Assembly (NCBI GenBank): GCA_041666745.1 | Contig: JBAYGI010000003.1 | Coordinates: forward strand, 12,782 to 76,781 | DNA from: Candidatus Magasanikiibacteriota bacterium | Lineage (GTDB): Bacteria; Patescibacteriota; Patescibacteriia; Magasanikbacterales; GWA2-37-8 | Length of the DNA: 64,000 bases | Reading direction: 5' to 3' | Shown: piece after piece, positions 1 through 64,000 of the stretch | Layout: each line of letters opens with the position of its first letter | Numbering within the stretch: position 1 is the stretch's first letter | Notes under the pieces: model-generated | What the model saw: only the letters and a program-made list of their open reading frames with translations | The model's database searches: none | Told to the model about the DNA's origin: nothing | Made by a program: the position numbers and the translations under genes

Positions 1-180
1 GCTGGTAAAAACAAGCGGCAATACTGCGTCCTCTAAAAAAGCTTTTATTCTCATATAACCAATATTATAGCAGAATGAGCGAAAAGAGCAAAAGTATGCA
101 CACTTTAACCACACGATAGCCACAAAACTGCTTGCCCAAAAAAAGGCTTTGATATAACATATACAAACCAACCAGATATT

Positions 181-1659
181 ATGAACACAGCCGAAGAATT
201 AAATCAGGTACCACCACAGAGTCTTGAAGCCGAGATGTCTCTTTTGGGGTCTCTACTTTTGGACAAAGACGCGATGTTGAAAATCGCTGATCTTATTCGT
301 TATGAGGATTTTTATAAAAATGCCCACGCGCGGATTTTTGAAACTATTACCGACCTTTATTCGCGCAATGAACCGGCGGACTTGTTGACTTTGAGTACTC
401 GTTTGGAAGAAAAGGGAGTTTTGGAAATGTGTGGCGGACGCACTTATTTGGCATCGTTGGTCAATGCGGTACCAACTGCCGCCAACGTCATCAACTACGC
501 GCAGATAGTTCACCGCAAAGCCGTACGTCGCCGACTACTTTTGGCTTCACATGAAATTTCTCGATTGGGCTATCAAGAAGAAAACGACATTGAAAAAATA
601 TTGGATGAAGCTCAACAAAGTTTGTTCGCAGTTTCTCAAATTCATTTTAAACAAACTTTTATTCCGATTCGCAATGTACTTTCGGATGCTTTTGAACGCA
701 TTGATGAGTTACACAAGCACAAAGGTCAGTTGCGTGGTTTGCCGACCGGTTTTACTCAGCTAGACAATTTATTGGCTGGTTTGCAAAAATCTGATTTGAT
801 CATTTTGGCCGCTCGCCCGAGTGTGGGTAAAACTTCTTTGGCTTTGGATATCATCCGTCATGTGGCTACCAAACAAAAATTACCGGTAGGGATGTTTTCT
901 TTGGAAATGGGTAAAGAACAACTGGTGGACAGAATGCTTTGTTCCGAAGCCGGTATAGATTTGTGGCGCATGCGTACCGGTCGATTATCCGATCGCCCTG
1001 AAGATGACGACTTTCCTCGTATCGGTCATGCGATTGGTGTGTTATCTGAAACACCGATATATATCGATGATTCCGGTAGTTTAAATATCTTACAGCTAAG
1101 AACCAAAGCTCGTCGTTTGCAAAATGAACATGGTTTGGGTTTGATTGTTATTGATTATTTACAGTTAATGGAATCAACTAGTGGCAAAACTGACAATCGT
1201 GTTCAAGAAGTTGCTGAAATAAGTCGTGGTTTAAAAGCTTTGGCGCGCGAACTAAATATTCCAATTTTAGCGCTATCCCAGTTGTCACGTACTGTAGAAC
1301 AAAGCAAACCGGCTATTCCAAAATTATCCCACTTGCGTGAATCCGGTTCTATCGAACAAGACGCGGATGTGGTATTATTTATCTATCGAAAAAGCGCTGA
1401 TCGCAATTATCGTCTTGAAGATATTTCACCGGACGAACGCAATATTGCCGAAATACATATAGCCAAACACAGAAACGGTCCGACCGGTTTGGTAAAAACT
1501 ACCTTCGTCGAACATCTGGCTTCGTTTAGAAATTTGGATACAACTTATTCTGCCCCCACCACCGCCAGTGCCCCACAAGCTCTAAAACCAAAATCCGCTT
1601 TCAATAAACCGGCTTCCGGCGGTACCGGTTTTAAACCACCCGAGCAACCTGAATTTTAA
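181..1659 (+). CDS. dnaB: Replicative DNA helicase DnaB
   Basis: 492 aa; DnaB N-terminal domain (EAEMSLLGSLLLD); Walker A ARPSVGKTSLAL; RecA-like C-terminal motifs. Confidence 0.9.
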   Translation: MNTAEELNQVPPQSLEAEMSLLGSLLLDKDAMLKIADLIRYEDFYKNAHARIFETITDLYSRNEPADLLTLSTRLEEKGVLEMCGGRTYLASLVNAVPTAANVINYAQIVHRKAVRRRLLLASHEISRLGYQEENDIEKILDEAQQSLFAVSQIHFKQTFIPIRNVLSDAFERIDELHKHKGQLRGLPTGFTQLDNLLAGLQKSDLIILAARPSVGKTSLALDIIRHVATKQKLPVGMFSLEMGKEQLVDRMLCSEAGIDLWRMRTGRLSDRPEDDDFPRIGHAIGVLSETPIYIDDSGSLNILQLRTKARRLQNEHGLGLIVIDYLQLMESTSGKTDNRVQEVAEISRGLKALARELNIPILALSQLSRTVEQSKPAIPKLSHLRESGSIEQDADVVLFIYRKSADRNYRLEDISPDERNIAEIHIAKHRNGPTGLVKTTFVEHLASFRNLDTTYSAPTTASAPQALKPKSAFNKPASGGTGFKPPEQPEF

Positions 1660-1694
1660 TCATTTTTATTTATTAATTTTTATAAACAAAAAAT

Positions 1695-2000
1695 ATGTCA
1701 ATGTTTTCCAAACTCAAACAGTTCAAAGATTTGCGCGAACAAGGTAAAAAACTACAAGATTTAATTGGTGATGAAACTGTCACGGTGGATAAAGCCGGCA
1801 ATAAGGTAGTACTCACCATGAATGGCAACTTGGAGATAACCGGTTTGGCTATCGACAACAGCATGCTGTCTCCGGATAAAAAAACAGACTTAGAAAAAGC
1901 CATCAAAGAGGCTCACAGTGATGCACTCAAAAAAATGCAACGCACTATCGCTATGAAAATGCAACAATCCGGCGATTTTAATATCCCAGGTTTGAAATAA
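1695..2000 (+). CDS. ybaB: YbaB/EbfC family nucleoid-associated protein
   Basis: 101 aa; typical YbaB length and motifs; located between dnaB and recR (dnaX-ybaB-recR is the usual neighbourhood). Confidence 0.75.
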   Translation: MSMFSKLKQFKDLREQGKKLQDLIGDETVTVDKAGNKVVLTMNGNLEITGLAIDNSMLSPDKKTDLEKAIKEAHSDALKKMQRTIAMKMQQSGDFNIPGLK

Positions 2001-2002
2001 AA

Positions 2003-2605
2003 ATGTATTCACCAACCATAAACAAATTAATCGGTATCTTAAAAAAACTTCCATCAGTTGGACAACATACCGCTGAACGGTATGTTTTTCATTGGTTGAA
2101 ATCCGGAAAAATCGAAGTGAACGAACTTCGAAATGCTTTGGATGATTTATTAAAAAATACCAAAAGTTGTGAAATTTGTTGGAATTTTTCCGACTTTAAT
2201 CCTTGTGAAATTTGTATCAATAAAAACCGCGACCAAAATCAAATTTGCGTGGTGGACGAAGCTCAAGCCGTAGCCGCTTTGGAAAAAACCAACGCTTATA
2301 CTGGAACTTATCATGTCCTGCGTGGCACTATCGATGTTAGCGATGAAGCGGGATTGGAAAATTTAAAAATTCGCGCACTGTTGCAACGAGTTAAAAATAC
2401 CGAACATATTCAAGAAATAATCTTAGCTCTCAATCCGGATATGTCTGGTGAAACCACAATGTTATATTTGGAAAAACAAATAAAACAAATACAGCCTCAG
2501 ATAAAAATCACCAGATTGGCCAGAGGTTTGCCGATGGGATCGGACTTGCAATATAGCGACGAGATCACCTTGGGTAGCGCGCTGAAAAATCGACTTTCAA
2601 ATTAA
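2003..2605 (+). CDS. recR: Recombination protein RecR
   Basis: 200 aa; HhH N-terminus, C4 zinc finger CEICWNFSDFNPCEIC, Toprim region. Confidence 0.85.
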   Translation: MYSPTINKLIGILKKLPSVGQHTAERYVFHWLKSGKIEVNELRNALDDLLKNTKSCEICWNFSDFNPCEICINKNRDQNQICVVDEAQAVAALEKTNAYTGTYHVLRGTIDVSDEAGLENLKIRALLQRVKNTEHIQEIILALNPDMSGETTMLYLEKQIKQIQPQIKITRLARGLPMGSDLQYSDEITLGSALKNRLSN

Positions 2606-2614
2606 AAACTGATA

Positions 2615-2650
2615 CAAAAAAACCATCGATAATTCGATGGTTTTTATTTT
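2615..2650. terminator. Bidirectional rho-independent terminator between recR and rplU
   Basis: Hairpin ccatcga-taat-tcgatgg flanked by an A-run on the left and a T-run on the right. Confidence 0.6.
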
Positions 2651-2658
2651 TGGTTATT

Positions 2659-2979
2659 TTAGATAATTTCCACTTCAGTAAATCTTTGTCTTTGTCCGTG
2701 TACTTTGTGAAAACGTACTTTACTTTTGAATCGTTCCACACGCACTGTGCGATGCTTGCCTTGTTTTAATACTTTGGCATTGACCACCTCACCGGCTAAA
2801 TATGGTTTTCCGATTTCTATCTTACTGCCATCTTCTTCAGCTTTCAATAATACTTTATCAAAAGCGAAGTTGGTGTCGGCCAAAACATCGATACCGTTTA
2901 CTTTTAATTTTTCGAATTTGAATTTTTCACCGGCTTTAACAATATATTGTTTACCGCCAGTTGCAATTATAGAGATCAT
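2659..2979 (-). CDS. rplU: 50S ribosomal protein bL21
   Basis: 106 aa; N-terminus MISIIATGGKQYIVKAGE matches the L21 signature. Confidence 0.85.
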   Translation of the reverse strand: MISIIATGGKQYIVKAGEKFKFEKLKVNGIDVLADTNFAFDKVLLKAEEDGSKIEIGKPYLAGEVVNAKVLKQGKHRTVRVERFKSKVRFHKVHGQRQRFTEVEII

Positions 2980-3108
2980 AATTTGTTTGATATACCCGTT
3001 TTCTAGTCCATCGAAGTTGTCCTAGTTGGGCTTATTTTAGATATAAAACGTGTTAATTATAACAAAAACAAAGAAAATGTCAAGGGACCACAGGCTATTT
3101 TGCTGAAA

Positions 3109-3606
3109 CTACCTCAAAACCTCCAGTTTATCCCCTATTTTGTAATTAAACTTTTGGGCGTATCCAGCCGGCAATTCCAATACTCGGTCTGATTCATCCC
3201 TAGCTGGGTACAAAGTCAACTGCTCTTCAGTTCGACCCGGTTCAAGCGGTAAATTTGGCGCTATGTCCACTATCACACCTTTTTTAAACCAAACAATATC
3301 GATTGAAAAATTCATATCACGCATCACAAACACATGTTGCTTTACTTCCGGAAACACAAACAACATACCATCATACTTGCCCAGATCTTTAAATTTACCC
3401 AATCCATTTTGCCAATGTTTGATATTGTTGGCTACCAACACATTTAGAACTTGATTGTTTATTTTTATGGTCGCTTTTGGCCAATAAAAATTATAATATA
3501 ATTTTAAACCAATAGTAAAAATGATTATCAGCCCCAAAACACACAACTGCCATTTTTTAATTTCAGATTTTTTGTTCTCTGACATATTTTTGACGTTTTG
3601 AAACAT
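3109..3606 (-). CDS. DUF192 (COG1430) domain protein with N-terminal membrane anchor
   Basis: 165 aa; DUF192-like core MLFVFPEVKQHVFVMRDMNFSIDIVW. Confidence 0.55.
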   Translation of the reverse strand: MFQNVKNMSENKKSEIKKWQLCVLGLIIIFTIGLKLYYNFYWPKATIKINNQVLNVLVANNIKHWQNGLGKFKDLGKYDGMLFVFPEVKQHVFVMRDMNFSIDIVWFKKGVIVDIAPNLPLEPGRTEEQLTLYPARDESDRVLELPAGYAQKFNYKIGDKLEVLR

Positions 3607-4669
3607 AAATCTCTATCGCAATAATAGCCACCACCAAAAGTAATAAAGAAATAATTTTAAATATACTATTCATATATAATGCCGAAAAACCAAACAACGC
3701 CGAAAAACCATAAAAAATCAATACCGCCTGCCATTGTTTGAGACCGATATCCACCAATCTAAAATGCAGATGACGGCGATCACCTTTGGCAACCGACTGA
3801 CCGTGAAACATTCGAGAAATAATTACCCAAACCAAATCCACTATCGGAACAGCCATAACCAGTAGCGCGGTCGCAATTTTACTACCGGCCACAATCGCAA
3901 GCACACCAATCATCAAACCCAAAAATTGACCACCACCTTCACCCAAAAATATTTTGGCCGGATAAAAATTTAATACCAAAAATCCTAGACAGGTCATAGC
4001 CAAAATTATCGCGATCATAGCTACATCCAATTGGTGGAATTTGGTGGCCCCACCAGCCAACGCGGCTATCGAGAATGCGCCAATCGCGACCACACCAGTC
4101 GACAAACCATCCAATCCATCCAATATTTTTACGGTATACATCATGCCCATCAACCACAAAAAAGCCAAAATATCCACTCCCACCAAAATAGTACCGAAAT
4201 ATTGAGTATGTATCTTCCAAAAATCCAAACCGATTGTTCCACCAAAGGGATTGGTGATGCCATCAAAATTTAATCCACCAGCCAATACCAACAACACCGC
4301 CACCACCGAAGCCAACAATCGCCACTGGTATTTCAAACGCACCGCATCATCAACATATCCGACAATCATCAAAATTAACCCGGCAAAAAAAATTAACCAC
4401 AATTGAGTTAATTTTAAATGGGTAAAATTATTTATTAAATTACAATACAAAACCATCATCAACCAAAAACTTACAAAAATTCCCAAACCACCAAGCAGTG
4501 GAATGGGATTTTGATGAAGCTTGCGATCTTTGTCCGGATAATCAAAAATTTTTAATTTGATCGCTAGTTTTTTAACTAAAAAAGTAACAAAAACCGACAA
4601 CCCAAACGGTAAAATAAAAACCAAAAATATAATATACAGCTGTGTCGGTAGCCAACTTGCACTTATCAT
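3563..4669 (-). CDS. Glycosyltransferase family 4, MraY/WecA-type polyprenyl-phosphate sugar-1-phosphate transferase
   Basis: 368 aa polytopic; DDxxR, VKILDGLDGL, FLGEGG and HLHF motifs paralleling MraY/WecA; position within dcw remnant favours MraY. Confidence 0.7.
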   Translation of the reverse strand: MISASWLPTQLYIIFLVFILPFGLSVFVTFLVKKLAIKLKIFDYPDKDRKLHQNPIPLLGGLGIFVSFWLMMVLYCNLINNFTHLKLTQLWLIFFAGLILMIVGYVDDAVRLKYQWRLLASVVAVLLVLAGGLNFDGITNPFGGTIGLDFWKIHTQYFGTILVGVDILAFLWLMGMMYTVKILDGLDGLSTGVVAIGAFSIAALAGGATKFHQLDVAMIAIILAMTCLGFLVLNFYPAKIFLGEGGGQFLGLMIGVLAIVAGSKIATALLVMAVPIVDLVWVIISRMFHGQSVAKGDRRHLHFRLVDIGLKQWQAVLIFYGFSALFGFSALYMNSIFKIISLLLLVVAIIAIEIYVSKRQKYVREQKI

Positions 4670-7464
4670 ACAACTTTAATTTCTCCCCCTTGACCTATTA
4701 CCACCGTATCTCTACGTTTCAGCTTACCAGATAACAACAACTCCGCCAACTGATTTTCTACTTTTTCTTGTAAAGCGCGACGCATCGGGCGGGCGCCAAA
4801 CTCCGGATCAAAGCCAACATCAGCCAAAAACTCCATCGCCGCCGGCTCTATTTTTAATTCAATACCCTTGGCTTCCAAATCTTTGGAAACACGCTTCAAC
4901 ATCAAGCCGGCAATCTTGATAATATCCTCGCGGTTCAAAGCTTTGAACAACACAATACCATCAAAACGATTTAAAAATTCAGGACGGAAATATTCTTTTA
5001 GTTCGCCGTGCAACAATTTTTCTTTGATAACATCCGATGAAACATTGGCGCGTAATTGCTCTTGAACATAAGACGTGCCGGCGTTGGAAGTGGCAATCAA
5101 AATAACATTGGTAAAATCTACCACCCGACCAACGCTATCAGACAAACGACCGTCATCCATCACCTGTAAAAATAAATTTAAAATATCTTTGTCGGCTTTT
5201 TCCATTTCATCAAGTAACAACAAAGAAAATGGATTGCGACGAATAGCTTCTGTCAACATTCCACTACCCTTTTCACCAGCCGTACCGATCAAACGAGAAA
5301 TACTGCTTTTATCTTGGTATTCACTCATATCCAAACGCACCATACGCTCTTCACCACCAAAATATACCTCCGCGATAGTCTTGGCTAATTCGGTTTTACC
5401 AACACCGGTCGGACCCAAAAACAAAAAGTTGGCAATCGGGCGCTTGGAGGATCGAATCTCCGCTCGCGCGCGACGCAGAGCATTGGCCACCAAATCTACC
5501 GCTTCGACTTGACCGATCACTCGCTTGTGCATTTCTTCTTCGAGGTGCATCAATTTGGTACTCTCATCAGCTGAAACAGTTGTGACCGGTACACCGGTTT
5601 TTTGCGCCACTACCGCGCCCACTTCTTCACCGGTAACAAAACTATTGATACCTTTTTTACTACGAGAAAAAGAAGCCGCTTCCGTCATCAGCTCTTGCGC
5701 GCTACCTGGTAAATATGACTCATGCAAAAATCGTGCCGCCAACTGAACCGACTTGGCTACCGCGTCATAAGAAAAAAATACATTTTGTTTATACTCGACT
5801 GTCCCCACTTTGGATTCCAAAACTTGAATTGCCTGATTTTCGTCCATTTCTTTTATTTCCACTTTGGCAAATAAATTTCCAAGTGGCGAACTGACAATAT
5901 GACGAGAATATTCATCCGGAGTAGTTGTGGCAAAAGTCAAAAACCGTCCACTACCAAGATATTCATTGAGAGTGCCGGCTACATCCAAACTTCCTGTTTC
6001 TCCACCAGCTGACACACCGGTTAATTCATGAATATTGTTGATAAATAAAATAACATTACCGGACCGACCAACATCTTGCATAATACCGATCAAACGCTCC
6101 ACCGCCCCAGCCGGAGTAGTCCCTGCCAATAATTTCGGCACACTCAAACGCACCAAACGTTTGTCTCGCAAACGAACCGGCACATCATCTTCTACCATTT
6201 TTTGCGCCAAACCTTCGATGATGCTGGTTTTTCCTACACCATTATCTCCAACTAAAATAACATTTTGTCCGCCCCCTTCTACAATTCTAAAAACTTCTTC
6301 GATTTCTTTTTCACGCGCGATACAACTATCCAGATGACCAAACTGCGCCGAGATTGTCAGGTCGTCACTAAAATTATTTAAAAACGGAGTCTGTACCGCT
6401 GTCATCGCTTTGTCCATACCGATTTTTGAACGTCCAACGGCGGCTTTGCGAAATTTCATATATTGACGATACAATCTCTCTCGTATTCTCGCCCACTCCA
6501 CCACGTTTAATAATTTTTGTTTGTCAACCGCTAAATCAAATAAAATTTCTTGTAATTTTTCTGACTGTTTAATAGTAGACAACAACAATTCAGTAACACT
6601 AACATATTCTTGATGGGCGCTATACGCTTCTTCGTAGGCATTGAATAATACTTGCTGAAATTCAGGTGAAATCAATGGCATTGTAAATTTATCACGTTTC
6701 TTGTCAAAAGATGGCTCAGCCCCCAAAACATTGGCCAAAGTTTTTTGCAATGAACTGGCCGGCAGAGCTAAACGAGTAAAAATATTGGAAATGCGATTGG
6801 AAGAAAGCAATGCATAAAAAAGGTGTTCAGGCGTAGCACTACCATGACCACTTTTATCTGCCACAAAATAAGCCTCGCCCAAAACCGACAACGCCTCATC
6901 GGTAAAAGTATCAGAAATATTTATTTTTTTCTTTGATTTTATTTTTTTGGCCTGTTGCCAATCCACTACATCGATTTTTTCTTCAGCACTTTCTTTATTT
7001 CCATACTGATTGTAATGATAACGTTCGACATTGTCTTTTTTGATTCTTTCGACTATCGCCCGATACCACAAATACAACAGGATTACCGCCCCAACACAAA
7101 ACAAAACACCTTCTGTGTCTTTTAAATTGTTTATCAACAAAGCGGGGTTAAAAACAATTCCTTTGCGTAAAGTAAAATAAATCCCCCACCCCCAAGCATT
7201 GAGCCATAAAAGTATGAGGGTAAAAAAACGAACTTTATTAAAAATACGATGTGCTTTGGCCAAATTCAAATGGTAACGAGTAAGTGGATAAAACCAAAAC
7301 AACCAATGCCCACGCACAAAATGACCGGCAGACATACCGCGACATTCTTTACATTTGGAAAAACCAACAAAACCGGTCGCTTTACAAACCGGACAAGATA
7401 ACAGAGATACGGATTCGGATTTCTCAAATAACATACTATTTTGAAAACGACATAATAAAACCAC
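4666..7464 (-). CDS. ClpB/ClpC-like double AAA+ ATPase with N-terminal zinc ribbon and transmembrane segment
   Basis: 932 aa; C-x2-C-x12-C-x2-C ribbon then hydrophobic helices; Clp_N-like repeat; D1 Walker A GDNGVGKTS and D2 GPTGVGKTELAK; no IGF/L ClpP loop recognised; no obvious M-domain. Confidence 0.8.
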   Translation of the reverse strand: MVLLCRFQNSMLFEKSESVSLLSCPVCKATGFVGFSKCKECRGMSAGHFVRGHWLFWFYPLTRYHLNLAKAHRIFNKVRFFTLILLWLNAWGWGIYFTLRKGIVFNPALLINNLKDTEGVLFCVGAVILLYLWYRAIVERIKKDNVERYHYNQYGNKESAEEKIDVVDWQQAKKIKSKKKINISDTFTDEALSVLGEAYFVADKSGHGSATPEHLFYALLSSNRISNIFTRLALPASSLQKTLANVLGAEPSFDKKRDKFTMPLISPEFQQVLFNAYEEAYSAHQEYVSVTELLLSTIKQSEKLQEILFDLAVDKQKLLNVVEWARIRERLYRQYMKFRKAAVGRSKIGMDKAMTAVQTPFLNNFSDDLTISAQFGHLDSCIAREKEIEEVFRIVEGGGQNVILVGDNGVGKTSIIEGLAQKMVEDDVPVRLRDKRLVRLSVPKLLAGTTPAGAVERLIGIMQDVGRSGNVILFINNIHELTGVSAGGETGSLDVAGTLNEYLGSGRFLTFATTTPDEYSRHIVSSPLGNLFAKVEIKEMDENQAIQVLESKVGTVEYKQNVFFSYDAVAKSVQLAARFLHESYLPGSAQELMTEAASFSRSKKGINSFVTGEEVGAVVAQKTGVPVTTVSADESTKLMHLEEEMHKRVIGQVEAVDLVANALRRARAEIRSSKRPIANFLFLGPTGVGKTELAKTIAEVYFGGEERMVRLDMSEYQDKSSISRLIGTAGEKGSGMLTEAIRRNPFSLLLLDEMEKADKDILNLFLQVMDDGRLSDSVGRVVDFTNVILIATSNAGTSYVQEQLRANVSSDVIKEKLLHGELKEYFRPEFLNRFDGIVLFKALNREDIIKIAGLMLKRVSKDLEAKGIELKIEPAAMEFLADVGFDPEFGARPMRRALQEKVENQLAELLLSGKLKRRDTVVIGQGGEIKVV

Positions 7465-7846
7465 CCACCACTATAATTGGCAACAATAACCAAACAATAA
7501 ATAACACCACACACACCACCAGCCAAATCAACAATCCGATGGATCGCGCGCAAAACTGCACAAATCGCATCAAAACACTGATGATTCGTCCTTGCCAATC
7601 ATATTGTCCATACATCGGTACAAATAAATTTTTCAACCACAACCCGGGGGATAAATTTTGATTGCCTTCCAAAAAGAAAGTAGTGCACCATTTTAGAGAA
7701 TGCAAAACTCCGCCGGTATACCACCAAAGCGGAAAATAAAAGATATCCACGATCGCATCAAATAAAATACGTTGAAAAACCAATAACCACATAAATATTT
7801 TATATGAGATTATTATACCACAAAATATTAAAAATAAAAAATCCAC
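7436..7846 (-). CDS. Small polytopic membrane protein (hypothetical)
   Basis: 136 aa, strongly hydrophobic; overlaps start of the AAA+ gene. Confidence 0.3.
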   Translation of the reverse strand: MDFLFLIFCGIIISYKIFMWLLVFQRILFDAIVDIFYFPLWWYTGGVLHSLKWCTTFFLEGNQNLSPGLWLKNLFVPMYGQYDWQGRIISVLMRFVQFCARSIGLLIWLVVCVVLFIVWLLLPIIVVGGFIMSFSK

Positions 7847-7876
7847 CTATCGGCGGATTTTAAACTATACAGAAAA

Positions 7877-8260
7877 CTATTTTGCCATGGCCACTGCCCC
7901 ATTGGTAGGATTGTAACGTTGAAAATCTTCAACGGCCACCAAATTCATACCTTGTAAACGTTTTTCAATATTATTCATTGAACCGGCATCAGCGATTTTG
8001 ATCTGCAAACCCTGCAAATCCGCGTTCATTTCACTAATCTGGTTTTCCAATGCATGAGCTTCATAACCACAAGTAGCCGCTGAATTTACTCGAACCATAT
8101 AGGCCACCGACATGATTACCACCACTCCTAGCAAACTAGCACGCATGGCTTTGCCACTAACCCACTCCGGCACAGTAATAGTACACAAGGCAGAAATAAA
8201 ATTGTGATAGTGGGCCTGAAATTGACGTTTATATGACATATAAAATTTAAAGTTTTTCAA
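7877..8260 (-). CDS. FtsL-like bitopic cell division protein
   Basis: 127 aa; single TM (LLGVVVIMSVAYMV) then coiled-coil; directly downstream of rsmH as in dcw clusters. Confidence 0.45.
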   Translation of the reverse strand: MKNFKFYMSYKRQFQAHYHNFISALCTITVPEWVSGKAMRASLLGVVVIMSVAYMVRVNSAATCGYEAHALENQISEMNADLQGLQIKIADAGSMNNIEKRLQGMNLVAVEDFQRYNPTNGAVAMAK

Positions 8261-9152
8261 TTATTCTTAATTTGGCACTACGACTGCTAGGATTGTTTTC
8301 GACTTCTTCCTCGCTAGCTATAATGGGTTTTTTGTTAATAATTTTTAATGTTTTATTTTGATTTTTTACAAAAAATTGTTTTACTATTCTATCTTCCAAA
8401 GAATGAAAGGTGATCACTGCCAAACGTCCGCCAACAGATAAACTTTCGATTGCTTGCGGTAAAACCTGTCGTATCACTTCCAATTCTGAATTGACCGCGA
8501 TGCGTAACGCTTGAAACACTTTGGTCGCCGGATGAATACCACCAACCCAAGGAATTTCTTTTTCAGTTTTTAATTTACGACGATAAACTCCCAAAATAAT
8601 TTCTACCAATGGCGCGGTATGTTCAATTTTATTTACCGCTCGTGATCCAACAATTTCTTTGGCAATTTCTCGACTTAATTTTTCCTCCCCATAAAAACGC
8701 AATATTTTTTCTAATTCGGCTTCACTGTATTGGTTGATAACATCCGCCGCACTCTCACCCGACACACCGTTGTAGCGCATATCTAGCGGTTCATCGCCTT
8801 CAAAACTGAATCCCCGACTACGTTCTTTGAACTGTGGTGTTGACCATCCCAAATCTATCAAAATTGCATCGGCATTTTCAAAATTATTTGCTTTGATTAT
8901 TTCTTTTAAATTTACAAAGTTGTCTCGAACAAAAATTACCTGACTACCAAAATTATATAAATTTCTTTTGGCTCTAAATAGTGATTCCGGATCAGCATCA
9001 ATGCCCAGTAATTTTCCTTTTGGACCGATTTTTTCCAAAATCACTTCGCTGTGCCCTGCATCACCCAAAGTACAATCGATCACTTTCGCGCCTGCTTTTA
9101 GTTGTAAAGAATCCACTACCTCCCTTAACAAAACCGGTACATGCCTAGACAT
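8247..9152 (-). CDS. rsmH: 16S rRNA (cytosine1402-N4)-methyltransferase RsmH
   Basis: 301 aa; MSRHVPVLLREVVD N-terminus and SAM-binding motifs of RsmH/MraW. Confidence 0.9.
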   Translation of the reverse strand: MSRHVPVLLREVVDSLQLKAGAKVIDCTLGDAGHSEVILEKIGPKGKLLGIDADPESLFRAKRNLYNFGSQVIFVRDNFVNLKEIIKANNFENADAILIDLGWSTPQFKERSRGFSFEGDEPLDMRYNGVSGESAADVINQYSEAELEKILRFYGEEKLSREIAKEIVGSRAVNKIEHTAPLVEIILGVYRRKLKTEKEIPWVGGIHPATKVFQALRIAVNSELEVIRQVLPQAIESLSVGGRLAVITFHSLEDRIVKQFFVKNQNKTLKIINKKPIIASEEEVENNPSSRSAKLRIIEKL

Positions 9153-9169
9153 ATTATTTTTTTAATTTC

Positions 9170-9619
9170 TTAAACTCCCAGCTCGGCCATCTTTTCAGCG
9201 ATTTCATTACTGTTGGTTTCAGTGGTTGTCTTGTAAGCTTTCCATTTGGCTTCATCCCAAATTTCCGCGCGATTATACAAACCAGCCAAAACAACATTTT
9301 TCTTTAAACCGGCAAACTCTCGTAAATATTCCGGTAAAACTACGCGTCCTTGCTTGTCGATTTCCACTTCCATCGCACCAGCCAACATCAAACGAGAAAA
9401 AGCACGACTGTTGGATTGACTAAACGGTAGAGTGGCCAATTTTTCGGCCAATTTTTCCCATTCGGTTTTGGTGTAGAGGAATAAACAGTTGTCTAATCCG
9501 CGTGTGACTACCGCACCCTTGGACAAATCACGACGAAACTTGACTGGAATAGCCAAACGTCCCTTATCGTCTAAGTTGTGCGCGTATTCACCGATAAACA
9601 TAATTTGTAAATTCACCAC
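9170..9619 (-). CDS. mraZ: Transcriptional regulator MraZ
   Basis: 149 aa; duplicated DxxxR-containing MraZ motif (MFIGEYAHNLDDKGRLAIP). Confidence 0.9.
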   Translation of the reverse strand: MVNLQIMFIGEYAHNLDDKGRLAIPVKFRRDLSKGAVVTRGLDNCLFLYTKTEWEKLAEKLATLPFSQSNSRAFSRLMLAGAMEVEIDKQGRVVLPEYLREFAGLKKNVVLAGLYNRAEIWDEAKWKAYKTTTETNSNEIAEKMAELGV

Positions 9620-9745
9620 TTTCCTCCACTACATTCCATTTTATACCACTTTGAAACATTGGTCAACACTTTATACCATTTTAATCTTGGCTAAGACACA
9701 ACAAAAAAACCACATAAAAAAATATGTGTGGATAACTATTTTGTA

Positions 9746-9775
9746 TTGACTTTAAAACACAGAACAAGGTAAAAT
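9746..9775 (+). promoter_or_regulatory. Candidate sigma70-type promoter (TTGACT-N18-TAAAAT) upstream of high-GC island 1
   Basis: Hexamers read directly; imperfect inverted repeat agaacaag/cactgttct overlaps the -10; region is also divergent promoter space for mraZ. Confidence 0.4.
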
Positions 9776-9824
9776 CATTTCACTGTTCTTTCGGCGATTT
9801 TTCTCGCCAACGGAGGGACACTAG

Positions 9825-10055
9825 ATGACCAACGCGCGCTTCTTTGCTAGACCAATCGAAGACATGGCCATTCATGTCGTAGCAGTGGCTGCCACCACGG
9901 TGGTCGCTCCGATTGTCGCGGCCGGCGTCTTTAGCCTAGGCGTCCAGGACGCGGCGAAGGCGATCAGCGACAAAGCCACGAAGCTCTGCCGAAAGGCGAG
10001 CGGGATGGTCATTGACATGATCCCTGATCTGCCCTACGACGACTATTGTGATTAG
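9825..10055 (+). other. High-GC (~58%) island containing a 76-codon Ala/Val-rich ORF; either a foreign small membrane peptide gene or a structured non-coding RNA
   Basis: GC composition and codon usage (gcg/gcc/ggc) unlike flanking ~33% GC DNA; GGAGGG SD 8 nt upstream of ATG; hydrophobic segment IHVVAVAATTVVAPIVAAGVF. Confidence 0.3.
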
Positions 10056-10104
10056 GTGCGATGACGACGCATTGATTGGCGTCGCCGCGCCCTCCCGCCT
10101 ATAT

Positions 10105-10150
10105 GCGCGCCGGATCCTTCAAGGACCGGCGCGCTTCCATTTTTGGTTGA
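10105..10150 (+). terminator. Strong GC hairpin plus T-run (rho-independent terminator) closing island 1
   Basis: gcgcgccgg-a-tcctt-c-aagga-c-cggcgcgc followed by ttccatttttggttgattttt. Confidence 0.55.
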
Positions 10151-10305
10151 TTTTTGTTTGGGTAGTGTGTATAATAGACGGTAATCATAACCACCTTGTG
10201 AATAAAAATTATTGAAACTATTTTGTTTTGTTTTAGTCAAATTTTTAGCAAGTTGGTTTATCAGTAGTTAGGCGACATACGATTTTTATTAAAAAACTGG
10301 AAACA

Positions 10306-10314
10306 CCCCCCCCC
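10306..10314 (+). repeat. Homopolymeric poly-C(9) tract 16 bp upstream of the 10330 start codon
   Basis: Nine consecutive C in a 33% GC genome; candidate slipped-strand phase-variation site. Confidence 0.8.
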
Positions 10315-10329
10315 TTAACCACTAGCGTT

Positions 10330-10971
10330 ATGGAAAACGAAATCCAAATCGGCCATGAGCCAAAACAAAATTGGTTATTGAAGCGAGTAAAAAAATATCA
10401 AGTTATTACTTTCACGTTTGGCTTCCTGCTCCTCAATCAACTTACAATGATTTTTGTATCTTATTTTGCCGATAAAAATTTATTTGTAAAAAATTTTGCC
10501 CTGAATATTTGGTTTTGGGCAATCGGCATACCGATAATTTACTTTCTACAATGGTTATTAGTTATTTGGGTAGCATCAAAGTTCTCGAAGGAAACATTAA
10601 AACAAAAATTTTCAAGACACCCCATAGCCACAATTATTCTTTTTATTTTGTATGTGACTAACTTACCATATAGATTATCTGAGTACGGTGGTGGCATCGT
10701 CGCTATTTTCGAAACAATAATATATTACGCATTTGTATCTTTTCTCTGGTGGCTATTGATTTGTTGGATTAGTAGTAAAATTTTTAAAAAACAGCGATTT
10801 GACTGGAGTTGGTATAAAAAAATAATTGAAAAAATTTTTGTTTTAATGCCGATTATCTACAAAATTATCCTTGGCTTAATAGTGGCGTTGGCATTATTCT
10901 TTGTCTTATTTATTTTAATAACAGTAGTTTTCAAATATTCAGGCCAAGATTTAAAAATGCTGTTTTCTTAA
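10330..10971 (+). CDS. Polytopic membrane protein (hypothetical), cassette A gene 1
   Basis: 213 aa, 5-6 predicted TM helices; no recognisable family. Confidence 0.45.
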   Translation: MENEIQIGHEPKQNWLLKRVKKYQVITFTFGFLLLNQLTMIFVSYFADKNLFVKNFALNIWFWAIGIPIIYFLQWLLVIWVASKFSKETLKQKFSRHPIATIILFILYVTNLPYRLSEYGGGIVAIFETIIYYAFVSFLWWLLICWISSKIFKKQRFDWSWYKKIIEKIFVLMPIIYKIILGLIVALALFFVLFILITVVFKYSGQDLKMLFS

Positions 10972-10988
10972 TCATTGACAAAATCACT

Positions 10989-11249
10989 ATGAGAACAATC
11001 GGCAAAATAATCGGCTACCTAATGTGGATCGGAGCAGGAATCCTAATGTTTATTTTTTGGCTCCTGGCCATGAGTAAATGGTTGGGTTTACTCGGTACAA
11101 TACTCGCTTTCGTTTTAAGTCCTGGCTTAGTTATATTTCCGATAGTATTTTGGATTGTCGAGGGGGTGTTCCCAGCTTTCTATTTCATAATTTGGGGCTT
11201 TGGTATAGTTGGGTTGATAATCGGCGGCATTTCGAGTCGCAACGATTAA
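10989..11249 (+). CDS. Small membrane protein (hypothetical), cassette A gene 2
   Basis: 86 aa, three hydrophobic helices. Confidence 0.4.
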   Translation: MRTIGKIIGYLMWIGAGILMFIFWLLAMSKWLGLLGTILAFVLSPGLVIFPIVFWIVEGVFPAFYFIIWGFGIVGLIIGGISSRND

Positions 11250-11254
11250 TAAAA

Positions 11255-11424
11255 ATCGTACATCGCCTAACAGCGTGTATCTGGTTCAACAGATTTGGCT
11301 CATTAAATTTTAAAGGGATGCCAAATCTGCCTCACTCAAATTTCGCACACACTTATTGAAAAATTTAAGGATGTGTGCGAAACTTCAGATACACGCGAAC
11401 GTTGTGCGAAATTGTGAGGCAACC
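11255..11424 (+). repeat. attC-like composite palindrome (junction cassette A/B)
   Basis: GCCTAAC-agcgtgtatctg ... cagatacacgcg-aacGTTgtgcg; nested palindromes cagatttggc/gccaaatctg and tttcgcacac/gtgtgcgaaa. Confidence 0.55.
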
Positions 11425-11452
11425 TAATAAATTTTAATTCCGCTTTTTTCTT

Positions 11453-11758
11453 ATGAAGTTCGATAAACTAGTTCGGGATAATATCCCCGATATTATAAAA
11501 AAAGATGGTAAGGAGCCGTTTACTCGTATTGCCGAAGATAAAGAGTTCGAGGAAGCTTTGACGCGCAAATTGCACGAAGAGGCCGGCGAATTTTTAGAAA
11601 ATCCAAGTGTAGAAGAGGCCGCCGATATTTTAGAGGTCTTGCATGCAATTTGCGCTCTGAAAGGTGTGGACTTACAAACTTTAGAGGAAGTTCGCCAGAA
11701 AAAAGCGGAAGAACGTGGAGGTTTCACGCAAAGGATTATTTTGGATAGAACAGAGTAA
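11453..11758 (+). CDS. MazG-like (all-alpha NTP pyrophosphohydrolase / HisE-like) nucleotide pyrophosphohydrolase, cassette B
   Basis: 101 aa; KLVRDNIPDII ... EExxEExxE ... DILEVL pattern of MazG/PRA-PH superfamily; GC ~42%, higher than flanks. Confidence 0.65.
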   Translation: MKFDKLVRDNIPDIIKKDGKEPFTRIAEDKEFEEALTRKLHEEAGEFLENPSVEEAADILEVLHAICALKGVDLQTLEEVRQKKAEERGGFTQRIILDRTE

Positions 11759-11760
11759 TA

Positions 11761-11890
11761 CCGGGGCGGTTGCCTCACAACTTCGTACAACAGCGCATAT
11801 GCGGTTACGCTACGCTCCACCCAAATTCTGATTCGCTTCGCTCAACAGAACTTCGCATGATGCGCATACGTTAGGCAACATACTGGAAAC
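11761..11890 (+). repeat. attC-like palindromic junction cassette B/C
   Basis: ggttgcctcacaacttCGTACAAC-agcgcatatgcg ... gatgcgcatac-GTTAGGCaacatactggaaacc. Confidence 0.5.
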
Positions 11891-11947
11891 CTCTCGAATA
11901 AGACTTAAAATAATTATCGTAATTTATTTATTCAACTAACTTAAAAT

Positions 11948-12202
11948 ATGGAACGAAAAGATTATCCAACACCGTTTTCAGAAGCCGAAACAAGAAGTTT
12001 TTGGAACGGGCTTAGTAAAGAACAAAGGATAGATTTTTTAAAAAAAGCTAACCATTCACTCGGCGCTTCTGAAACCGATCTTATGCCTTGCGCTGATTAT
12101 GATTGGGATTCTATGTCTGAAAATGGACTAACTACGCAACTTAAGGAACATTTACCTAAAATCGGTAGATTTTTTGAAGCCGAGCTTAAGGCGGGACAAT
12201 AA
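11948..12202 (+). CDS. Hypothetical 84-aa protein, cassette C
   Basis: ORF bracketed by ~50-bp imperfect inverted repeats (11869-11920 vs 12207-12248); no family recognised. Confidence 0.4.
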   Translation: MERKDYPTPFSEAETRSFWNGLSKEQRIDFLKKANHSLGASETDLMPCADYDWDSMSENGLTTQLKEHLPKIGRFFEAELKAGQ

Positions 12203-12206
12203 ATTA

Positions 12207-12262
12207 CGAGAATTATTTTAAGAGTCGGTTTCCAGTACATTGCCTAACAGCGTGTATACAGC
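12207..12262 (+). repeat. Right terminal inverted repeat of cassette C plus conserved GCCTAACagcgtgtat motif
   Basis: Reverse complement matches 11869-11920; 16-mer gcctaacagcgtgtat also present at 11265-11280. Confidence 0.55.
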
Positions 12263-12312
12263 ATTAAAACGATGCATACCCGCGGCGCATTCGGCGAAAT
12301 AACAATAAATTT

Positions 12313-12549
12313 ATGTCTAAACATTTATTATTCATGGAAATAAAAGACAAGGTTCTGTTAAAAAATAATGGATGTTGCCCACTTCACTACTTGCCTCATA
12401 AATTACCTATTGGCGAACCTATAATAAATGAACCTTGTCATACACACACAATATACTGGAGAAGATGGCACCATAACTTTTTTTGTCAAATGCTTAATTG
12501 CCCAAATTATCCAGCTATGAGGAAGAGCAAAACTCTAGAGACACACTGA
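12313..12549 (+). CDS. Cys/His-rich 78-aa hypothetical protein (possible zinc binding); coding status uncertain
   Basis: CCPLH...CHTHT...HHNFFC...CPNYP; no SD inspected. Confidence 0.25.
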   Translation: MSKHLLFMEIKDKVLLKNNGCCPLHYLPHKLPIGEPIINEPCHTHTIYWRRWHHNFFCQMLNCPNYPAMRKSKTLETH

Positions 12550-12590
12550 ATAAAATCCAGAATCTATTTTAAACAGACTCAAATCCCCCT

Positions 12591-13148
12591 ATGAAAAAAT
12601 ATCAAAATGTTTGGGAGTCAGCCCTACCATATTTAAAGAAAGGCATTAACAAAAACTTTATCATTCATACTAAGGGGGTTGTTAAAGCTATGGAAATGAT
12701 TCTCAAGAAGGAAAAAAGCGATCCGGATATCTTGATACCGGCTGCCATACTCCATGATGTAGGCTGGGCAAATGTTCCAAAAAAATATCAATGCACCACA
12801 AACAAAGCTGATAAGCTTCATGGCATGAAACTTCATATTGAATTGGCTCCAGAAATTATCAAGGAAGTTCTTTGGTCGGTAAATTATAAAATTTCTCAAA
12901 TCAATGAAATAATCGAAATTGTTCAAGCGCATAAATTTAGTAAGCCAAGAAAATTAAGTAAGCAAATATTGATTGATGCCGACCAACTTTCCGATGCTTT
13001 CAAAGAACAATTTTATAGTGACGTAAAAGCCTACAATTCTACACCTGAAAAGCTTTATAATTTTAGAATGAGTGATAATATTTTCTATACGAAAGTGGCA
13101 AAAGATATTTTTTTGAAACAAATGAAACAGAGAAAAAGTGAGTTTTAA
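12591..13148 (+). CDS. HD-domain phosphohydrolase
   Basis: 185 aa; H...HD motif (HTKG ... ILHDVGW) and downstream D. Confidence 0.6.
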   Translation: MKKYQNVWESALPYLKKGINKNFIIHTKGVVKAMEMILKKEKSDPDILIPAAILHDVGWANVPKKYQCTTNKADKLHGMKLHIELAPEIIKEVLWSVNYKISQINEIIEIVQAHKFSKPRKLSKQILIDADQLSDAFKEQFYSDVKAYNSTPEKLYNFRMSDNIFYTKVAKDIFLKQMKQRKSEF

Positions 13149-13194
13149 AATATGAAGTTTAAAAAAGATAAACATAAATCTGATAAAAATTAAA

Positions 13195-13230
13195 AACAAA
13201 AAAACCACACTAACTAAGTGTGGTTTTTGA
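13195..13230. terminator. Bidirectional rho-independent terminator between convergent genes
   Basis: A-run, hairpin ccacac-taactaa-gtgtgg, then T-run. Confidence 0.6.
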
Positions 13231-13238
13231 TATGGCAA

Positions 13239-13655
13239 TTAACTCAAACCTAAAATTGGTCTTATTTGTATGAAATCATTTTCTAACACTACGACTCTAT
13301 CGTCAAGTTTTCTTACATTGTGAGCATTGACCAGTGTTTCTTCATCTTTTTTCTTATACATACCAACAAACGCATCCAAAGTATTCATGATTTTTGAGAT
13401 ATCTTCCTTGTTAACCATAATGTCCATCATTTTTGAAATATCATCTTTGGTAGCCATAATATCTATGATTTTTGAGACATCTTCCTTGGTGACATCCAAA
13501 CTTTCTTTAATTCTATCCAGATGCTCGGTATGATCAGCCACTGTACGAGCTATAAGACCCAGCTGATCTTCTTGATCATCAAAACGTTTGTTGACTTCCA
13601 CAAAACTAACGTCGTGTTCTTTGAGTTTTTTGATAACTTCCTCCATATAAATCAA
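13239..13655 (-). CDS. Hypothetical protein with three tandem 12-aa repeats (KEDxSKIxDIMxx)
   Basis: 138 aa; 36-bp DNA tandem repeats at ~13370-13480. Confidence 0.45.
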   Translation of the reverse strand: MIYMEEVIKKLKEHDVSFVEVNKRFDDQEDQLGLIARTVADHTEHLDRIKESLDVTKEDVSKIIDIMATKDDISKMMDIMVNKEDISKIMNTLDAFVGMYKKKDEETLVNAHNVRKLDDRVVVLENDFIQIRPILGLS

Positions 13656-13660
13656 TATTG

Positions 13661-13999
13661 TTATTTATGTTCATGCCCGCACCCACAAGAATCTTCCACT
13701 TTGTCCTCGCACTTCCCTTCTTCACAACATTTTTCCTCACATTTTTTGTCACCTTTACAACTGCAGACACATTCGCCACCGCAACAACTTTTTTTGCTGA
13801 AAATATAAATATATAATATTTCCAAAATACCAACTGTGTTTACCAATAATAAAACCACAAACCAAGCCACATTTCCCTTTCTGGCCGCCAACCACAAGGC
13901 TCTGCCTTTCCAATAAAATAGCCAAACAAAAAACGCGACAAAAAATATACCAAAGAAACCAAAAAAACTACCGACTCCGTAACCCATAAAATTTTGCAT
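13661..13999 (-). CDS. Small membrane protein with C-terminal cysteine-rich (metallothionein-like) tail
   Basis: 112 aa; two to three TM helices then SCCGGECVCSCKGDKKCEEKCCEEGKCEDKVEDSCGCGHEHK. Confidence 0.5.
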   Translation of the reverse strand: MQNFMGYGVGSFFGFFGIFFVAFFVWLFYWKGRALWLAARKGNVAWFVVLLLVNTVGILEILYIYIFSKKSCCGGECVCSCKGDKKCEEKCCEEGKCEDKVEDSCGCGHEHK

Positions 14000-14027
14000 A
14001 TAGATTTTAAATTAATGAATAAAATTT

Positions 14028-15389
14028 TTAAATTATTACTTCGTTATTTATTTTTGCAGTATCCACATCCAGTCCATATACATCTTTTAGGTGTTTGACC
14101 AAACTGCCAGATGCTTCCGGTTCACCATGGTTTAAAATAATTTTCTTTGGCCTTTTGGCCGAACTGCCAAGCCAAACAGTGAGTTTATCTCTATCTCCAT
14201 GCGCGGAAAATGCTCCAATCGCTTTTACTTTGCAATGTACAGCCACACTCTCTCCCATCACATCTACCGGACTATGCCCGTCCAAAATTTTTCTTCCCAA
14301 TGTCCCCTGCGCCTGATAACCAATGATCAACAGTGTACTTTTGTCATCGGACAAATAACGTAATGCGTGGTGCAAAATTCTTCCACCATTCATCATCCCC
14401 GCTCCGGCAATAATTATTTTTGGGGGGCGAGTATTGTTGATTTTCATGGATTCGGCTTTGTTTTCAGTTTCGGTCAAACCGGCAAAGGTAAAAAGATCGT
14501 CTCCGGATTTCAGCCATTTATATGCTTCTTCATCGTAATATTTGGTAAATTTACGATAAACTTTGGTAGCACCAATCGCCAGAGGGCTATCCAAAAAAAT
14601 CGGCACGCGGGGTAATTTGTGTTTATGATCTATTAAATCATTCAAATCATAAAGTAACTCCTGTGTACGTTCCAAAGAAAATGACGGGATCATCATCACC
14701 CCACCACGTTGCATCGCTTGCAAAACCATTTCTTCCAAAATTTCACGTCTCGCTTGATCCGATTCGTGACGCCTATCGCCATAGGTAGATTCACATACTA
14801 CCAAATCTACATCTTCGGGAAGTTTGTCGGTATCACGCAAAATCGGCACATTGATATTACCAATATCTCCGGAAAAAATAACTTTTTTATTTTCCGCCTG
14901 CAATTCCACAAATACCGATCCAAAGATGTGCCCGGCTTCGTAAAATTTTATTTTAACAGTTTTGTCCTGAAACAAATCCAATTCGTCATAATAATCCAAC
15001 GATTTGAACTGGCTCATCACTCCGGCAATATCTTGTTCTTCATATAAAATCGGACTGCCGAATTTTCGGTGGTTATATTCCATGATCGAATGGGCGTCAC
15101 GCAAAATAAGCTCAGTCAATTCAATAGTGGCCGGAGTGGCGTAAAAAAATCCGGAGTAACCATTTTTGATCAACACAGGCAAACGGCCGGTGTGATCCAA
15201 ATGGGCGTGAGTCACTAATACCGCAGACAGCTCTTTGGCATCAAAAGCCAACGGATCATGATTTTTACCCTCATTAAAATCACTACCCTGAAACATGCCA
15301 CAATCCACTAAGATTTTTTTATTCCCACTTTCAACTAGACTGCAAGAACCTGTAACCTCGCCTGCCGCGCCAAAAAAACGGATTTTCAT
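14028..15389 (-). CDS. MBL-fold beta-CASP family hydrolase (RNase J / CPSF-like ribonuclease)
   Basis: 453 aa; HxHxDH motif (THAHLDHTG); beta-CASP-type spacing of D/H motifs. Confidence 0.75.
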   Translation of the reverse strand: MKIRFFGAAGEVTGSCSLVESGNKKILVDCGMFQGSDFNEGKNHDPLAFDAKELSAVLVTHAHLDHTGRLPVLIKNGYSGFFYATPATIELTELILRDAHSIMEYNHRKFGSPILYEEQDIAGVMSQFKSLDYYDELDLFQDKTVKIKFYEAGHIFGSVFVELQAENKKVIFSGDIGNINVPILRDTDKLPEDVDLVVCESTYGDRRHESDQARREILEEMVLQAMQRGGVMMIPSFSLERTQELLYDLNDLIDHKHKLPRVPIFLDSPLAIGATKVYRKFTKYYDEEAYKWLKSGDDLFTFAGLTETENKAESMKINNTRPPKIIIAGAGMMNGGRILHHALRYLSDDKSTLLIIGYQAQGTLGRKILDGHSPVDVMGESVAVHCKVKAIGAFSAHGDRDKLTVWLGSSAKRPKKIILNHGEPEASGSLVKHLKDVYGLDVDTAKINNEVII

Positions 15390-15524
15390 AAAAATAACTA
15401 AGTTTTAGATAGTATTATTTTACCCCATTACAAAACTATATACAAGCTTATGATTTTGTGATAAAATATTTTCAAGTATCGGATTGAAAAAATGGCTAAA
15501 AAACCACTTTAAAAACCAGCAATT

Positions 15525-16166
15525 ATGCGCCGTAATTTGGAAAATATTGAGATAGTAGAACCACCAATCGAAGAACTAACCAAAAAAAGATCATGGAAAG
15601 GAGCCTGTTTTACCAGTTGCTTGTTTTTGGTAATTCTGGCAGTAGCGGCAATTATCGGTATTCGTTTTTATGTTGGCCCCGGTCCAAAAAACAGCAATGC
15701 TATTCCAAACAATTTTCCGGCAGATATTCCAGTTTACGATAAAGATAATATCGAAAATATCACAGTCATTTCAGCTCGTTACAAAGAACGCGGTTTGAGC
15801 ATAGCCACCATCTTACCGAAATTGGTACTCTCACCGGTGTTTTACAATTCCGACAATTCCACCAATGGCGGTTCTCTACAAAATATTTGGAAAACTATTT
15901 CTACACCAAACAACAACTACCGCGATAGCATCCAAATTGAATGGCAAAATATAAACGCTGATCCGAGTTTTGTTATCGCTTATTATAAAAAAGAATTAAA
16001 AAAGAAGAATTTTAAAATTGATATCGAGTCTGAAGGGAAAACAATTCAACAATTTTCATTTAGTCGTGAAGACGGTTTGGACGGATCGGTGCTTGCCCAA
16101 GTCAATGATGAAAAAAAATCCGGTACTGATTATATGATTTTGACCATAAATTTACCCAAACAATAA
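15525..16166 (+). CDS. Membrane-anchored hypothetical protein
   Basis: 213 aa; single N-terminal TM; no family recognised. Confidence 0.4.
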   Translation: MRRNLENIEIVEPPIEELTKKRSWKGACFTSCLFLVILAVAAIIGIRFYVGPGPKNSNAIPNNFPADIPVYDKDNIENITVISARYKERGLSIATILPKLVLSPVFYNSDNSTNGGSLQNIWKTISTPNNNYRDSIQIEWQNINADPSFVIAYYKKELKKKNFKIDIESEGKTIQQFSFSREDGLDGSVLAQVNDEKKSGTDYMILTINLPKQ

Positions 16167-17782
16167 TGTTAAAAATTTTAAACTCTCAATCCAAAACCAT
16201 CACCGGAGCGGCCATTATTTTATCTGGCGCTACTTTGTTGTCTCGTTTGGTCGGAATCATTCGTGATCGAGTTTTGGCTCACTACTATGGTGCCGGTCCA
16301 GTGATGGATACTTATTACGCCGCTTTTAAAATTCCTGATCTGATTTATAGCCTATTGATTGTAGGCGCACTCACCGCCGGCTTCATCCCCACCTTCACCA
16401 GACTTCTCAGTGAAAAAGATAACAACAAACGCGCTTGGCACCTCACCAACAATCTTCTAAATATTTTGGGGTTATCCTTGATAGTATTATGTTCACTCGG
16501 TGTTATTTTTGCCCCGGTTTTAAACAAAATTATTGCCCCCGGATTTCATGGTGAAAATTTGACGCGCGTCATTTCTTTTACTCGCATCATGTTTTTATCG
16601 CCAATTTTTTTGGGTATTTCCATGATTATGGGTGGGGTGTTGCAATCACTGCGTCGTTTTGTCTTGTATGCTATTGCTCCAATTTTTTATAATTTCGGAA
16701 TTATCTTTGGAGCGACAGTATTGGTAAGACTTTTGGGAGAAAATGGTTTGGCTTGGGGAGTGGTGTTGGGAGCTGTCGTGCATTGTATTATACAAATATA
16801 CGGAACTTGGCATGTCGGCTGGCGTTTTCATTTTAGTTTTGACACCAAAGATAAAGATACCGGCACAGTTGTCAAATTGATGATACCTCGCACTTTGGGA
16901 TTGGCGATTACCCAACTGAATCAGGTCGTAGTTACCATGCTGGCCTCTTTTTTACCGGTAGGCAGTATTGCTGTTTACAACTATGCTAACAATTTACAAG
17001 CTGTACCGGTTGGAGTTTTGGCTATCCCGTTTGCACTAGCAATTTTTCCATTGCTATCTTCAGCGGCCGCCGAAAACGATATGCAACAATTCACCAATCA
17101 CCTATCCGGTGTTATTCGACAAATATTATTTTTAATTGTGCCGGCAGCCGTACTGATTTTATTACTACGAGCACAAATTGTCCGAGTAATTTTGGGTAGT
17201 GGTCAGTTTGATTGGAACGCAACTATCAACACCGCTGATGCTCTGGCTTTTTTTTCATTAGGTCTAGTCGCTCAGGCTTTGATCCCGGTATTATCACGAG
17301 CCTTTTTCGCGCTTTCCAATACCAAAACCCCATTTGTAATTGGAATAATTTCAGAATTAATTAGTATTATCGCCGCTTTGATTTTAATGAAACCGTTGGG
17401 GGCGGCCGGTTTGGCATTGGCGTGTTCAATTGGAGTTACAATCAATTTGATTTTATTATGGATAAGTTTGAGGTCAGAAACAAAAACTTTGAACGAATCG
17501 GAAATTCTATCTTTGATTTACAAAATAGCATTGGCGAGTATTGTGATGGGAATAATAGTTCAAGCTCTAAAATATCCATTAGCCAAATTATTAAACCAAC
17601 AATTTTTCTGGGGAATTTTCGGACAGGGCGCTATTGCCGGTGTAACCGGTATTGTTGTTTATTTTTCCTTGTGCTATATATTAAGGGTACCGGAATTCAT
17701 GCAACTCAAAGACAGTTTTGCCAAACGCTGGCTCAAATTACGCAATATTAATGCCACTGAAATAATTGAAAATAAGGATTAA
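16166..17782 (+). CDS. murJ: Lipid II flippase MurJ (MviN)
   Basis: 538 aa, 14 TM helices; conserved MurJ N-terminal region (GAAIILSGATLLSRLVGIIRDRVLAHYYGAG). Confidence 0.85.
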   Translation: MLKILNSQSKTITGAAIILSGATLLSRLVGIIRDRVLAHYYGAGPVMDTYYAAFKIPDLIYSLLIVGALTAGFIPTFTRLLSEKDNNKRAWHLTNNLLNILGLSLIVLCSLGVIFAPVLNKIIAPGFHGENLTRVISFTRIMFLSPIFLGISMIMGGVLQSLRRFVLYAIAPIFYNFGIIFGATVLVRLLGENGLAWGVVLGAVVHCIIQIYGTWHVGWRFHFSFDTKDKDTGTVVKLMIPRTLGLAITQLNQVVVTMLASFLPVGSIAVYNYANNLQAVPVGVLAIPFALAIFPLLSSAAAENDMQQFTNHLSGVIRQILFLIVPAAVLILLLRAQIVRVILGSGQFDWNATINTADALAFFSLGLVAQALIPVLSRAFFALSNTKTPFVIGIISELISIIAALILMKPLGAAGLALACSIGVTINLILLWISLRSETKTLNESEILSLIYKIALASIVMGIIVQALKYPLAKLLNQQFFWGIFGQGAIAGVTGIVVYFSLCYILRVPEFMQLKDSFAKRWLKLRNINATEIIENKD

Positions 17783-17789
17783 GTTTATA

Positions 17790-17890
17790 CGAGTAGCCCG
17801 CTTTATTGATTTGAGCGGGTTATGAGCCGAGGCTCATCCTTTCAGCCTCGCGGCTGAAAAAAGCGAAAACAATATAGCGGGCTACGATAA
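17790..17890. other. Structured intergenic element: 10-bp inverted repeat (gtagcccgct/agcgggctac) enclosing three hairpins
   Basis: Hairpins cccgct...agcggg, atgagc-cgag-gctcat, tcagcc-tcgc-ggctga; not followed by a T-run on either strand. Confidence 0.4.
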
Positions 17891-17899
17891 TTTTAATAT

Positions 17900-19696
17900 A
17901 TGAATGACCACTTGCGAAATTTCTGCATTATTGCTCATATTGATCACGGTAAATCCACTCTGGCGGATCGTTTTTTGGAATTCACCGGCACAGTATCCAA
18001 ACGTGACATGAAAAATCAATTGCTGGATTCTATGGACTTGGAACGTGAACGTGGCATCACCATCAAACTGACGCCAGTGCGAATGAATTACAAAGAATAT
18101 ATTTTAAATTTAATCGACACTCCCGGACACGTGGATTTCAACTATGAAGTTTCCCGATCACTAGCGGCCGTTGAAGGCGCGATATTGCTGGTGGATGCCA
18201 CTCAAGGGGTGCAGGCGCAAACTATCGGCAACCTATATTTGGCAATTGAACAAAATTTGCAAATTATTCCAGTTATAAACAAAATAGATTCTCCGGCCGC
18301 CAATATTGAAAAAACTACTGCGGAAATTATTCATCTTTTGGGTTGTGAATCGGAAGATATTATTTTGGCTTCTGGAAAAACCGGACAAGGGGTAGAAGAT
18401 ATTTTGGAAACGATCGTAAAAAAAATACCCCCACCGACTGATTTAAACAACAAACCACCCCGTGCTTTAATTTTTGATTCTTCCTACAATGAATTCAAAG
18501 GAGTAGTTGCTTCGGTTCGAATTGTTGATGGGGAGATTAAAAAAAGTGACAAAATATATTTAGTAACTACTCAAACTCCGGCCGAAGTATTGGAGTTGGG
18601 ATATTACACCCCGAAATTTCAGCCTGATGTAATTTTGAAAAATGGTGAGATCGGATATATTGTGACCGGTCTAAAAGAAGTACGTGACTGCCGAGTTGGT
18701 GATACTATTACTACACTCAATTCTGAAAAAACCGGTGTCGCCAAAGATCCATTGCCGGGTTACAAAGAAGTAAAACCGATGGTTTATGCTGGAATTTTTC
18801 CAAGCGAGGGTGATGGATATGAAGAACTGCGCGACGCTATCGATAGATTAAAATTGAGCGACTCAGCTTTGATTTATGAGCCGGAACATTCTCAAGCTTT
18901 GGGTTTTGGTTTTCGTTGCGGATTTTTGGGATTATTACATTTAGATATTTTTCAAGAACGACTCAAACGTGAATTTAATTTGGAAGTGGTGATTACTGTC
19001 CCGAGTGTAGCCTACAAAATAGAAAAAACCAACGGCGTTGCTCTGACCATTCACAGCCCTCAAGAAATGCCTGATCCAAATCATCTGACCTCTATTATGG
19101 AACCATGGATGACACTCGACATTATTACTCCAAAAGAATATGTCGGCAATGTGATGTCTTTGATATCTGAACGCCGTGGACGATATATCAACACCGAATA
19201 TCTTTCTACCGGTGCCGATCAGCGCGCGCTTTTGCATTACCAAATTCCACTCGCCGCGCTTATCACCGATTTTTATGATAAATTAAAAACAGTCACTTCC
19301 GGATATGGTTCGATGAATTATGAATTGATTGGCTACGAAAAAACCGACGTTGTCAAAATAGATATTTTGGTAGCCGAAGAACCGGTCGAAGCGCTGGCTA
19401 CTTTGGTCTGGCGTGATGATGCTTTTCATATTGGTAAAAAAATCTGCGAATCATTAAAAGATTCACTCCCCCGCCAACAATTTGAATTAAAAATTCAAGC
19501 CGCCATTGGTGGAAAAATAATCGCCTCAGAAAGACTAGGGGCGTTGCGCAAAGATGTAATCGCCAAACTCTACGGTGGTGATGTGACGCGCAAAATGAAA
19601 CTTTTGGAAAAACAGAAAAAAGGCAAGAAACGCATGATGGCGCATAGTAAAGTAAATATACCGTCGGAGGCTTATTTGGCGGTGTTGAAAAGATAA
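17900..19696 (+). CDS. lepA: Elongation factor 4 (LepA)
   Basis: 598 aa; G-domain motifs (AHIDHGKST, DTPGH, NKID) and LepA-specific C-terminal domain. Confidence 0.92.
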   Translation: MNDHLRNFCIIAHIDHGKSTLADRFLEFTGTVSKRDMKNQLLDSMDLERERGITIKLTPVRMNYKEYILNLIDTPGHVDFNYEVSRSLAAVEGAILLVDATQGVQAQTIGNLYLAIEQNLQIIPVINKIDSPAANIEKTTAEIIHLLGCESEDIILASGKTGQGVEDILETIVKKIPPPTDLNNKPPRALIFDSSYNEFKGVVASVRIVDGEIKKSDKIYLVTTQTPAEVLELGYYTPKFQPDVILKNGEIGYIVTGLKEVRDCRVGDTITTLNSEKTGVAKDPLPGYKEVKPMVYAGIFPSEGDGYEELRDAIDRLKLSDSALIYEPEHSQALGFGFRCGFLGLLHLDIFQERLKREFNLEVVITVPSVAYKIEKTNGVALTIHSPQEMPDPNHLTSIMEPWMTLDIITPKEYVGNVMSLISERRGRYINTEYLSTGADQRALLHYQIPLAALITDFYDKLKTVTSGYGSMNYELIGYEKTDVVKIDILVAEEPVEALATLVWRDDAFHIGKKICESLKDSLPRQQFELKIQAAIGGKIIASERLGALRKDVIAKLYGGDVTRKMKLLEKQKKGKKRMMAHSKVNIPSEAYLAVLKR

Positions 19697-19824
19697 TTTA
19701 ATAAACGACACAAAAATATATGAAACACAAAACTTTTAAACAACTTTGGACGGTGATTGCGATCGTCGGAATTATCGCGATGGTATTTTTCACCATCATG
19801 CCTATTTTCCAATAATTTAATCTC

Positions 19825-20214
19825 ATGAGAATTTTACGTAAATATCAACTGGATATTATTTTTCTTTTTTTTGCTTTGATCCTGATTATGTGGTCTTATT
19901 TTTATGGTTTACAATATTTCGGTGTTGACCCTCATCGATACGAATGGTTTGTGGCCGGCCCGTTGTTATTTTTTTATATTATATATGTCTTTAAAATTCG
20001 CAATCAAATAACTATCGCTGACCGCCGCAGTCTTACCACCAAATCTTTGGTGTATTGGATATTGCTTGGCATTTCTTTATTTGCTACATACAACACGCCG
20101 ATTCCTGCCAAAGATTACTGGTCGCTCAATGCCCTATTCTTTGCTTTTACACTTTTTTTGGCTGACTCGTATTGGGATTTCGCCGGTATTACTTTAAAAA
20201 ATTTCAAAAAATAA
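19825..20214 (+). CDS. Polytopic membrane protein (hypothetical)
   Basis: 129 aa, four hydrophobic segments; preceded by unannotated 31-codon hydrophobic mini-ORF at 19720-19815. Confidence 0.4.
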   Translation: MRILRKYQLDIIFLFFALILIMWSYFYGLQYFGVDPHRYEWFVAGPLLFFYIIYVFKIRNQITIADRRSLTTKSLVYWILLGISLFATYNTPIPAKDYWSLNALFFAFTLFLADSYWDFAGITLKNFKK

Positions 20215-20215
20215 T

Positions 20216-22003
20216 ATGCCAAAAAAGTGGATTATCTCCCCTGCTGTACCAAATGAATTTCTCAATTCTCATCCCGAGCTACCACCAATAGTAGCGCGCT
20301 TGTTGTATAATCGAAATATCAAAACTCAAGAAAAAATCGACGAATTTTTAAATCCGGATTATTCTGAGGATATTCATGATCCGTTTTTGTTTGATGATAT
20401 GGAAAAAGCGGTAGAGATTATTTTGTCACATGTCAAACAACAAAAAAATATTGTCGTACATGGTGATTATGATGCGGACGGTGTGTGTGCGGCCGCGATT
20501 ATTGTCAGTTGTCTACAAAAAATCGGCGCGCAACATGTTTCAGTATTTTTGCCACATCGAGAAACCGATGGCTACGGGTTAAATTTTAATACTGTCAAAG
20601 ATTTAAAGAAAAAAAATACCGATCTGATAATCACCTGTGATTGTGGTGTGAGCAATACTCCGGAAGTCCAAATGGTCAAAGAACTTGGTATGATGATAAT
20701 CATCACTGACCACCATTCTGTGCCCGCCAATATTCCTCCGGCCGATGCTATCATTCATCCCAAGATGCCCAACGAAACATATCCCGACAAAGGTTTGTGT
20801 GGCGGAGCAGTAGCTTTTAAACTGGTACAAGCATTATTAAAAAAACATCAAGCAACAAACTCCACCTTGCTTGACGGTCAATCACATGAAGCGTTTGAAA
20901 AATGGTTGCTGGATTTGGTAGCCATCGCTTCCATCGGTGACATGGTTCCATTGATTGGCGAATCACGCACACTGACTCGCTATGGATTGACAGTGTTAAA
21001 CAAAACTCACAATTTGGGATTAAAAAAATTAATGTTTGTGGCTGGTATAATGGATGAAAACGATCAGCCAAAACGAGGGGTGATCGAGGCACACACAGTT
21101 GGATACCAGATCGTCCCCCGCCTCAACGCCGCCGGACGCATGGATCACGCCAATAGCGCTTATGCATTACTGATGGCAACAGATGAGCGTGAAGCGGAAA
21201 ATTTGGCTGAACAATTAAACCAAAACAATCTTGATCGCCAAAAATTGACCGAGGGATTAGTAAATCAAGCCATCCAACAAATCAAAGAAACTGAACAAGA
21301 AAAAAATTCGGCTCTTTTTGCTTTTAGCGAAGATTGGCCGACTGGAGTATTGGGTTTGGTATCGGGTCGCCTCAAAGATATATTTTATAAACCCGCGCTT
21401 GCGATGGGTAAAAGCAGTGATGGAGAAATAGTCGGTTCCGGCCGAAGTATTTCCGAATTTAATCTCATCGCCGCCATGCAAGAACGACCGGAATTTTTTG
21501 ATAAATTTGGAGGTCATCCACAAGCCTGTGGTTTCACTTTAAAATCCAAGTCGGCGCTGGAAGAATTTAAAAAATTCTTAAACGAAAAAGTAGTCGCAGA
21601 AACCAAAGGGGTTGAACTGGTTCCGCAGGTAAATATTGATTCCGAAGTTGACCTTGATGAAATCGACTGGGATATGTATGATCTGCTACAAAAATTTGAA
21701 CCGTTTGGCATGAACAATGAAGAACCGATTTATGCCGCCTATGGTTTGACAATAATAAATATTGATCCGGTAGGACAAGATGGAAAACATTTGCGTATGA
21801 AACTCAAACACAATTCTCAAGTCATAAGAAAAACCATTGGTTTTGGATTGGGCGACACAACCAAACATCCGGATGATTGGAAAAACAATCTTCATCCGGG
21901 AGAAAAAATAGATATTGCGTTTTGCGTGGAAGTAAACAAATGGAATGGCAACCGCGAACTACAAATGACAATTCACGACATCAAAAAAAGCGTTCTGAAT
22001 TAA
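20216..22003 (+). CDS. recJ: Single-stranded-DNA-specific exonuclease RecJ
   Basis: 595 aa; DHH motifs (HGDYDADGV, DHH), DHHA1 domain and OB-like C-terminus. Confidence 0.85.
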   Translation: MPKKWIISPAVPNEFLNSHPELPPIVARLLYNRNIKTQEKIDEFLNPDYSEDIHDPFLFDDMEKAVEIILSHVKQQKNIVVHGDYDADGVCAAAIIVSCLQKIGAQHVSVFLPHRETDGYGLNFNTVKDLKKKNTDLIITCDCGVSNTPEVQMVKELGMMIIITDHHSVPANIPPADAIIHPKMPNETYPDKGLCGGAVAFKLVQALLKKHQATNSTLLDGQSHEAFEKWLLDLVAIASIGDMVPLIGESRTLTRYGLTVLNKTHNLGLKKLMFVAGIMDENDQPKRGVIEAHTVGYQIVPRLNAAGRMDHANSAYALLMATDEREAENLAEQLNQNNLDRQKLTEGLVNQAIQQIKETEQEKNSALFAFSEDWPTGVLGLVSGRLKDIFYKPALAMGKSSDGEIVGSGRSISEFNLIAAMQERPEFFDKFGGHPQACGFTLKSKSALEEFKKFLNEKVVAETKGVELVPQVNIDSEVDLDEIDWDMYDLLQKFEPFGMNNEEPIYAAYGLTIINIDPVGQDGKHLRMKLKHNSQVIRKTIGFGLGDTTKHPDDWKNNLHPGEKIDIAFCVEVNKWNGNRELQMTIHDIKKSVLN

Positions 22004-22020
22004 TCAGAACGCTTTTTTAT
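21984..22020. terminator. Bidirectional rho-independent terminator overlapping recJ stop
   Basis: aaaaaagcgttctga-attaa-tcagaacgctttttt. Confidence 0.6.
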
Positions 22021-22022
22021 TT

Positions 22023-22334
22023 TTATGATTTTTTTAATTCCTTTGCCAATTCTATCCATTTCTTTTTTAGCTGTTTGATAAGATTGTTTTTGACATCTTC
22101 AGCTAATTCTTTTTTGTTGGTATATTCCTCTACCGCTCGTTCCACCAACGCATCCCACATTTCCTGAGTTGGACCTTCCAGTTGTTTTATGCTGGCTTTT
22201 AATTCATTATATAAAGGATCCAAATGCTGTAAAATTTTAGTACGCATTTCCTTGCCTTGTGGAGTAACGTTGAGCCATGTTAAAAATGCGCCCAATGCTC
22301 CTCCCAAAATAAGTCCTCTTTTAAAATTACCCAT
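22023..22334 (-). CDS. YtxH-like small membrane-anchored protein
   Basis: 103 aa; N-terminal GLILGGALGAFL helix then charged coiled-coil typical of YtxH/DUF948. Confidence 0.45.
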   Translation of the reverse strand: MGNFKRGLILGGALGAFLTWLNVTPQGKEMRTKILQHLDPLYNELKASIKQLEGPTQEMWDALVERAVEEYTNKKELAEDVKNNLIKQLKKKWIELAKELKKS

Positions 22335-22381
22335 AAAATAACAATTAATGTAAAACAGGTATATTATACCACATTTCTACC

Positions 22382-23221
22382 CTAGTTACCACAAGCGGCC
22401 GCGGCTGATGGGTCTCCACTGGCGTCATAACCGAATCCTGCTCCATAAGCCGCACTCGCCAAAGTTGTACCACATTCAGCTGGAGGGTTATTAAATGCCG
22501 CACAAATTGCTTGTTTCACTGCATCGGCCGTACGACCCACACCTTCTGCCAGGGCGCCGTTTATAACCAATGACGGTGAACCTTGCACGTCATATTTGGT
22601 ATTTAGATCTTCTTGCACCGGATAAACAGGATAGCGACCGGACAACCATGTGGTTTGGTCTTTAAATTTATCCAGTGTCTTATACTTAGCATTGGTGGCA
22701 TTAATACAAGAACTCAAACTACCTTCAGAAATTCCAGCCTGAGACAAACAACTCTTGTAGTCATCTTTACCGGTAAAACATTGGAGGTAAGTAATGATTT
22801 TGGCCGGTTGATTTTGTTGAATACAATATTGTCTGGTATTTTCTTCCAACTCTTTCAAACCATGCATAGCGTATGAAACAAATTTGATATCCATGTCGGC
22901 CTTATTTTTAAGCAAATTCCAAGCTGGTAAATAAGCTTTTTCCATCTGCAAACCATAAGGACAATAGGCCATAACAAACAACTCTACTTTTGGACGATCG
23001 GATTTGGTGACTGCTACCGGTGCTGTTGCCTGATCCCCTTGATTGACATTCGCAACTGGAGTAACTTTGTCGGAAGTATCAGATTTGTTGCCTCCTTTTA
23101 AATATAGACCCAACATTACCAAAAAACCAATGGTACAGAGAACTAAGATGCCGGTAACCAAACCGACTATCAAAGCGCTCTTTGAATCCAAACTGGCAAA
23201 AAAAGATTTCTTTTGTTCCAT
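22382..23221 (-). CDS. Membrane-anchored thioredoxin-fold (DsbA-like) protein with atypical CPYG active site
   Basis: 279 aa; N-terminal TM; FVMAYCPYGLQ in thioredoxin-like context. Confidence 0.45.
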   Translation of the reverse strand: MEQKKSFFASLDSKSALIVGLVTGILVLCTIGFLVMLGLYLKGGNKSDTSDKVTPVANVNQGDQATAPVAVTKSDRPKVELFVMAYCPYGLQMEKAYLPAWNLLKNKADMDIKFVSYAMHGLKELEENTRQYCIQQNQPAKIITYLQCFTGKDDYKSCLSQAGISEGSLSSCINATNAKYKTLDKFKDQTTWLSGRYPVYPVQEDLNTKYDVQGSPSLVINGALAEGVGRTADAVKQAICAAFNNPPAECGTTLASAAYGAGFGYDASGDPSAAAACGN

Positions 23222-23249
23222 ATAAAAGTGAATTAGTGATTAATTAACA

Positions 23250-23840
23250 TTATTTTACTGCTAAACTATTATAAACCATAACTAAGTCTTCGACAATACT
23301 AACCTTGTGAATATCTTCACCCTCATGTGGCATTCCCAAAACTATCGCTTTTTTGTTGTTCTTGAGCATTTTTATACCAATTCGCGATTGATCATGCCGA
23401 TCAGCAAAAAAAGTAACGAATTGCGCTACATTAAATAATTTTGGCAGATAATAATAATTATACAATTTTATTAGATATCCAAAAAAATCCGGGCTGTAAA
23501 AATCGTGGTGATAAGTAATTATTAAAAATTTTTCCGGATGATTTTTTAACCACTGCAAAATTCTTCCAACTTCACCAAAAAAAGGGCAGTGCAAATTTAT
23601 TATATCGTAATAATCCCAAGTTGAGATATTTTCTTCAAAAGATTCTTGGCCGGAATATTTTTTGGAAGGGGCGATTTTTTTTACTTCAAAGATGTCTTTT
23701 TTGGTAACACCGCCATATTCGATGGTAATCGCGTCTGCTTCTACCCCAAAATCTCCTTCGGCTTCTAGAATTTTAAAAGCCTCGGAATGGATATCTTCAA
23801 AATAATCAAACGCGCTAGGAATGACGTGGAGTACTTTCAT
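23250..23840 (-). CDS. Hypothetical protein at edge of glycan locus
   Basis: 196 aa; no confident family. Confidence 0.35.
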   Translation of the reverse strand: MKVLHVIPSAFDYFEDIHSEAFKILEAEGDFGVEADAITIEYGGVTKKDIFEVKKIAPSKKYSGQESFEENISTWDYYDIINLHCPFFGEVGRILQWLKNHPEKFLIITYHHDFYSPDFFGYLIKLYNYYYLPKLFNVAQFVTFFADRHDQSRIGIKMLKNNKKAIVLGMPHEGEDIHKVSIVEDLVMVYNSLAVK

Positions 23841-24168
23841 ATTTTTTTGCTTGATTAAGAGTGTCCTGCCTGACTATTTTGGTTATTTGGTGGTCAATTT
23901 TTTCCAAACGTATAAAAATTTTAAATATTAAGAAAAACAACAAAGCAATCGCCAAATATATTACGGCGTCAACTCCCCTACCAACCCCCAAAAGTTTCGC
24001 CAAAACAGTGGTAGAGTTGGGGCTAATTACTACCACAATGGCCAAAATCCAAAAAATTATCCAACCGATTGTTTCTTTGCCCTTCAACTCTCCGGATCGA
24101 AATCTACCCAAAACTTTGAATAAAACAAAGAGAAAAAATACCACTAAAATAATTTGAATAATCATCAT
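23815..24168 (-). CDS. DUF2304-like small membrane protein (commonly paired with GT2 transferases)
   Basis: 117 aa, 3-4 TM; immediately downstream of a DPM1-like GT2. Confidence 0.4.
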   Translation of the reverse strand: MMIIQIILVVFFLFVLFKVLGRFRSGELKGKETIGWIIFWILAIVVVISPNSTTVLAKLLGVGRGVDAVIYLAIALLFFLIFKIFIRLEKIDHQITKIVRQDTLNQAKKYESTPRHS

Positions 24169-24169
24169 A

Positions 24170-24838
24170 TTATTTATTAATTTTAGCTAAAAATAAATCC
24201 CACAAAATCTTAAAACCACCCGACATACCCTGCCCACTTTCAAAATAAAAAACCTCTACCGGTAATTCACCATATTTTAGATGGTGTTCTTGCACTAATC
24301 GTGGAATTTCAGAATTATGAGCCATTTGATCCTGATTGATATTTATTTTTTCCGCCGCTCGTTTGTGCATTATTCTAAAACCGTTGTGCACATCGGATAA
24401 TTTTAATTTTGTTATCCGGTTATTTATAATTCTGCTTAATGGTAAAATAAAATATTTTTTAAAAAATGGGATCTTCGATCTGGAATCCAAAAAACGAGAA
24501 CCAAAAACTATATCCAGATTTTCTTCCGTCAACTTTTGAATACCAGTATGAATATCGTTGGCATTAAACTGACCGTCCGCATCAAAATGGACTATGATTT
24601 CCGCTCCATTTTGCAACACAAATTCATTGCCGGTTTGTAGTGCCGCACCCTGTCCACGATTGATTGTATGACTCAAAACAACCGCTCCGGCCGATGTGGC
24701 TTCACTGGCAGTATTATCAATAGAACCATCGTCCACAACTACCACATTATTAAAACCATGTTGAAAAAGGTCGCGAATTACGCGACCGATTTTTTGCTCT
24801 TCATTGTAAGCTGGTAAAACTATAAATATCATATTCAA
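24170..24838 (-). CDS. GT2 glycosyltransferase (polyprenyl-phosphate sugar synthase, DPM1-like)
   Basis: 222 aa; LPAYNEE ... VVDDGSIDNT GT-A motifs. Confidence 0.8.
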   Translation of the reverse strand: MNMIFIVLPAYNEEQKIGRVIRDLFQHGFNNVVVVDDGSIDNTASEATSAGAVVLSHTINRGQGAALQTGNEFVLQNGAEIIVHFDADGQFNANDIHTGIQKLTEENLDIVFGSRFLDSRSKIPFFKKYFILPLSRIINNRITKLKLSDVHNGFRIMHKRAAEKININQDQMAHNSEIPRLVQEHHLKYGELPVEVFYFESGQGMSGGFKILWDLFLAKINK

Positions 24839-24865
24839 TCTTGAACGATCACGATATTGTAATGA

Positions 24866-25894
24866 TTATTTACTATGAAATAACAACGCCTCTTTGTTGG
24901 CTACAGTATAATCCACTGCTTTTTGCAAACCATCTTGCAGACGAATCAGCGGCATCCAACCCAAAACTTCCTTGGCATAAGTTAAATCCGGCAAACCTTT
25001 TTTGGTCAAAAATACCAACGGTTTTTCAAAAACTATTTTGGAGGAAGATCCGGTGAGCTCAACAATCTTTTTGGCTACTTCCATATAGCTAACTACTTGA
25101 TCACCACCTAAATTGACTATTTTTACTTCCGGAACGGCGGACATCAGACGCACAAAACCATCTACCATATCACTGACATACAACAAAGAAGTAGAAATAG
25201 TTTCATCTCCATAAATAACCAAATCTTTTCCGTCCAAGGCATTGATGATAAAATCCGGAATAAGCTGTCCTTCAAACAATTTCATGCGTGGCCCATAAGT
25301 AGTAAAGACACGACCGATTTTTGCGTCAATACCATAAAATTGGCGATAAGTTTCCACACAGGTTTCGGCGAACCTTTTGCCTTCGTCGTAGCACGCACGT
25401 GGTGTCAGGTGATTTACTATACCTTGATGGGATTCCAAAAATTTGGCACCGTCTTGGGGATCACCATAAACTACCGAACTGGAAGCAAAGACATATTTCG
25501 CGCGATATTTCACTGCCAAATCCAAAGTGTTGATCATAGCCGAAGAGTTGGATAGCAATGATTTCATTTTTAATTTTTCAAAATCTTTCGGACTGGTCGG
25601 ACAAGCCAAATGATAAATTTCTTGAATACCCTGAAATTTGACTTTGAATTTGTCCAATTCATCAAATTTACTCAGGTCAAGTGGGTTGTCCACATCATAA
25701 TTGATAAATTCAAAATCCGGATATTGCAAAAGATGTTCGATGTTTTTGGGTGATGAATTCGAAAAATCATCAACACAAATTACGTTGGCTTCTTTGAGCA
25801 AACGCTCACATAAATGTGAACCGATAAAGCCGGCTCCACCGGTAACTAATATATTTTTTTTCTCAAATACAGGATTTTCCATAAGGAAAAACAT
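24866..25894 (-). CDS. NAD-dependent epimerase/dehydratase (UDP-glucuronate decarboxylase-like SDR)
   Basis: 342 aa; TGGAGFIGSHL Rossmann motif; YxxxK. Confidence 0.65.
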   Translation of the reverse strand: MFFLMENPVFEKKNILVTGGAGFIGSHLCERLLKEANVICVDDFSNSSPKNIEHLLQYPDFEFINYDVDNPLDLSKFDELDKFKVKFQGIQEIYHLACPTSPKDFEKLKMKSLLSNSSAMINTLDLAVKYRAKYVFASSSVVYGDPQDGAKFLESHQGIVNHLTPRACYDEGKRFAETCVETYRQFYGIDAKIGRVFTTYGPRMKLFEGQLIPDFIINALDGKDLVIYGDETISTSLLYVSDMVDGFVRLMSAVPEVKIVNLGGDQVVSYMEVAKKIVELTGSSSKIVFEKPLVFLTKKGLPDLTYAKEVLGWMPLIRLQDGLQKAVDYTVANKEALLFHSK

Positions 25895-26020
25895 TAATTT
25901 TTAGCCCTTATATTATAACATTTCCTCAAAAAAATGGCAACTGCAAAAAACGCCCAAAACCACCACTGGGGTTGATTTTTTAGCCAAATTATAATATACT
26001 TCAAAAATAAGATTAACTCT

Positions 26021-27373
26021 ATGTATCGTCTCAAACAACTAACTATTCTTATTGGTGACCTGATAACCCTGTATTTAGGCCTTTATTTGGCTGTATTTTT
26101 ACGTTATCTGGATGTTCCAAGCAAAGCAAATATAAACAATTTGATAGGGCATTTTTCTTGGTTGTTTTTTGTAGCCATTGTTATCGCTTTTATCAGCGGA
26201 ATCTACGACCTAGGCAAGGCCAAAAACAATTTTGCTTTATACCAAAAAATATTTTTTGCCGCGATAATTTGGACTTTGATGGGGGTTTTGTATTTCTATA
26301 TTACACCAAAAAATAATATAAACCCTAAAACTATACTGGCTTTGACTGCTTTGTGTGGATTTGGTTTGTTGTCTTTGTGGCGTTTTCTGTACAACCGTTT
26401 TGTGGCCGCTACTATTTTAAAAACCAAGGTTATCTTTGTTGGATTTTCAAATGAAGTACAAAAAATTGCTGAAATAATAATAAAGTCACCGCAAATTGGT
26501 TATGAAGTGGTCGGAGTAATAAGTTCGGAAAATTGCCCAACCAATATCCCCTGCGTGCAAAATTTAGCAGAGTTAAAAACCGTTCCCGATTTAATTGTGC
26601 TTGATTTTAATTATGAAAAAAATGAAACCGTTGTAAAAGAATTGTATCAAAAAGTTTTTCAACAGGTTAGCATTATTGATCTGGCGGATTTTTATGAAAC
26701 CATTTATCGCCGATTACCACCTTTTACTTTTTCAGAAAGTTGGTTTTTGACAAAATTCCAAGAACAATCCAAAAAAATATACGACCGTTTCCGCTTACTG
26801 ACAGATTTTATCGCGGCGGTATTGATGGCAATATTTTTTGCAATTACCTTTCCATTTATTGCTATAGCTATAAAATTAAATTCTAAAGGACCGGTTTTAT
26901 TCAAACAAGCTCGTGTTGGTCGGGGTGGTCAAATATTTTTTATTTATAAATACCGCACCATGAAAGTTTTGAACGCAGATGGTAGTGCTGAGACTAGTGG
27001 TCCACAATATGCCTCTGAAAAAGACAATCGTATTACCCTGGTCGGGAGATTTTTACGCGCTACACGTTTGGATGAAATTCCTCAATTTATCAACATCTTC
27101 AAAAACGAAATGGGGCTAATCGGACCACGACCGGAACGTCCGGAATTTGTGGATCAACTCACCAAATTGATGCCATTTTATGCATTGCGCCATTTGATAA
27201 AACCCGGATTGACCGGCTGGGCACAACTACAGCGTGGTTATTATGGTACACTGGATGAAAACTTGGGGAAACTGGAATATGATTTGTATTATATAAAAAA
27301 TCGCGGTCCATTGTTGGATATTGCGATTATTTTGAAAACTGTTAGTGTTGTTTTAGGTATGATTGGTAGATAA
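26021..27373 (+). CDS. Polyprenyl glycosylphosphotransferase (WbaP/EPS initiating sugar transferase)
   Basis: 450 aa; N-terminal TM region; C-terminal bacterial sugar transferase domain (PGLTGWAQ). Confidence 0.8.
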   Translation: MYRLKQLTILIGDLITLYLGLYLAVFLRYLDVPSKANINNLIGHFSWLFFVAIVIAFISGIYDLGKAKNNFALYQKIFFAAIIWTLMGVLYFYITPKNNINPKTILALTALCGFGLLSLWRFLYNRFVAATILKTKVIFVGFSNEVQKIAEIIIKSPQIGYEVVGVISSENCPTNIPCVQNLAELKTVPDLIVLDFNYEKNETVVKELYQKVFQQVSIIDLADFYETIYRRLPPFTFSESWFLTKFQEQSKKIYDRFRLLTDFIAAVLMAIFFAITFPFIAIAIKLNSKGPVLFKQARVGRGGQIFFIYKYRTMKVLNADGSAETSGPQYASEKDNRITLVGRFLRATRLDEIPQFINIFKNEMGLIGPRPERPEFVDQLTKLMPFYALRHLIKPGLTGWAQLQRGYYGTLDENLGKLEYDLYYIKNRGPLLDIAIILKTVSVVLGMIGR

Positions 27374-27386
27374 CAAAAACAACCAA

Positions 27387-28475
27387 CTACAACTCTATGA
27401 TGGTTTGCTCACCTACTATCAGCCGATGAAATCCGTCAGTATTTTTTTTCTTTATTTGGACATTTCCACCTACTATACTGTCTTTTATTTTCAAGTCACA
27501 GACCATGTGGCAGTTGGAAAGAATAATGGAATTCGCAATTTCTACTCCTTCAATAATACTACCGCTACCAATAGTAACATTGGGTGAAATAATACAATTT
27601 TTTAATGTACAATTTTCACCGACAATTACCGGACCGGTGATTTTTACGTTTTGATCAATTGTGGTTCCTACTCCTATTTTTACTTTACCACTAATTTGCG
27701 CGCCATCAACTACTTGTCCTAAATTTTTAAATTCACCATCCAACATTTCATCAAGCAATAGTTGGTTCGCGATAATCAAATCCTTTGGCGCGCCGGTATC
27801 TTTCCACCAGCCGGTGATTTCTTTGTGACCGACTTTGAAATTATTTTTTAGCAAATAGGAATGAATATCAGAAATTTCATATTCACCACGCGCGCTTTTA
27901 TTTATTTTAGAGAATACATCAAAAAATATTTTGGAGCCATAGAGATAAATACCGGTCTGAGCAAAATTATTTGGCGGGTTCGATGGTTTTTCCACCACAT
28001 CTATCAGATTGTCGCTTTCATCAAAAATTGGCACTCCAAAACGTTCCGGATCGGGTACTTTGGCAAAGGCCAACATACAATCATAATTATTCTGGTAAAA
28101 TTCTTCAAAAATCGGTTTTAGACTACCCAAGGTAATATTGTCGGATAGATAAAAAAGAAAAGGATCGTCACCAATAAAATCCTGAGCTTCTTTTACTACA
28201 TGAGCGATTCCTTGTGGACCACCGGTTTGTTCAAAAAATTTTATTTTAATTCCCCAATGCCCACCATCACCAATGTGTTTTTGTAAATCTGTTTCACCTG
28301 GATTGGTATTGATAAAAATTTCTTCTATACCGGCCTCTACCGCCTTGGCGATAGCGTGAAAAATCATCGGCTTGTTGGCCAGTGGTATCAGATGTTTGTT
28401 CATTGTTGAGGTTACCGGGCGCAATCTGGTTGCCCGTCCCCCTCCGGTCAAAATCGCTTTTCTGATTTTTTGCAT
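27387..28475 (-). CDS. Sugar-1-phosphate nucleotidyltransferase, long form with C-terminal left-handed beta-helix (RmlA/GlmU-like)
   Basis: Start chosen at MQKIRKAILTGGGRATRLRP (alternative upstream ATG at 28514); GGxGxRL motif; hexapeptide repeats at C-terminus. Confidence 0.7.
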   Translation of the reverse strand: MQKIRKAILTGGGRATRLRPVTSTMNKHLIPLANKPMIFHAIAKAVEAGIEEIFINTNPGETDLQKHIGDGGHWGIKIKFFEQTGGPQGIAHVVKEAQDFIGDDPFLFYLSDNITLGSLKPIFEEFYQNNYDCMLAFAKVPDPERFGVPIFDESDNLIDVVEKPSNPPNNFAQTGIYLYGSKIFFDVFSKINKSARGEYEISDIHSYLLKNNFKVGHKEITGWWKDTGAPKDLIIANQLLLDEMLDGEFKNLGQVVDGAQISGKVKIGVGTTIDQNVKITGPVIVGENCTLKNCIISPNVTIGSGSIIEGVEIANSIILSNCHMVCDLKIKDSIVGGNVQIKKKNTDGFHRLIVGEQTIIEL

Positions 28476-28480
28476 ATCAA

Positions 28481-29575
28481 TTACCAAAAAATAATATTCT
28501 TTACGATCAACCAATAAAAATTCATTAATGGGTTGGCGATATTGTCTAAAATAGGATTTTTTATACTGGCTTCATTGAATTCTACTTTTCCTACAAATGT
28601 TTTGATCATTTCTTTGTCAGTTACTTTACGAATACTTTGGACATAAGCGCGTTTTTTTAACCACAATTTCCAACTGGATAATTTCAGCCAATATGCATAA
28701 GATCTGAGTTTTTCTTTCCACCAACCTTGTTTGGCGGCGAATAATAACAGACCCAATTCCAACACCAATCCCATTGGTAAAAATAACAACAAAGTCGGCC
28801 ATTTAAAAAACATCAACATTACACCTAGACGATTGCGTTCAATATAATAAAACTTTTCTTGATTGCGACCAAAAGAATACTTATGATAAAAAATCGAATC
28901 ACTGGCAACCATTATTTTATAACCGGCAATTTTTAGACGGAAACAATATTCAATGTCTTCATGATACAGAAAAAAATCATTATCCCACAAACCATATTGA
29001 CGCAATAAATCCGCACGCATCAATACCGCCGCCCCACTGGCATAAGATGTTTCAAAAACTTTTTCCAAATTCAAACTATCTCTTTTTACACGCAAATTAT
29101 TACAAAAACCCAGACCCAAATAGTGAAAAGAATTTCCGGAACTATTCAATAAATCAGTTTCCGGATAAAGCATCAAAAGCGATTGCGCCGCGCCCACAGT
29201 TTTGTCCTTTTCCATTACCTCCAAAAGTGGTTCCAAAAAACTAGCCGCCACAAAACCATCGTTATTATGAAAATATACATAATCAAAACCATTATCCAGC
29301 GCCCACTGTATACCAACATTGTTGCCACCGGCAAAACCTAAATTTTGACTTTGAGCCAGCAAAGTGATATGTGGCAATTCATTTCCCGACAATTGCATGA
29401 CCCTATCTTCCAAGAATCGAACCGATGATCCATGTTGAGGATGAGGATTATCCACAATCACCAACTCCACTTTGTCTTTTGGATAAGTCATCTTTTTCAA
29501 CGCTGAAACCACATCGTCGATATATGGTTCACAATGAAAAGATAAATAAACTATTGCTACTTTTGGTTGAGACAT
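28481..29575 (-). CDS. GT2 glycosyltransferase
   Basis: 364 aa; VIVDN ... DxD-type GT-A motifs. Confidence 0.75.
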   Translation of the reverse strand: MSQPKVAIVYLSFHCEPYIDDVVSALKKMTYPKDKVELVIVDNPHPQHGSSVRFLEDRVMQLSGNELPHITLLAQSQNLGFAGGNNVGIQWALDNGFDYVYFHNNDGFVAASFLEPLLEVMEKDKTVGAAQSLLMLYPETDLLNSSGNSFHYLGLGFCNNLRVKRDSLNLEKVFETSYASGAAVLMRADLLRQYGLWDNDFFLYHEDIEYCFRLKIAGYKIMVASDSIFYHKYSFGRNQEKFYYIERNRLGVMLMFFKWPTLLLFLPMGLVLELGLLLFAAKQGWWKEKLRSYAYWLKLSSWKLWLKKRAYVQSIRKVTDKEMIKTFVGKVEFNEASIKNPILDNIANPLMNFYWLIVKNIIFW

Positions 29576-29576
29576 A

Positions 29577-30413
29577 TTAAACAGAATAATATTTATTATT
29601 ACCTTTCCACTTCCACATATATTTCAGCCAACTAATAAAGTGAATGCGGGCTAATTTATTTTTAAAAATCGCTTTGATCCCCGGCACCTTGGCGGATTCG
29701 CGCGCGTGAGCATGATAAATTTTCACGTCAGCCAAATAATAAACCGGCCAGCCTTTTTCCCACATCCGACGACACCAATCTGAATCTTCCATATACATAA
29801 AATAACGGTCGTCAAAAAACCCAACTTGATCAGTGGCGGTTTTTCGCGCCATCATGACCGAACCCATCACCCAATCTACCGGGCGAGTTTCATTGTGATC
29901 AAAATCTTTCATCAGTAATCTATCGGAATATTTTTTAACCCAAGCGTATTTTTTATCAAAATTTATTTGTTTCAGAGGTTTGATGGCAATGGATGGGAAA
30001 TCAAAACGATAACAAGAATATTGCAAAGTGTCATCCATGTTTAAAATTTTTGGACCAATCATTCCGATCTTTGGATGCTCGTCCATATACTTGACCATCC
30101 GTTCGATAGTGTGCGAATTTCCCGGGATAACCGTATCAGGATTGAGTGTCATGTAGTAGCGTGCTTCCATTTGCGCAAACGCCATATTCAAACCCCGACC
30201 AAATCCAACATTGTCACCACAACTAAAATATTGAATGTCGGGAAACTTTTCCGCCAACGCTTCTTTTAGTCCATCTTTATTTAGCGAATTATCCGCAACA
30301 ATTATTTTAATATCATAAGGACAACCGGCGATATCTTTGATAACCGAATCAAGCGCGCATAAAATATCGTCTTTTGATAAAAAATTTAGAAATACCAAAT
30401 TGACATCTTTCAT
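29577..30413 (-). CDS. GT2 glycosyltransferase
   Basis: 278 aa; GT-A fold motifs. Confidence 0.7.
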   Translation of the reverse strand: MKDVNLVFLNFLSKDDILCALDSVIKDIAGCPYDIKIIVADNSLNKDGLKEALAEKFPDIQYFSCGDNVGFGRGLNMAFAQMEARYYMTLNPDTVIPGNSHTIERMVKYMDEHPKIGMIGPKILNMDDTLQYSCYRFDFPSIAIKPLKQINFDKKYAWVKKYSDRLLMKDFDHNETRPVDWVMGSVMMARKTATDQVGFFDDRYFMYMEDSDWCRRMWEKGWPVYYLADVKIYHAHARESAKVPGIKAIFKNKLARIHFISWLKYMWKWKGNNKYYSV

Positions 30414-30417
30414 AAAA

Positions 30418-31485
30418 TTATTTCCACCATTTTCTTAAATCTTTATAACTGACTTTTTTCATTTTATTTATCTGTTCACGCTTGTTTTTCAAATCCACTC
30501 TCCCCTGCCAAATCTCTTTTAGTCCCTTTAAAACCGCTCGATCAAACAATAAAAAGAAAACAAACTTCTTTAATTCATACCACAAAACCCAAGGAAAATC
30601 AAGTATCAGGTTCTGCCAGTATTCATTCTTGTAAAGTGTGCTCAAATGGTTTTTGTAACTATGATATTGCACCCATGGCGATTGTTGTTTTTTGTTAACC
30701 GAAGCTACAAAATCATTCAACTCTTTTGGACCGGCGCCAGCCCGATCGTGATAAGCGACTGTGTCTAATAAAATATAAGATTGAAAACCAGCCTCCTGTA
30801 AACGATAAGACAAATCCACATCTTCTTTGTAAGCATGGTAAGATTCATCCAAAAACTGACCACCGGAAAAAGCCACCTGCTCTATGATATTTCGACGCAT
30901 CATCGGAAATGCTCCGGAAGCGCCAAATACTTCCAAGGCTTTCATAGTGCTGTCATCCCCGTGAAAACGGGGATCTTTTTTCACTTCTTCCCAATTTTGT
31001 TGCGTAAATTGTTCAATCACTCGGCGATTACGAAATATTTTTAAACCCAACGCATCAATACTGTCAGTCATCCCAAATTCCGCCAAAGAATCTTTTTCCA
31101 CCGCTTTAAAATCCCAACGCATTAAACGTGGCGAAACTGCGGCCACTTTTTTATTCTCATCCAAAAATTTAACCATTTTTTCTAAACAGTCCGGTTGTAA
31201 ATACATGTCTTGATTGAGCAGTAAAAAATATTCACTGTCAGTATCACGATAAGCTTGATTGTGTCCGCCGGCAAAACCATTGTTGGAGGGATTGATTACC
31301 ATTTTGTAGGGCACCGAAAAATTGGCCAACTCTTTTTTGATCAATTCTGCGGTATTATCTTTGGAGTCATTGTCAATAATATACAAAAACCAATCCTTGA
31401 AAGTTTGCTTACGCAAAGATTCAAATAAATACGGAATATACTTTCCACCATTCCAAGCCACTAAGTGAACGGATAATTTTTGCAT
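30418..31485 (-). CDS. GT2 glycosyltransferase
   Basis: 355 aa; GT-A fold motifs (IIDNDSKDNT). Confidence 0.7.
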   Translation of the reverse strand: MQKLSVHLVAWNGGKYIPYLFESLRKQTFKDWFLYIIDNDSKDNTAELIKKELANFSVPYKMVINPSNNGFAGGHNQAYRDTDSEYFLLLNQDMYLQPDCLEKMVKFLDENKKVAAVSPRLMRWDFKAVEKDSLAEFGMTDSIDALGLKIFRNRRVIEQFTQQNWEEVKKDPRFHGDDSTMKALEVFGASGAFPMMRRNIIEQVAFSGGQFLDESYHAYKEDVDLSYRLQEAGFQSYILLDTVAYHDRAGAGPKELNDFVASVNKKQQSPWVQYHSYKNHLSTLYKNEYWQNLILDFPWVLWYELKKFVFFLLFDRAVLKGLKEIWQGRVDLKNKREQINKMKKVSYKDLRKWWK

Positions 31486-31486
31486 A

Positions 31487-32449
31487 TTATTTACTCAACT
31501 TATCATTTATCCAAGCCAGCGCAATACCGACAGGTCTAAAAATTGCAATCCACATCCATTTATACCACGGTTCCCATTTCTGAAAATACTGCAACATGCT
31601 TTTGGTAAAATTTTTCTGTTTCCACAGAGTAGTGCGTTGTTTAAAACTTTGTCCAATATAATCAACACACGAAATTATTGGCGTATGAACTACTTTATAG
31701 CCCAATTTTTTTACTTCACGACAAGTATCTACATCTTCAAACCAGATAAAATATCTAGAATCAAAAGCGAAGCCCAATTTTTCAAAAACTTCACGGCGCA
31801 TTATCATAAACGAACCACGCACTGAATCCACTTCTTGTTCTTTGTCCGCATCAAAATCCGTAAACATATATTTATCCAAAATTGATGGAAGAAGATGCGG
31901 TAATTTTAAAATTATTGCGAGTTGGTCAAACACCTTGGGAAAACGACGTGGCTGAGCATCGGCATTTAGTTGACCGTTTTCATCTACCAATTTACAACTG
32001 GCCAAACCGACATCACTGTGGGTTCGCATCCACTCTACTATTTTATCCAAACTTCCCGCTTCTACACGCATGTCCGGATTTAAAAATAACAAAAATTCAC
32101 CACTGCTCATTTTGGCGGCAGTATTGTTGGGCGCGCCAAAACCCAAATTTTTTTCATTTCTTATCAATCTAACCTCGGGATATTTTTGGGCTACCAAATC
32201 AGCGGTGCCATCGGTCGAACCATTGTCCACGACTAATTCTTCAAACGAAATATTTTGACAGCCGGTTTTGACGGAGTCGATTTGTTCGGTGATTAGTTTT
32301 GCGGAATTCCAGGTGACAGTGATGATTGAGAGATTCATAATTTTTTCTTGTTTTTTACGCCAAATATATATTGTTTTTCTTGCGCTCAGACTTGTAGCGT
32401 ATTGGGGGTTTGGCAGACAGCTTGGATTGGCTCTCGCTACTTCGGACAA
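31487..32449 (-). CDS. GT2 glycosyltransferase
   Basis: 320 aa; LSIITVTWNS ... VVDNGSTDGT. Confidence 0.75.
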   Translation of the reverse strand: MSEVARANPSCLPNPQYATSLSARKTIYIWRKKQEKIMNLSIITVTWNSAKLITEQIDSVKTGCQNISFEELVVDNGSTDGTADLVAQKYPEVRLIRNEKNLGFGAPNNTAAKMSSGEFLLFLNPDMRVEAGSLDKIVEWMRTHSDVGLASCKLVDENGQLNADAQPRRFPKVFDQLAIILKLPHLLPSILDKYMFTDFDADKEQEVDSVRGSFMIMRREVFEKLGFAFDSRYFIWFEDVDTCREVKKLGYKVVHTPIISCVDYIGQSFKQRTTLWKQKNFTKSMLQYFQKWEPWYKWMWIAIFRPVGIALAWINDKLSK

Positions 32450-32494
32450 TTCGCGCGGCGAAAAATAATATATATTTGGCTAAAATACTTATAA

Positions 32495-33568
32495 CTACTT
32501 TTTTAATTGTTGTTTGAAATAATCTACGAACGGTATTGCTGTCGGATCGAGGCCTTGCAGGAGGGCAGAGTAATAACTTATATAACTACTTAATACTAGA
32601 ATTTCGCATGTTTGGGCTAGTGGATTTTGGGCGGTGGCGGTGTATGACAAATATTCTATTTTATTTTTGTCCAGAATGTTTTTGGTTACTGTAAAACGTT
32701 TTTGGATTTTTTCACTGTACAATTTTGATTCCAACAAGACAAATGTCAGATCTTTTTGGTTGCTTTTTGGATACATCATTCCCTCCATCAAATGATGATT
32801 CAGTTCCGGGATAATAAAATATCCGGCAAAACGTTTGGCGTTTTCATTCATCTGGTTGGCGGCGATATGCGTGTTGCCGTTTAAATGTTGCGCGCCGGCA
32901 TACCATACGCTTTTATTTTGTAAAGCTTGGGCGATTTTTTTAGCGGCATTTTCACCGCTGTTACCCACTCCAAATTCCAAATTATATTTTTCGAAATCAC
33001 CGATCACTTGTTTGATGTCTTTTTCGCCAATTTTCAAAAATCCAATTTTACTCAATAAAATTATTTGACCAATTATTAAATATCCCAAACCCATACGCGG
33101 TGAACCGCACGGATTATTTTTGGTGGTAAAAATCAAAGCCGGTATTTTGGCAGTGCGCGCGATTTCACTCAGCTCACCGCCGGAAGTGATGATCACTGTT
33201 TTGGCTTTTTTAATCCGCGCAGTTTTCATGGCATACAACACTTCTTCGGTGGTGCCTGAATAACTGGAAAAAATTACCAAACTATTTTTGTCTGTATATT
33301 CCGGCACACTATAACCATTCACTATTTCTAGCGGGATTTTTAAAGTACTAAAATATAAAGATTTAATTACGTGCGCGCCAAGCGCTGATCCGCCCATACC
33401 AACCACTACGATATTTTTTACTTTTTTATAATCTGCTGAAAATTTCAAATCCTTTGCGCATTGCCATACTTCCTCCACTTGATGTGGTAATTTTTCCAAA
33501 CTACCCAACATGTTTTTGGAATCCAATTTTTGGATGGCAGAAATATCATTTAAAATATTTTTTGACAT
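32495..33568 (-). CDS. SIS-domain bifunctional phosphoglucose/phosphomannose isomerase-like protein
   Basis: 357 aa; tandem SIS domains (VVVGMGGSALGA). Confidence 0.6.
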   Translation of the reverse strand: MSKNILNDISAIQKLDSKNMLGSLEKLPHQVEEVWQCAKDLKFSADYKKVKNIVVVGMGGSALGAHVIKSLYFSTLKIPLEIVNGYSVPEYTDKNSLVIFSSYSGTTEEVLYAMKTARIKKAKTVIITSGGELSEIARTAKIPALIFTTKNNPCGSPRMGLGYLIIGQIILLSKIGFLKIGEKDIKQVIGDFEKYNLEFGVGNSGENAAKKIAQALQNKSVWYAGAQHLNGNTHIAANQMNENAKRFAGYFIIPELNHHLMEGMMYPKSNQKDLTFVLLESKLYSEKIQKRFTVTKNILDKNKIEYLSYTATAQNPLAQTCEILVLSSYISYYSALLQGLDPTAIPFVDYFKQQLKK

Positions 33569-33577
33569 AAATAAAAA

Positions 33578-34483
33578 TTATTTTTTTGAAACTCTTTGTG
33601 ATTCAAGTTGTTGGTGAAAATGACGACCCAATGTTTCTTTGATAAAAGTATGTTTACTCTCGACTATCTTTTCACAAACCGAAACTGCATTTACTCCCTT
33701 GGCCAATAGATTTTTTTTAAATAATAACTTTTCTTCTAATAACTTTTCTTCGGTTGGTTGTTTTTTGGTTGGGAATTTTACACCAAAACCCTCCTGTAAA
33801 ATAGTTTGCACCGCCCCACCACCTTTGCCAAACACCAACATTGCCAAACCCCATTGTCCATATTTGTCATAAGAACTAAGTAAGGCTTTTGCCGCTGCTC
33901 TAGTAGAAGCCTCAAAATCATAACGCTGATCCACTTTTTCATTCACTGTTAATCCCCACGATACCGCGGTGGCTTTTTCTATTTGATAATATCCAGACGC
34001 GTAGCCAGCCCCTTTGTGCACATGCGGTATTTTCATCGCAGTCTCACCACTCAAAATTGCCGTCATCACACCTTCTAAATCTTTATTTCTTTTTCCATCC
34101 TCATCTTTACAATATTTAACAATTATCGGGAATCTATCGTGCCATTTTTCCAACATGGTAGAAAAATATTCGTTTTCCCCACTGCCTTTTAAACGCGTAT
34201 GCATTACCCTTTTTTCCGCTTTATCAAAAATATTTTTTTTACGCGCCAATAATTCTTTTCTCTTCGGCTCCGGTAATTGTGAAGCAATCCGTTCGATTTC
34301 TGCATCCAACACATTATCATGAAAATCTTCGTTTAGCGTTTCTCTACTCTCGGGATGTTTTTTGGCTGCCTCAGCCGGTCGTTCACCACCCAATCCCAAA
34401 GCGGTCGCAAACACTCCCGCCGCGCCAAGCAAGACCTCTCGCCGACTAAATTTTTGATCGCCTTTTGGTTGACCTTCTGGCAT
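33578..34483 (-). CDS. Secreted protein with twin-arginine-like signal; possible SLT-type lytic transglycosylase
   Basis: 301 aa; SRREVLLGAAGVFATALG; segment ILSGETAMKIP...GAGYASGYYQI resembles the SLT catalytic motif. Confidence 0.4.
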   Translation of the reverse strand: MPEGQPKGDQKFSRREVLLGAAGVFATALGLGGERPAEAAKKHPESRETLNEDFHDNVLDAEIERIASQLPEPKRKELLARKKNIFDKAEKRVMHTRLKGSGENEYFSTMLEKWHDRFPIIVKYCKDEDGKRNKDLEGVMTAILSGETAMKIPHVHKGAGYASGYYQIEKATAVSWGLTVNEKVDQRYDFEASTRAAAKALLSSYDKYGQWGLAMLVFGKGGGAVQTILQEGFGVKFPTKKQPTEEKLLEEKLLFKKNLLAKGVNAVSVCEKIVESKHTFIKETLGRHFHQQLESQRVSKK

Positions 34484-34484
34484 A

Positions 34485-35345
34485 TTATTTGGTTAAATAT
34501 TCTTGTAAAGCTTCTTGCCAACTACGTTGAGGTGGCAATTTTGTGTTTAATAATTCTGAATACATCGGACGTCTGGCTGGACGTGGAAATTTATCTCCAC
34601 CAACCGGTGCTACCTCTATATTTATTTTTTTAATTTCAAAAATCTTTTTTGCCCACTCATACCAACTACAAACACCGCTATTACTACCATGATAAATTCC
34701 AAACGGCCGGCCATCCTCAACAATTTTACGCGTAAGCTGTGCCAAATCCGGGGCGTAAGTAATACAACCGATTTCTTCGTCAACCAAATCCAAATGTTTT
34801 TTTCCTCCCTCGGTAGCCAAATAAATCATCGTGTCAACAAAACTTTTTTTGGCTCCTACACTCACGGCTGGTTTGCCAAATAATTTGGACAACCGAATCA
34901 AATAAAATTTGTCACCAACATCCAAAATACTTTTTTCCGCCACCGCTTTGGTTTGTCCGTATTTATTTATTGGATCGGTTTGATCATCTTCGGTATAACC
35001 ATCCTTTTTATCTCCTTTGAAAACATAATCCGAAGAATAATGGACTAATACAGAATGTATTTCTTTACAAATACCCGCCAAATTTTCTACTGCTTCGCTG
35101 TTTATTTTTTTTGCCAAGTCAAAAGCGCTTTTATCTTCTTCTATTCTGTCTACTGCGTTATAGGCCACGGCATTGATCACAACATCAGGATGTAAATCAG
35201 AAATTTTGGTAGCCGTAACAATATAATCAGTAATATCCAAATCCTCTTTGTCCCAACCAACCACCTCATAATTGTGAACAGAAAACTCGCCAACCAATTC
35301 TTGGCCAAGCATCCCTTTTGCGCCGAGTATTAAAACTTTTGGCAT
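34485..35345 (-). CDS. rmlD: dTDP-4-dehydrorhamnose reductase (RmlD)
   Basis: 286 aa; GAKGMLG Rossmann motif; RmlD length and motifs. Confidence 0.8.
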   Translation of the reverse strand: MPKVLILGAKGMLGQELVGEFSVHNYEVVGWDKEDLDITDYIVTATKISDLHPDVVINAVAYNAVDRIEEDKSAFDLAKKINSEAVENLAGICKEIHSVLVHYSSDYVFKGDKKDGYTEDDQTDPINKYGQTKAVAEKSILDVGDKFYLIRLSKLFGKPAVSVGAKKSFVDTMIYLATEGGKKHLDLVDEEIGCITYAPDLAQLTRKIVEDGRPFGIYHGSNSGVCSWYEWAKKIFEIKKINIEVAPVGGDKFPRPARRPMYSELLNTKLPPQRSWQEALQEYLTK

Positions 35346-35755
35346 ATTTTTTTATATTCCTCATAATCCGTAATATAATCATTTCTATCCGGATTATAAT
35401 TGGTCGAAGACAAAGCCAACAAAACACAGTCAGCCGAAGCGTCTTTGAATCCGTGCCAAACATAATTATCCACCAAAATCGCATCTTCCGGACCCCGCAT
35501 AGGCAAATCCTCCAAACCGTTTCCCCTATCAACAACCGCTGTCACCACACCACGCTGACAAACAAACAATTCCTTTTCCTCTTTGTGACAATGCTGTCCG
35601 GTATCTTTAATAAAATCAGTAACAAAATAAATACGCTTCACCTCCCAATCAATAAAATCCTTCAACTCCAACGGCGTCAACGAAATCCCAGTATTCGTAA
35701 AAGTTTTTATTTTAAATTGTCTAAAATTTAATTGCATGTTATTTAATATGATCAT
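35330..35755 (-). CDS. WxcM/FdtA-like cupin (dTDP-4-keto-6-deoxyhexose 3,4-ketoisomerase family)
   Basis: 141 aa; HCH ... cupin core; overlaps both neighbours, so translationally coupled with rmlB and rmlD. Confidence 0.5.
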   Translation of the reverse strand: MIILNNMQLNFRQFKIKTFTNTGISLTPLELKDFIDWEVKRIYFVTDFIKDTGQHCHKEEKELFVCQRGVVTAVVDRGNGLEDLPMRGPEDAILVDNYVWHGFKDASADCVLLALSSTNYNPDRNDYITDYEEYKKICQKF

Positions 35756-36752
35756 TAATAGAATCTTTTTTCGCCCAAATCTTCTCCACCCATTCCAAAT
35801 TCCCCAAATACCAATCCACCGTCTCCTTCAAACCCTGTTCAAACTTCTCGCGTGTATATTCCGGCACCCACCCCAAAGACAAAATTTTCGTAGCATCAAT
35901 CGCATACCGACGATCATGCCCCGGTCGATCCTGAACATGTTCAATAAAACTTTCATCTTTACCCATCATTTTCAAAATCATATGCGTAATTTCCATATTA
36001 CTACGTTCATTATCCACACCAATATTATACACCCCACCCGCCTCACCTTTTTCCAATAACAAATCCAAAGCCGAGGCGTGATCATTTACATGAATCCAAT
36101 CACGCACATACAAACCATCACCATACATTGGCACCTTTTCATTTTTCATTAATTTCATCACAAAAAATGGAATCAATTTTTCCGGATACTGATACGATCC
36201 ATAATTGTTGGAACAATGCGTCACCACCACCGGCACTTTGTGAGTAACGAAATAAGCATGACACATCATATCGCCACCCGCTTTGGCCGCGGCGTATGGC
36301 ATATTGGGATTAATAGGAGTATGTTCGGAAAATTTGTCCGGACTATCCAAACGCAAAGCTCCATATACTTCATCCGTAGAAACATTGACCATTTTTTCCA
36401 AATTGTTTATTCGCACCGCATCGAGCAACATCTGCACGCCCAAAGTATTGGTCAAAACAAAATCTTTACAACCACCGTGGATAGATTTGTCCACATGTGT
36501 TTCCGCGGCAAAATTTATCAGATGGGTGATGTGGTGTTTTTGGATTGTTTCATTTACTTTTTCCAAATCAATAATATCCCCCCGCACAAAACTATAATTT
36601 GGATTATTTTCTAAATCTTTTAAATTATCCAAATTCCCAGCGTAAGTTAATTTATCCAAATTCACTATCTCGCGATCCGGATATTTTGTTAAATAATAAT
36701 GAATAAAATTTGAACCAATAAATCCCGCTCCTCCACAAACAAGTAATTTCAT
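35739..36752 (-). CDS. rmlB: dTDP-glucose 4,6-dehydratase (RmlB)
   Basis: 337 aa; GGAGFIGSNF, YxxxK, extended SDR. Confidence 0.9.
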   Translation of the reverse strand: MKLLVCGGAGFIGSNFIHYYLTKYPDREIVNLDKLTYAGNLDNLKDLENNPNYSFVRGDIIDLEKVNETIQKHHITHLINFAAETHVDKSIHGGCKDFVLTNTLGVQMLLDAVRINNLEKMVNVSTDEVYGALRLDSPDKFSEHTPINPNMPYAAAKAGGDMMCHAYFVTHKVPVVVTHCSNNYGSYQYPEKLIPFFVMKLMKNEKVPMYGDGLYVRDWIHVNDHASALDLLLEKGEAGGVYNIGVDNERSNMEITHMILKMMGKDESFIEHVQDRPGHDRRYAIDATKILSLGWVPEYTREKFEQGLKETVDWYLGNLEWVEKIWAKKDSINDHIK

Positions 36753-36933
36753 ATTGATACATTATGCAATGAATTATTAACAAAATTTAATCATTGAAAA
36801 TATGAGGAAATAATTTATAGACAAATGAAACGTGGCTGGCTCTGCTGTTTGAGCCCATAGGCGAGTTCAGAGCCAGAGTGAAATGAGTCATAAATTATCC
36901 GAATATTTTCACAGATTAAATTTTATTAATAAT

Positions 36934-38031
36934 TCATATTTGTTTACTAATATTTAAAACCAAAGCCACTGCCGCCAACTCCGCCATCAAAGCCGAACCA
37001 CCATGCGACACAAACGGCAAAGGCACACCGGTAAGTGGCAACACCCCGACCATCGCCCCAATGTTTAAAAATGATTGCCAAACCAACCAAACCACAATCC
37101 CGACTACAATCAAGCGACCAAATTCGCTATTGGTATTTTTGGCAATTTTCAGGCCACGCAAACCAATCAATAAAATCAAAATCACCACACAAGAAGAAAT
37201 CAGAAAACCGGTTTCTTCGGCAATCACCGCAAAAATCGAATCAGCGTTTACCTCCGGCAAATATTGAAATTTTTGACGCGACTGCCCTATTCCCAAACCC
37301 CAAAAACCACCCGACCCAACCGCCAAAAATGCTTGGTTGATCTGGTAACCAACCCCTTGAGGATCCAATTCCGGATGCATAAAAATAGTAATGCGTTCCA
37401 AACGATATGGTTTTAAAAACACTAAAAATACAAAAGCACCCGCAGCGAACAAACCCAAAACCACCAAATATTTTTTGGGCACATGCGCCTCAAGCAACAT
37501 GGCAAATAAAATCACCAGCAAAATAGACAGCGTGCCGATATCCGGTTGAAATAAAACCAAAAGTATCACCGGCGCCAACAAAGTTAAAATCGGCAATAAA
37601 CCCATTTGCCAATCTTGCAAATTACGTTTACGATCAGACAATAAATAAGCGGCAAAAATGATCATGACCAACTTCGCTACCTCTGATGGTTGAAAACCGA
37701 AACCAAAAATATTTATCCAACTACGCGCTCCGTTGATCGATTGTCCAATACCCGGAATTAAAACTAAAACTAATAAAATTACTGTTAAAAAATACGGCAA
37801 CCAACTTAACTTGCGCCATTTTTCATAATTTAATTTTATTAAAAAACAACCCAGCACTAAGCCCGGTAATAATCCAAAAATAATTTGGCGTTTTATATAA
37901 AAAAAAGAATCATGAAATTTGCCATAAGCCAACGGACCACTGGCGGACATGAGAGCGGCTAGACCAAAAACTAGGAGTATACCAACATAAAGCAAAAATA
38001 CTTTGTCAATTGTACTTTCGGTACGTGCCAT
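36934..38031 (-). CDS. SEDS-family peptidoglycan polymerase (FtsW/RodA)
   Basis: 365 aa, 10 TM; FtsW/RodA/SpoVE conserved C-terminal region. Confidence 0.8.
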   Translation of the reverse strand: MARTESTIDKVFLLYVGILLVFGLAALMSASGPLAYGKFHDSFFYIKRQIIFGLLPGLVLGCFLIKLNYEKWRKLSWLPYFLTVILLVLVLIPGIGQSINGARSWINIFGFGFQPSEVAKLVMIIFAAYLLSDRKRNLQDWQMGLLPILTLLAPVILLVLFQPDIGTLSILLVILFAMLLEAHVPKKYLVVLGLFAAGAFVFLVFLKPYRLERITIFMHPELDPQGVGYQINQAFLAVGSGGFWGLGIGQSRQKFQYLPEVNADSIFAVIAEETGFLISSCVVILILLIGLRGLKIAKNTNSEFGRLIVVGIVVWLVWQSFLNIGAMVGVLPLTGVPLPFVSHGGSALMAELAAVALVLNISKQI

Positions 38032-38033
38032 AA

Positions 38034-38456
38034 TTAAATATTTAATCCAACTACCAAATAAAAAGCTATCGCCAAAAACAAATTAAAAAGAGCGGATACA
38101 AAAGTAAGAAAACGCGCCAAGATTTTGTCCTCGCTATAACGATACCAAGACAAAGAAAAATTTATCAAAAATATCAGAAAGCCACCAAATGGAACCGCGA
38201 GTATCTTCCACCACTCCCCGATTAGGTCCACTCCAAAAACTACATTGTAATGCAAGAAAACTTGGTCGGCGGTGGGACGGACATAAACAGCCGCATAAAC
38301 CCACATAAACAGCTGAAATAACAGCAAAAAAACTGCCGGTATCCACACCCAGCGATCCTTCCAATAAACTTTGGGAAAGTTAAACATAAACACAGTTATT
38401 TTAGCATGTCTGGGCGCCCTTGACAAGTTAGCCAAATTGGAATATAATAAAGCCAC
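38034..38456 (-). CDS. Polytopic membrane protein (hypothetical)
   Basis: 140 aa; four hydrophobic helices. Confidence 0.35.
38419..38447 (+). promoter_or_regulatory. Consensus sigma70 promoter TTGACA-N17-TATAAT for rpmA
   Basis: Perfect hexamers with 17-nt spacer ~35 nt upstream of rpmA ATG. Confidence 0.55.
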
Positions 38457-38481
38457 TTTTTACCATTTAAATACTCAAAAT

Positions 38482-38757
38482 ATGTCACATAAAAAAGCAG
38501 GTGGTTCTACCCACCTAGGCCGAGATTCCGTCGCAAAACGCCTAGGAGTAAAAAAACATGACGGAGAGGTTATCAAAGCTGGCATGATCATTGTCAAGCA
38601 ACGTGGTACCAAAATCAACGCTGGCAAAAATGTTTTGCGCGGTGGTGACGATACTTTGTTTGCACATGTTGCCGGTAAAGTAAAATTTTCTAGCCACAAA
38701 CGCCGTCGTTTTGATGGAGCTTTGAAGAGCGCACAGTTTGTAAGTGTGGTAGAATAA
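38482..38757 (+). CDS. rpmA: 50S ribosomal protein bL27
   Basis: 92 aa from [16 protein letters not shown]; L27 signature; the longer upstream ORF frame is ignored. Confidence 0.85.
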
Positions 38758-38771
38758 AAAATAGCAACTAA

Positions 38772-38810
38772 AAAAACAATCACCAAATTTGGTGATTGTT
38801 TTTATTTTTA
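38772..38810. terminator. Rho-independent terminator of rpmA (bidirectional)
   Basis: aaaaaacaatcaccaaatttggtgattgtttttattttt. Confidence 0.65.
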
Positions 38811-38814
38811 AATC

Positions 38815-38870
38815 TGACTACTCGTTAGTCCTCAATGGTTTGAGAATTAACGAGTAGGTAGTCAGATGGT
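38815..38870. repeat. Long imperfect hairpin (16-bp stem with 3-nt bulge) at left edge of high-GC island 2
   Basis: atctgactactcgtta ... taacgagtaggtagtcagat. Confidence 0.6.
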
Positions 38871-38927
38871 AAGTCCAACCCCTTGCTCGCCTCTTGGGAG
38901 AGGGGTTAGTGTGGGCCGTTGAGCGAC

Positions 38928-39509
38928 CTACAGATTGTGGCGAGCGCGGAACTTCGTGACGGCCAGAGGGATGATCCGTTCGACGTGCGCCGGAACCGTG
39001 GGATCTGGCAGGTCATCGACTGGGAACCACCCGCGCGTGTCGCTGACTTCTGGAGCGCGTTCCAAGTCGGTGAGAAACACGAAGGAGATCCCCGCGCCTC
39101 TGCCTTCGTCGCCGATCTTGTACCAGCCGAAGCCGGCGTCGCCGACGCGAACGATACTGACAGGCACCCCATATTCCCTGGAGAGTCGGAATTTTGGAGT
39201 GTTCTCATCGTCGCTTGGACGAAGAGCGGTGCCTGGCACATGCCAGTAACCGGACCAGTCGGGATCGCTATCGTCCCGCTTGATCATGAAGACCTCGACC
39301 TTCCCCGAGTCATCATTGAATCGTAGCGACACGCTTTCCCAGTACACGTTCCACGAGGACCGTGCTACCGCCTTGTACAGTTCTGTCCCCAGTGGCCTTG
39401 TCGGATCAACGCGTCGGAGCACTTCTGCCACGAACTCCCTATATTCTGCGCTTTCTGGATCGAAGTCCTTGAGCACTTCAAGGACATCGTTCAAAATTTC
39501 AGTCATCAC
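38928..39509 (-). CDS. High-GC (~58%) foreign ORF encoding a degenerate Nudix-fold-like hypothetical protein
   Basis: 193 aa; WHVPGTALRPSDDENTPKFRLSREYGV resembles a Nudix box lacking the catalytic glutamates; AGGAGTGG SD; composition unlike host. Confidence 0.5.
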   Translation of the reverse strand: MMTEILNDVLEVLKDFDPESAEYREFVAEVLRRVDPTRPLGTELYKAVARSSWNVYWESVSLRFNDDSGKVEVFMIKRDDSDPDWSGYWHVPGTALRPSDDENTPKFRLSREYGVPVSIVRVGDAGFGWYKIGDEGRGAGISFVFLTDLERAPEVSDTRGWFPVDDLPDPTVPAHVERIIPLAVTKFRARHNL

Positions 39510-39569
39510 TCCACTCCTGACGGGATTTAACCCGAGTAGTTGCCGAACCTCTGTTGATCAAAAAAGCTT

Positions 39570-39605
39570 ATAACTATAACACAAAACAGACATTCTGTCA
39601 AATTG
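39570..39605 (-). promoter_or_regulatory. Near-consensus sigma70 promoter (TTGACA-N17-TATAGT) on minus strand driving the high-GC ORF
   Basis: Reverse complement of 39570-39605 reads aatTTGACAgaatgtctgttttgtgtTATAGTtat; lies immediately 3' of the giant surface protein gene. Confidence 0.45.
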
Positions 39606-42600
39606 GCCATTGAAACCAAAGTGTCGGATCCCAAAATGTTTTAACATTCATAAAATTTCTTGAGTCCATATTATTGAGATGTAGGATTGGTAACGGATCC
39701 ACACTACCCGACAAAATACCGGTATCCAAATTCATCAAATTGGTATTATCCAGTGTCAGCTCCCCACTAAATATTTTTATTCCATTGGTGTTGGCCACAT
39801 TTGGTTTTGATCCGATATAACCAATCGAACTATTGTTTATTACTACAGTTGAATTATTTATTTCCAAAGTATTTCCAGACGGTTTACTATCCAACAACTG
39901 ACAATTTTGCATATCCAGTTTGCCGTTTTTTACTGTCACCATCCCCTGATAGGTATCGTTCCAAATCGTACCACGCCCGCCGGAGATGTTGGCGTTTTTA
40001 AAACCACCTTTACCACCATCAAAAATAATTCTACCCCAATAATTAATTATTAATGGTTGAATCGCCGAGATATTTATTGGATCATTTTCTGTTCCATTTA
40101 AATTTAAAATACCTTTTACCAAAATATTTGAATACTCCGGCATTTTAATATTGGTTCCGGCGGAGACATTTAGAGTTATGTTTGGTTCAACGGTGATATT
40201 TTGCCAAGTCATCGGAATATCTTTTTCAACAGTGAGATCAGTAGAAATCACCGCTTGGTCTATAGCGACATTATTTGCAATATTATTACTAAAATTTATT
40301 TGTGACATTTTTGGCCAAATATTTTTTACATAAACCGGACCATTGATATTTGTAAAATTATTTAAGCCAATATTTTCCAATTCCAAACTGCCGTCATAAT
40401 TTTCTATTGCCAACACACCATTTTTAAAATCCGTATTTTTAACAGTCGAAGTTGTTTTGGATAAATAAATATTTGTGTCCCCGCTATCACTGAAAATAGA
40501 ATTATTAATATTTAATCCCGCACTGACAGCCCGCACTGCTTGAGAAACAAATGGGTCATAAGTATTGGCACCCGGAGCTTTGAAAGCCTTACCGGCATAG
40601 CGCATATCCAAACCGGACAAATTGGCGGTTGAACTGGCATACAACAATAGCCCCTGCCAATCTTTGGCCAAAGCACTTCCCGATCGAGTACCGATAATAG
40701 TTTTGTACCCTTCCGATTCAAAATTTACATCTCTGCCGGATGTCATAATCACTCGACTGTCGCTGGTGCCATTTATATTCAAATTCCCTTTGATATCAAT
40801 TTTGGAATCCGCATAATAAGTTTTTATTACCACTCCCGAATCAATGTTGAAAGTTTTACCAACCGGAATTTCATAATAAGTTAAAATATACGGATAAATA
40901 CTTTTTTTCAAAGTGCGATCGGTTTCAACCTGACGACTCTTGAGAACTATCGATCCAAAATTTGATTGCTTTGGTGAACCGTTGAGTGGAAGATCATCAC
41001 CACCGCCATCTACTTTGCCTGTGAATCTCGGACCTTGGTTTGTTTGCCAATTGGTTGAATTATTTCCGGGTAAACGTGAATTTATTTTTTCCATCGAAGA
41101 ATAAGTAACGTCGGAACCGGCAAACCAAGTACTACTACAATCCACTTCATCCACGAGCTGATTGTTTCCGTCCAACAAACGCAGGCGCTCACCACTATTT
41201 TTTAATGCACCGGAATAAATAATGTCTGCCGGAATTTCATTGACTGTGCGATCGTCGGTGCGTTCAAATAAATAATAACCATTTTTGGGAATGATACGAT
41301 TGACGATTTTTCCAATACTAATTTCTTTATCTCCGATCATAAGTTTCCACCACTTGGAGGTGTTGGTGGCGGAAAATAAATTTATATCTTGATCGGTGTT
41401 GTTGTATAACTCGATAAACTCATCTTGGTCGGTGACCGAGGACGTGCCTGCCCAGGCGATTTCGTTTATTACTACGTCGGGGGCGGGTGGAACTGGATCT
41501 GGGATTTCGGGAGTGGATGTGGGGGTGGTGGAGGTTGGGGTGGTGGAGGTTGGGATTGTGGAAGTTGGGGTTGTATCTGGGATGGTTGAGGTGGGAATTT
41601 CGATAGGTGTGGTTGTGGGGGTGATTGGGGTGGTGGTGGGTATTTCTATGGTGGTAGTTGGAATGTCGATTGTGGAGGTGGGAGTTTCGATTGTGGAAGT
41701 AGCAACAGGTACGGTTGTTGTAGGAACAGGTGTTTGAATAACTACGACTGGATCAGCAACTGGGATTATGGTCGGATTGGATCCGCCACCGCCTCCACCT
41801 CCACCGGTGGAATGTTCTGGTGGTTGAATTGGAGTTGGATTATTTATTGGTGGGTTTGGTGTTGGTTGGGGTGGTGATATGACTGGTTGTGTAGTTGGAG
41901 GTGTGTTTGGTGCTGGATTTTGGTTTACTGGAGGTGTATTGTTTGGGGTATTGTCGGACACGGGATTGTTGGTATTTTCTCCGGATGTAATTTGATCATT
42001 TGGTGTTTGAGAATTGGCAGAATCATAAATATTTTCCGCTACTGAAATTATGTCTCCAACTCCAGTGTCTATCAAGCCACCTAAGCCAATTCTAAAAAAT
42101 GGCAGTTTTTCGGTTTCATTTTTTTGTACATCGGAGAGGAATAATTTTATGGTGTTGGCGCTGTAACTGACGGCTTTGGGGAGGAGGTGGGAGGCGTAGT
42201 CTTGGAGGATCACACTGTTGTTTACCATGTTTTTATCTTCTTTCCAATCAGTACCACCTATCAAATGACTTTTTATTAAATTACTATCACTATCTTTAGT
42301 CGAAGCAACATATAGATCAACTGCATTATTAAAATTATACGGATCCAATTTAGAAATTTTATGTACACTATACTTACTATTTTCAATCGTCTTGTCACTA
42401 TAAAAATTACTATTTGAATATTTAGCCGCATCATTAAAAATATCTTCTAGACTATTTTTATCAGCTACCTCACTTTTAATATTTTTACTTATTGTACTCC
42501 AATTATTTTTTACATAACTTTCATACGAGTCCGGTGGAATAGCATGAATACTGTCACGTGTATGAGCTGGCACCAACATATCAGATACCAGGTGAATATT

Positions 42601-43023
42601 GTGACCTAATTCTTTAAAAGCCAACTCTTTGTTGCCTTTACGAAAATCATTTATTGCTCTTTGCCAACTATTATCACCCAACGAAAAAGCGGTTTGTTTG
42701 TCATAATCTTTTGCCCAAACTTTGGCGGAATCATTTTGTTTTCCAAAAAATAATCCGCGATTGTATATCGGATCATAAAAATGATTTAACCATCTGGTCG
42801 GTTGATCCTCCTCTACTGTGCCGGTTTTGATCCAACCAAGTTGTTCAACTGAAATTTTTTGACTGTTGTTTTGATTGTATTGTTTCACGGCCAAATCGGC
42901 AATTCCGGGATGGGCAACGTTGGAATCATAACAAAAAACTTGGCGCACGAACGCCAAGTTTAAAAAAATAACAAAAATAATAAAAACAAATAATTGAAAA
43001 CACTTATCCCCTCCCTTTTTCAT
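39598..43023 (-). CDS. Giant secreted multidomain protein: zinc-dependent phospholipase C / P1-nuclease-like domain, Pro/Thr-rich linker, Gly9 run, lamin-tail domain, right-handed beta-helix repeats
   Basis: 1141 aa; signal peptide; HFYDP and HNIHLVSDMLVPAH (zinc PLC/S1-P1 motifs); VVINEIAWAGTS...DEFIELYN (LTD); NxxG-type beta-helix repeats C-terminally. Confidence 0.75.
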   Translation of the reverse strand: MKKGGDKCFQLFVFIIFVIFLNLAFVRQVFCYDSNVAHPGIADLAVKQYNQNNSQKISVEQLGWIKTGTVEEDQPTRWLNHFYDPIYNRGLFFGKQNDSAKVWAKDYDKQTAFSLGDNSWQRAINDFRKGNKELAFKELGHNIHLVSDMLVPAHTRDSIHAIPPDSYESYVKNNWSTISKNIKSEVADKNSLEDIFNDAAKYSNSNFYSDKTIENSKYSVHKISKLDPYNFNNAVDLYVASTKDSDSNLIKSHLIGGTDWKEDKNMVNNSVILQDYASHLLPKAVSYSANTIKLFLSDVQKNETEKLPFFRIGLGGLIDTGVGDIISVAENIYDSANSQTPNDQITSGENTNNPVSDNTPNNTPPVNQNPAPNTPPTTQPVISPPQPTPNPPINNPTPIQPPEHSTGGGGGGGGSNPTIIPVADPVVVIQTPVPTTTVPVATSTIETPTSTIDIPTTTIEIPTTTPITPTTTPIEIPTSTIPDTTPTSTIPTSTTPTSTTPTSTPEIPDPVPPAPDVVINEIAWAGTSSVTDQDEFIELYNNTDQDINLFSATNTSKWWKLMIGDKEISIGKIVNRIIPKNGYYLFERTDDRTVNEIPADIIYSGALKNSGERLRLLDGNNQLVDEVDCSSTWFAGSDVTYSSMEKINSRLPGNNSTNWQTNQGPRFTGKVDGGGDDLPLNGSPKQSNFGSIVLKSRQVETDRTLKKSIYPYILTYYEIPVGKTFNIDSGVVIKTYYADSKIDIKGNLNINGTSDSRVIMTSGRDVNFESEGYKTIIGTRSGSALAKDWQGLLLYASSTANLSGLDMRYAGKAFKAPGANTYDPFVSQAVRAVSAGLNINNSIFSDSGDTNIYLSKTTSTVKNTDFKNGVLAIENYDGSLELENIGLNNFTNINGPVYVKNIWPKMSQINFSNNIANNVAIDQAVISTDLTVEKDIPMTWQNITVEPNITLNVSAGTNIKMPEYSNILVKGILNLNGTENDPINISAIQPLIINYWGRIIFDGGKGGFKNANISGGRGTIWNDTYQGMVTVKNGKLDMQNCQLLDSKPSGNTLEINNSTVVINNSSIGYIGSKPNVANTNGIKIFSGELTLDNTNLMNLDTGILSGSVDPLPILHLNNMDSRNFMNVKTFWDPTLWFQWPI
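41400..41960. repeat. Coding low-complexity tandem repeats (Pro/Thr/Ile-rich linker)
   Basis: Repeated gtggaggttgggg-type units on the + strand (complement encodes PTTT/IPTST repeats). Confidence 0.7.
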
Positions 43024-43066
43024 ATATTATATTGTTTATCGTAAAAATTAAGTTATAAAAAAATAA

Positions 43067-43570
43067 TTATAAAGATTTAATATACCAAATACCAGACGTG
43101 GTTTTTATAAATTCCATTATGTTTCCAACTTTTTTACCTTTAGAAGTACCCGCATAAACATATGTCGCCTCCCAACTATTTTCAGTATCCTTGTGAATTT
43201 CTTTTATATCATTCATCATCACCGGTAATAATCCCTTGTTTTTAACTCCAATTAAAAATTCTTTCATCCCCACCTTATCCCCCTCCCGAAAACAACAATC
43301 CACCGCCTCATCAAAATCCTCTTTTTTCAATGCCGCCAAAAATTTCTGATGAGTTTCTTCCGGTGTCTGGATGGTAGGCGCTAAATTTTCCGGATTTTGG
43401 GAATACAACGCCTCCAACTGCGCCGGACTATAATCTGAAAACGGAAAATCCGGCCTTGCGGTACCGGATAAAACTCTGGCTTGTTTTTTTAAAAACCAAC
43501 CATAGGCGCTAAAAATGGCCATTAAAACTAAAATTACAACCACCAAACACACTACAATTTTCTTGCGCAT
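43067..43570 (-). CDS. Secreted or membrane-anchored hypothetical protein
   Basis: 167 aa; N-terminal hydrophobic signal/anchor. Confidence 0.4.
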   Translation of the reverse strand: MRKKIVVCLVVVILVLMAIFSAYGWFLKKQARVLSGTARPDFPFSDYSPAQLEALYSQNPENLAPTIQTPEETHQKFLAALKKEDFDEAVDCCFREGDKVGMKEFLIGVKNKGLLPVMMNDIKEIHKDTENSWEATYVYAGTSKGKKVGNIMEFIKTTSGIWYIKSL

Positions 43571-43597
43571 AGTTTTTGTGAGTTAAAAAATAAAAAA

Positions 43598-43642
43598 TTT
43601 TTAAAAAAAATCTCGGTGGTAAATTTTCCAATCCGAGATTTC
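43598..43642 (-). terminator. Rho-independent terminator ending the minus-strand glycan operon
   Basis: On minus strand: gaaatctcgg-loop-ccgagattt followed by a T-run. Confidence 0.55.
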
Positions 43643-43726
43643 ATTCCCCCTCTTTTACTCATTACTGAAACTATTATAACACAGTTTTATTTTACACTCG
43701 AATATGTTCTGTGGATAACTTTTTAT

Positions 43727-44632
43727 TTACTCTACATTCCACACTTTTTTCAATTCTTTTATTCCATTTTCCAAATCAATTGTCGGTTCCCATTTCAATA
43801 ATTCTTTGGCACGCGAGATGTCGGCCTGAATATTTTTCATTTCTCCTTTGCGTTCCGGAATTTGTTTTCTGTCACCATCGATGAGGCTGGCTATTTCATT
43901 TACACTGCTTTGTTTGCCGGAACCGACATTAATACTCAACCCACCACCAACAGACGACTCCCACGCCAAAATATTGGCTTGTACCACATCCTGAACGTGC
44001 ACGTAATCGCGCGTAGCCGTACCATCACCGACAATCGTGAGAGGCAGGTTATTTTTCTTCTGATCCAAAAATACTGGGATAACCATCGGGTATGAGCCAT
44101 TTGCCAATTTACGCGGACCAAACACATTGAAATAACGCAGACAAACTGTTGGTAAATCAAACAAACTGGAATACAAACGACAATATTGTTCCCCCATCAA
44201 TTTATGCAAACCATACGGACTCAGCGGATTTGTGCCCTCACTCTCATTTATTGGTAAAGTTTTTACATCACCATACACCGCGCAAGAGGAAGAAAAAATT
44301 ACTTTTTTGACACCATTTTGTCGCGCCGCTTCCAACACATTTATCGTGCCGGTAACATTTATTTCATGAGTAGTGATCGGATCCTCTATGGAAACCGGCA
44401 ATCTAGGATCAGCTGCCAGATGAAACACGGCGTCTGCTCCTTTAAAATATTTAACTATTTTTTTATAATCGCGAATATCTTCTTTGACAAAATCGGCCTT
44501 TTTGTTAACAAATTCTTTTTTGCCCAGCATTAAATTGTCTATCACTATTACTTCATGACCTAGCTCGATCAATTTGTCCGCCAGATGTGAACCGATAAAC
44601 CCCGCTCCGCCTGTGACTATTAATTTTGACAT
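43727..44632 (-). CDS. NAD-dependent epimerase/dehydratase (UDP-hexose 4-epimerase-like)
   Basis: 301 aa; TGGAGFIGSHL; YxxxK. Confidence 0.7.
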   Translation of the reverse strand: MSKLIVTGGAGFIGSHLADKLIELGHEVIVIDNLMLGKKEFVNKKADFVKEDIRDYKKIVKYFKGADAVFHLAADPRLPVSIEDPITTHEINVTGTINVLEAARQNGVKKVIFSSSCAVYGDVKTLPINESEGTNPLSPYGLHKLMGEQYCRLYSSLFDLPTVCLRYFNVFGPRKLANGSYPMVIPVFLDQKKNNLPLTIVGDGTATRDYVHVQDVVQANILAWESSVGGGLSINVGSGKQSSVNEIASLIDGDRKQIPERKGEMKNIQADISRAKELLKWEPTIDLENGIKELKKVWNVE

Positions 44633-44633
44633 A

Positions 44634-46043
44634 TTATTTTCCTTTTAAAAATGGACTCCCGACCGCTATGATATCATAGCCTAAATTTTGTAATTCATCA
44701 AATTGGGTAGCCAACATACGACGACCATCCATTATTAAATATGGAGGTGGACAAACTTGTTTGATCGTATCCCCTGCTTCGCGAAACTTTGACCAATCGG
44801 TCAAAATCATACAAACATCAGTACCAACCAAGGCTTCTTTTTCGGAATTAAAATAACTAATTATTTTATAACGTGAATCTTTTTCGGCATTAAATAAATT
44901 TTTAAACATCGGCGTGGCGGCCGGATCATAAATTTTAATTTCTTTCGCGCCATCGTCAATGAGGTGGTAAACAATATCTATCGCGCCGGAGTTGCGAATG
45001 TCGTTGGTGTTTTGTTTGAACGCGACACCCAAAATGGCGACAGTTTTATCCTGATAATCAAAACCGGCTTGTACTTGAGCGCGTTTGTAAAAATTATCTC
45101 GCTGTTTATTATTAATTAATAATGACTGTTTGATATAAGAAACGTCGGCGCCTTTTTTCTCCAACTGATAAGTCAGTGAAGCGGTGTCTTTGATAAAACA
45201 ACTGCCACCGGCAAAAAAACTACTGTAAAGCCCCCAATCATTTGCTCCGATGCGCGGATCGGTGCCAATAATCTTTTTCAGATTTTCAAAATTCAAATTA
45301 TCAAAACTTTCACTGGTTCTACCCATGACTTCAAAACAGTTGGCCAATTTACTCATCAAATAATAGTTGGCCAACAATTTTCCGGCCGCCGCTTCTTTGG
45401 GGTTGACCTCGATATATTTTATATTTTGTATTCTAATAAATTTTTCATAAATACTACGAATAATTTCAAAATCTTGTACCTGCCAAGCGCCCACAACAAT
45501 TCTATCCGGATATAGAGAATCGTGAATGGCCTTACCTTCAACCAAAAATTCCGGATTGGAAGCGACGCCAAAATTGACCACGCCGCTATCGCGCATCATT
45601 TTTTCCGTATCATCCACCATGTCGATTGGCACGGTGCTTTTATTTATTATCAAAACATATTTTGTTTGCGCGCCACCATTTCTACTTGCCAAACTTTGAG
45701 CTAGTTGTTGGGCCGCTATATTGTAATATGTCAGATCCGATTCACCTGATGACTCGGTTTTTTCCGGAGTGGGCAGACACATGAAAATCGCGTCCACGAT
45801 ATCCAGTTCGTCTTTCACCTGATTGTAATCGGCGGTAAATTTTATTTTTTCTTGGTTTTTTATCAACATGTCCGCCAGCCCTTCTTCAAACAAACAAGAT
45901 TCGATTGTTGAGACATCGTTTGATCCGAGTTTGCTGATTTTGGTCTGATCGATGTCATACAACAAAACATCGTGACCGGAATCGGCCATCACTGCGGCGG
46001 AACATGTGCCGACAAAACCGGCGCCGATGTAGAGGATTTTCAT
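44634..46043 (-). CDS. Nucleotide-sugar dehydrogenase (UDP-glucose 6-dehydrogenase / UDP-ManNAc dehydrogenase family)
   Basis: 469 aa; N-terminal GAGFVG NAD-binding domain; catalytic Cys region GGSCF. Confidence 0.8.
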   Translation of the reverse strand: MKILYIGAGFVGTCSAAVMADSGHDVLLYDIDQTKISKLGSNDVSTIESCLFEEGLADMLIKNQEKIKFTADYNQVKDELDIVDAIFMCLPTPEKTESSGESDLTYYNIAAQQLAQSLASRNGGAQTKYVLIINKSTVPIDMVDDTEKMMRDSGVVNFGVASNPEFLVEGKAIHDSLYPDRIVVGAWQVQDFEIIRSIYEKFIRIQNIKYIEVNPKEAAAGKLLANYYLMSKLANCFEVMGRTSESFDNLNFENLKKIIGTDPRIGANDWGLYSSFFAGGSCFIKDTASLTYQLEKKGADVSYIKQSLLINNKQRDNFYKRAQVQAGFDYQDKTVAILGVAFKQNTNDIRNSGAIDIVYHLIDDGAKEIKIYDPAATPMFKNLFNAEKDSRYKIISYFNSEKEALVGTDVCMILTDWSKFREAGDTIKQVCPPPYLIMDGRRMLATQFDELQNLGYDIIAVGSPFLKGK

Positions 46044-46045
46044 AT

Positions 46046-47137
46046 TTATTTTTTCGTTACTTCGTTATAAATTTTTTGTGTTTCGGATAACATTTTATCA
46101 ACTGAATAATTTTCTATTATTGATAAACGAGCAGAATCTCCAATTTGTTTTCTTAAATCTTTGTTTTTAATTAAATCTTCTAATACAACAGGTAACCGTT
46201 CTGAATTTTTAATTAAGAATCCATTTTTACTATTTATTATTTCATTCAAACCACCGACATCTGAAGCGATCACCGGCAAACCAACACTCATCGCTTCTAA
46301 CACTGACAACGGCAATCCTTCCCATTGGGATAATAAAACAAAAATATCGGATTGACACAATACTCTCAAAACATTTTCTCGTGTTAAACTACCCAACATT
46401 TTCACTTCATTCATCTGATTGTTTTTTATAAAATTTTCCAATTCAGTTTTTAACGGACCGGTGCCAACAATCGAAACTTCTAAATTTATTTTTAAATTAT
46501 CCGGTAAATTTTTTATCGTCTGCAATAACATTAACGGTTGTTTTGGTAACGCTAATCTGCCAACAAAAACTATTTTAATTTTATCGTCAGTCTTATTTAC
46601 TAATTGACAATCGGTTTCTACTCCGTTATAAACCACGTCAAATTTATCTTCTTTGGCAATATGGTATTTTAACGCCAAATCTTTAACAAATTTAGAAACA
46701 CAAATTATTTTAATACAATATTTTGCCGCTAATTTTTCTCCGATAATCGCTAGTTGTTTTTGGATAAAAGGCACGCCAATATTAAAACCCCAACCATGGG
46801 CGGTATAAAGCGTTGGAACTCTATTCTGAACCGCCAATCTACCAAGAAACCCCGCCATCGAGCTGTGACAATGCACAACGTCCGGTTTAAAATCAGATAC
46901 TACAGTTTGTATTTTTTTGATTGAATTTAAAAGATTAAACGGATTAAAACTATTGGAAAAATAATTATTAGCAAAAAATTTTCCACCAATCTTTTTTATT
47001 TCATTTTCCAACCAGCCACTAGGATATGACATCACCACCACTTCGTGGCCTTGAGATATAAAATACCGGCTCAACTGTAAAACATGAGTTTGCGCGCCAC
47101 CTTCTTCGGATTTTGTGATTAGGTATAGGATTTTCAT
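46046..47137 (-). CDS. GT4 (GT-B fold, group 1) glycosyltransferase
   Basis: 363 aa; EGLPLSVLEAMSVGLPVIASDVGG motif. Confidence 0.75.
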   Translation of the reverse strand: MKILYLITKSEEGGAQTHVLQLSRYFISQGHEVVVMSYPSGWLENEIKKIGGKFFANNYFSNSFNPFNLLNSIKKIQTVVSDFKPDVVHCHSSMAGFLGRLAVQNRVPTLYTAHGWGFNIGVPFIQKQLAIIGEKLAAKYCIKIICVSKFVKDLALKYHIAKEDKFDVVYNGVETDCQLVNKTDDKIKIVFVGRLALPKQPLMLLQTIKNLPDNLKINLEVSIVGTGPLKTELENFIKNNQMNEVKMLGSLTRENVLRVLCQSDIFVLLSQWEGLPLSVLEAMSVGLPVIASDVGGLNEIINSKNGFLIKNSERLPVVLEDLIKNKDLRKQIGDSARLSIIENYSVDKMLSETQKIYNEVTKK

Positions 47138-47916
47138 GTTTTTTTGAGAAAAATTTTTACAAAAAACAACCGCACTGATCTGCGCAATAACGCAAAAAAA
47201 TAATTGGGGTAATCATTTTTATACCTGTTTATTATAACTAAATTATCTTCTAACGCATTCACAATTTTGATTCTACTAACATTCTGACCATGCTGGCAAT
47301 AATTTACAAAAATACTTGGAATATTTATCAATCTCCCTAATCGTCCTAATCTTAAAAACAAATCATAATCTTCCCCAACCTGCAAAGACTCGTCATACCC
47401 GCCTGATTTTACAGCTAAATCTTTTTTAAACATTACACTAGAATTTACAAATGGGTTTTTAAATAAAAATTTACTACGAATTTGGCCGTCTGTTGTAGGG
47501 TTCAAAAAACTATTCTTTTTGTTTCCTAATCGATCTACAACCTGATAACCACCACCAACTAAAACAAATTCGCCGCTTTCTAATAAATCAAATTGTTTTT
47601 GTAATTTATTTTTATCCGACCAATAGTCGTCGCTATCTAAAACCGCAATATATTTACCAGATGATAACTGCAGTGCTAAATTACGAGACTTTCCTATTCC
47701 CAAATTAGTGTCATTTTTAAAATATTTAATTCGAGAATCTTTTTGTATGTATTCCGAAACCAAAACTGCGGTATTGTCGATAGAACAATCATCCACAATA
47801 ATTAGCTCCCAATCTTTAAAAGATTGCACCAAAACACTGTCTATTGCTTTAGATAAGAAATCTTCTCGATTATATGTGATAATATTAACACTTACTTTTG
47901 TCATATTGTAGTCCAT
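47134..47916 (-). CDS. GT2 glycosyltransferase
   Basis: 260 aa; VNIITYNRE ... IIVDDCSIDNT. Confidence 0.75.
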   Translation of the reverse strand: MDYNMTKVSVNIITYNREDFLSKAIDSVLVQSFKDWELIIVDDCSIDNTAVLVSEYIQKDSRIKYFKNDTNLGIGKSRNLALQLSSGKYIAVLDSDDYWSDKNKLQKQFDLLESGEFVLVGGGYQVVDRLGNKKNSFLNPTTDGQIRSKFLFKNPFVNSSVMFKKDLAVKSGGYDESLQVGEDYDLFLRLGRLGRLINIPSIFVNYCQHGQNVSRIKIVNALEDNLVIINRYKNDYPNYFFALLRRSVRLFFVKIFLKKT

Positions 47917-48752
47917 TCAGAAGGCAACAGCTCGCTCGTGTCAATATTGGATACCAACAACCAACGAGACGGCGCTACCACGATCTTCTGTGGATTCTGA
48001 TTTAACCATGCCCCCCACCAACTAAAAGTGCTGTTAGCAATAATCTGATGCTTACACAAACTCATCAACAGTAGTTCTTCGGCGTTGCTCAAAGTCGGCC
48101 TAGAAACAAAAACCATCGGACTGTCAAATTTGAGGTTTTCTCGCGCCCAAGCGATATCGTCGGAAAAAATAAACAACTTAACACTGGAATATTTTTTCTT
48201 AATTTGATCTAAGCCCTGTTGGTAATATTTAATATCACAAAGACCATTCCAATTTTTACAAGAAGAAGAGTAGTCACCTCGCCTAACATGAACAGCAACA
48301 GATTCACCTGACAACTCAATATCGTTTTTTGTCTTTTGCGCATCCTGAGAATAACCATTCTTTAAAACAAAATCATCCAACAACGTCTTCCTAATGGAAT
48401 CGGGGTATTTATAACTTTGAAAATACCCATCGAGATAAACATTGTTTTTCTTTTTTAATAACCCGGAATGAAAATGATAAAAATAGTTTCGATCTAGACG
48501 AGCACGGATCTTGTTAATTATTTTTGAGAAAAAACAAGGCATGACCTGCTCTCTCTCTTGATCCGTCACTTCAACTAAATTTATTTTAAATTTATCAATA
48601 TCCAAAGTTCTTGGAGTTTCACTATTTTTAATATTTTGAAACCATGACAAATCAAATTTTAATTCATCGTTCCAATCCAAAGACAACCGCCGACCAAGGG
48701 CGTATTGAAACATCTGATTGCCTAAGCCAGCTTTAATTTTTACGACAATCAT
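47901..48752 (-). CDS. GT11 alpha-1,2-fucosyltransferase-like glycosyltransferase
   Basis: 283 aa; GLGNQMFQYA family-11 signature. Confidence 0.75.
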   Translation of the reverse strand: MIVVKIKAGLGNQMFQYALGRRLSLDWNDELKFDLSWFQNIKNSETPRTLDIDKFKINLVEVTDQEREQVMPCFFSKIINKIRARLDRNYFYHFHSGLLKKKNNVYLDGYFQSYKYPDSIRKTLLDDFVLKNGYSQDAQKTKNDIELSGESVAVHVRRGDYSSSCKNWNGLCDIKYYQQGLDQIKKKYSSVKLFIFSDDIAWARENLKFDSPMVFVSRPTLSNAEELLLMSLCKHQIIANSTFSWWGAWLNQNPQKIVVAPSRWLLVSNIDTSELLPSEWTTI

Positions 48753-48776
48753 AAATTATCTGATACAATATTTAAT

Positions 48777-49766
48777 TTATGAATTATCTTTTTTGTTTTC
48801 TTTTACTTGTTGATCTATCCATCTATATAATTTTTCCATACCAACTTTTAAAGGTTGAGATGGCGCCCAATCAAGCTTTTCCCTAATTAAATTATTGTCA
48901 GAATTTCGGCCACGTACTCCCGTAAATCCTTCAACATGATTAATATTTAATTTTTTACCAGCAATATCCATCACCATATCCGCCAAATCATTTACTGAAA
49001 TCATTTCTTCGGAACCAATATTCATCGGACCAACAAATTCTGAATCCATGAAACGACGAATAGCTTCAAGACATTCATCGATATACAAAAATGAACGGGT
49101 TTGCAGGCCATCACCCCAAACTTCAATAGTACCACCGTCAATGGCTTCAGCAACTTTACGAGAAATGGCCGCGGGAAATTTTTCTTTACCATTATTCCAA
49201 GTACCTTCTGGCCCGAAGATATTATGAAAACGAGCAATCCTGACATTCAGGCCGTAATTACGCGCATACGACAAATACATACGTTCACTAAACAATTTTT
49301 CCCAACCATATTCACTGTCAGGGGCAGCCGGATAAGCAGAAGCTTCAGAACATTTTGGATTATTTGGATCCATTTGATTATACTCAGGATAAATACAAGC
49401 AGAGGATGAATAAAATATCTTCTTGACCCCTACTTTATGGGCTCGATCAACTATATTTAAATTGATGGTGGCGGAGTTATGCATAACATCGGCATCATGT
49501 AATCCAGAAAATATATAACCAGCGCCGCCCATATCAGCGGCTAGCTGATAAACTTCGTCAAATGGCAAATCTAATATTTTTTCAACTACGAGTTGATTCC
49601 TCAAATCCCCAATGACAAATTCGTCAGCGACAGTCGGTGAAAATTCTGGTTTTTTTAAATCTACTCCCCTTACCCAAAAACCCTCTTTCTTTAACTTTTC
49701 TACCAAGTGACTGCCGATAAAACCACCGGCACCACAAACCAAGGCTTTTTTATCCATATGATACAA
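48777..49766 (-). CDS. GDP-mannose 3,5-epimerase-like SDR
   Basis: 329 aa; GAGGFIGSHL...VRGVDLKKPEF...EFVIGDLR parallels the GME N-terminal pattern. Confidence 0.55.
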   Translation of the reverse strand: MYHMDKKALVCGAGGFIGSHLVEKLKKEGFWVRGVDLKKPEFSPTVADEFVIGDLRNQLVVEKILDLPFDEVYQLAADMGGAGYIFSGLHDADVMHNSATINLNIVDRAHKVGVKKIFYSSSACIYPEYNQMDPNNPKCSEASAYPAAPDSEYGWEKLFSERMYLSYARNYGLNVRIARFHNIFGPEGTWNNGKEKFPAAISRKVAEAIDGGTIEVWGDGLQTRSFLYIDECLEAIRRFMDSEFVGPMNIGSEEMISVNDLADMVMDIAGKKLNINHVEGFTGVRGRNSDNNLIREKLDWAPSQPLKVGMEKLYRWIDQQVKENKKDNS

Positions 49767-49843
49767 AATAACACTTAATTAGATATATAGATTAACATAT
49801 GCTGACAATGTTGGCAATGAATAATTTGGAGATTAAAAGCACG

Positions 49844-50572
49844 TCAGACGGCAGTCTTAACGAACCAAAAACAACCGCAACCATAGTGTTCTTTATCGGC
49901 CTGTTCCTTGGAGGCTTGACTAATCATAATACCATTATTTTCTGGAATAAGTGTGAATTCTTTTAAGGAAAGTTTTGAAAAATAACCAACTATTTGCTCA
50001 TAAGAATAAATACGGTGGGCGTTGTATTCTATTCTCGGTTGGCCAACAGGAACGACAAAAAATATATTTCCACCCGTGGCCAAAACTCGGCATAACTCAC
50101 CGATAGCTTTCAAGTCAGCTTCCGAGTCTATCTCTTCTCCATAACGACCAAGCCCAACATGCTCTACCACATGCATACAGGACAGACTATTAATACTAGC
50201 GTCTTTAAACGGCAAGTTCAATAAATCTGCTCGCTCGCTAGTCAAATTGGAAAGCGATAACTCTGCCGGACGATAATCATAAAATTTTACCGGAACGAAT
50301 GCGGAAACAATTCCCGAAAAATACAAACTAGAAGAGATGTCAGTGTGAAATGCCGGCTTAGTCTCCGCCAATTTTCTTGCCGCCCATGCTGTGTGATATA
50401 CATAATGTCTATCAAATCCAGTTTTAATAGTTTTGTCAGTAACACAAGGATAAGAATCTTTAAGCGACAACTTAAATCTGGATTTTTTGATTAAAATTTT
50501 AAAACGCCAATAATCACCTAATATAAATGGCGTTAAAATATATCGTGTAGCCTTTTTAATAAGTTTTCTCAT
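49844..50572 (-). CDS. Putative class I SAM-dependent methyltransferase (DUF268-like)
   Basis: 242 aa; LATGGNIFFVVPVG motif; weak. Confidence 0.35.
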   Translation of the reverse strand: MRKLIKKATRYILTPFILGDYWRFKILIKKSRFKLSLKDSYPCVTDKTIKTGFDRHYVYHTAWAARKLAETKPAFHTDISSSLYFSGIVSAFVPVKFYDYRPAELSLSNLTSERADLLNLPFKDASINSLSCMHVVEHVGLGRYGEEIDSEADLKAIGELCRVLATGGNIFFVVPVGQPRIEYNAHRIYSYEQIVGYFSKLSLKEFTLIPENNGIMISQASKEQADKEHYGCGCFWFVKTAV

Positions 50573-50595
50573 AAATTATAGTAAATGAAAAGTTT

Positions 50596-51642
50596 TTACT
50601 TAAACTTGCGATGTAGAAGTGGAAAATTTTTAATCTTTTTTACAACACTTTTAAACCAAACAAACAGCCGATACCACCACAAATTATTTCGCCACTGTCC
50701 TTTTTTTATTTTTTTTTCATCATATCCAGCCTCCAAGCTAAGACTAAAATATTTTTCATAAATCAACAGTAAATCTTTCGCTTGTTTTTCTAAACTTAAA
50801 TTCTCTACAATATATTGACGGGGAGAAAATCGATTCCAAGTAGTTTCCATAACATCGACGGCAACGCCTAACTGGCCAACCTCTTTTATTTTTACACCGC
50901 ATCGACTATCAAAATATGGAGCACTGGAGGTATTTACAAAATCATTCTCTTCTTTATTAAAAATAGCCATTTCCTTTTTGCTTGCCAACCAATGACCAAT
51001 ATTTTTTATATCCCACACCAACATCGGTATATTACTAGACAATGCTTCTTGTAAGGCTATCCCCTGACTTTCCTGTCGTCCAATCCAAACAATATACTTG
51101 GCCTCTTCCAATAGTTGTTTATAATCAGACTCTATATAATGGTTATAAACAATTTTTTTATATAAAATTTTTCTCTTAGTCAATTCCTGTTCTACGATTT
51201 GTAATTCTTCTGGAAAGCGCTGTTTAAAATAAATTAGCACAATCTTCTTCTCTTTAGCTGACGGAACAAACCCTGAAGTATCAATACCGACAGGCCACAC
51301 CGCAATCGGGCAACGGTTGAAACCAGTTTTTATCCAAAAATCTTTTGCCCAATCAGACGGATGTAGCCAAATTACACGAGATAAATCAACGGTCCGTGGA
51401 ACATGCCTTGGTAAAATAAATAAATTTGGACCGGCCACCACCTTTATCTCTGAAGGAAGATCCTTAACCTTAGTTAAGGCGTAAACATCGTCATGAATCC
51501 ACAAACGCTGACAAGCATCCAATCTTTGATTAATAACATAAGGATACTTTAAAATATCCAAACCCTTAATTAAATTTCTCACCACTTTTTGCGGACCACT
51601 CACACTACTAGATAAATATGATTTAGAAATGATGTTTATCAT
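50596..51642 (-). CDS. Hypothetical protein, possibly GT-B fold glycosyltransferase
   Basis: 348 aa; weak E-x7-E-like C-terminal region (QEALSSNIPMLVWD). Confidence 0.3.
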   Translation of the reverse strand: MINIISKSYLSSSVSGPQKVVRNLIKGLDILKYPYVINQRLDACQRLWIHDDVYALTKVKDLPSEIKVVAGPNLFILPRHVPRTVDLSRVIWLHPSDWAKDFWIKTGFNRCPIAVWPVGIDTSGFVPSAKEKKIVLIYFKQRFPEELQIVEQELTKRKILYKKIVYNHYIESDYKQLLEEAKYIVWIGRQESQGIALQEALSSNIPMLVWDIKNIGHWLASKKEMAIFNKEENDFVNTSSAPYFDSRCGVKIKEVGQLGVAVDVMETTWNRFSPRQYIVENLSLEKQAKDLLLIYEKYFSLSLEAGYDEKKIKKGQWRNNLWWYRLFVWFKSVVKKIKNFPLLHRKFK

Positions 51643-51659
51643 AACTCCTCATTATATAT

Positions 51660-52460
51660 TTAACCATTATTTATAGACACATATTTTCCTTTGTGAAAAA
51701 CAGATTGTATCTGATACTTTTCTTCAAGTTTTGCATCAACCAACACTATTTTATCCAAAACATTGTGCCTCCTATATACAATATTATTTTCCGCCACATG
51801 TATTGGTTTTCCACCAGAGCTTAGCCCGTTCCCATCTACCCTGAAAATACCAGCACTATTCTTGGCTAACACAAATTTATCGGAAACTTTTGCAGCACGC
51901 ACGCACCAATCAAAATCACCGACTATTTTGAGTTGTTCATCAAATGGACCGACTCGGTTGTATAAATCTTTAGTGAACATAAAAAATGGACCACAGCGCA
52001 TAGATCTGGTAAATTCACGTTTATCATATTTAACCGATCGATCAAACCTAAATTTTACTGGCAATGACCAATTTTTAATATTCAAATACCAGATTATCAA
52101 AAAAGGGAAATAAACTAAATCTACCCCTTGTTTGAAAAGCTCAGCCGCCTCTACAATTGCTTTTGGGTTACGCCTATCATCCACATTCCAGAATCCTACA
52201 GCCTCGCCTTTGGCCAATTCAACCCCTCTATTCCAAGTAGCATAAAGTGTCTCACGAGGAACACTCACAAAATTAAACCATTTTTCTTGTTTAAACAGTT
52301 CACCGAAAGTTTTTTCCGCTTCGGTAGGATCGTTGGCGATAGCGATCAACTCAAAATCAACATTGTGATCAATTAAATATTTTGCTACCTTTACTAATCT
52401 TTTACTAAATTTATCCAAGTAACGATCTGTTCTATATAGTGATGTAACTATGCTAATCAT
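51660..52460 (-). CDS. GT-A fold glycosyltransferase-like protein
   Basis: 266 aa; N-terminal ISIVTSLYRTDRYL and downstream acidic motifs. Confidence 0.45.
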   Translation of the reverse strand: MISIVTSLYRTDRYLDKFSKRLVKVAKYLIDHNVDFELIAIANDPTEAEKTFGELFKQEKWFNFVSVPRETLYATWNRGVELAKGEAVGFWNVDDRRNPKAIVEAAELFKQGVDLVYFPFLIIWYLNIKNWSLPVKFRFDRSVKYDKREFTRSMRCGPFFMFTKDLYNRVGPFDEQLKIVGDFDWCVRAAKVSDKFVLAKNSAGIFRVDGNGLSSGGKPIHVAENNIVYRRHNVLDKIVLVDAKLEEKYQIQSVFHKGKYVSINNG

Positions 52461-52465
52461 AATTA

Positions 52466-53302
52466 TTATTTTAATTCACTTAATAATTTTATTTTCTCTT
52501 TTTGATAATTTTTTTCGATACTCTCTAGAGTGATATCATTCTCTAGTTCAAATAATTTAACATATACCATAAACCTAAAAAAGGCATACTCAAGAGCAAC
52601 GATTAGTCCTCTCATACCACATTTATAACTGTATTTATAATACACTACAAAATATCTAAGCATTGCACCTAACATATAGGACAAACTAAATTTATCTCCT
52701 GCTTCAAATTTTTGATGTGCTTCAATTTGTGCATAGCGCCAGTGATTTCCTAAAAATTTATCTAAATTATAAAGACTAAAATGACGAATAGCATTCTCTT
52801 GCTTATCATCCAAATAAACAATCTCAGTTTGTTTGCCCAAATATTTACCCATACCGTGAATGCGGTTATTAGAAAAATCTACCACTTCTTTTCTAAAAAA
52901 ATTAGGATAAAAACATTTGTTCATCAACTTATTTGTAACACCCAAAAGATACGTATAGATTGGAATAAATACATATTTTTTATTATCCTGAAATGATATT
53001 TCTACCATTTTTTCTAATAGCTGCTTGGGAAATATATAATCAGCAAAACCCCAAAGAATCCAATCGTTTGCAGCAATTGATTTAATAAAATCAAAAGTCT
53101 CTTGATTTTCTACATCTAATTTCCCAGTTTTTGGTCTGACAAAATATTTTGCTCCTGATTCTTCTGATATCTTTTTGGTATTATCAGTACTACCATCATC
53201 CAATATTAAAACCTCGCCATAATTTAATAAATTTTCAATTACATATTTTATCCTTTTTTCCTCATTGTAAGTAAAAATGATAAAAGATATTTTTCCTTTC
53301 AT
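52466..53302 (-). CDS. GT2 glycosyltransferase
   Basis: 278 aa; SFIIFTYNEE ... LILDDGSTDNT. Confidence 0.75.
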   Translation of the reverse strand: MKGKISFIIFTYNEEKRIKYVIENLLNYGEVLILDDGSTDNTKKISEESGAKYFVRPKTGKLDVENQETFDFIKSIAANDWILWGFADYIFPKQLLEKMVEISFQDNKKYVFIPIYTYLLGVTNKLMNKCFYPNFFRKEVVDFSNNRIHGMGKYLGKQTEIVYLDDKQENAIRHFSLYNLDKFLGNHWRYAQIEAHQKFEAGDKFSLSYMLGAMLRYFVVYYKYSYKCGMRGLIVALEYAFFRFMVYVKLFELENDITLESIEKNYQKEKIKLLSELK

Positions 53303-53314
53303 AAAGTTAAAAAA

Positions 53315-55978
53315 TTATTTTATAAATAGCATTATACTTGCGTCGCCGATAACTTTTTGAAATTTGGAATTCAAAATTTTTAGCACCTGAACATTATCAT
53401 AGTCTTGAATAACAAAAACTTTTATCTGTTGGTCGCTATTAATATAATCTAACAGCCGATTAAATTGATATATAAAAAACAGATCAATTGCTGATGGTAA
53501 ATCAATTGCACACACGGTATTTGTTTCGTCGTAATACATTCCATCATATGCACCTGCCAAAATTAAAATACGTTCTCCAGGAATTGTATGTTGTTTGATA
53601 AAATTAATATTTTTTACAACATCTAAATTGTCCGGTAAAGTAAGATCCTGAAATGTTCTGTGCGTATTGTAGATAAAAAATTTTGTATTATAAGCCATAT
53701 CAAATACTGGTAGAACCAAAACATAGGCTAGCGCAATAATAACAAAATATAGGCCAACATTTATTTTAGTTCCAAGAGCGGTATAATTTCGAAGTGCGAT
53801 AACAAGATCATCAAGAAACATTGGTAGAATTAAAAATACAACAAATGATGGAGCAACTAATGTCAAACTGTGCGAACGACCTTCAAAATAAGCAAACAAT
53901 CCAGTGCCTATTATCGATAAAATAAAATATAGCGGCCCTTTTATATTTTCTGATTTCTGTACCAAACATATTATCGAAAATAAAAGAGAGATAAGATAGA
54001 CTAAAACGACCAGATACCATATGTGGGGGAAAATTGGCAATGGAATTAAGAAATAACCCGCATAAAACATTTTTGAATATTGAAAAAATAAATTAATATT
54101 AGGTATACTGCCAGAATAAAATATGTAATAAAAAGAAAATAAGGACAAACCCAACAACAAAGAAGCAACACCGATTAAAATGTGTTTGCAAATTGATTTA
54201 TATATATCTGCTAATTTTTTGCTTTCCCTTTTCCAAACTTCTAGATAAAGTAAAAATAGATTCCACGAAATAAAAACGACTATGCCGGAATCAAAGTTCC
54301 AAAATATTGCTAGAGTGGCTATAAAATGACCCAATGCGTATAAATATCGGTTGGGCTTTTTTAAATATTTAACTGAAATAAATAATATAGCGGATGGAAA
54401 TAACATTCGTATAGGCAAATACTGAAGATACTGATTGTAGATTCCATCTTTGAACATGTGTGAAAAGTTTGAATAGCCCAAAACACTTATAATTCCTAAC
54501 AAAGAAAAAATTTTTCTTTTGATACTACTATTCAAAAAATAAAATAAGCACAAATAACAAATCAATACTAAAATACACATCACAAACGTAAATTTAGTTA
54601 CTCCAACACCTATTAAATTAAAGACTGGTTTTAAAATAAGTGGAAATAAGCCATATAGACTTGGTACTTGTTGAATCAATATTTTACCATGGGCAATTTG
54701 AGTTTGAGGAAAATAGACTGGATCAAAATGATAATAATCTAAATTTCCTGCTAATGATGAAATATTAAAAAAAACTGTAAACACTAAAAGTATCACAAAT
54801 TCGATAGTTAACACTAAGGAAAGTATTTTTTGATATCTATCTTTAACCATCAAATGGACAACTAAAGGAAAAACTATGAAAGAATATGCTACAAATCCAA
54901 AAATAGAACTCGTGAGTGAAAACTTCGTATAAAAAAAGTCGCTCATTGACAAGCCGAGATAAATGAGTGAAGGCAGTCCTAAGATGGTAACTAAGGCTAA
55001 AAAAGAATTGACTTTACCAATTATTTTTTTTGATAAATTTTTTAATAATTTATTGGATAAATAATAATTAATTATTAAAAAAAACGGAGAAGCCAAGACA
55101 CACAATAAATATTGAAACTGCTCTATCGGCTTAGGAATAAAAGCAATGATGATAGAATCTAAATATATTTTTTTAGCTTGACTGATAATATTCGAAATGT
55201 CAGGATGAAAAAAAGTATTGATTAAATACGCCAAAAAAAATTCCGAAGTAATTGTAAAAAATATTGTAAGATATACTGCTTGATAATTATGCTGTTTTTC
55301 GTTCTTTTCTAAACCTTCTTCAGTAAACGTACCAATTCTAATATAGAATAAATAATATAAATATATTAAAAATAACCAAATAGAAATAGCCAACGACGGC
55401 CAAATTGCTTGCCCTAAAGTATTGCTGGTCAAATAACTGTCCCCTTTCCAATTTATTAATGATTTAAAAAAAACGTTTTTTACTGGAATTTTACTTCTTT
55501 CCAGAGACAATATGAAAGGTGAGGCTAAAATTATATTATTTTCTCCAATTCCTACATATCCAAAAGTAGACGACGTAACGTCTATCCACTTTTCCAACAA
55601 ATCACTTCGTGTATATTGAAAATCTTTTTCCCCTATAGATACAAGGACATCCTTAATTTTAGACAGATGAGAAGCATCAATTACCAATGCTACTCTTTCA
55701 ACAAAAACACCGCCGATCTCCCATGTGCTTGTACTAACAAAATTCATTCCTGTGTTATTGTGAGCTCTTGCCAATTTAGCTACAGGATTAAAATATCCTT
55801 TATTCTCACCGCTTGCATTTATAGTTACTTTAATATTTGCCAATGGTTCACGACTACTTACCGTCATAATACCTTTACCAGCGGTGATAATTACTAAAAA
55901 GAAAAAAATTAATAATGGAAAAAAAATAATATTTTTTTTGAAAATTTCAAACAAATTATTCATTTTAAAATCTTTCAT
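53315..55978 (-). CDS. Large polytopic membrane protein, paralog A (candidate GT-C-type glycan polymerase/transferase)
   Basis: 887 aa; N-terminal anchor plus ~150-aa extracytoplasmic domain, more than 14 TM helices, C-terminal soluble domain; motif FPQTQIAHGK..QQVPSLYGLFPLILKPVF shared with paralog B. Confidence 0.6.
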   Translation of the reverse strand: MKDFKMNNLFEIFKKNIIFFPLLIFFFLVIITAGKGIMTVSSREPLANIKVTINASGENKGYFNPVAKLARAHNNTGMNFVSTSTWEIGGVFVERVALVIDASHLSKIKDVLVSIGEKDFQYTRSDLLEKWIDVTSSTFGYVGIGENNIILASPFILSLERSKIPVKNVFFKSLINWKGDSYLTSNTLGQAIWPSLAISIWLFLIYLYYLFYIRIGTFTEEGLEKNEKQHNYQAVYLTIFFTITSEFFLAYLINTFFHPDISNIISQAKKIYLDSIIIAFIPKPIEQFQYLLCVLASPFFLIINYYLSNKLLKNLSKKIIGKVNSFLALVTILGLPSLIYLGLSMSDFFYTKFSLTSSIFGFVAYSFIVFPLVVHLMVKDRYQKILSLVLTIEFVILLVFTVFFNISSLAGNLDYYHFDPVYFPQTQIAHGKILIQQVPSLYGLFPLILKPVFNLIGVGVTKFTFVMCILVLICYLCLFYFLNSSIKRKIFSLLGIISVLGYSNFSHMFKDGIYNQYLQYLPIRMLFPSAILFISVKYLKKPNRYLYALGHFIATLAIFWNFDSGIVVFISWNLFLLYLEVWKRESKKLADIYKSICKHILIGVASLLLGLSLFSFYYIFYSGSIPNINLFFQYSKMFYAGYFLIPLPIFPHIWYLVVLVYLISLLFSIICLVQKSENIKGPLYFILSIIGTGLFAYFEGRSHSLTLVAPSFVVFLILPMFLDDLVIALRNYTALGTKINVGLYFVIIALAYVLVLPVFDMAYNTKFFIYNTHRTFQDLTLPDNLDVVKNINFIKQHTIPGERILILAGAYDGMYYDETNTVCAIDLPSAIDLFFIYQFNRLLDYINSDQQIKVFVIQDYDNVQVLKILNSKFQKVIGDASIMLFIK

Positions 55979-56011
55979 AATATTATTAAAAATATTTTTA
56001 CTATTTAAAAA

Positions 56012-58681
56012 TTAGTTTTCAAATAATATCATACCCGTACCGGTGACTTCTTTTTTAAATTTGGTATTTAAAATTTTTAAAATTTTTTCGTCGTTGTAAT
56101 CAGAATTAACGAAAATCTTTGATTTATTACCAGCGTCGAGATAATTCAATAGCAAATTATACTGATATTTAAAATTCCAATCCACTACAGATGGAAAATC
56201 AATTGCGCAGACTGTGTTTGTTTCACCATAATAAGTAGCGTCATAAGCGGCTTCTGGGGTAGCTAGTATTAAAATTCGCTCACCCGCTATTGTGTGATGT
56301 TTAATAAAATTAATATTTTTATTGATATTCTGATTAACTGGGTAATACAATTCCTTGTATGATTGGATGGAATTACTAATAAAATATTTAATATTTACTA
56401 TAATATTTACTGACGGTAATAACAAGAAAAATAATAGGATGGAGGTTATAAAACACGAATATACCACAATGTACTTATCAGTTTTTTTAAGAGAATACAC
56501 AATTGGTAAGTAATCATCCAACAAAAGAGCTAGTATTAAAATTGAAACAAAAGAAGAATCAAACAAAATAGCATTGAGTGCTCTACCTTGAAAATAAATA
56601 AATGAACCAAATCCTACAATAGACAGGATAAAATATAGTGGCGCTTTACTGTCATCCTTGTTTTTAATGACACAGATAAGAGACATCAACAACGACAACG
56701 TATAGATAAAAATTATTAAATGCCACATGTTTGGAAAAATCGGCAATGGATTCATACTAAAACCATTGTAAAACTCTTTTGAATATTGAAAAAACAAACT
56801 AATATCCGGCAAACCACCAAAGTGATATATATAATAAAATGACAACAACACCAAACCAGTCAACAAGAAACCGATACCACGTAACACGTGCTTACAAACG
56901 GACTTTATTACATCTAAAGACTTTTTATCTCCCCTTTTCAGTATTTCTAAATAAAGCAAAAATAAATTCCACGATATAAAAACGACTAAACCGGAATCAA
57001 AATTCCAAAATATTGCCACTGTTGCAACAAAATGACCTATACCATACAAACTCCTATTGGGATTTTTTAAATATTTAGCAGAAATAAACAATATTAGACT
57101 AGGAAATATTATGCGAATAGGCAGATGCTGGTAATTGATCTTATAGTTGAGACCAGCGGCCATTTGAGGAAGATGAAAATAATTTATAATATTTAACACG
57201 CCTAATAGTGGAATAATTTTATTATTAGTGGAAATTTTTAAAAATAATAAAATGAGAAAATAACAGCTGAAGATTATCACACCCATGACAATAGTAAATT
57301 TAAAAATTCCTAAACCTATAATGTCAAAAACAGGTTTTAAAATAAGCGGAAACAAACCATACAAACTAGGTACTTGCTGAATTATAGTTTTACCTTGAGC
57401 AATTTGTGTCTGGGGAAAATAGACAGCATCAAGATGGTGGGCATCATAACTTCCAACTGGTGACGATATAGCAAAAATAACAACAGAAAACAAAACAAAG
57501 GCCAATAAAACAGACAGAGTATTATAAACCCATCCCTGATATTTATTTTTTATAAGAAAATAAGAAAAAATAGGAAAAATTAAAAAAGCATAAACAGAAA
57601 ATCCAAAAACAGAATTTAATAAAGGAGGTACATAAAGAAAATTCCACATCGATAAAGATAAATAAATATAGGATGGCAAACCAATAAAAGTGCCAACTAC
57701 TAATAAAATATTTATTATATGCAATTTGTTGAGTAAAAATCGATTAACTATTTTTACGGATAAATAATAATTCACTAATAAAAGAAATGGTAAAAACATG
57801 ACACCTAGGATATATTGCAGGTTCTCTGTTGGTTTAGGAGTAAAACTTAAAACTATCTTATCTAGATATATTTCTTTGGCTTGATTAATTATATTTAAAA
57901 TGTTTGGATGATAAGAAAGTTTAATTAAACACATCAATAAATATTCGCTAATAAACGTAAAAAATAGAACGACATAGAATACAGTAAAATCAAATTGTAT
58001 TTGTTTAATATTTCGCCCTTCACTGGTCGGCGATAATGTTTCTGTATATACCAAAACAATAATATAAAAAAGGTACAGGAAAAAAGAGATAATAATAGAT
58101 GGCAACACCGCTTGTAGAACAGTGTTGTATGTTAAATATTTATCACCACGCCAGTTAATTATGGAACTAAAAAAATCTTTCTTTACAGGGATTTTGCTAC
58201 GTTCTAAAGCAAGAGCATATGGTGATGCTAAAGTGATTGCACTGTTGTCCATAGCAACTGAACCAAATGATTCAGAAGTGACTCTTTCCCATTGAGAGAG
58301 CAACTCATCTTGACTATAAATAAAATTTTTATCATCAATAGCGACAGTAACTTCCTTTATTTCTGATAATTGAGACCGGCTGAACGCTAAGGCGATTCGT
58401 TTTACAAAAACTGCGTTGACTTGCCAAGTGTTGACACCAGTTTTAATCAATTTAATGTTATTACCGGCCCTAACTAGTTTTGCCGCCACATCAAAATCAA
58501 CTGGTTTATTATCGTTAGTATTAATAATTACCTGTACATTTGCTAACGGCTCACGACTGCTGACTATTTTTAAACATTTACCGACAGAAACTACCGACCA
58601 GAAAAAAATAAATAACAGAAAAAACAATTTTAAATTTTTTTTAAAATATAATATTATTTTCTGTAAAATATTTCTATCCAT
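56012..58681 (-). CDS. Large polytopic membrane protein, paralog B (tandem duplicate of 53315-55978)
   Basis: 889 aa; same architecture and multiple conserved blocks (SSREPLAN, SLERSKIPVK, HxDxVYFPQTQIA). Confidence 0.6.
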   Translation of the reverse strand: MDRNILQKIILYFKKNLKLFFLLFIFFWSVVSVGKCLKIVSSREPLANVQVIINTNDNKPVDFDVAAKLVRAGNNIKLIKTGVNTWQVNAVFVKRIALAFSRSQLSEIKEVTVAIDDKNFIYSQDELLSQWERVTSESFGSVAMDNSAITLASPYALALERSKIPVKKDFFSSIINWRGDKYLTYNTVLQAVLPSIIISFFLYLFYIIVLVYTETLSPTSEGRNIKQIQFDFTVFYVVLFFTFISEYLLMCLIKLSYHPNILNIINQAKEIYLDKIVLSFTPKPTENLQYILGVMFLPFLLLVNYYLSVKIVNRFLLNKLHIINILLVVGTFIGLPSYIYLSLSMWNFLYVPPLLNSVFGFSVYAFLIFPIFSYFLIKNKYQGWVYNTLSVLLAFVLFSVVIFAISSPVGSYDAHHLDAVYFPQTQIAQGKTIIQQVPSLYGLFPLILKPVFDIIGLGIFKFTIVMGVIIFSCYFLILLFLKISTNNKIIPLLGVLNIINYFHLPQMAAGLNYKINYQHLPIRIIFPSLILFISAKYLKNPNRSLYGIGHFVATVAIFWNFDSGLVVFISWNLFLLYLEILKRGDKKSLDVIKSVCKHVLRGIGFLLTGLVLLSFYYIYHFGGLPDISLFFQYSKEFYNGFSMNPLPIFPNMWHLIIFIYTLSLLMSLICVIKNKDDSKAPLYFILSIVGFGSFIYFQGRALNAILFDSSFVSILILALLLDDYLPIVYSLKKTDKYIVVYSCFITSILLFFLLLPSVNIIVNIKYFISNSIQSYKELYYPVNQNINKNINFIKHHTIAGERILILATPEAAYDATYYGETNTVCAIDFPSVVDWNFKYQYNLLLNYLDAGNKSKIFVNSDYNDEKILKILNTKFKKEVTGTGMILFEN

Positions 58682-58693
58682 ACCTATGGCTTT

Positions 58694-59392
58694 TTATTTA
58701 CTAAAACGCAATTTAATTATTGTATAAATATAAGATAAAATGAAAACAAATAAATTTCTTTTGGTTTTACCAAAAATTCTCTGCTTAAAACAATACGGCA
58801 ACTCTAATATCTTTAAGTCACTTTTATTTCTTTTTAATTTTAAAAATATTTCTTCTACAATATCAAAATTATTACATTTCAAAACTATTTTTTTTAATTG
58901 ATCAGTGTGATACAGTTTAAAGCTGTTTGAAACGTCTTTGCACTTTAAATTTAAGACTACGGAATATATAACGTTTAGTATCAAACTCATTATTATTAAA
59001 ACCTTGTTGTTTTCAGTTTTTCCTCCAGTCACATAACGTGAAGCAACTACGACATCGTAATTAGACCGACTGGCAAATAAATCTACAATAAATTCTGGGG
59101 TATGAGAACCATCTGCGTCCATAAATATAATATTTTTACCGAGCGCCAATTTAATACCAGTTCTTACAGCATCACCATAATTATTGCCTCCCTCTCTATT
59201 GATATATTTAACCACATTCTCTTCACAAACACTCTCAGTCTTATCCATAGGTCGCTGAGTATCTACGACAATAATTTCGTAAGGTACTAACAATTTTTCT
59301 ACTGCAAGATGAATACGTGGTAATAATAGTTTTAAATTGTCTTCTTCTTGATAGGCAGGAAGAATAATACTTAATATAATATTTTGGGTCAT
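58694..59392 (-). CDS. GT2 polyprenyl-phosphate glycosyltransferase (GtrB/ArnC-like)
   Basis: 232 aa; ILPAYQEEDN ... IVVDT ... DADGSH. Confidence 0.75.
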   Translation of the reverse strand: MTQNIILSIILPAYQEEDNLKLLLPRIHLAVEKLLVPYEIIVVDTQRPMDKTESVCEENVVKYINREGGNNYGDAVRTGIKLALGKNIIFMDADGSHTPEFIVDLFASRSNYDVVVASRYVTGGKTENNKVLIIMSLILNVIYSVVLNLKCKDVSNSFKLYHTDQLKKIVLKCNNFDIVEEIFLKLKRNKSDLKILELPYCFKQRIFGKTKRNLFVFILSYIYTIIKLRFSK

Positions 59393-59393
59393 A

Positions 59394-60422
59394 TCATTTC
59401 ATTATTTCACCAGACCAATTTAACATTTTTTTAATACCGGTAACTTTGTCAATCTTTGGAAACCAAGCAATGTCATTTTGAATTTTAGTTAGATCAGCAA
59501 TGAATATTTTTTGATCACTTATTCGTACTGGTAATTCAATGTATTTTATTTTAACTTTTAACTCTTTTTCTAATAAACCAAATAATTCTAAAATAGACAA
59601 ACTATTTTCCATGCCACCGCCAATATTATAGCATTGTCCAGCTGTTTTATCAATGTTGAGAACAGCCGCAAAATACAACCGAACCATATCATCAGCGAAC
59701 AAAATATCTCTTACTTGTTTACCATTCCCGGAAATCGTAAGTCCTGAATAATTTGGATCTTTTACAAATTTTAACGCTTCCTGACAAAACCAACCAACCC
59801 ACCCCTGATCAGCGGTAGAGAACTGACGACCACCAAACATTGAAGAATGTCTAAACACAACGGTTCGTATACCAAAAACTTTATAATAATCAATCATATA
59901 TTGATCGGCACACCCCTTCGAACAACCATAAGGAGAAGAAAAACTTAAAGGAGTATTTTCAGACAACCCATTGGGAAAATCAGTGCTAATATAACGAGTG
60001 CTGTTTTCCTTGTAATGAACCCATTCTAAATCTCCATATACTTTATTAGTAGAAGAATATATTACAATTGATTGAGGGCTAAAACGACGAATGTTTTCTA
60101 ATAAATTTATGGTTCCCTGGGCATTAACCGAAAAATCATACAACGGGTCTTGCAAAGATGTGGTCATGGCAACCTGACCAGCGAGATGAAATACCACGTC
60201 TGGCATTTCTTCCTTTATTATTTTTTCTAACTGTTCATAATTTCTAATATCACATTCATAAAAATTAAAATGTCCATTTTCCTTTAACCAATCGAGGTTA
60301 GCACGAGATCCCATTCTAGATAAATTATCAACTACCACCAACTGATCTTTAGTGGTTGCAATTATGTGGCTAGCTATGTTTGAACCCAAAAAACCACACC
60401 CGCCGGTTATCAAATATTTCAT
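59394..60422 (-). CDS. NAD-dependent epimerase, CDP-paratose 2-epimerase (tyvelose epimerase)-like
   Basis: 342 aa; TGGCGFLGSN; HLAGQVAMTTS motif resembling the tyvelose epimerase signature. Confidence 0.55.
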   Translation of the reverse strand: MKYLITGGCGFLGSNIASHIIATTKDQLVVVDNLSRMGSRANLDWLKENGHFNFYECDIRNYEQLEKIIKEEMPDVVFHLAGQVAMTTSLQDPLYDFSVNAQGTINLLENIRRFSPQSIVIYSSTNKVYGDLEWVHYKENSTRYISTDFPNGLSENTPLSFSSPYGCSKGCADQYMIDYYKVFGIRTVVFRHSSMFGGRQFSTADQGWVGWFCQEALKFVKDPNYSGLTISGNGKQVRDILFADDMVRLYFAAVLNIDKTAGQCYNIGGGMENSLSILELFGLLEKELKVKIKYIELPVRISDQKIFIADLTKIQNDIAWFPKIDKVTGIKKMLNWSGEIMK

Positions 60423-61321
60423 ATTATTTTTTTATTTCTCTCAATTAATAACATTTTCTCTAAACCCCGCTTAATATCATAATTTGGTACCCAGCCCAAG
60501 TGCTTAATAGCAATAGTATCTGATACAGATTGCATCACTTCATTCTCACGGTAAGGCAAGGCTCCAAAATTGAGTTCGGTTACATGGTTATTAGACAATT
60601 CTTTAATAGTTTCTACCAACCATCTAATGGAAATTAATTTGTTTGTACCAATTTCATAATGAAAAAAACCATCTGCATTGTTGGTAAGATTTTTTATTAC
60701 TAACATAAATGCATCAACCACATCATCAATATAGACAAAATCTCTCTGTTGTTCACCCTTAGTCAAATTTATGCTCTTTACTTTATTTAACAAAGAATCA
60801 AAAATATTAGAAACAAATTTGGTTTTATCATCACCAGGACCGTAAAAATGCTCCAAAGCCATATTTACGCAGACAATGTCATCTTGGTAGGTTTTAAGCC
60901 AATCGATAAACTGTGCTTTAGACAAAGAATAATGACTTACTCTTTTGTCTAAAATTGTATCTGTATTAATAAAACACTTCACTTTGTTTTCTTTGCCTAA
61001 TTCCAATAATTTTAATGGTAAAATTAAATTAGCTTCAATAACTTGTAATGGTAACGATTGTTTACGCCCATAGTCAGTGGCACAATGCAAAACAACATCT
61101 ATAGGCTGATCTTTAAACACCACGGACAAATCCACTTGGTCGATGTTATAATATTTCACATTAGATAATACATCATCGATACGATGAGTGTTAGAGTAAG
61201 ATCTTTTTAATAAAATAACTTTATATTTATTTAAAATCAGACGACGCAACAGATTGCTACCTAAAAACCCCGTACCGCCTGTTATAAGTATTGTCTTGGC
61301 TATAATTAGTTTTTCATCCAT
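60419..61321 (-). CDS. SDR-family NDP-sugar reductase (CDP-abequose/paratose synthase-like)
   Basis: 300 aa; TGGTGFLGSNL; context next to RfbH and the epimerase. Confidence 0.5.
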   Translation of the reverse strand: MDEKLIIAKTILITGGTGFLGSNLLRRLILNKYKVILLKRSYSNTHRIDDVLSNVKYYNIDQVDLSVVFKDQPIDVVLHCATDYGRKQSLPLQVIEANLILPLKLLELGKENKVKCFINTDTILDKRVSHYSLSKAQFIDWLKTYQDDIVCVNMALEHFYGPGDDKTKFVSNIFDSLLNKVKSINLTKGEQQRDFVYIDDVVDAFMLVIKNLTNNADGFFHYEIGTNKLISIRWLVETIKELSNNHVTELNFGALPYRENEVMQSVSDTIAIKHLGWVPNYDIKRGLEKMLLIERNKKII

Positions 61322-61325
61322 AAAA

Positions 61326-63302
61326 TTACCAATTAATATTTTTAAATAGAGCGTTCCCCATCAATTCTTTTCCTACCAAATCATCTTCCACAAGTTCAAA
61401 ACCAAAATTACTTAAATATTTTTTAAGACAATCATAATCTTCAGCACCATCGTAAAACTCTTTTTTGGACACCTCTGTATAAATGAAATGTATGCTTTTT
61501 ATTTTATCTCCTAAGGATTTAAAGATACGGTATTCCATTCCCTGAGCGTCAATCCAAAGCAAATCTATTTTATCCACACAATTGGACGTCAACCAGACAT
61601 CCAACAAAACTGCCGACACAAATACACTTCCTTGAAATTCTACTCCAGGAAAATATTTTAAATGTTCTTTTGGTCTCAATAGCGAACTTGAACACCCACT
61701 ATTATCGCTAACAAACATCTCAACTTGATCAACATTTTTATCGTCAGTAACAGCATTTTGGATTATTTCAATATTTTTAAAATCTTTAGTTTTAAATTTT
61801 AATCGCGCAAAAGTATTTGGTAATGGTTCAAATGCATAAATTTTGCCGTTTGGCCATAATGTAGCCATCTCTACAGTATCACTACCAACATGAGCACCTA
61901 TTTCTATAACCACAGGATTAGTGCCTATATAACGTGAAATTTTTTTCTTGGAAATAAGGGAGTTTCGATTCAGAAACAATCTAATTTTAAGATATAATTT
62001 ATATAGTTGGTAGTTGTTAATAGTGTAATTCTTTAAGTTAAATTCTGGCTTTAAATTTATATTATTTGCAATATAAAAATACCACATTAATACAACGACC
62101 GTCAGCATATAGACGGGTCGAAGAGCAAAAACAGTCATAAATGGTTGCTGATCAAACACTGGAAACAACAACGGTTGAGACAATGACAAAAATAGCAATA
62201 ATTGGATAAATAAGTCACAATAAAAACCAATTTTTGGTCTCAGATTCCAATAAACAGTAAAAATAAATAAATAATATAGACTATTATGCAACCACGACAC
62301 TGTCGGTAAGAATGAGACCAAAAACATCAAAGTTCCAAATTCAAGCAACATCAAATCTTTATTTTGTTTTTCTATTTTATTTACTTTATAAAATAGTCCA
62401 AAAAAGAAACCAGATATAATTAAACCAACGATTGCAGTTAACAATTGTGCCTGTTGAAGATTTAGAATATTATAAGTAAAACGATTGTATATTATACCTC
62501 CCAAACCAGTACTCAAACCACCGGCAACTATACCACTGGTAGCAAAACTAGATACAACACCCCAGAAATCAACAAATGAATTCATGCCAAATATTAAGAC
62601 AAAAAATAATAAAGAAATAATAGTATAAATAAATACTTTTTTATTTTTAATAAAAAAGTATGGAAGAAAAACTATCGGCATCAATTTTAATACAATCGAC
62701 GATGCTAATAAAAAACTAGAGATCTTGTATTTCCCTTGCAAATAAAACAAAAGGCACAAAGACACTAATAATAGTATCTCTATATTTGTTTGCCCTCGAT
62801 CTAGATGGAGCAAGAAAGCCGGAGAGAATAAAAATACCAAAAAAGTAATAATAAAATATGGCCATTTTTGCTGAACAAGTTTACTTAAAAAATACACCGA
62901 AAGAAGCAGTAAAAGAATCGAGACTAAATTATACACAAAAAAAGACACATCGAGCGGTAGCATGCTAAACGGAATGAAAAAATAAGCCATCAACGGAGGA
63001 TAATTAAATCTGGCGTATTCAAAAGGATAGCTGGTTTCACCAGGGTAACGATCGTTGAGTGGAAAATAAAAATTTTTCCCCTGAGATGCCCGCATTCCAG
63101 CAAAATAAAAATAATTATAATCTATACCAGTACTATAATTAATTGTAGGCTTAAGAAATTTGGAATTATTTGCAAATGGTTGATAGTTAAAATCAAAAAT
63201 CAACACAGACAATGCCAAAATACCGAACAAATAAATACCGACAAATAAATATCTACTAAGAAATAATTTAAATTTTTCTTTTGTTTCGTTTTTTAAAAAC
63301 AT
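61326..63302 (-). CDS. Fusion protein: N-terminal DUF2029/GT87-like polytopic glycosyltransferase plus C-terminal FkbM-family SAM methyltransferase
   Basis: 658 aa; RFNYPPLMAYFFIPF loop motif with ~11 TM; C-terminal VVIEIGAHVGSDTVEMA ... FEPLP FkbM signature. Confidence 0.65.
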   Translation of the reverse strand: MFLKNETKEKFKLFLSRYLFVGIYLFGILALSVLIFDFNYQPFANNSKFLKPTINYSTGIDYNYFYFAGMRASQGKNFYFPLNDRYPGETSYPFEYARFNYPPLMAYFFIPFSMLPLDVSFFVYNLVSILLLLLSVYFLSKLVQQKWPYFIITFLVFLFSPAFLLHLDRGQTNIEILLLVSLCLLFYLQGKYKISSFLLASSIVLKLMPIVFLPYFFIKNKKVFIYTIISLLFFVLIFGMNSFVDFWGVVSSFATSGIVAGGLSTGLGGIIYNRFTYNILNLQQAQLLTAIVGLIISGFFFGLFYKVNKIEKQNKDLMLLEFGTLMFLVSFLPTVSWLHNSLYYLFIFTVYWNLRPKIGFYCDLFIQLLLFLSLSQPLLFPVFDQQPFMTVFALRPVYMLTVVVLMWYFYIANNINLKPEFNLKNYTINNYQLYKLYLKIRLFLNRNSLISKKKISRYIGTNPVVIEIGAHVGSDTVEMATLWPNGKIYAFEPLPNTFARLKFKTKDFKNIEIIQNAVTDDKNVDQVEMFVSDNSGCSSSLLRPKEHLKYFPGVEFQGSVFVSAVLLDVWLTSNCVDKIDLLWIDAQGMEYRIFKSLGDKIKSIHFIYTEVSKKEFYDGAEDYDCLKKYLSNFGFELVEDDLVGKELMGNALFKNINW

Positions 63303-63303
63303 A

Positions 63304-64000
63304 CTATTTTTTAGTAATAAAATTAATTTCTAAAAAATCTTCAAAACAATCCACTATATAATCCAACATAGGTAGACTAATACCAGGAAAAACACCTATC
63401 CAAAAAGTATTATTCATAATTGAATCAGTATTATTCAATTCTCCAACAACCCGATATTCAATTTTATTATTAATAAAATATGGCTGTTTGGTAATGTTGC
63501 CGGCGAATAATAACCTAGTTCCAATTTTTTTGCCATCAAAATACTTTATTAGCGCCGTTCTGTCGATCCCTGAATTTTCTTTTATAGTTAATAAAAAACC
63601 AAACCAGCTAGGGTCAGCTTCAGGCAAATATTGTGGCAAGATAAAATATTTATCAAATTTTTTGAATTTTTCTAACAAATATTTAAAATTTTCTTTTCTT
63701 CTAACAACAAAGTTTGGTAATTTTTCAAACTGTGCCAATCCTAGCGCTGCCTGAATATCAGTCATCTTTAAATTATAACCCAGTTCACTATAAATATATT
63801 TATGATCATACCCTTGTGGTAAACATCCCAATTTCCAACCAAAGCGGTTGTGACAAGTATCGTCTTTACCAGTTGGACACCAACAATCCCTTCCCCAATC
63901 TCTAAGTGAACGGATAATTTTTGTTAAGAACAAGTCATTTGACAAAACAGCACCTCCCTCAGCCGTAGTCATGTGGTGGGCAGGATAAAAGCTTAATGTA
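63304..64000 (-). CDS. DegT/AHBA-synthase-family PMP-dependent CDP-6-deoxy-D-xylo-4-hexulose-3-dehydrase (RfbH/DdhC, E1), C-terminal part; gene continues past window end
   Basis: Open frame to the window edge; SFYPAHHMTTAEGG has His replacing the family Lys as in E1 dehydrases; RDWGRDCWC motif. Confidence 0.7.
   Translation of the reverse strand, partial: TLSFYPAHHMTTAEGGAVLSNDLFLTKIIRSLRDWGRDCWCPTGKDDTCHNRFGWKLGCLPQGYDHKYIYSELGYNLKMTDIQAALGLAQFEKLPNFVVRRKENFKYLLEKFKKFDKYFILPQYLPEADPSWFGFLLTIKENSGIDRTALIKYFDGKKIGTRLLFAGNITKQPYFINNKIEYRVVGELNNTDSIMNNTFWIGVFPGISLPMLDYIVDCFEDFLEINFITKK

Follow-up and report, generated by a model that had tools for sequence, protein, structure and literature searches.

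Does a member of the Patescibacteria (CPR), mostly uncultured episymbionts whose surface chemistry is scarcely known, encode a route to 3,6-dideoxyhexoses, and what would a membrane glycosyltransferase fused to a methyltransferase do in it? The question is raised by four genes at the end of a 64,000-nt stretch of DNA (the window), part of a contig that belongs to an NCBI MAG named Candidatus Magasanikbacteria (Patescibacteria/CPR) and that we extended beyond the window. All four genes are present, lie on the minus strand and are tightly packed (Table 1), with intergenic distances in the operon of 1, 4, -4 and 1 nt, and the segment 59394-64000 lies midway in a glycan operon that exceeds 30 kb. 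The enzymes are of known kinds, and what is new is the fusion, the gene combination and the CPR host. The explanation that we put forward, and hold to be moderately probable as a whole, is a dideoxyhexose and acyl-branched sugar operon with GT-C lipid-carrier transfer in a CPR genome. The E-values of the gene matches are far beyond chance.

The locus also has many other GT2 glycosyltransferases, and among its many further sugar-nucleotide genes are rhamnose genes and UDP-glucose dehydrogenase-like ones.

Table 1. Features of the operon segment, with positions in the window
Feature	Position	Strand	Basis or remark
E1/RfbH/DdhC 3' part, 231 codons + stop (CDP-4-keto-6-deoxy-D-glucose 3-dehydrase)	63304..64000	(-)	Translation, NCBIfam RfbH, PDB 3BCX
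His codon replacing PLP-binding Lys (His220 of Yersinia E1; His216 here)	63976..63978	(-)	3BCX/3BB8 alignment
C-W-C-x7-C part of E1 [2Fe-2S] motif	63853..63885	(-)	CWCPTGKDDTC at residue 247; fourth Cys upstream, outside the window
GT87 (GT-C)-FkbM fusion, 658 aa: polytopic GT87 N-terminal, SAM methyltransferase C-terminal	61326..63302	(-)	Pfam, NCBIfam
Pfam GT87 match, fusion residues 99-330	62313..63008	(-)	PF09594, E=4e-20
Whole membrane domain of fusion, ~residues 1-414	62061..63302	(-)	
FkbM methyltransferase domain, fusion residues 467-637	61392..61904	(-)	PF05050, TIGR01444; predicted cytoplasmic
SDR300, 300-aa extended SDR, candidate CDP-3,6-dideoxy-4-ketohexose C-4 reductase (paratose/abequose-synthase type)	60419..61321	(-)	Pfam Epimerase
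TyvE342, 342-aa CDP-tyvelose 2-epimerase homologue (TyvE/RfbE)	59394..60422	(-)	PDB 9RL0, 1ORR
GT2-232, 232-aa GT2	58694..59392	(-)	Pfam GT2; best matches polyprenyl/dolichyl-phosphate sugar synthases
889-aa polytopic membrane protein	56012..58681	(-)	Conserved in these loci
887-aa paralogue of the 889-aa membrane protein	53315..55978	(-)	
Two more GT2 glycosyltransferases, 278 + 266 aa	51660..53302	(-)	Conserved downstream in L003

The E1 3-dehydrase

The frame 63304..63999 translates as TLSFYPAHHMTTAEGG...SLRDWGRDCWCPTGKDDTC and matches Pfam DegT (PF01041, E=4.8e-35), that is, the DegT/fold-type-I aminotransferase scaffold. The gene runs ~623 nt past the window end and encodes a full-length protein of 439 aa. 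The truncated fragment matches NCBIfam RfbH (NF011936) with 364.6 bits (E=6e-109) and the solved Yersinia E1 (3BCX) with E=2e-90; the corresponding scores of the full-length protein, which is 55-58% identical to Yersinia E1, are 663.6 bits, against an equivalog cut-off of 423, and 530 bits over residues 14-435. In the alignment, the first His of AHH (SFYPAHH in the fragment; FYPAHH at residue 212 of the full-length protein) coincides with His220 of wild-type 3BCX, where the H220K mutant 3BB8 has Lys (AKH). A regular-expression search located C-x57-C-x-C-x7-C at residue 189 of the full-length protein, aligned with C193, C251, C253 and C261 of 3BCX; C-x57-C-x1-C-x7-C is the [2Fe-2S] ligand motif of E1 that Agnihotri et al. 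reportedly described in 2004. Five diverged Patescibacteria E1s likewise keep this His and every catalytic and cluster residue of E1.

Judged by its sequence, the window gene encodes a genuine PMP/[2Fe-2S] E1 3-dehydrase. The original prediction, an RfbH/DdhC-type E1 in which His replaces the PLP-binding Lys, was confirmed by the family score and the complete cysteine motif, and the full-length alignment retains His, with no Lys. Its further claim that dideoxyhexose genes are characteristic of Gram-negative O-antigens, and unexpected here, was too narrow: E1 is encoded in at least 597 stretches of GTDB species genomes, including those of Chloroflexota, Elusimicrobia, Planctomycetota and Acidobacteria, and at least 5 distinct Patescibacteria loci carry it.

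The GT87-FkbM fusion and its linkage to E1

The fusion protein next to E1 scored 73 bits against GT87 (PF09594; cut-off 25), 64.2 bits against FkbM (PF05050; cut-off 22.7) and 75.2 bits against TIGR01444 (cut-off 37.7). It occurs unchanged on three independently read contigs and has orthologues (P0002-P0004), those of 662 aa retaining both halves at 75-76% identity. Because of these contigs and two-half orthologues, an assembly artefact as the source of the fusion was ruled out, and the predicted DUF2029/GT87-FkbM protein is real. Among 1.84e9 representatives, a single 50%-identity cluster covers the two halves together. The halves from which the fusion presumably originated are separate neighbouring genes elsewhere, as in L090, where a GT87 protein (60% identical) is followed two genes later by a stand-alone FkbM protein (FkbM239, 239 aa, 60% identical). 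GT87 homologues are also found fused to GtrA. FkbM relatives either stand alone or are joined to glycan enzymes of many kinds (Wzx, GT2, GT4).

Searched against the PDB, the GT87 domain profile found PIG-M (E=9e-9) and PimE (E=3e-5). A low-confidence predicted model of the fusion (pLDDT 60) had PimE as its best PDB fold match (9DM5; E=5e-5, TM 0.57), followed by SAM methyltransferases. PimE, to which the GT87 half is ~17% identical, has 12 TM helices, both termini in the cytoplasm and the catalytic Asp58 in the first outer loop (PMC12041525). D61 of the fusion, invariant in 10 homologues, would by its position correspond to PimE D58; K206 is invariant in the alignment, and a Lys/Arg-rich tail follows the last TM helix of the GT87 half.

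In at least 6 Patescibacteria loci, E1, a GtrB/ArnC-like GT2 and often GtrA accompany the GT87 half. Homologues of the 315-aa GT2 (GT2-315; PgfS/ArnC-like by NCBIfam) occur together with E1 and GT87 in L003, L006, L007 and L089 (where the DegT protein is a 145-aa fragment), GtrA, E1 and GT87 are found together in L091, and GtrA and GT87 in L090; GtrA is absent from the module of the present contig. Proteobacteria loci contain E1, ThDP, SDR, GtrA and a GT2 55% identical to GT2-315. The linkage of GT87 to E1, GT2 and GtrA suggests delivery via a lipid-phosphate carrier, from which the sugar would then be transferred.

The fusion had been predicted to transfer and O-methylate a rare sugar. The sugar need not be tyvelose, as the triad of GT87, E1 and GtrB-like GT2 is also found in loci without paratose/tyvelose genes; GT2-315 homologues were never found alongside such genes in 80 reference loci. 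The fusion may thus handle another E1-derived sugar, or an unrelated one. SDR300, TyvE and GT2-232 form a cassette specific to the present contig: GT2-232, whose best NCBIfam matches (AglJ, ArnC, PgfS and dolichyl-P hexose transferase) are all below cut-off, is absent from L003, L006 and L007.

It is fairly unlikely, in our judgement, that the fusion is unconnected to the dideoxyhexose, that, like PimE, it uses polyprenyl-phosphate as the source of a common sugar such as mannose or glucose while its FkbM domain methylates another residue, and that E1 lies beside it through the packing of a large glycan operon. The characterised GT87 and related GT-C matches are mannosyltransferases, many other GT2s and sugar-nucleotide genes (UDP-glucose dehydrogenase-like, rhamnose) share the locus, and the varied fusion partners of FkbM relatives fit such a role. 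Against it, the neighbourhood of E1, GT2-315-like and GT87 genes persists in loci whose proteins have diverged to 50-75% identity and whose other genes vary, and in Proteobacteria the GT2-315 homologues (~55% identity) come directly after E1-ThDP-SDR-GtrA.

Sugar-nucleotide steps around E1

The two proteins encoded after the fusion, SDR300 and TyvE342, are extended SDRs. TyvE342 contains HLAGQVAMTTS and matches 9RL0 with 508 bits and S. Typhi Tyv (1ORR) with 431 bits; the next PDB match, UDP-glucose 4-epimerase, scores 121 bits. These two scores to solved TyvE, well apart from other SDRs, uphold the predicted tyvelose epimerase. SDR300 matches Pfam Epimerase and reached the cut-off of no curated NCBIfam family, and no solved paratose/abequose-synthase structure was there to set beside it. 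Its homologues at 55-65% identity bear the JGI name 'CDP-paratose synthetase'. In 5/5 reference loci where a strong TyvE homologue occurs, an SDR300-like gene lies immediately upstream of it, and in L009, L012 and L021 such a gene directly follows E1. Source names and gene order thus agree with the paratose/abequose-synthase-like SDR of the original prediction.

Alternatively, the two SDRs might make neither paratose nor tyvelose: the epimerase would interconvert CDP-glucose and CDP-mannose, SDR300 would reduce another 4-keto intermediate (e.g. 6-deoxy or branched), and E1 would serve only the acyl-branched route. The closest solved relative of TyvE342, and its best match, TaTyvE (9RL0), was characterised on CDP-glucose/CDP-mannose and turns CDP-Glc into CDP-Man in vitro (PMC13098431). 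The missing family assignment of SDR300 and the YerE-like enzymes and aldolases upstream (see below) are also compatible with this alternative. We consider it unlikely, as the pair of SDR300-like and TyvE-like genes adjoins E1 in all five of the above reference loci, Tyv (1ORR) is matched as well, and it is another SDR of the locus, SDR295, not SDR300, that resembles the YerF-like reductases in reference loci. The context, E1 and a prt-like gene, favours paratose as the substrate of TyvE342, and paratose and tyvelose remain the products that we prefer.

Extension of the contig recovered early pathway genes upstream, on L004 and outside the window: a CDP-glucose 4,6-dehydratase (RfbG; TIGR02622, 462.4 bits, cut-off 278.45) and two glucose-1-phosphate cytidylyltransferase-like genes (RfbF-like; top family TIGR02623, 276.5 and 236.4 bits, both slightly below the cut-off of 300.25). 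The original prediction had placed these enzymes and an E3 reductase upstream and would have been abandoned in their absence; with the early enzymes found, the pathway is not refuted, and the part that did not materialise is the E3, which was not found in ~85 kb (the window and ~20 kb upstream). In the window and L001-L007, a motif scan detected no ORF with a Fer2/FNR motif, and tblastn with 16 reference E3 proteins gave no match. These two negative searches are what speaks for an incomplete or non-functional pathway, with E1 a relic or acting without deoxygenation, a reading that is very improbable given that 61/80 reference E1 loci equally have no E3 within 10 kb, that the catalytic and cluster residues are all kept in the five diverged Patescibacteria E1s, that the search covered part of the genome and that E1-type enzymes such as SpnQ are reported to use general cellular reductases. 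Because only 19/80 reference loci have one, a linked E3 does not define the E1 family in practice; if our reading is right, E1-based deoxygenation without a linked E3 is common.

Also upstream, outside the window, are two YerE-like ThDP enzymes, a BphJ-like acetaldehyde dehydrogenase (368 vs NCBIfam cut-off 282), a BphI-like 4-hydroxy-2-oxovalerate aldolase (360 vs 286) and an HpcH-type aldolase, which is below its family cut-offs. ThDP599 scored 413 bits to JanthE (8RPH), a YerE-like enzyme, vs ~250 bits for AHAS. As a possible side-chain reductase of the YerF/ErwF type, SDR295 was compared with the SDRs encoded after ThDP/Tkt in reference loci and shares no more than 23-29% identity with them (E 1e-4 to 4e-6). 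Since two YerE-like ThDP enzymes and aldolases lie upstream, E1 probably also supplies a route to acyl-branched sugars (yersiniose/erwiniose type). The upstream gene set matches the published scheme of erwiniose and caryophyllose clusters (Steitz et al. 2022, PMC9306805). This larger locus around E1, with its YerE-like enzymes and aldolases, lies beyond what the window had shown at the time of the prediction.

Proposed route and comparison with known systems

In the pathway that we propose, the cytidylyltransferase-like enzymes would convert glucose-1-phosphate to CDP-glucose, from which CDP-4-keto-6-deoxyglucose would be formed; E1, with electrons from an unlinked reductase, would yield CDP-4-keto-3,6-dideoxyglucose, to be reduced by SDR300 to CDP-paratose and epimerised by TyvE342 to CDP-tyvelose. 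The E1 product would be the expected acceptor also for the two YerE-like ThDP enzymes, giving acyl-branched sugars of the yersiniose/erwiniose kind, with keto acids supplied by the BphI/BphJ-type and HpcH-type aldolases. Acting as a PimE-type GT-C enzyme, the 658-aa fusion would take the sugar from polyprenyl-phosphate at the outer membrane face, once the GtrB/ArnC-like 315-aa GT2 had loaded the carrier and GtrA, or an equivalent protein, had flipped it. Before flipping, the cytoplasmic FkbM domain would most likely O-methylate the sugar in its nucleotide or lipid-linked form. The contig-specific cassette of SDR300, TyvE and GT2-232 probably completes and hands over the tyvelose-type sugar. 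Because the lineage (Magasanikbacteria/CPR) is, to our knowledge, not known to make LPS, the acceptor would be a cell-surface glycan or glycoprotein. The bacterium probably puts rare 3,6-dideoxy sugars on its surface, and the surface glycans of CPR probably mediate host attachment.

A more specific proposal is tentative and, taken in full, rather doubtful. The patescibacterial surface would bear O-methylated 3,6-dideoxy and acyl-branched sugars by an undescribed route, namely GtrB-like loading of the CDP-sugar on polyprenyl phosphate, FkbM methylation of the lipid-linked sugar, flipping, and transfer on the outside by the GT-C domain of the same protein; the same Gtr-like yersiniose-type route would operate in Proteobacteria such as Yersinia aleksiciae.

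Compared with the rfb (ddh-prt-tyv) clusters of Salmonella group D and Yersinia pseudotuberculosis (RfbF/DdhA, RfbG/DdhB, RfbH/DdhC, RfbI/DdhD, RfbS/Prt, RfbE/Tyv), the locus has homologues of DdhA (two), DdhB, DdhC, a Prt-type reductase and Tyv, with the prt-like gene directly before the tyv-like gene as in rfb. Unlike rfb, it has no linked E3, its pathway genes are spread over ~17 kb and mixed with other functions, and its CPR host has no LPS that we know of. GT-C/GT87 and GtrB-like enzymes are joined to the pathway here, and not just cytoplasmic O-unit glycosyltransferases of the usual kind.

The two YerE-like ThDP enzymes, the BphI/BphJ-type pair, the HpcH-type aldolase, SDRs and FkbM methyltransferases beside genes for the 4-keto-3,6-dideoxy acceptor resemble the yersiniose, erwiniose and caryophyllose clusters (ThDP carboligase YerE/ErwE, reductase YerF/ErwF, aldolase-dehydrogenase ErwI/ErwJ; PMC9306805). 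In contrast to yersiniose and erwiniose clusters, there are two ThDP enzymes, two kinds of aldolase and a split transketolase pair, all outside the window. A cluster of this type is not known to have been described in Patescibacteria.

The GT87 match, the PimE-like fold of the low-confidence model and an invariant Asp that would lie in the first outer loop relate the fusion to PimE, GtrA/GtrB/Gtr(type) and ArnC/ArnT; as in the Gtr and Arn systems, it is partnered with a GtrB/ArnC-like GT2, and with GtrA in sister loci. Unlike that of PimE, its donor sugar is, from the context, probably not mannose, and all of these systems lack a fused cytoplasmic FkbM domain. The FkbM domain shares the class I SAM-methyltransferase fold, with above-cut-off PF05050/TIGR01444 scores, with FkbM O-methyltransferases of glycan and polyketide pathways, from which it differs in being fused to a GT-C membrane domain.

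If the proposed route is right, small CPR genomes devote more than 30 kb to rare sugars (3,6-dideoxy, acyl-branched, methylated), which may travel by a lipid-phosphate/GT-C route instead of being transferred in the cytoplasm. Elsewhere, such rare sugars are familiar as antigenic determinants of Gram-negative pathogens. For a GT-C subfamily that is poorly characterised, the GT87-FkbM and GT87-GtrA fusions offer functional links that can be tested.

The 889-aa membrane protein, which has no match in Pfam, NCBIfam or PDB, is 49% identical to its neighbouring paralogue and has homologues in L003, L006 and L007. One of the Proteobacteria loci is followed by a gene for a weakly GT87-like protein of 445 aa.

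E1 and the extended operon

In profile searches, the partial E1 gene at the end of the window, encoding an RfbH/DdhC-type 3-dehydrase, matched Pfam DegT and the NCBIfam RfbH equivalog; against solved structures it matched 3BCX, the E1 dehydrase of Yersinia (E=2e-90). In its AHH motif, the leading His aligns with His220 of 3BCX, a position occupied by Lys in the engineered mutant 3BB8. The original prediction of an E1 in which His replaces the PLP-binding Lys holds in the full-length protein of 439 aa, which scores 663.6 bits against RfbH (cut-off 423), keeps the His and carries a complete C-x57-C-x-C-x7-C Fe-S motif aligned with Cys193, 251, 253 and 261 of Yersinia E1. A ColD-like enzyme or ordinary aminotransferase was rejected, given 193 bits for ColD versus 530 for E1 and the presence of the Fe-S motif.

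The extension was based on contig ENA k141_1534839 (144.9 kb; 145,022 bp in the NCBI MAG version), which is matched exactly by the GT87-FkbM fusion protein. The extended stretch L001 is 100% identical to the window across 12,001 bases, and a second walk along the contig, L004, extends ~20 kb past the window end. In transcription order, the extended operon starts with a Wzx-like flippase, an SDR, a split transketolase pair, a GT2, a first RfbF-like gene (glucose-1-phosphate cytidylyltransferase-like), an FkbM methyltransferase and RfbG (CDP-glucose 4,6-dehydratase), followed by an acetylating acetaldehyde dehydrogenase, a 4-hydroxy-2-oxovalerate aldolase, an HpcH/HpaI aldolase and a 599-aa ThDP enzyme (ThDP599). 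A second RfbF-like gene, a cupin, a 596-aa ThDP enzyme (ThDP596), a DJ-1/PfpI protein, a HAD hydrolase and a 295-aa SDR (SDR295) come next, and a PgfS/ArnC-like 315-aa GT2 (GT2-315) and a 419-aa GT87 precede E1 and the window genes. Downstream of the tyvelose epimerase homologue TyvE lie a 232-aa GT2 (GT2-232), the 889- and 887-aa paralogous membrane proteins and 2 further GT2s. The successive intergenic gaps from E1 on are 1, 4, -4, 1, 12, 33, 12 and 5 nt, marking the run from E1 to the GT2s as a single operon. The four-gene observation as a whole was confirmed (Table).

The early pathway genes expected upstream have homologues there. RfbG scored 462 bits (cut-off 278) and RfbF was by far the best family for two genes (276.5 and 236.4 bits), yet both fell just below its cut-off of 300. 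Neither a regex for the Cys and FNR motifs nor tblastn queries from 16 reference E3 proteins detected an E3 reductase, the partner of E1, in the window or L001-L007. The missing linked E3 carries little weight, because just 19 of 80 reference E1 loci in GTDB species genomes have an E3 homologue within 10 kb of E1; these 80, none of them from Patescibacteria, are the loci most similar to Yersinia E1 among at least 597 stretches encoding E1. The latter include Bacteroidota, Elusimicrobia, Planctomycetota, Chloroflexota and Acidobacteria, and E1 also recurs on several Patescibacteria contigs. E1 is therefore no speciality of Gram-negative O-antigens, and the earlier view that a dideoxyhexose pathway is unexpected in this genomic background was overstated. 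The enzymology proposed at that stage was largely right; its context was incomplete, as the larger operon and the acyl-branch genes were lacking.

Misbinning from a Gram-negative genome was rejected, since the nearest homologues of the fusion, of the candidate C-4 reductase SDR300 and of ThDP599 belong to Magasanikbacteria or Patescibacteria MAGs; it is also countered by housekeeping genes on the same contig (DnaB, LepA, RecJ, MurJ and FtsW), which lie in the rest of the window along with a gene for a ClpB-like protein. The G+C content is ~0.28-0.32 in window 52-64 kb versus 0.386 in window 1-45 kb, and this low-G+C rare-sugar part may reflect horizontal acquisition or other constraints acting on it. 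Among the results listed in a literature search, no paper joined CPR/Patescibacteria with paratose, tyvelose, dideoxyhexose or abequose. The individual enzymes are additional members of known families; what is new, we infer, as a variation on known systems, is the fusion of GT87 with FkbM, the recurrence of E1, a GtrB-like GT2 and GT87 as a conserved module and the occurrence of yersiniose/erwiniose-type genes as a set in a CPR bacterium.

Coordinates and gene content of features in the window, on the extended contig (L001, L004) and in related loci
Feature	Location	Strand	Remarks
E1, partial	window 63304..63999	-	runs off window end; frame translates to TLSFYPAHHMTTAEGG...SLRDWGRDCWCPTGKDDTC...
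658-aa GT87-FkbM fusion	window 61326..63302	-	next gene after E1
SDR300 (300 aa)	window 60419..61321	-	follows fusion
TyvE (342 aa)	window 59394..60422	-	follows SDR300
Cassette between fusion and 889-aa protein	window 58694..61321		SDR300, TyvE, GT2-232
887- and 889-aa polytopic membrane proteins	window 53315..55978, 56012..58681	-	paralogues, 49% identical
UDP-glucose dehydrogenase-like gene, additional SDRs and GTs	window 43727..49766
1141-aa exported protein	window 39598..43023	-	Lamin Tail Domain
Separate glycan gene set	window 24170..36752	-	several GT2s, sugar-phosphate isomerase-like gene
RmlB	window 35739..36752	-
RmlD	window 34485..35345	-
Long-form RmlA-like nucleotidyltransferase	window 27387..28514	-
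Cupin (236 aa), DJ-1/PfpI protein, HAD phosphatase	L001 1857..2567 and 4384..5560		embedded with ThDP genes
Acetaldehyde dehydrogenase, 4-hydroxy-2-oxovalerate aldolase, HpcH/HpaI aldolase, two YerE-like ThDP enzymes	L004 7351..15096		~13-21 kb past window end
Split transketolase pair (272 + 307 aa) with SDR	L004 955..3750
Cassette corresponding to SDR300/TyvE/GT2-232	L003 12009..13787		GT2-296, SDR294
Patescibacteria E1/GT87 locus	L003		GT2-315-like (87% identical), GtrA, GT87 paralogue, E1, then fusion
Patescibacteria E1/GT87 locus	L006		GT2, GtrA, E1, GT87
Patescibacteria E1/GT87 locus	L007		E1, acyltransferase, GT2, GT87
Patescibacteria locus	L089		145-aa DegT fragment, GT2, GT87
Patescibacteria locus	L090		GtrA, GT87
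Patescibacteria locus	L091		GtrA, E1, GT87
Yersinia aleksiciae NZ_CP011975.1	L013 7048..17527		ddhD-A-B-C, YerE-like gene, SDR, GtrA, GtrB-like GT2, 748-aa DUF7024 protein
Second proteobacterial locus	L025 8116..16772		ddhD-A-B-C, YerE-like gene, SDR, GtrA, GtrB-like GT2

Two predicted fates of the E1 product

Among solved structures, TyvE matched TaTyvE (9RL0) at 508 bits and the S. Typhi enzyme (1ORR) at 431 bits, compared with ~120 bits for the following SDR family, and is by homology assigned as a CDP-tyvelose 2-epimerase, with the caveat that TaTyvE, its closest solved relative, was characterised on CDP-glucose/CDP-mannose (PMC13098431). SDR300 matched no specific curated family in searches with NCBIfam profiles and against the PDB. 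Its homologues are numerous at 55-77% identity, mostly in Magasanikbacteria and Patescibacteria MAGs, and several carry the JGI name "CDP-paratose synthetase". Of the 80 reference loci, 5 encode a strong TyvE homologue (at least 45% identity), in each case directly preceded by an SDR300-like gene (32-44% identity); E1 is directly followed by an SDR300-like gene, without TyvE, in L009, L012 and L021. These orders match the expectation for putative prt-tyv pairs and for abe/prt alone, respectively. By comparison, reductases following ThDP or transketolase genes in the reference loci show a weak likeness to SDR295, not to SDR300.

The upstream genes point to a second fate. Clusters for erwiniose, caryophyllose and related sugars combine ddh genes for CDP-4-keto-3,6-dideoxyglucose with a YerE-type ThDP enzyme, a reductase, a BphI/BphJ-type or citrate-lyase/HpcH-type aldolase and sometimes a SAM methyltransferase (Steitz et al. 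2022, PMC9306805). The upstream part of the operon, here in a CPR genome, fits this cluster definition: the acetaldehyde dehydrogenase and 4-hydroxy-2-oxovalerate aldolase each exceed the NCBIfam cut-off, and ThDP599 and ThDP596 (47% identical) are both YerE-like, ThDP599 scoring 413 bits to JanthE (8RPH), itself described as YerE-like, and ~250 bits to acetolactate synthases. This fit would place E1 at a branch point, its product either passing through reduction by SDR300 and epimerisation by TyvE or serving the ThDP enzymes as acceptor. We consider the biosynthetic assignment highly probable.

A split transketolase pair like the one in L004 directly follows E1 in 17-18 of the 80 reference loci (e.g. 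L050, L059 and L051). This placement suggests a transketolase-type second way to add a two-carbon branch to a 4-keto-3,6-dideoxy sugar. The cupin embedded with the ThDP genes shows a weak match to the mannose-6-phosphate isomerase C-terminus; cupin, DJ-1/PfpI protein and HAD phosphatase are all absent from the sister locus L003.

The GT87-FkbM fusion and a proposed transfer module

Pfam placed GT87 at residues 99-330 and FkbM at residues 467-637 of the one 658-aa ORF, both well over the cut-offs, in agreement with the predicted fusion. The two domains occur together in only four 90%-identity clusters of a 5.8-billion-protein collection; when 1.84 billion representatives were searched exhaustively with HMMER, one sequence alone covered both halves, the remaining matches covering one half each. 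L090 has the two parts as separate genes: downstream of a GT87 gene (60% identical to the N-terminal half) come two stand-alone FkbM genes, and the second, of 239 aa, shares 60% identity with the C-terminal half, an arrangement indicating that the fusion arose by joining of neighbouring genes. The closest stand-alone FkbM, P0252, sits on a contig of 1.7 kb that gave no informative gene context. Among the fused relatives examined (P0262, P0285, P0271, P0266, P0317 and P0281), close FkbM relatives are joined to a Wzx flippase, GT4 or GT2, and GT87 relatives to GtrA in either order; these GT87-GtrA and FkbM fusions can be read as Rosetta-stone links between glycan-assembly functions.

The GT87-half profile matched PIG-M and PimE in the PDB. 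PimE was also the top fold match of an AlphaFold2 model, with class I SAM methyltransferases ranking next through matches to the tail; this weak model (pLDDT 60.4), built from 10 homologues, was used for fold-match rank order alone. PimE crosses the membrane in 12 TM helices and keeps both its termini on the cytoplasmic side; its catalytic residue, Asp58, sits in the first loop on the periplasmic side (PMC12041525). In the fusion, D61 and K206 are invariant in the homologue alignment, a membrane region spans about residues 11-410 and precedes a soluble tail (Kyte-Doolittle; segments overlapping and noisy), and the N-terminus and the linker past the last TM helix are Lys/Arg-rich. From the fold and topology, these flanks and the requirement for SAM, we infer that the FkbM domain is cytoplasmic.

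Other Patescibacteria contigs encode single-domain orthologues of the GT87 half (50-60% identity), with E1, GT2 and GtrA genes recurring around them (Table). The full-length E1s of L003, L006, L007 and L091 keep the His and CxCx7C, and the C-x57-C spacing was confirmed in the first three. In Proteobacteria, the order is E1, ThDP or transketolase, SDR, GtrA and a GT2 ~55% identical to the CPR GT2-315 (53% in L013 and L025); the last gene of a Rhodocyclaceae locus encodes a 445-aa protein with a sub-threshold GT87 match. These loci hint that yersiniose-type sugars may be added via a Gtr-like three-component system. In Gtr and Arn systems, a GT2 charges polyprenyl phosphate with the sugar; once a small protein has flipped this sugar, a GT-C enzyme transfers it on the outer side. 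The E1/GtrB-like GT2/GtrA/GT87 neighbourhood follows the same logic: the GT2 would load the sugar on polyprenyl phosphate, the GtrA-type protein would flip the lipid-linked sugar and the GT-C enzyme would transfer it on the outer side. This lipid-carrier/GT-C model is tentative and falls slightly short of probable, and the biosynthetic assignment combined with such transfer appears fairly probable.

As for the cargo, none of the reference loci combines a GT2-315 homologue with prt/tyv genes (0/9 and 0/6 loci), and L006 and L007 lack these genes too, which suggests that the E1/GT2-315/GT87 module probably handles not tyvelose but another sugar derived from the E1 product, possibly the branched sugar.

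A variable cassette and other surface-glycan genes

The sister contig L003 retains E1 (92% identical) and the fusion (76% identical). Past the fusion, it encodes a 296-aa GT2 and a 294-aa SDR only 37% identical to SDR300, and TyvE is absent; the same GT2-296/SDR294 pair follows GT87 in L090 and L091. By analogy with O-antigen serotype variation, it looks as if a cassette finishing and transferring one sugar has been replaced, and this comparison points to GT2-232 as the candidate for transferring the sugar made by SDR300 and TyvE.

The 887- and 889-aa proteins each carry a beta-rich domain of ~140 aa behind the first TM helix and matched nothing in Pfam, NCBIfam or the PDB. L003, L006 and L007 retain homologues 888-933 aa long, and an AlphaFold2 model of the 889-aa protein with its paralogue reached a pLDDT of 38.5. 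The two proteins may belong to another GT-C-like family that has yet to be classified, or act as a polymerase/ligase.

The 1141-aa exported protein combines its Lamin Tail Domain with a long Pro/Thr-rich linker (PTTTPITPTTTPIEIPTSTIPDTTPTSTIPTSTTPTSTTPTSTPEIPDP) and could plausibly be the protein that GT-C enzymes encoded in the locus O-glycosylate. Together, surface-glycan genes occupy about two thirds of the window.
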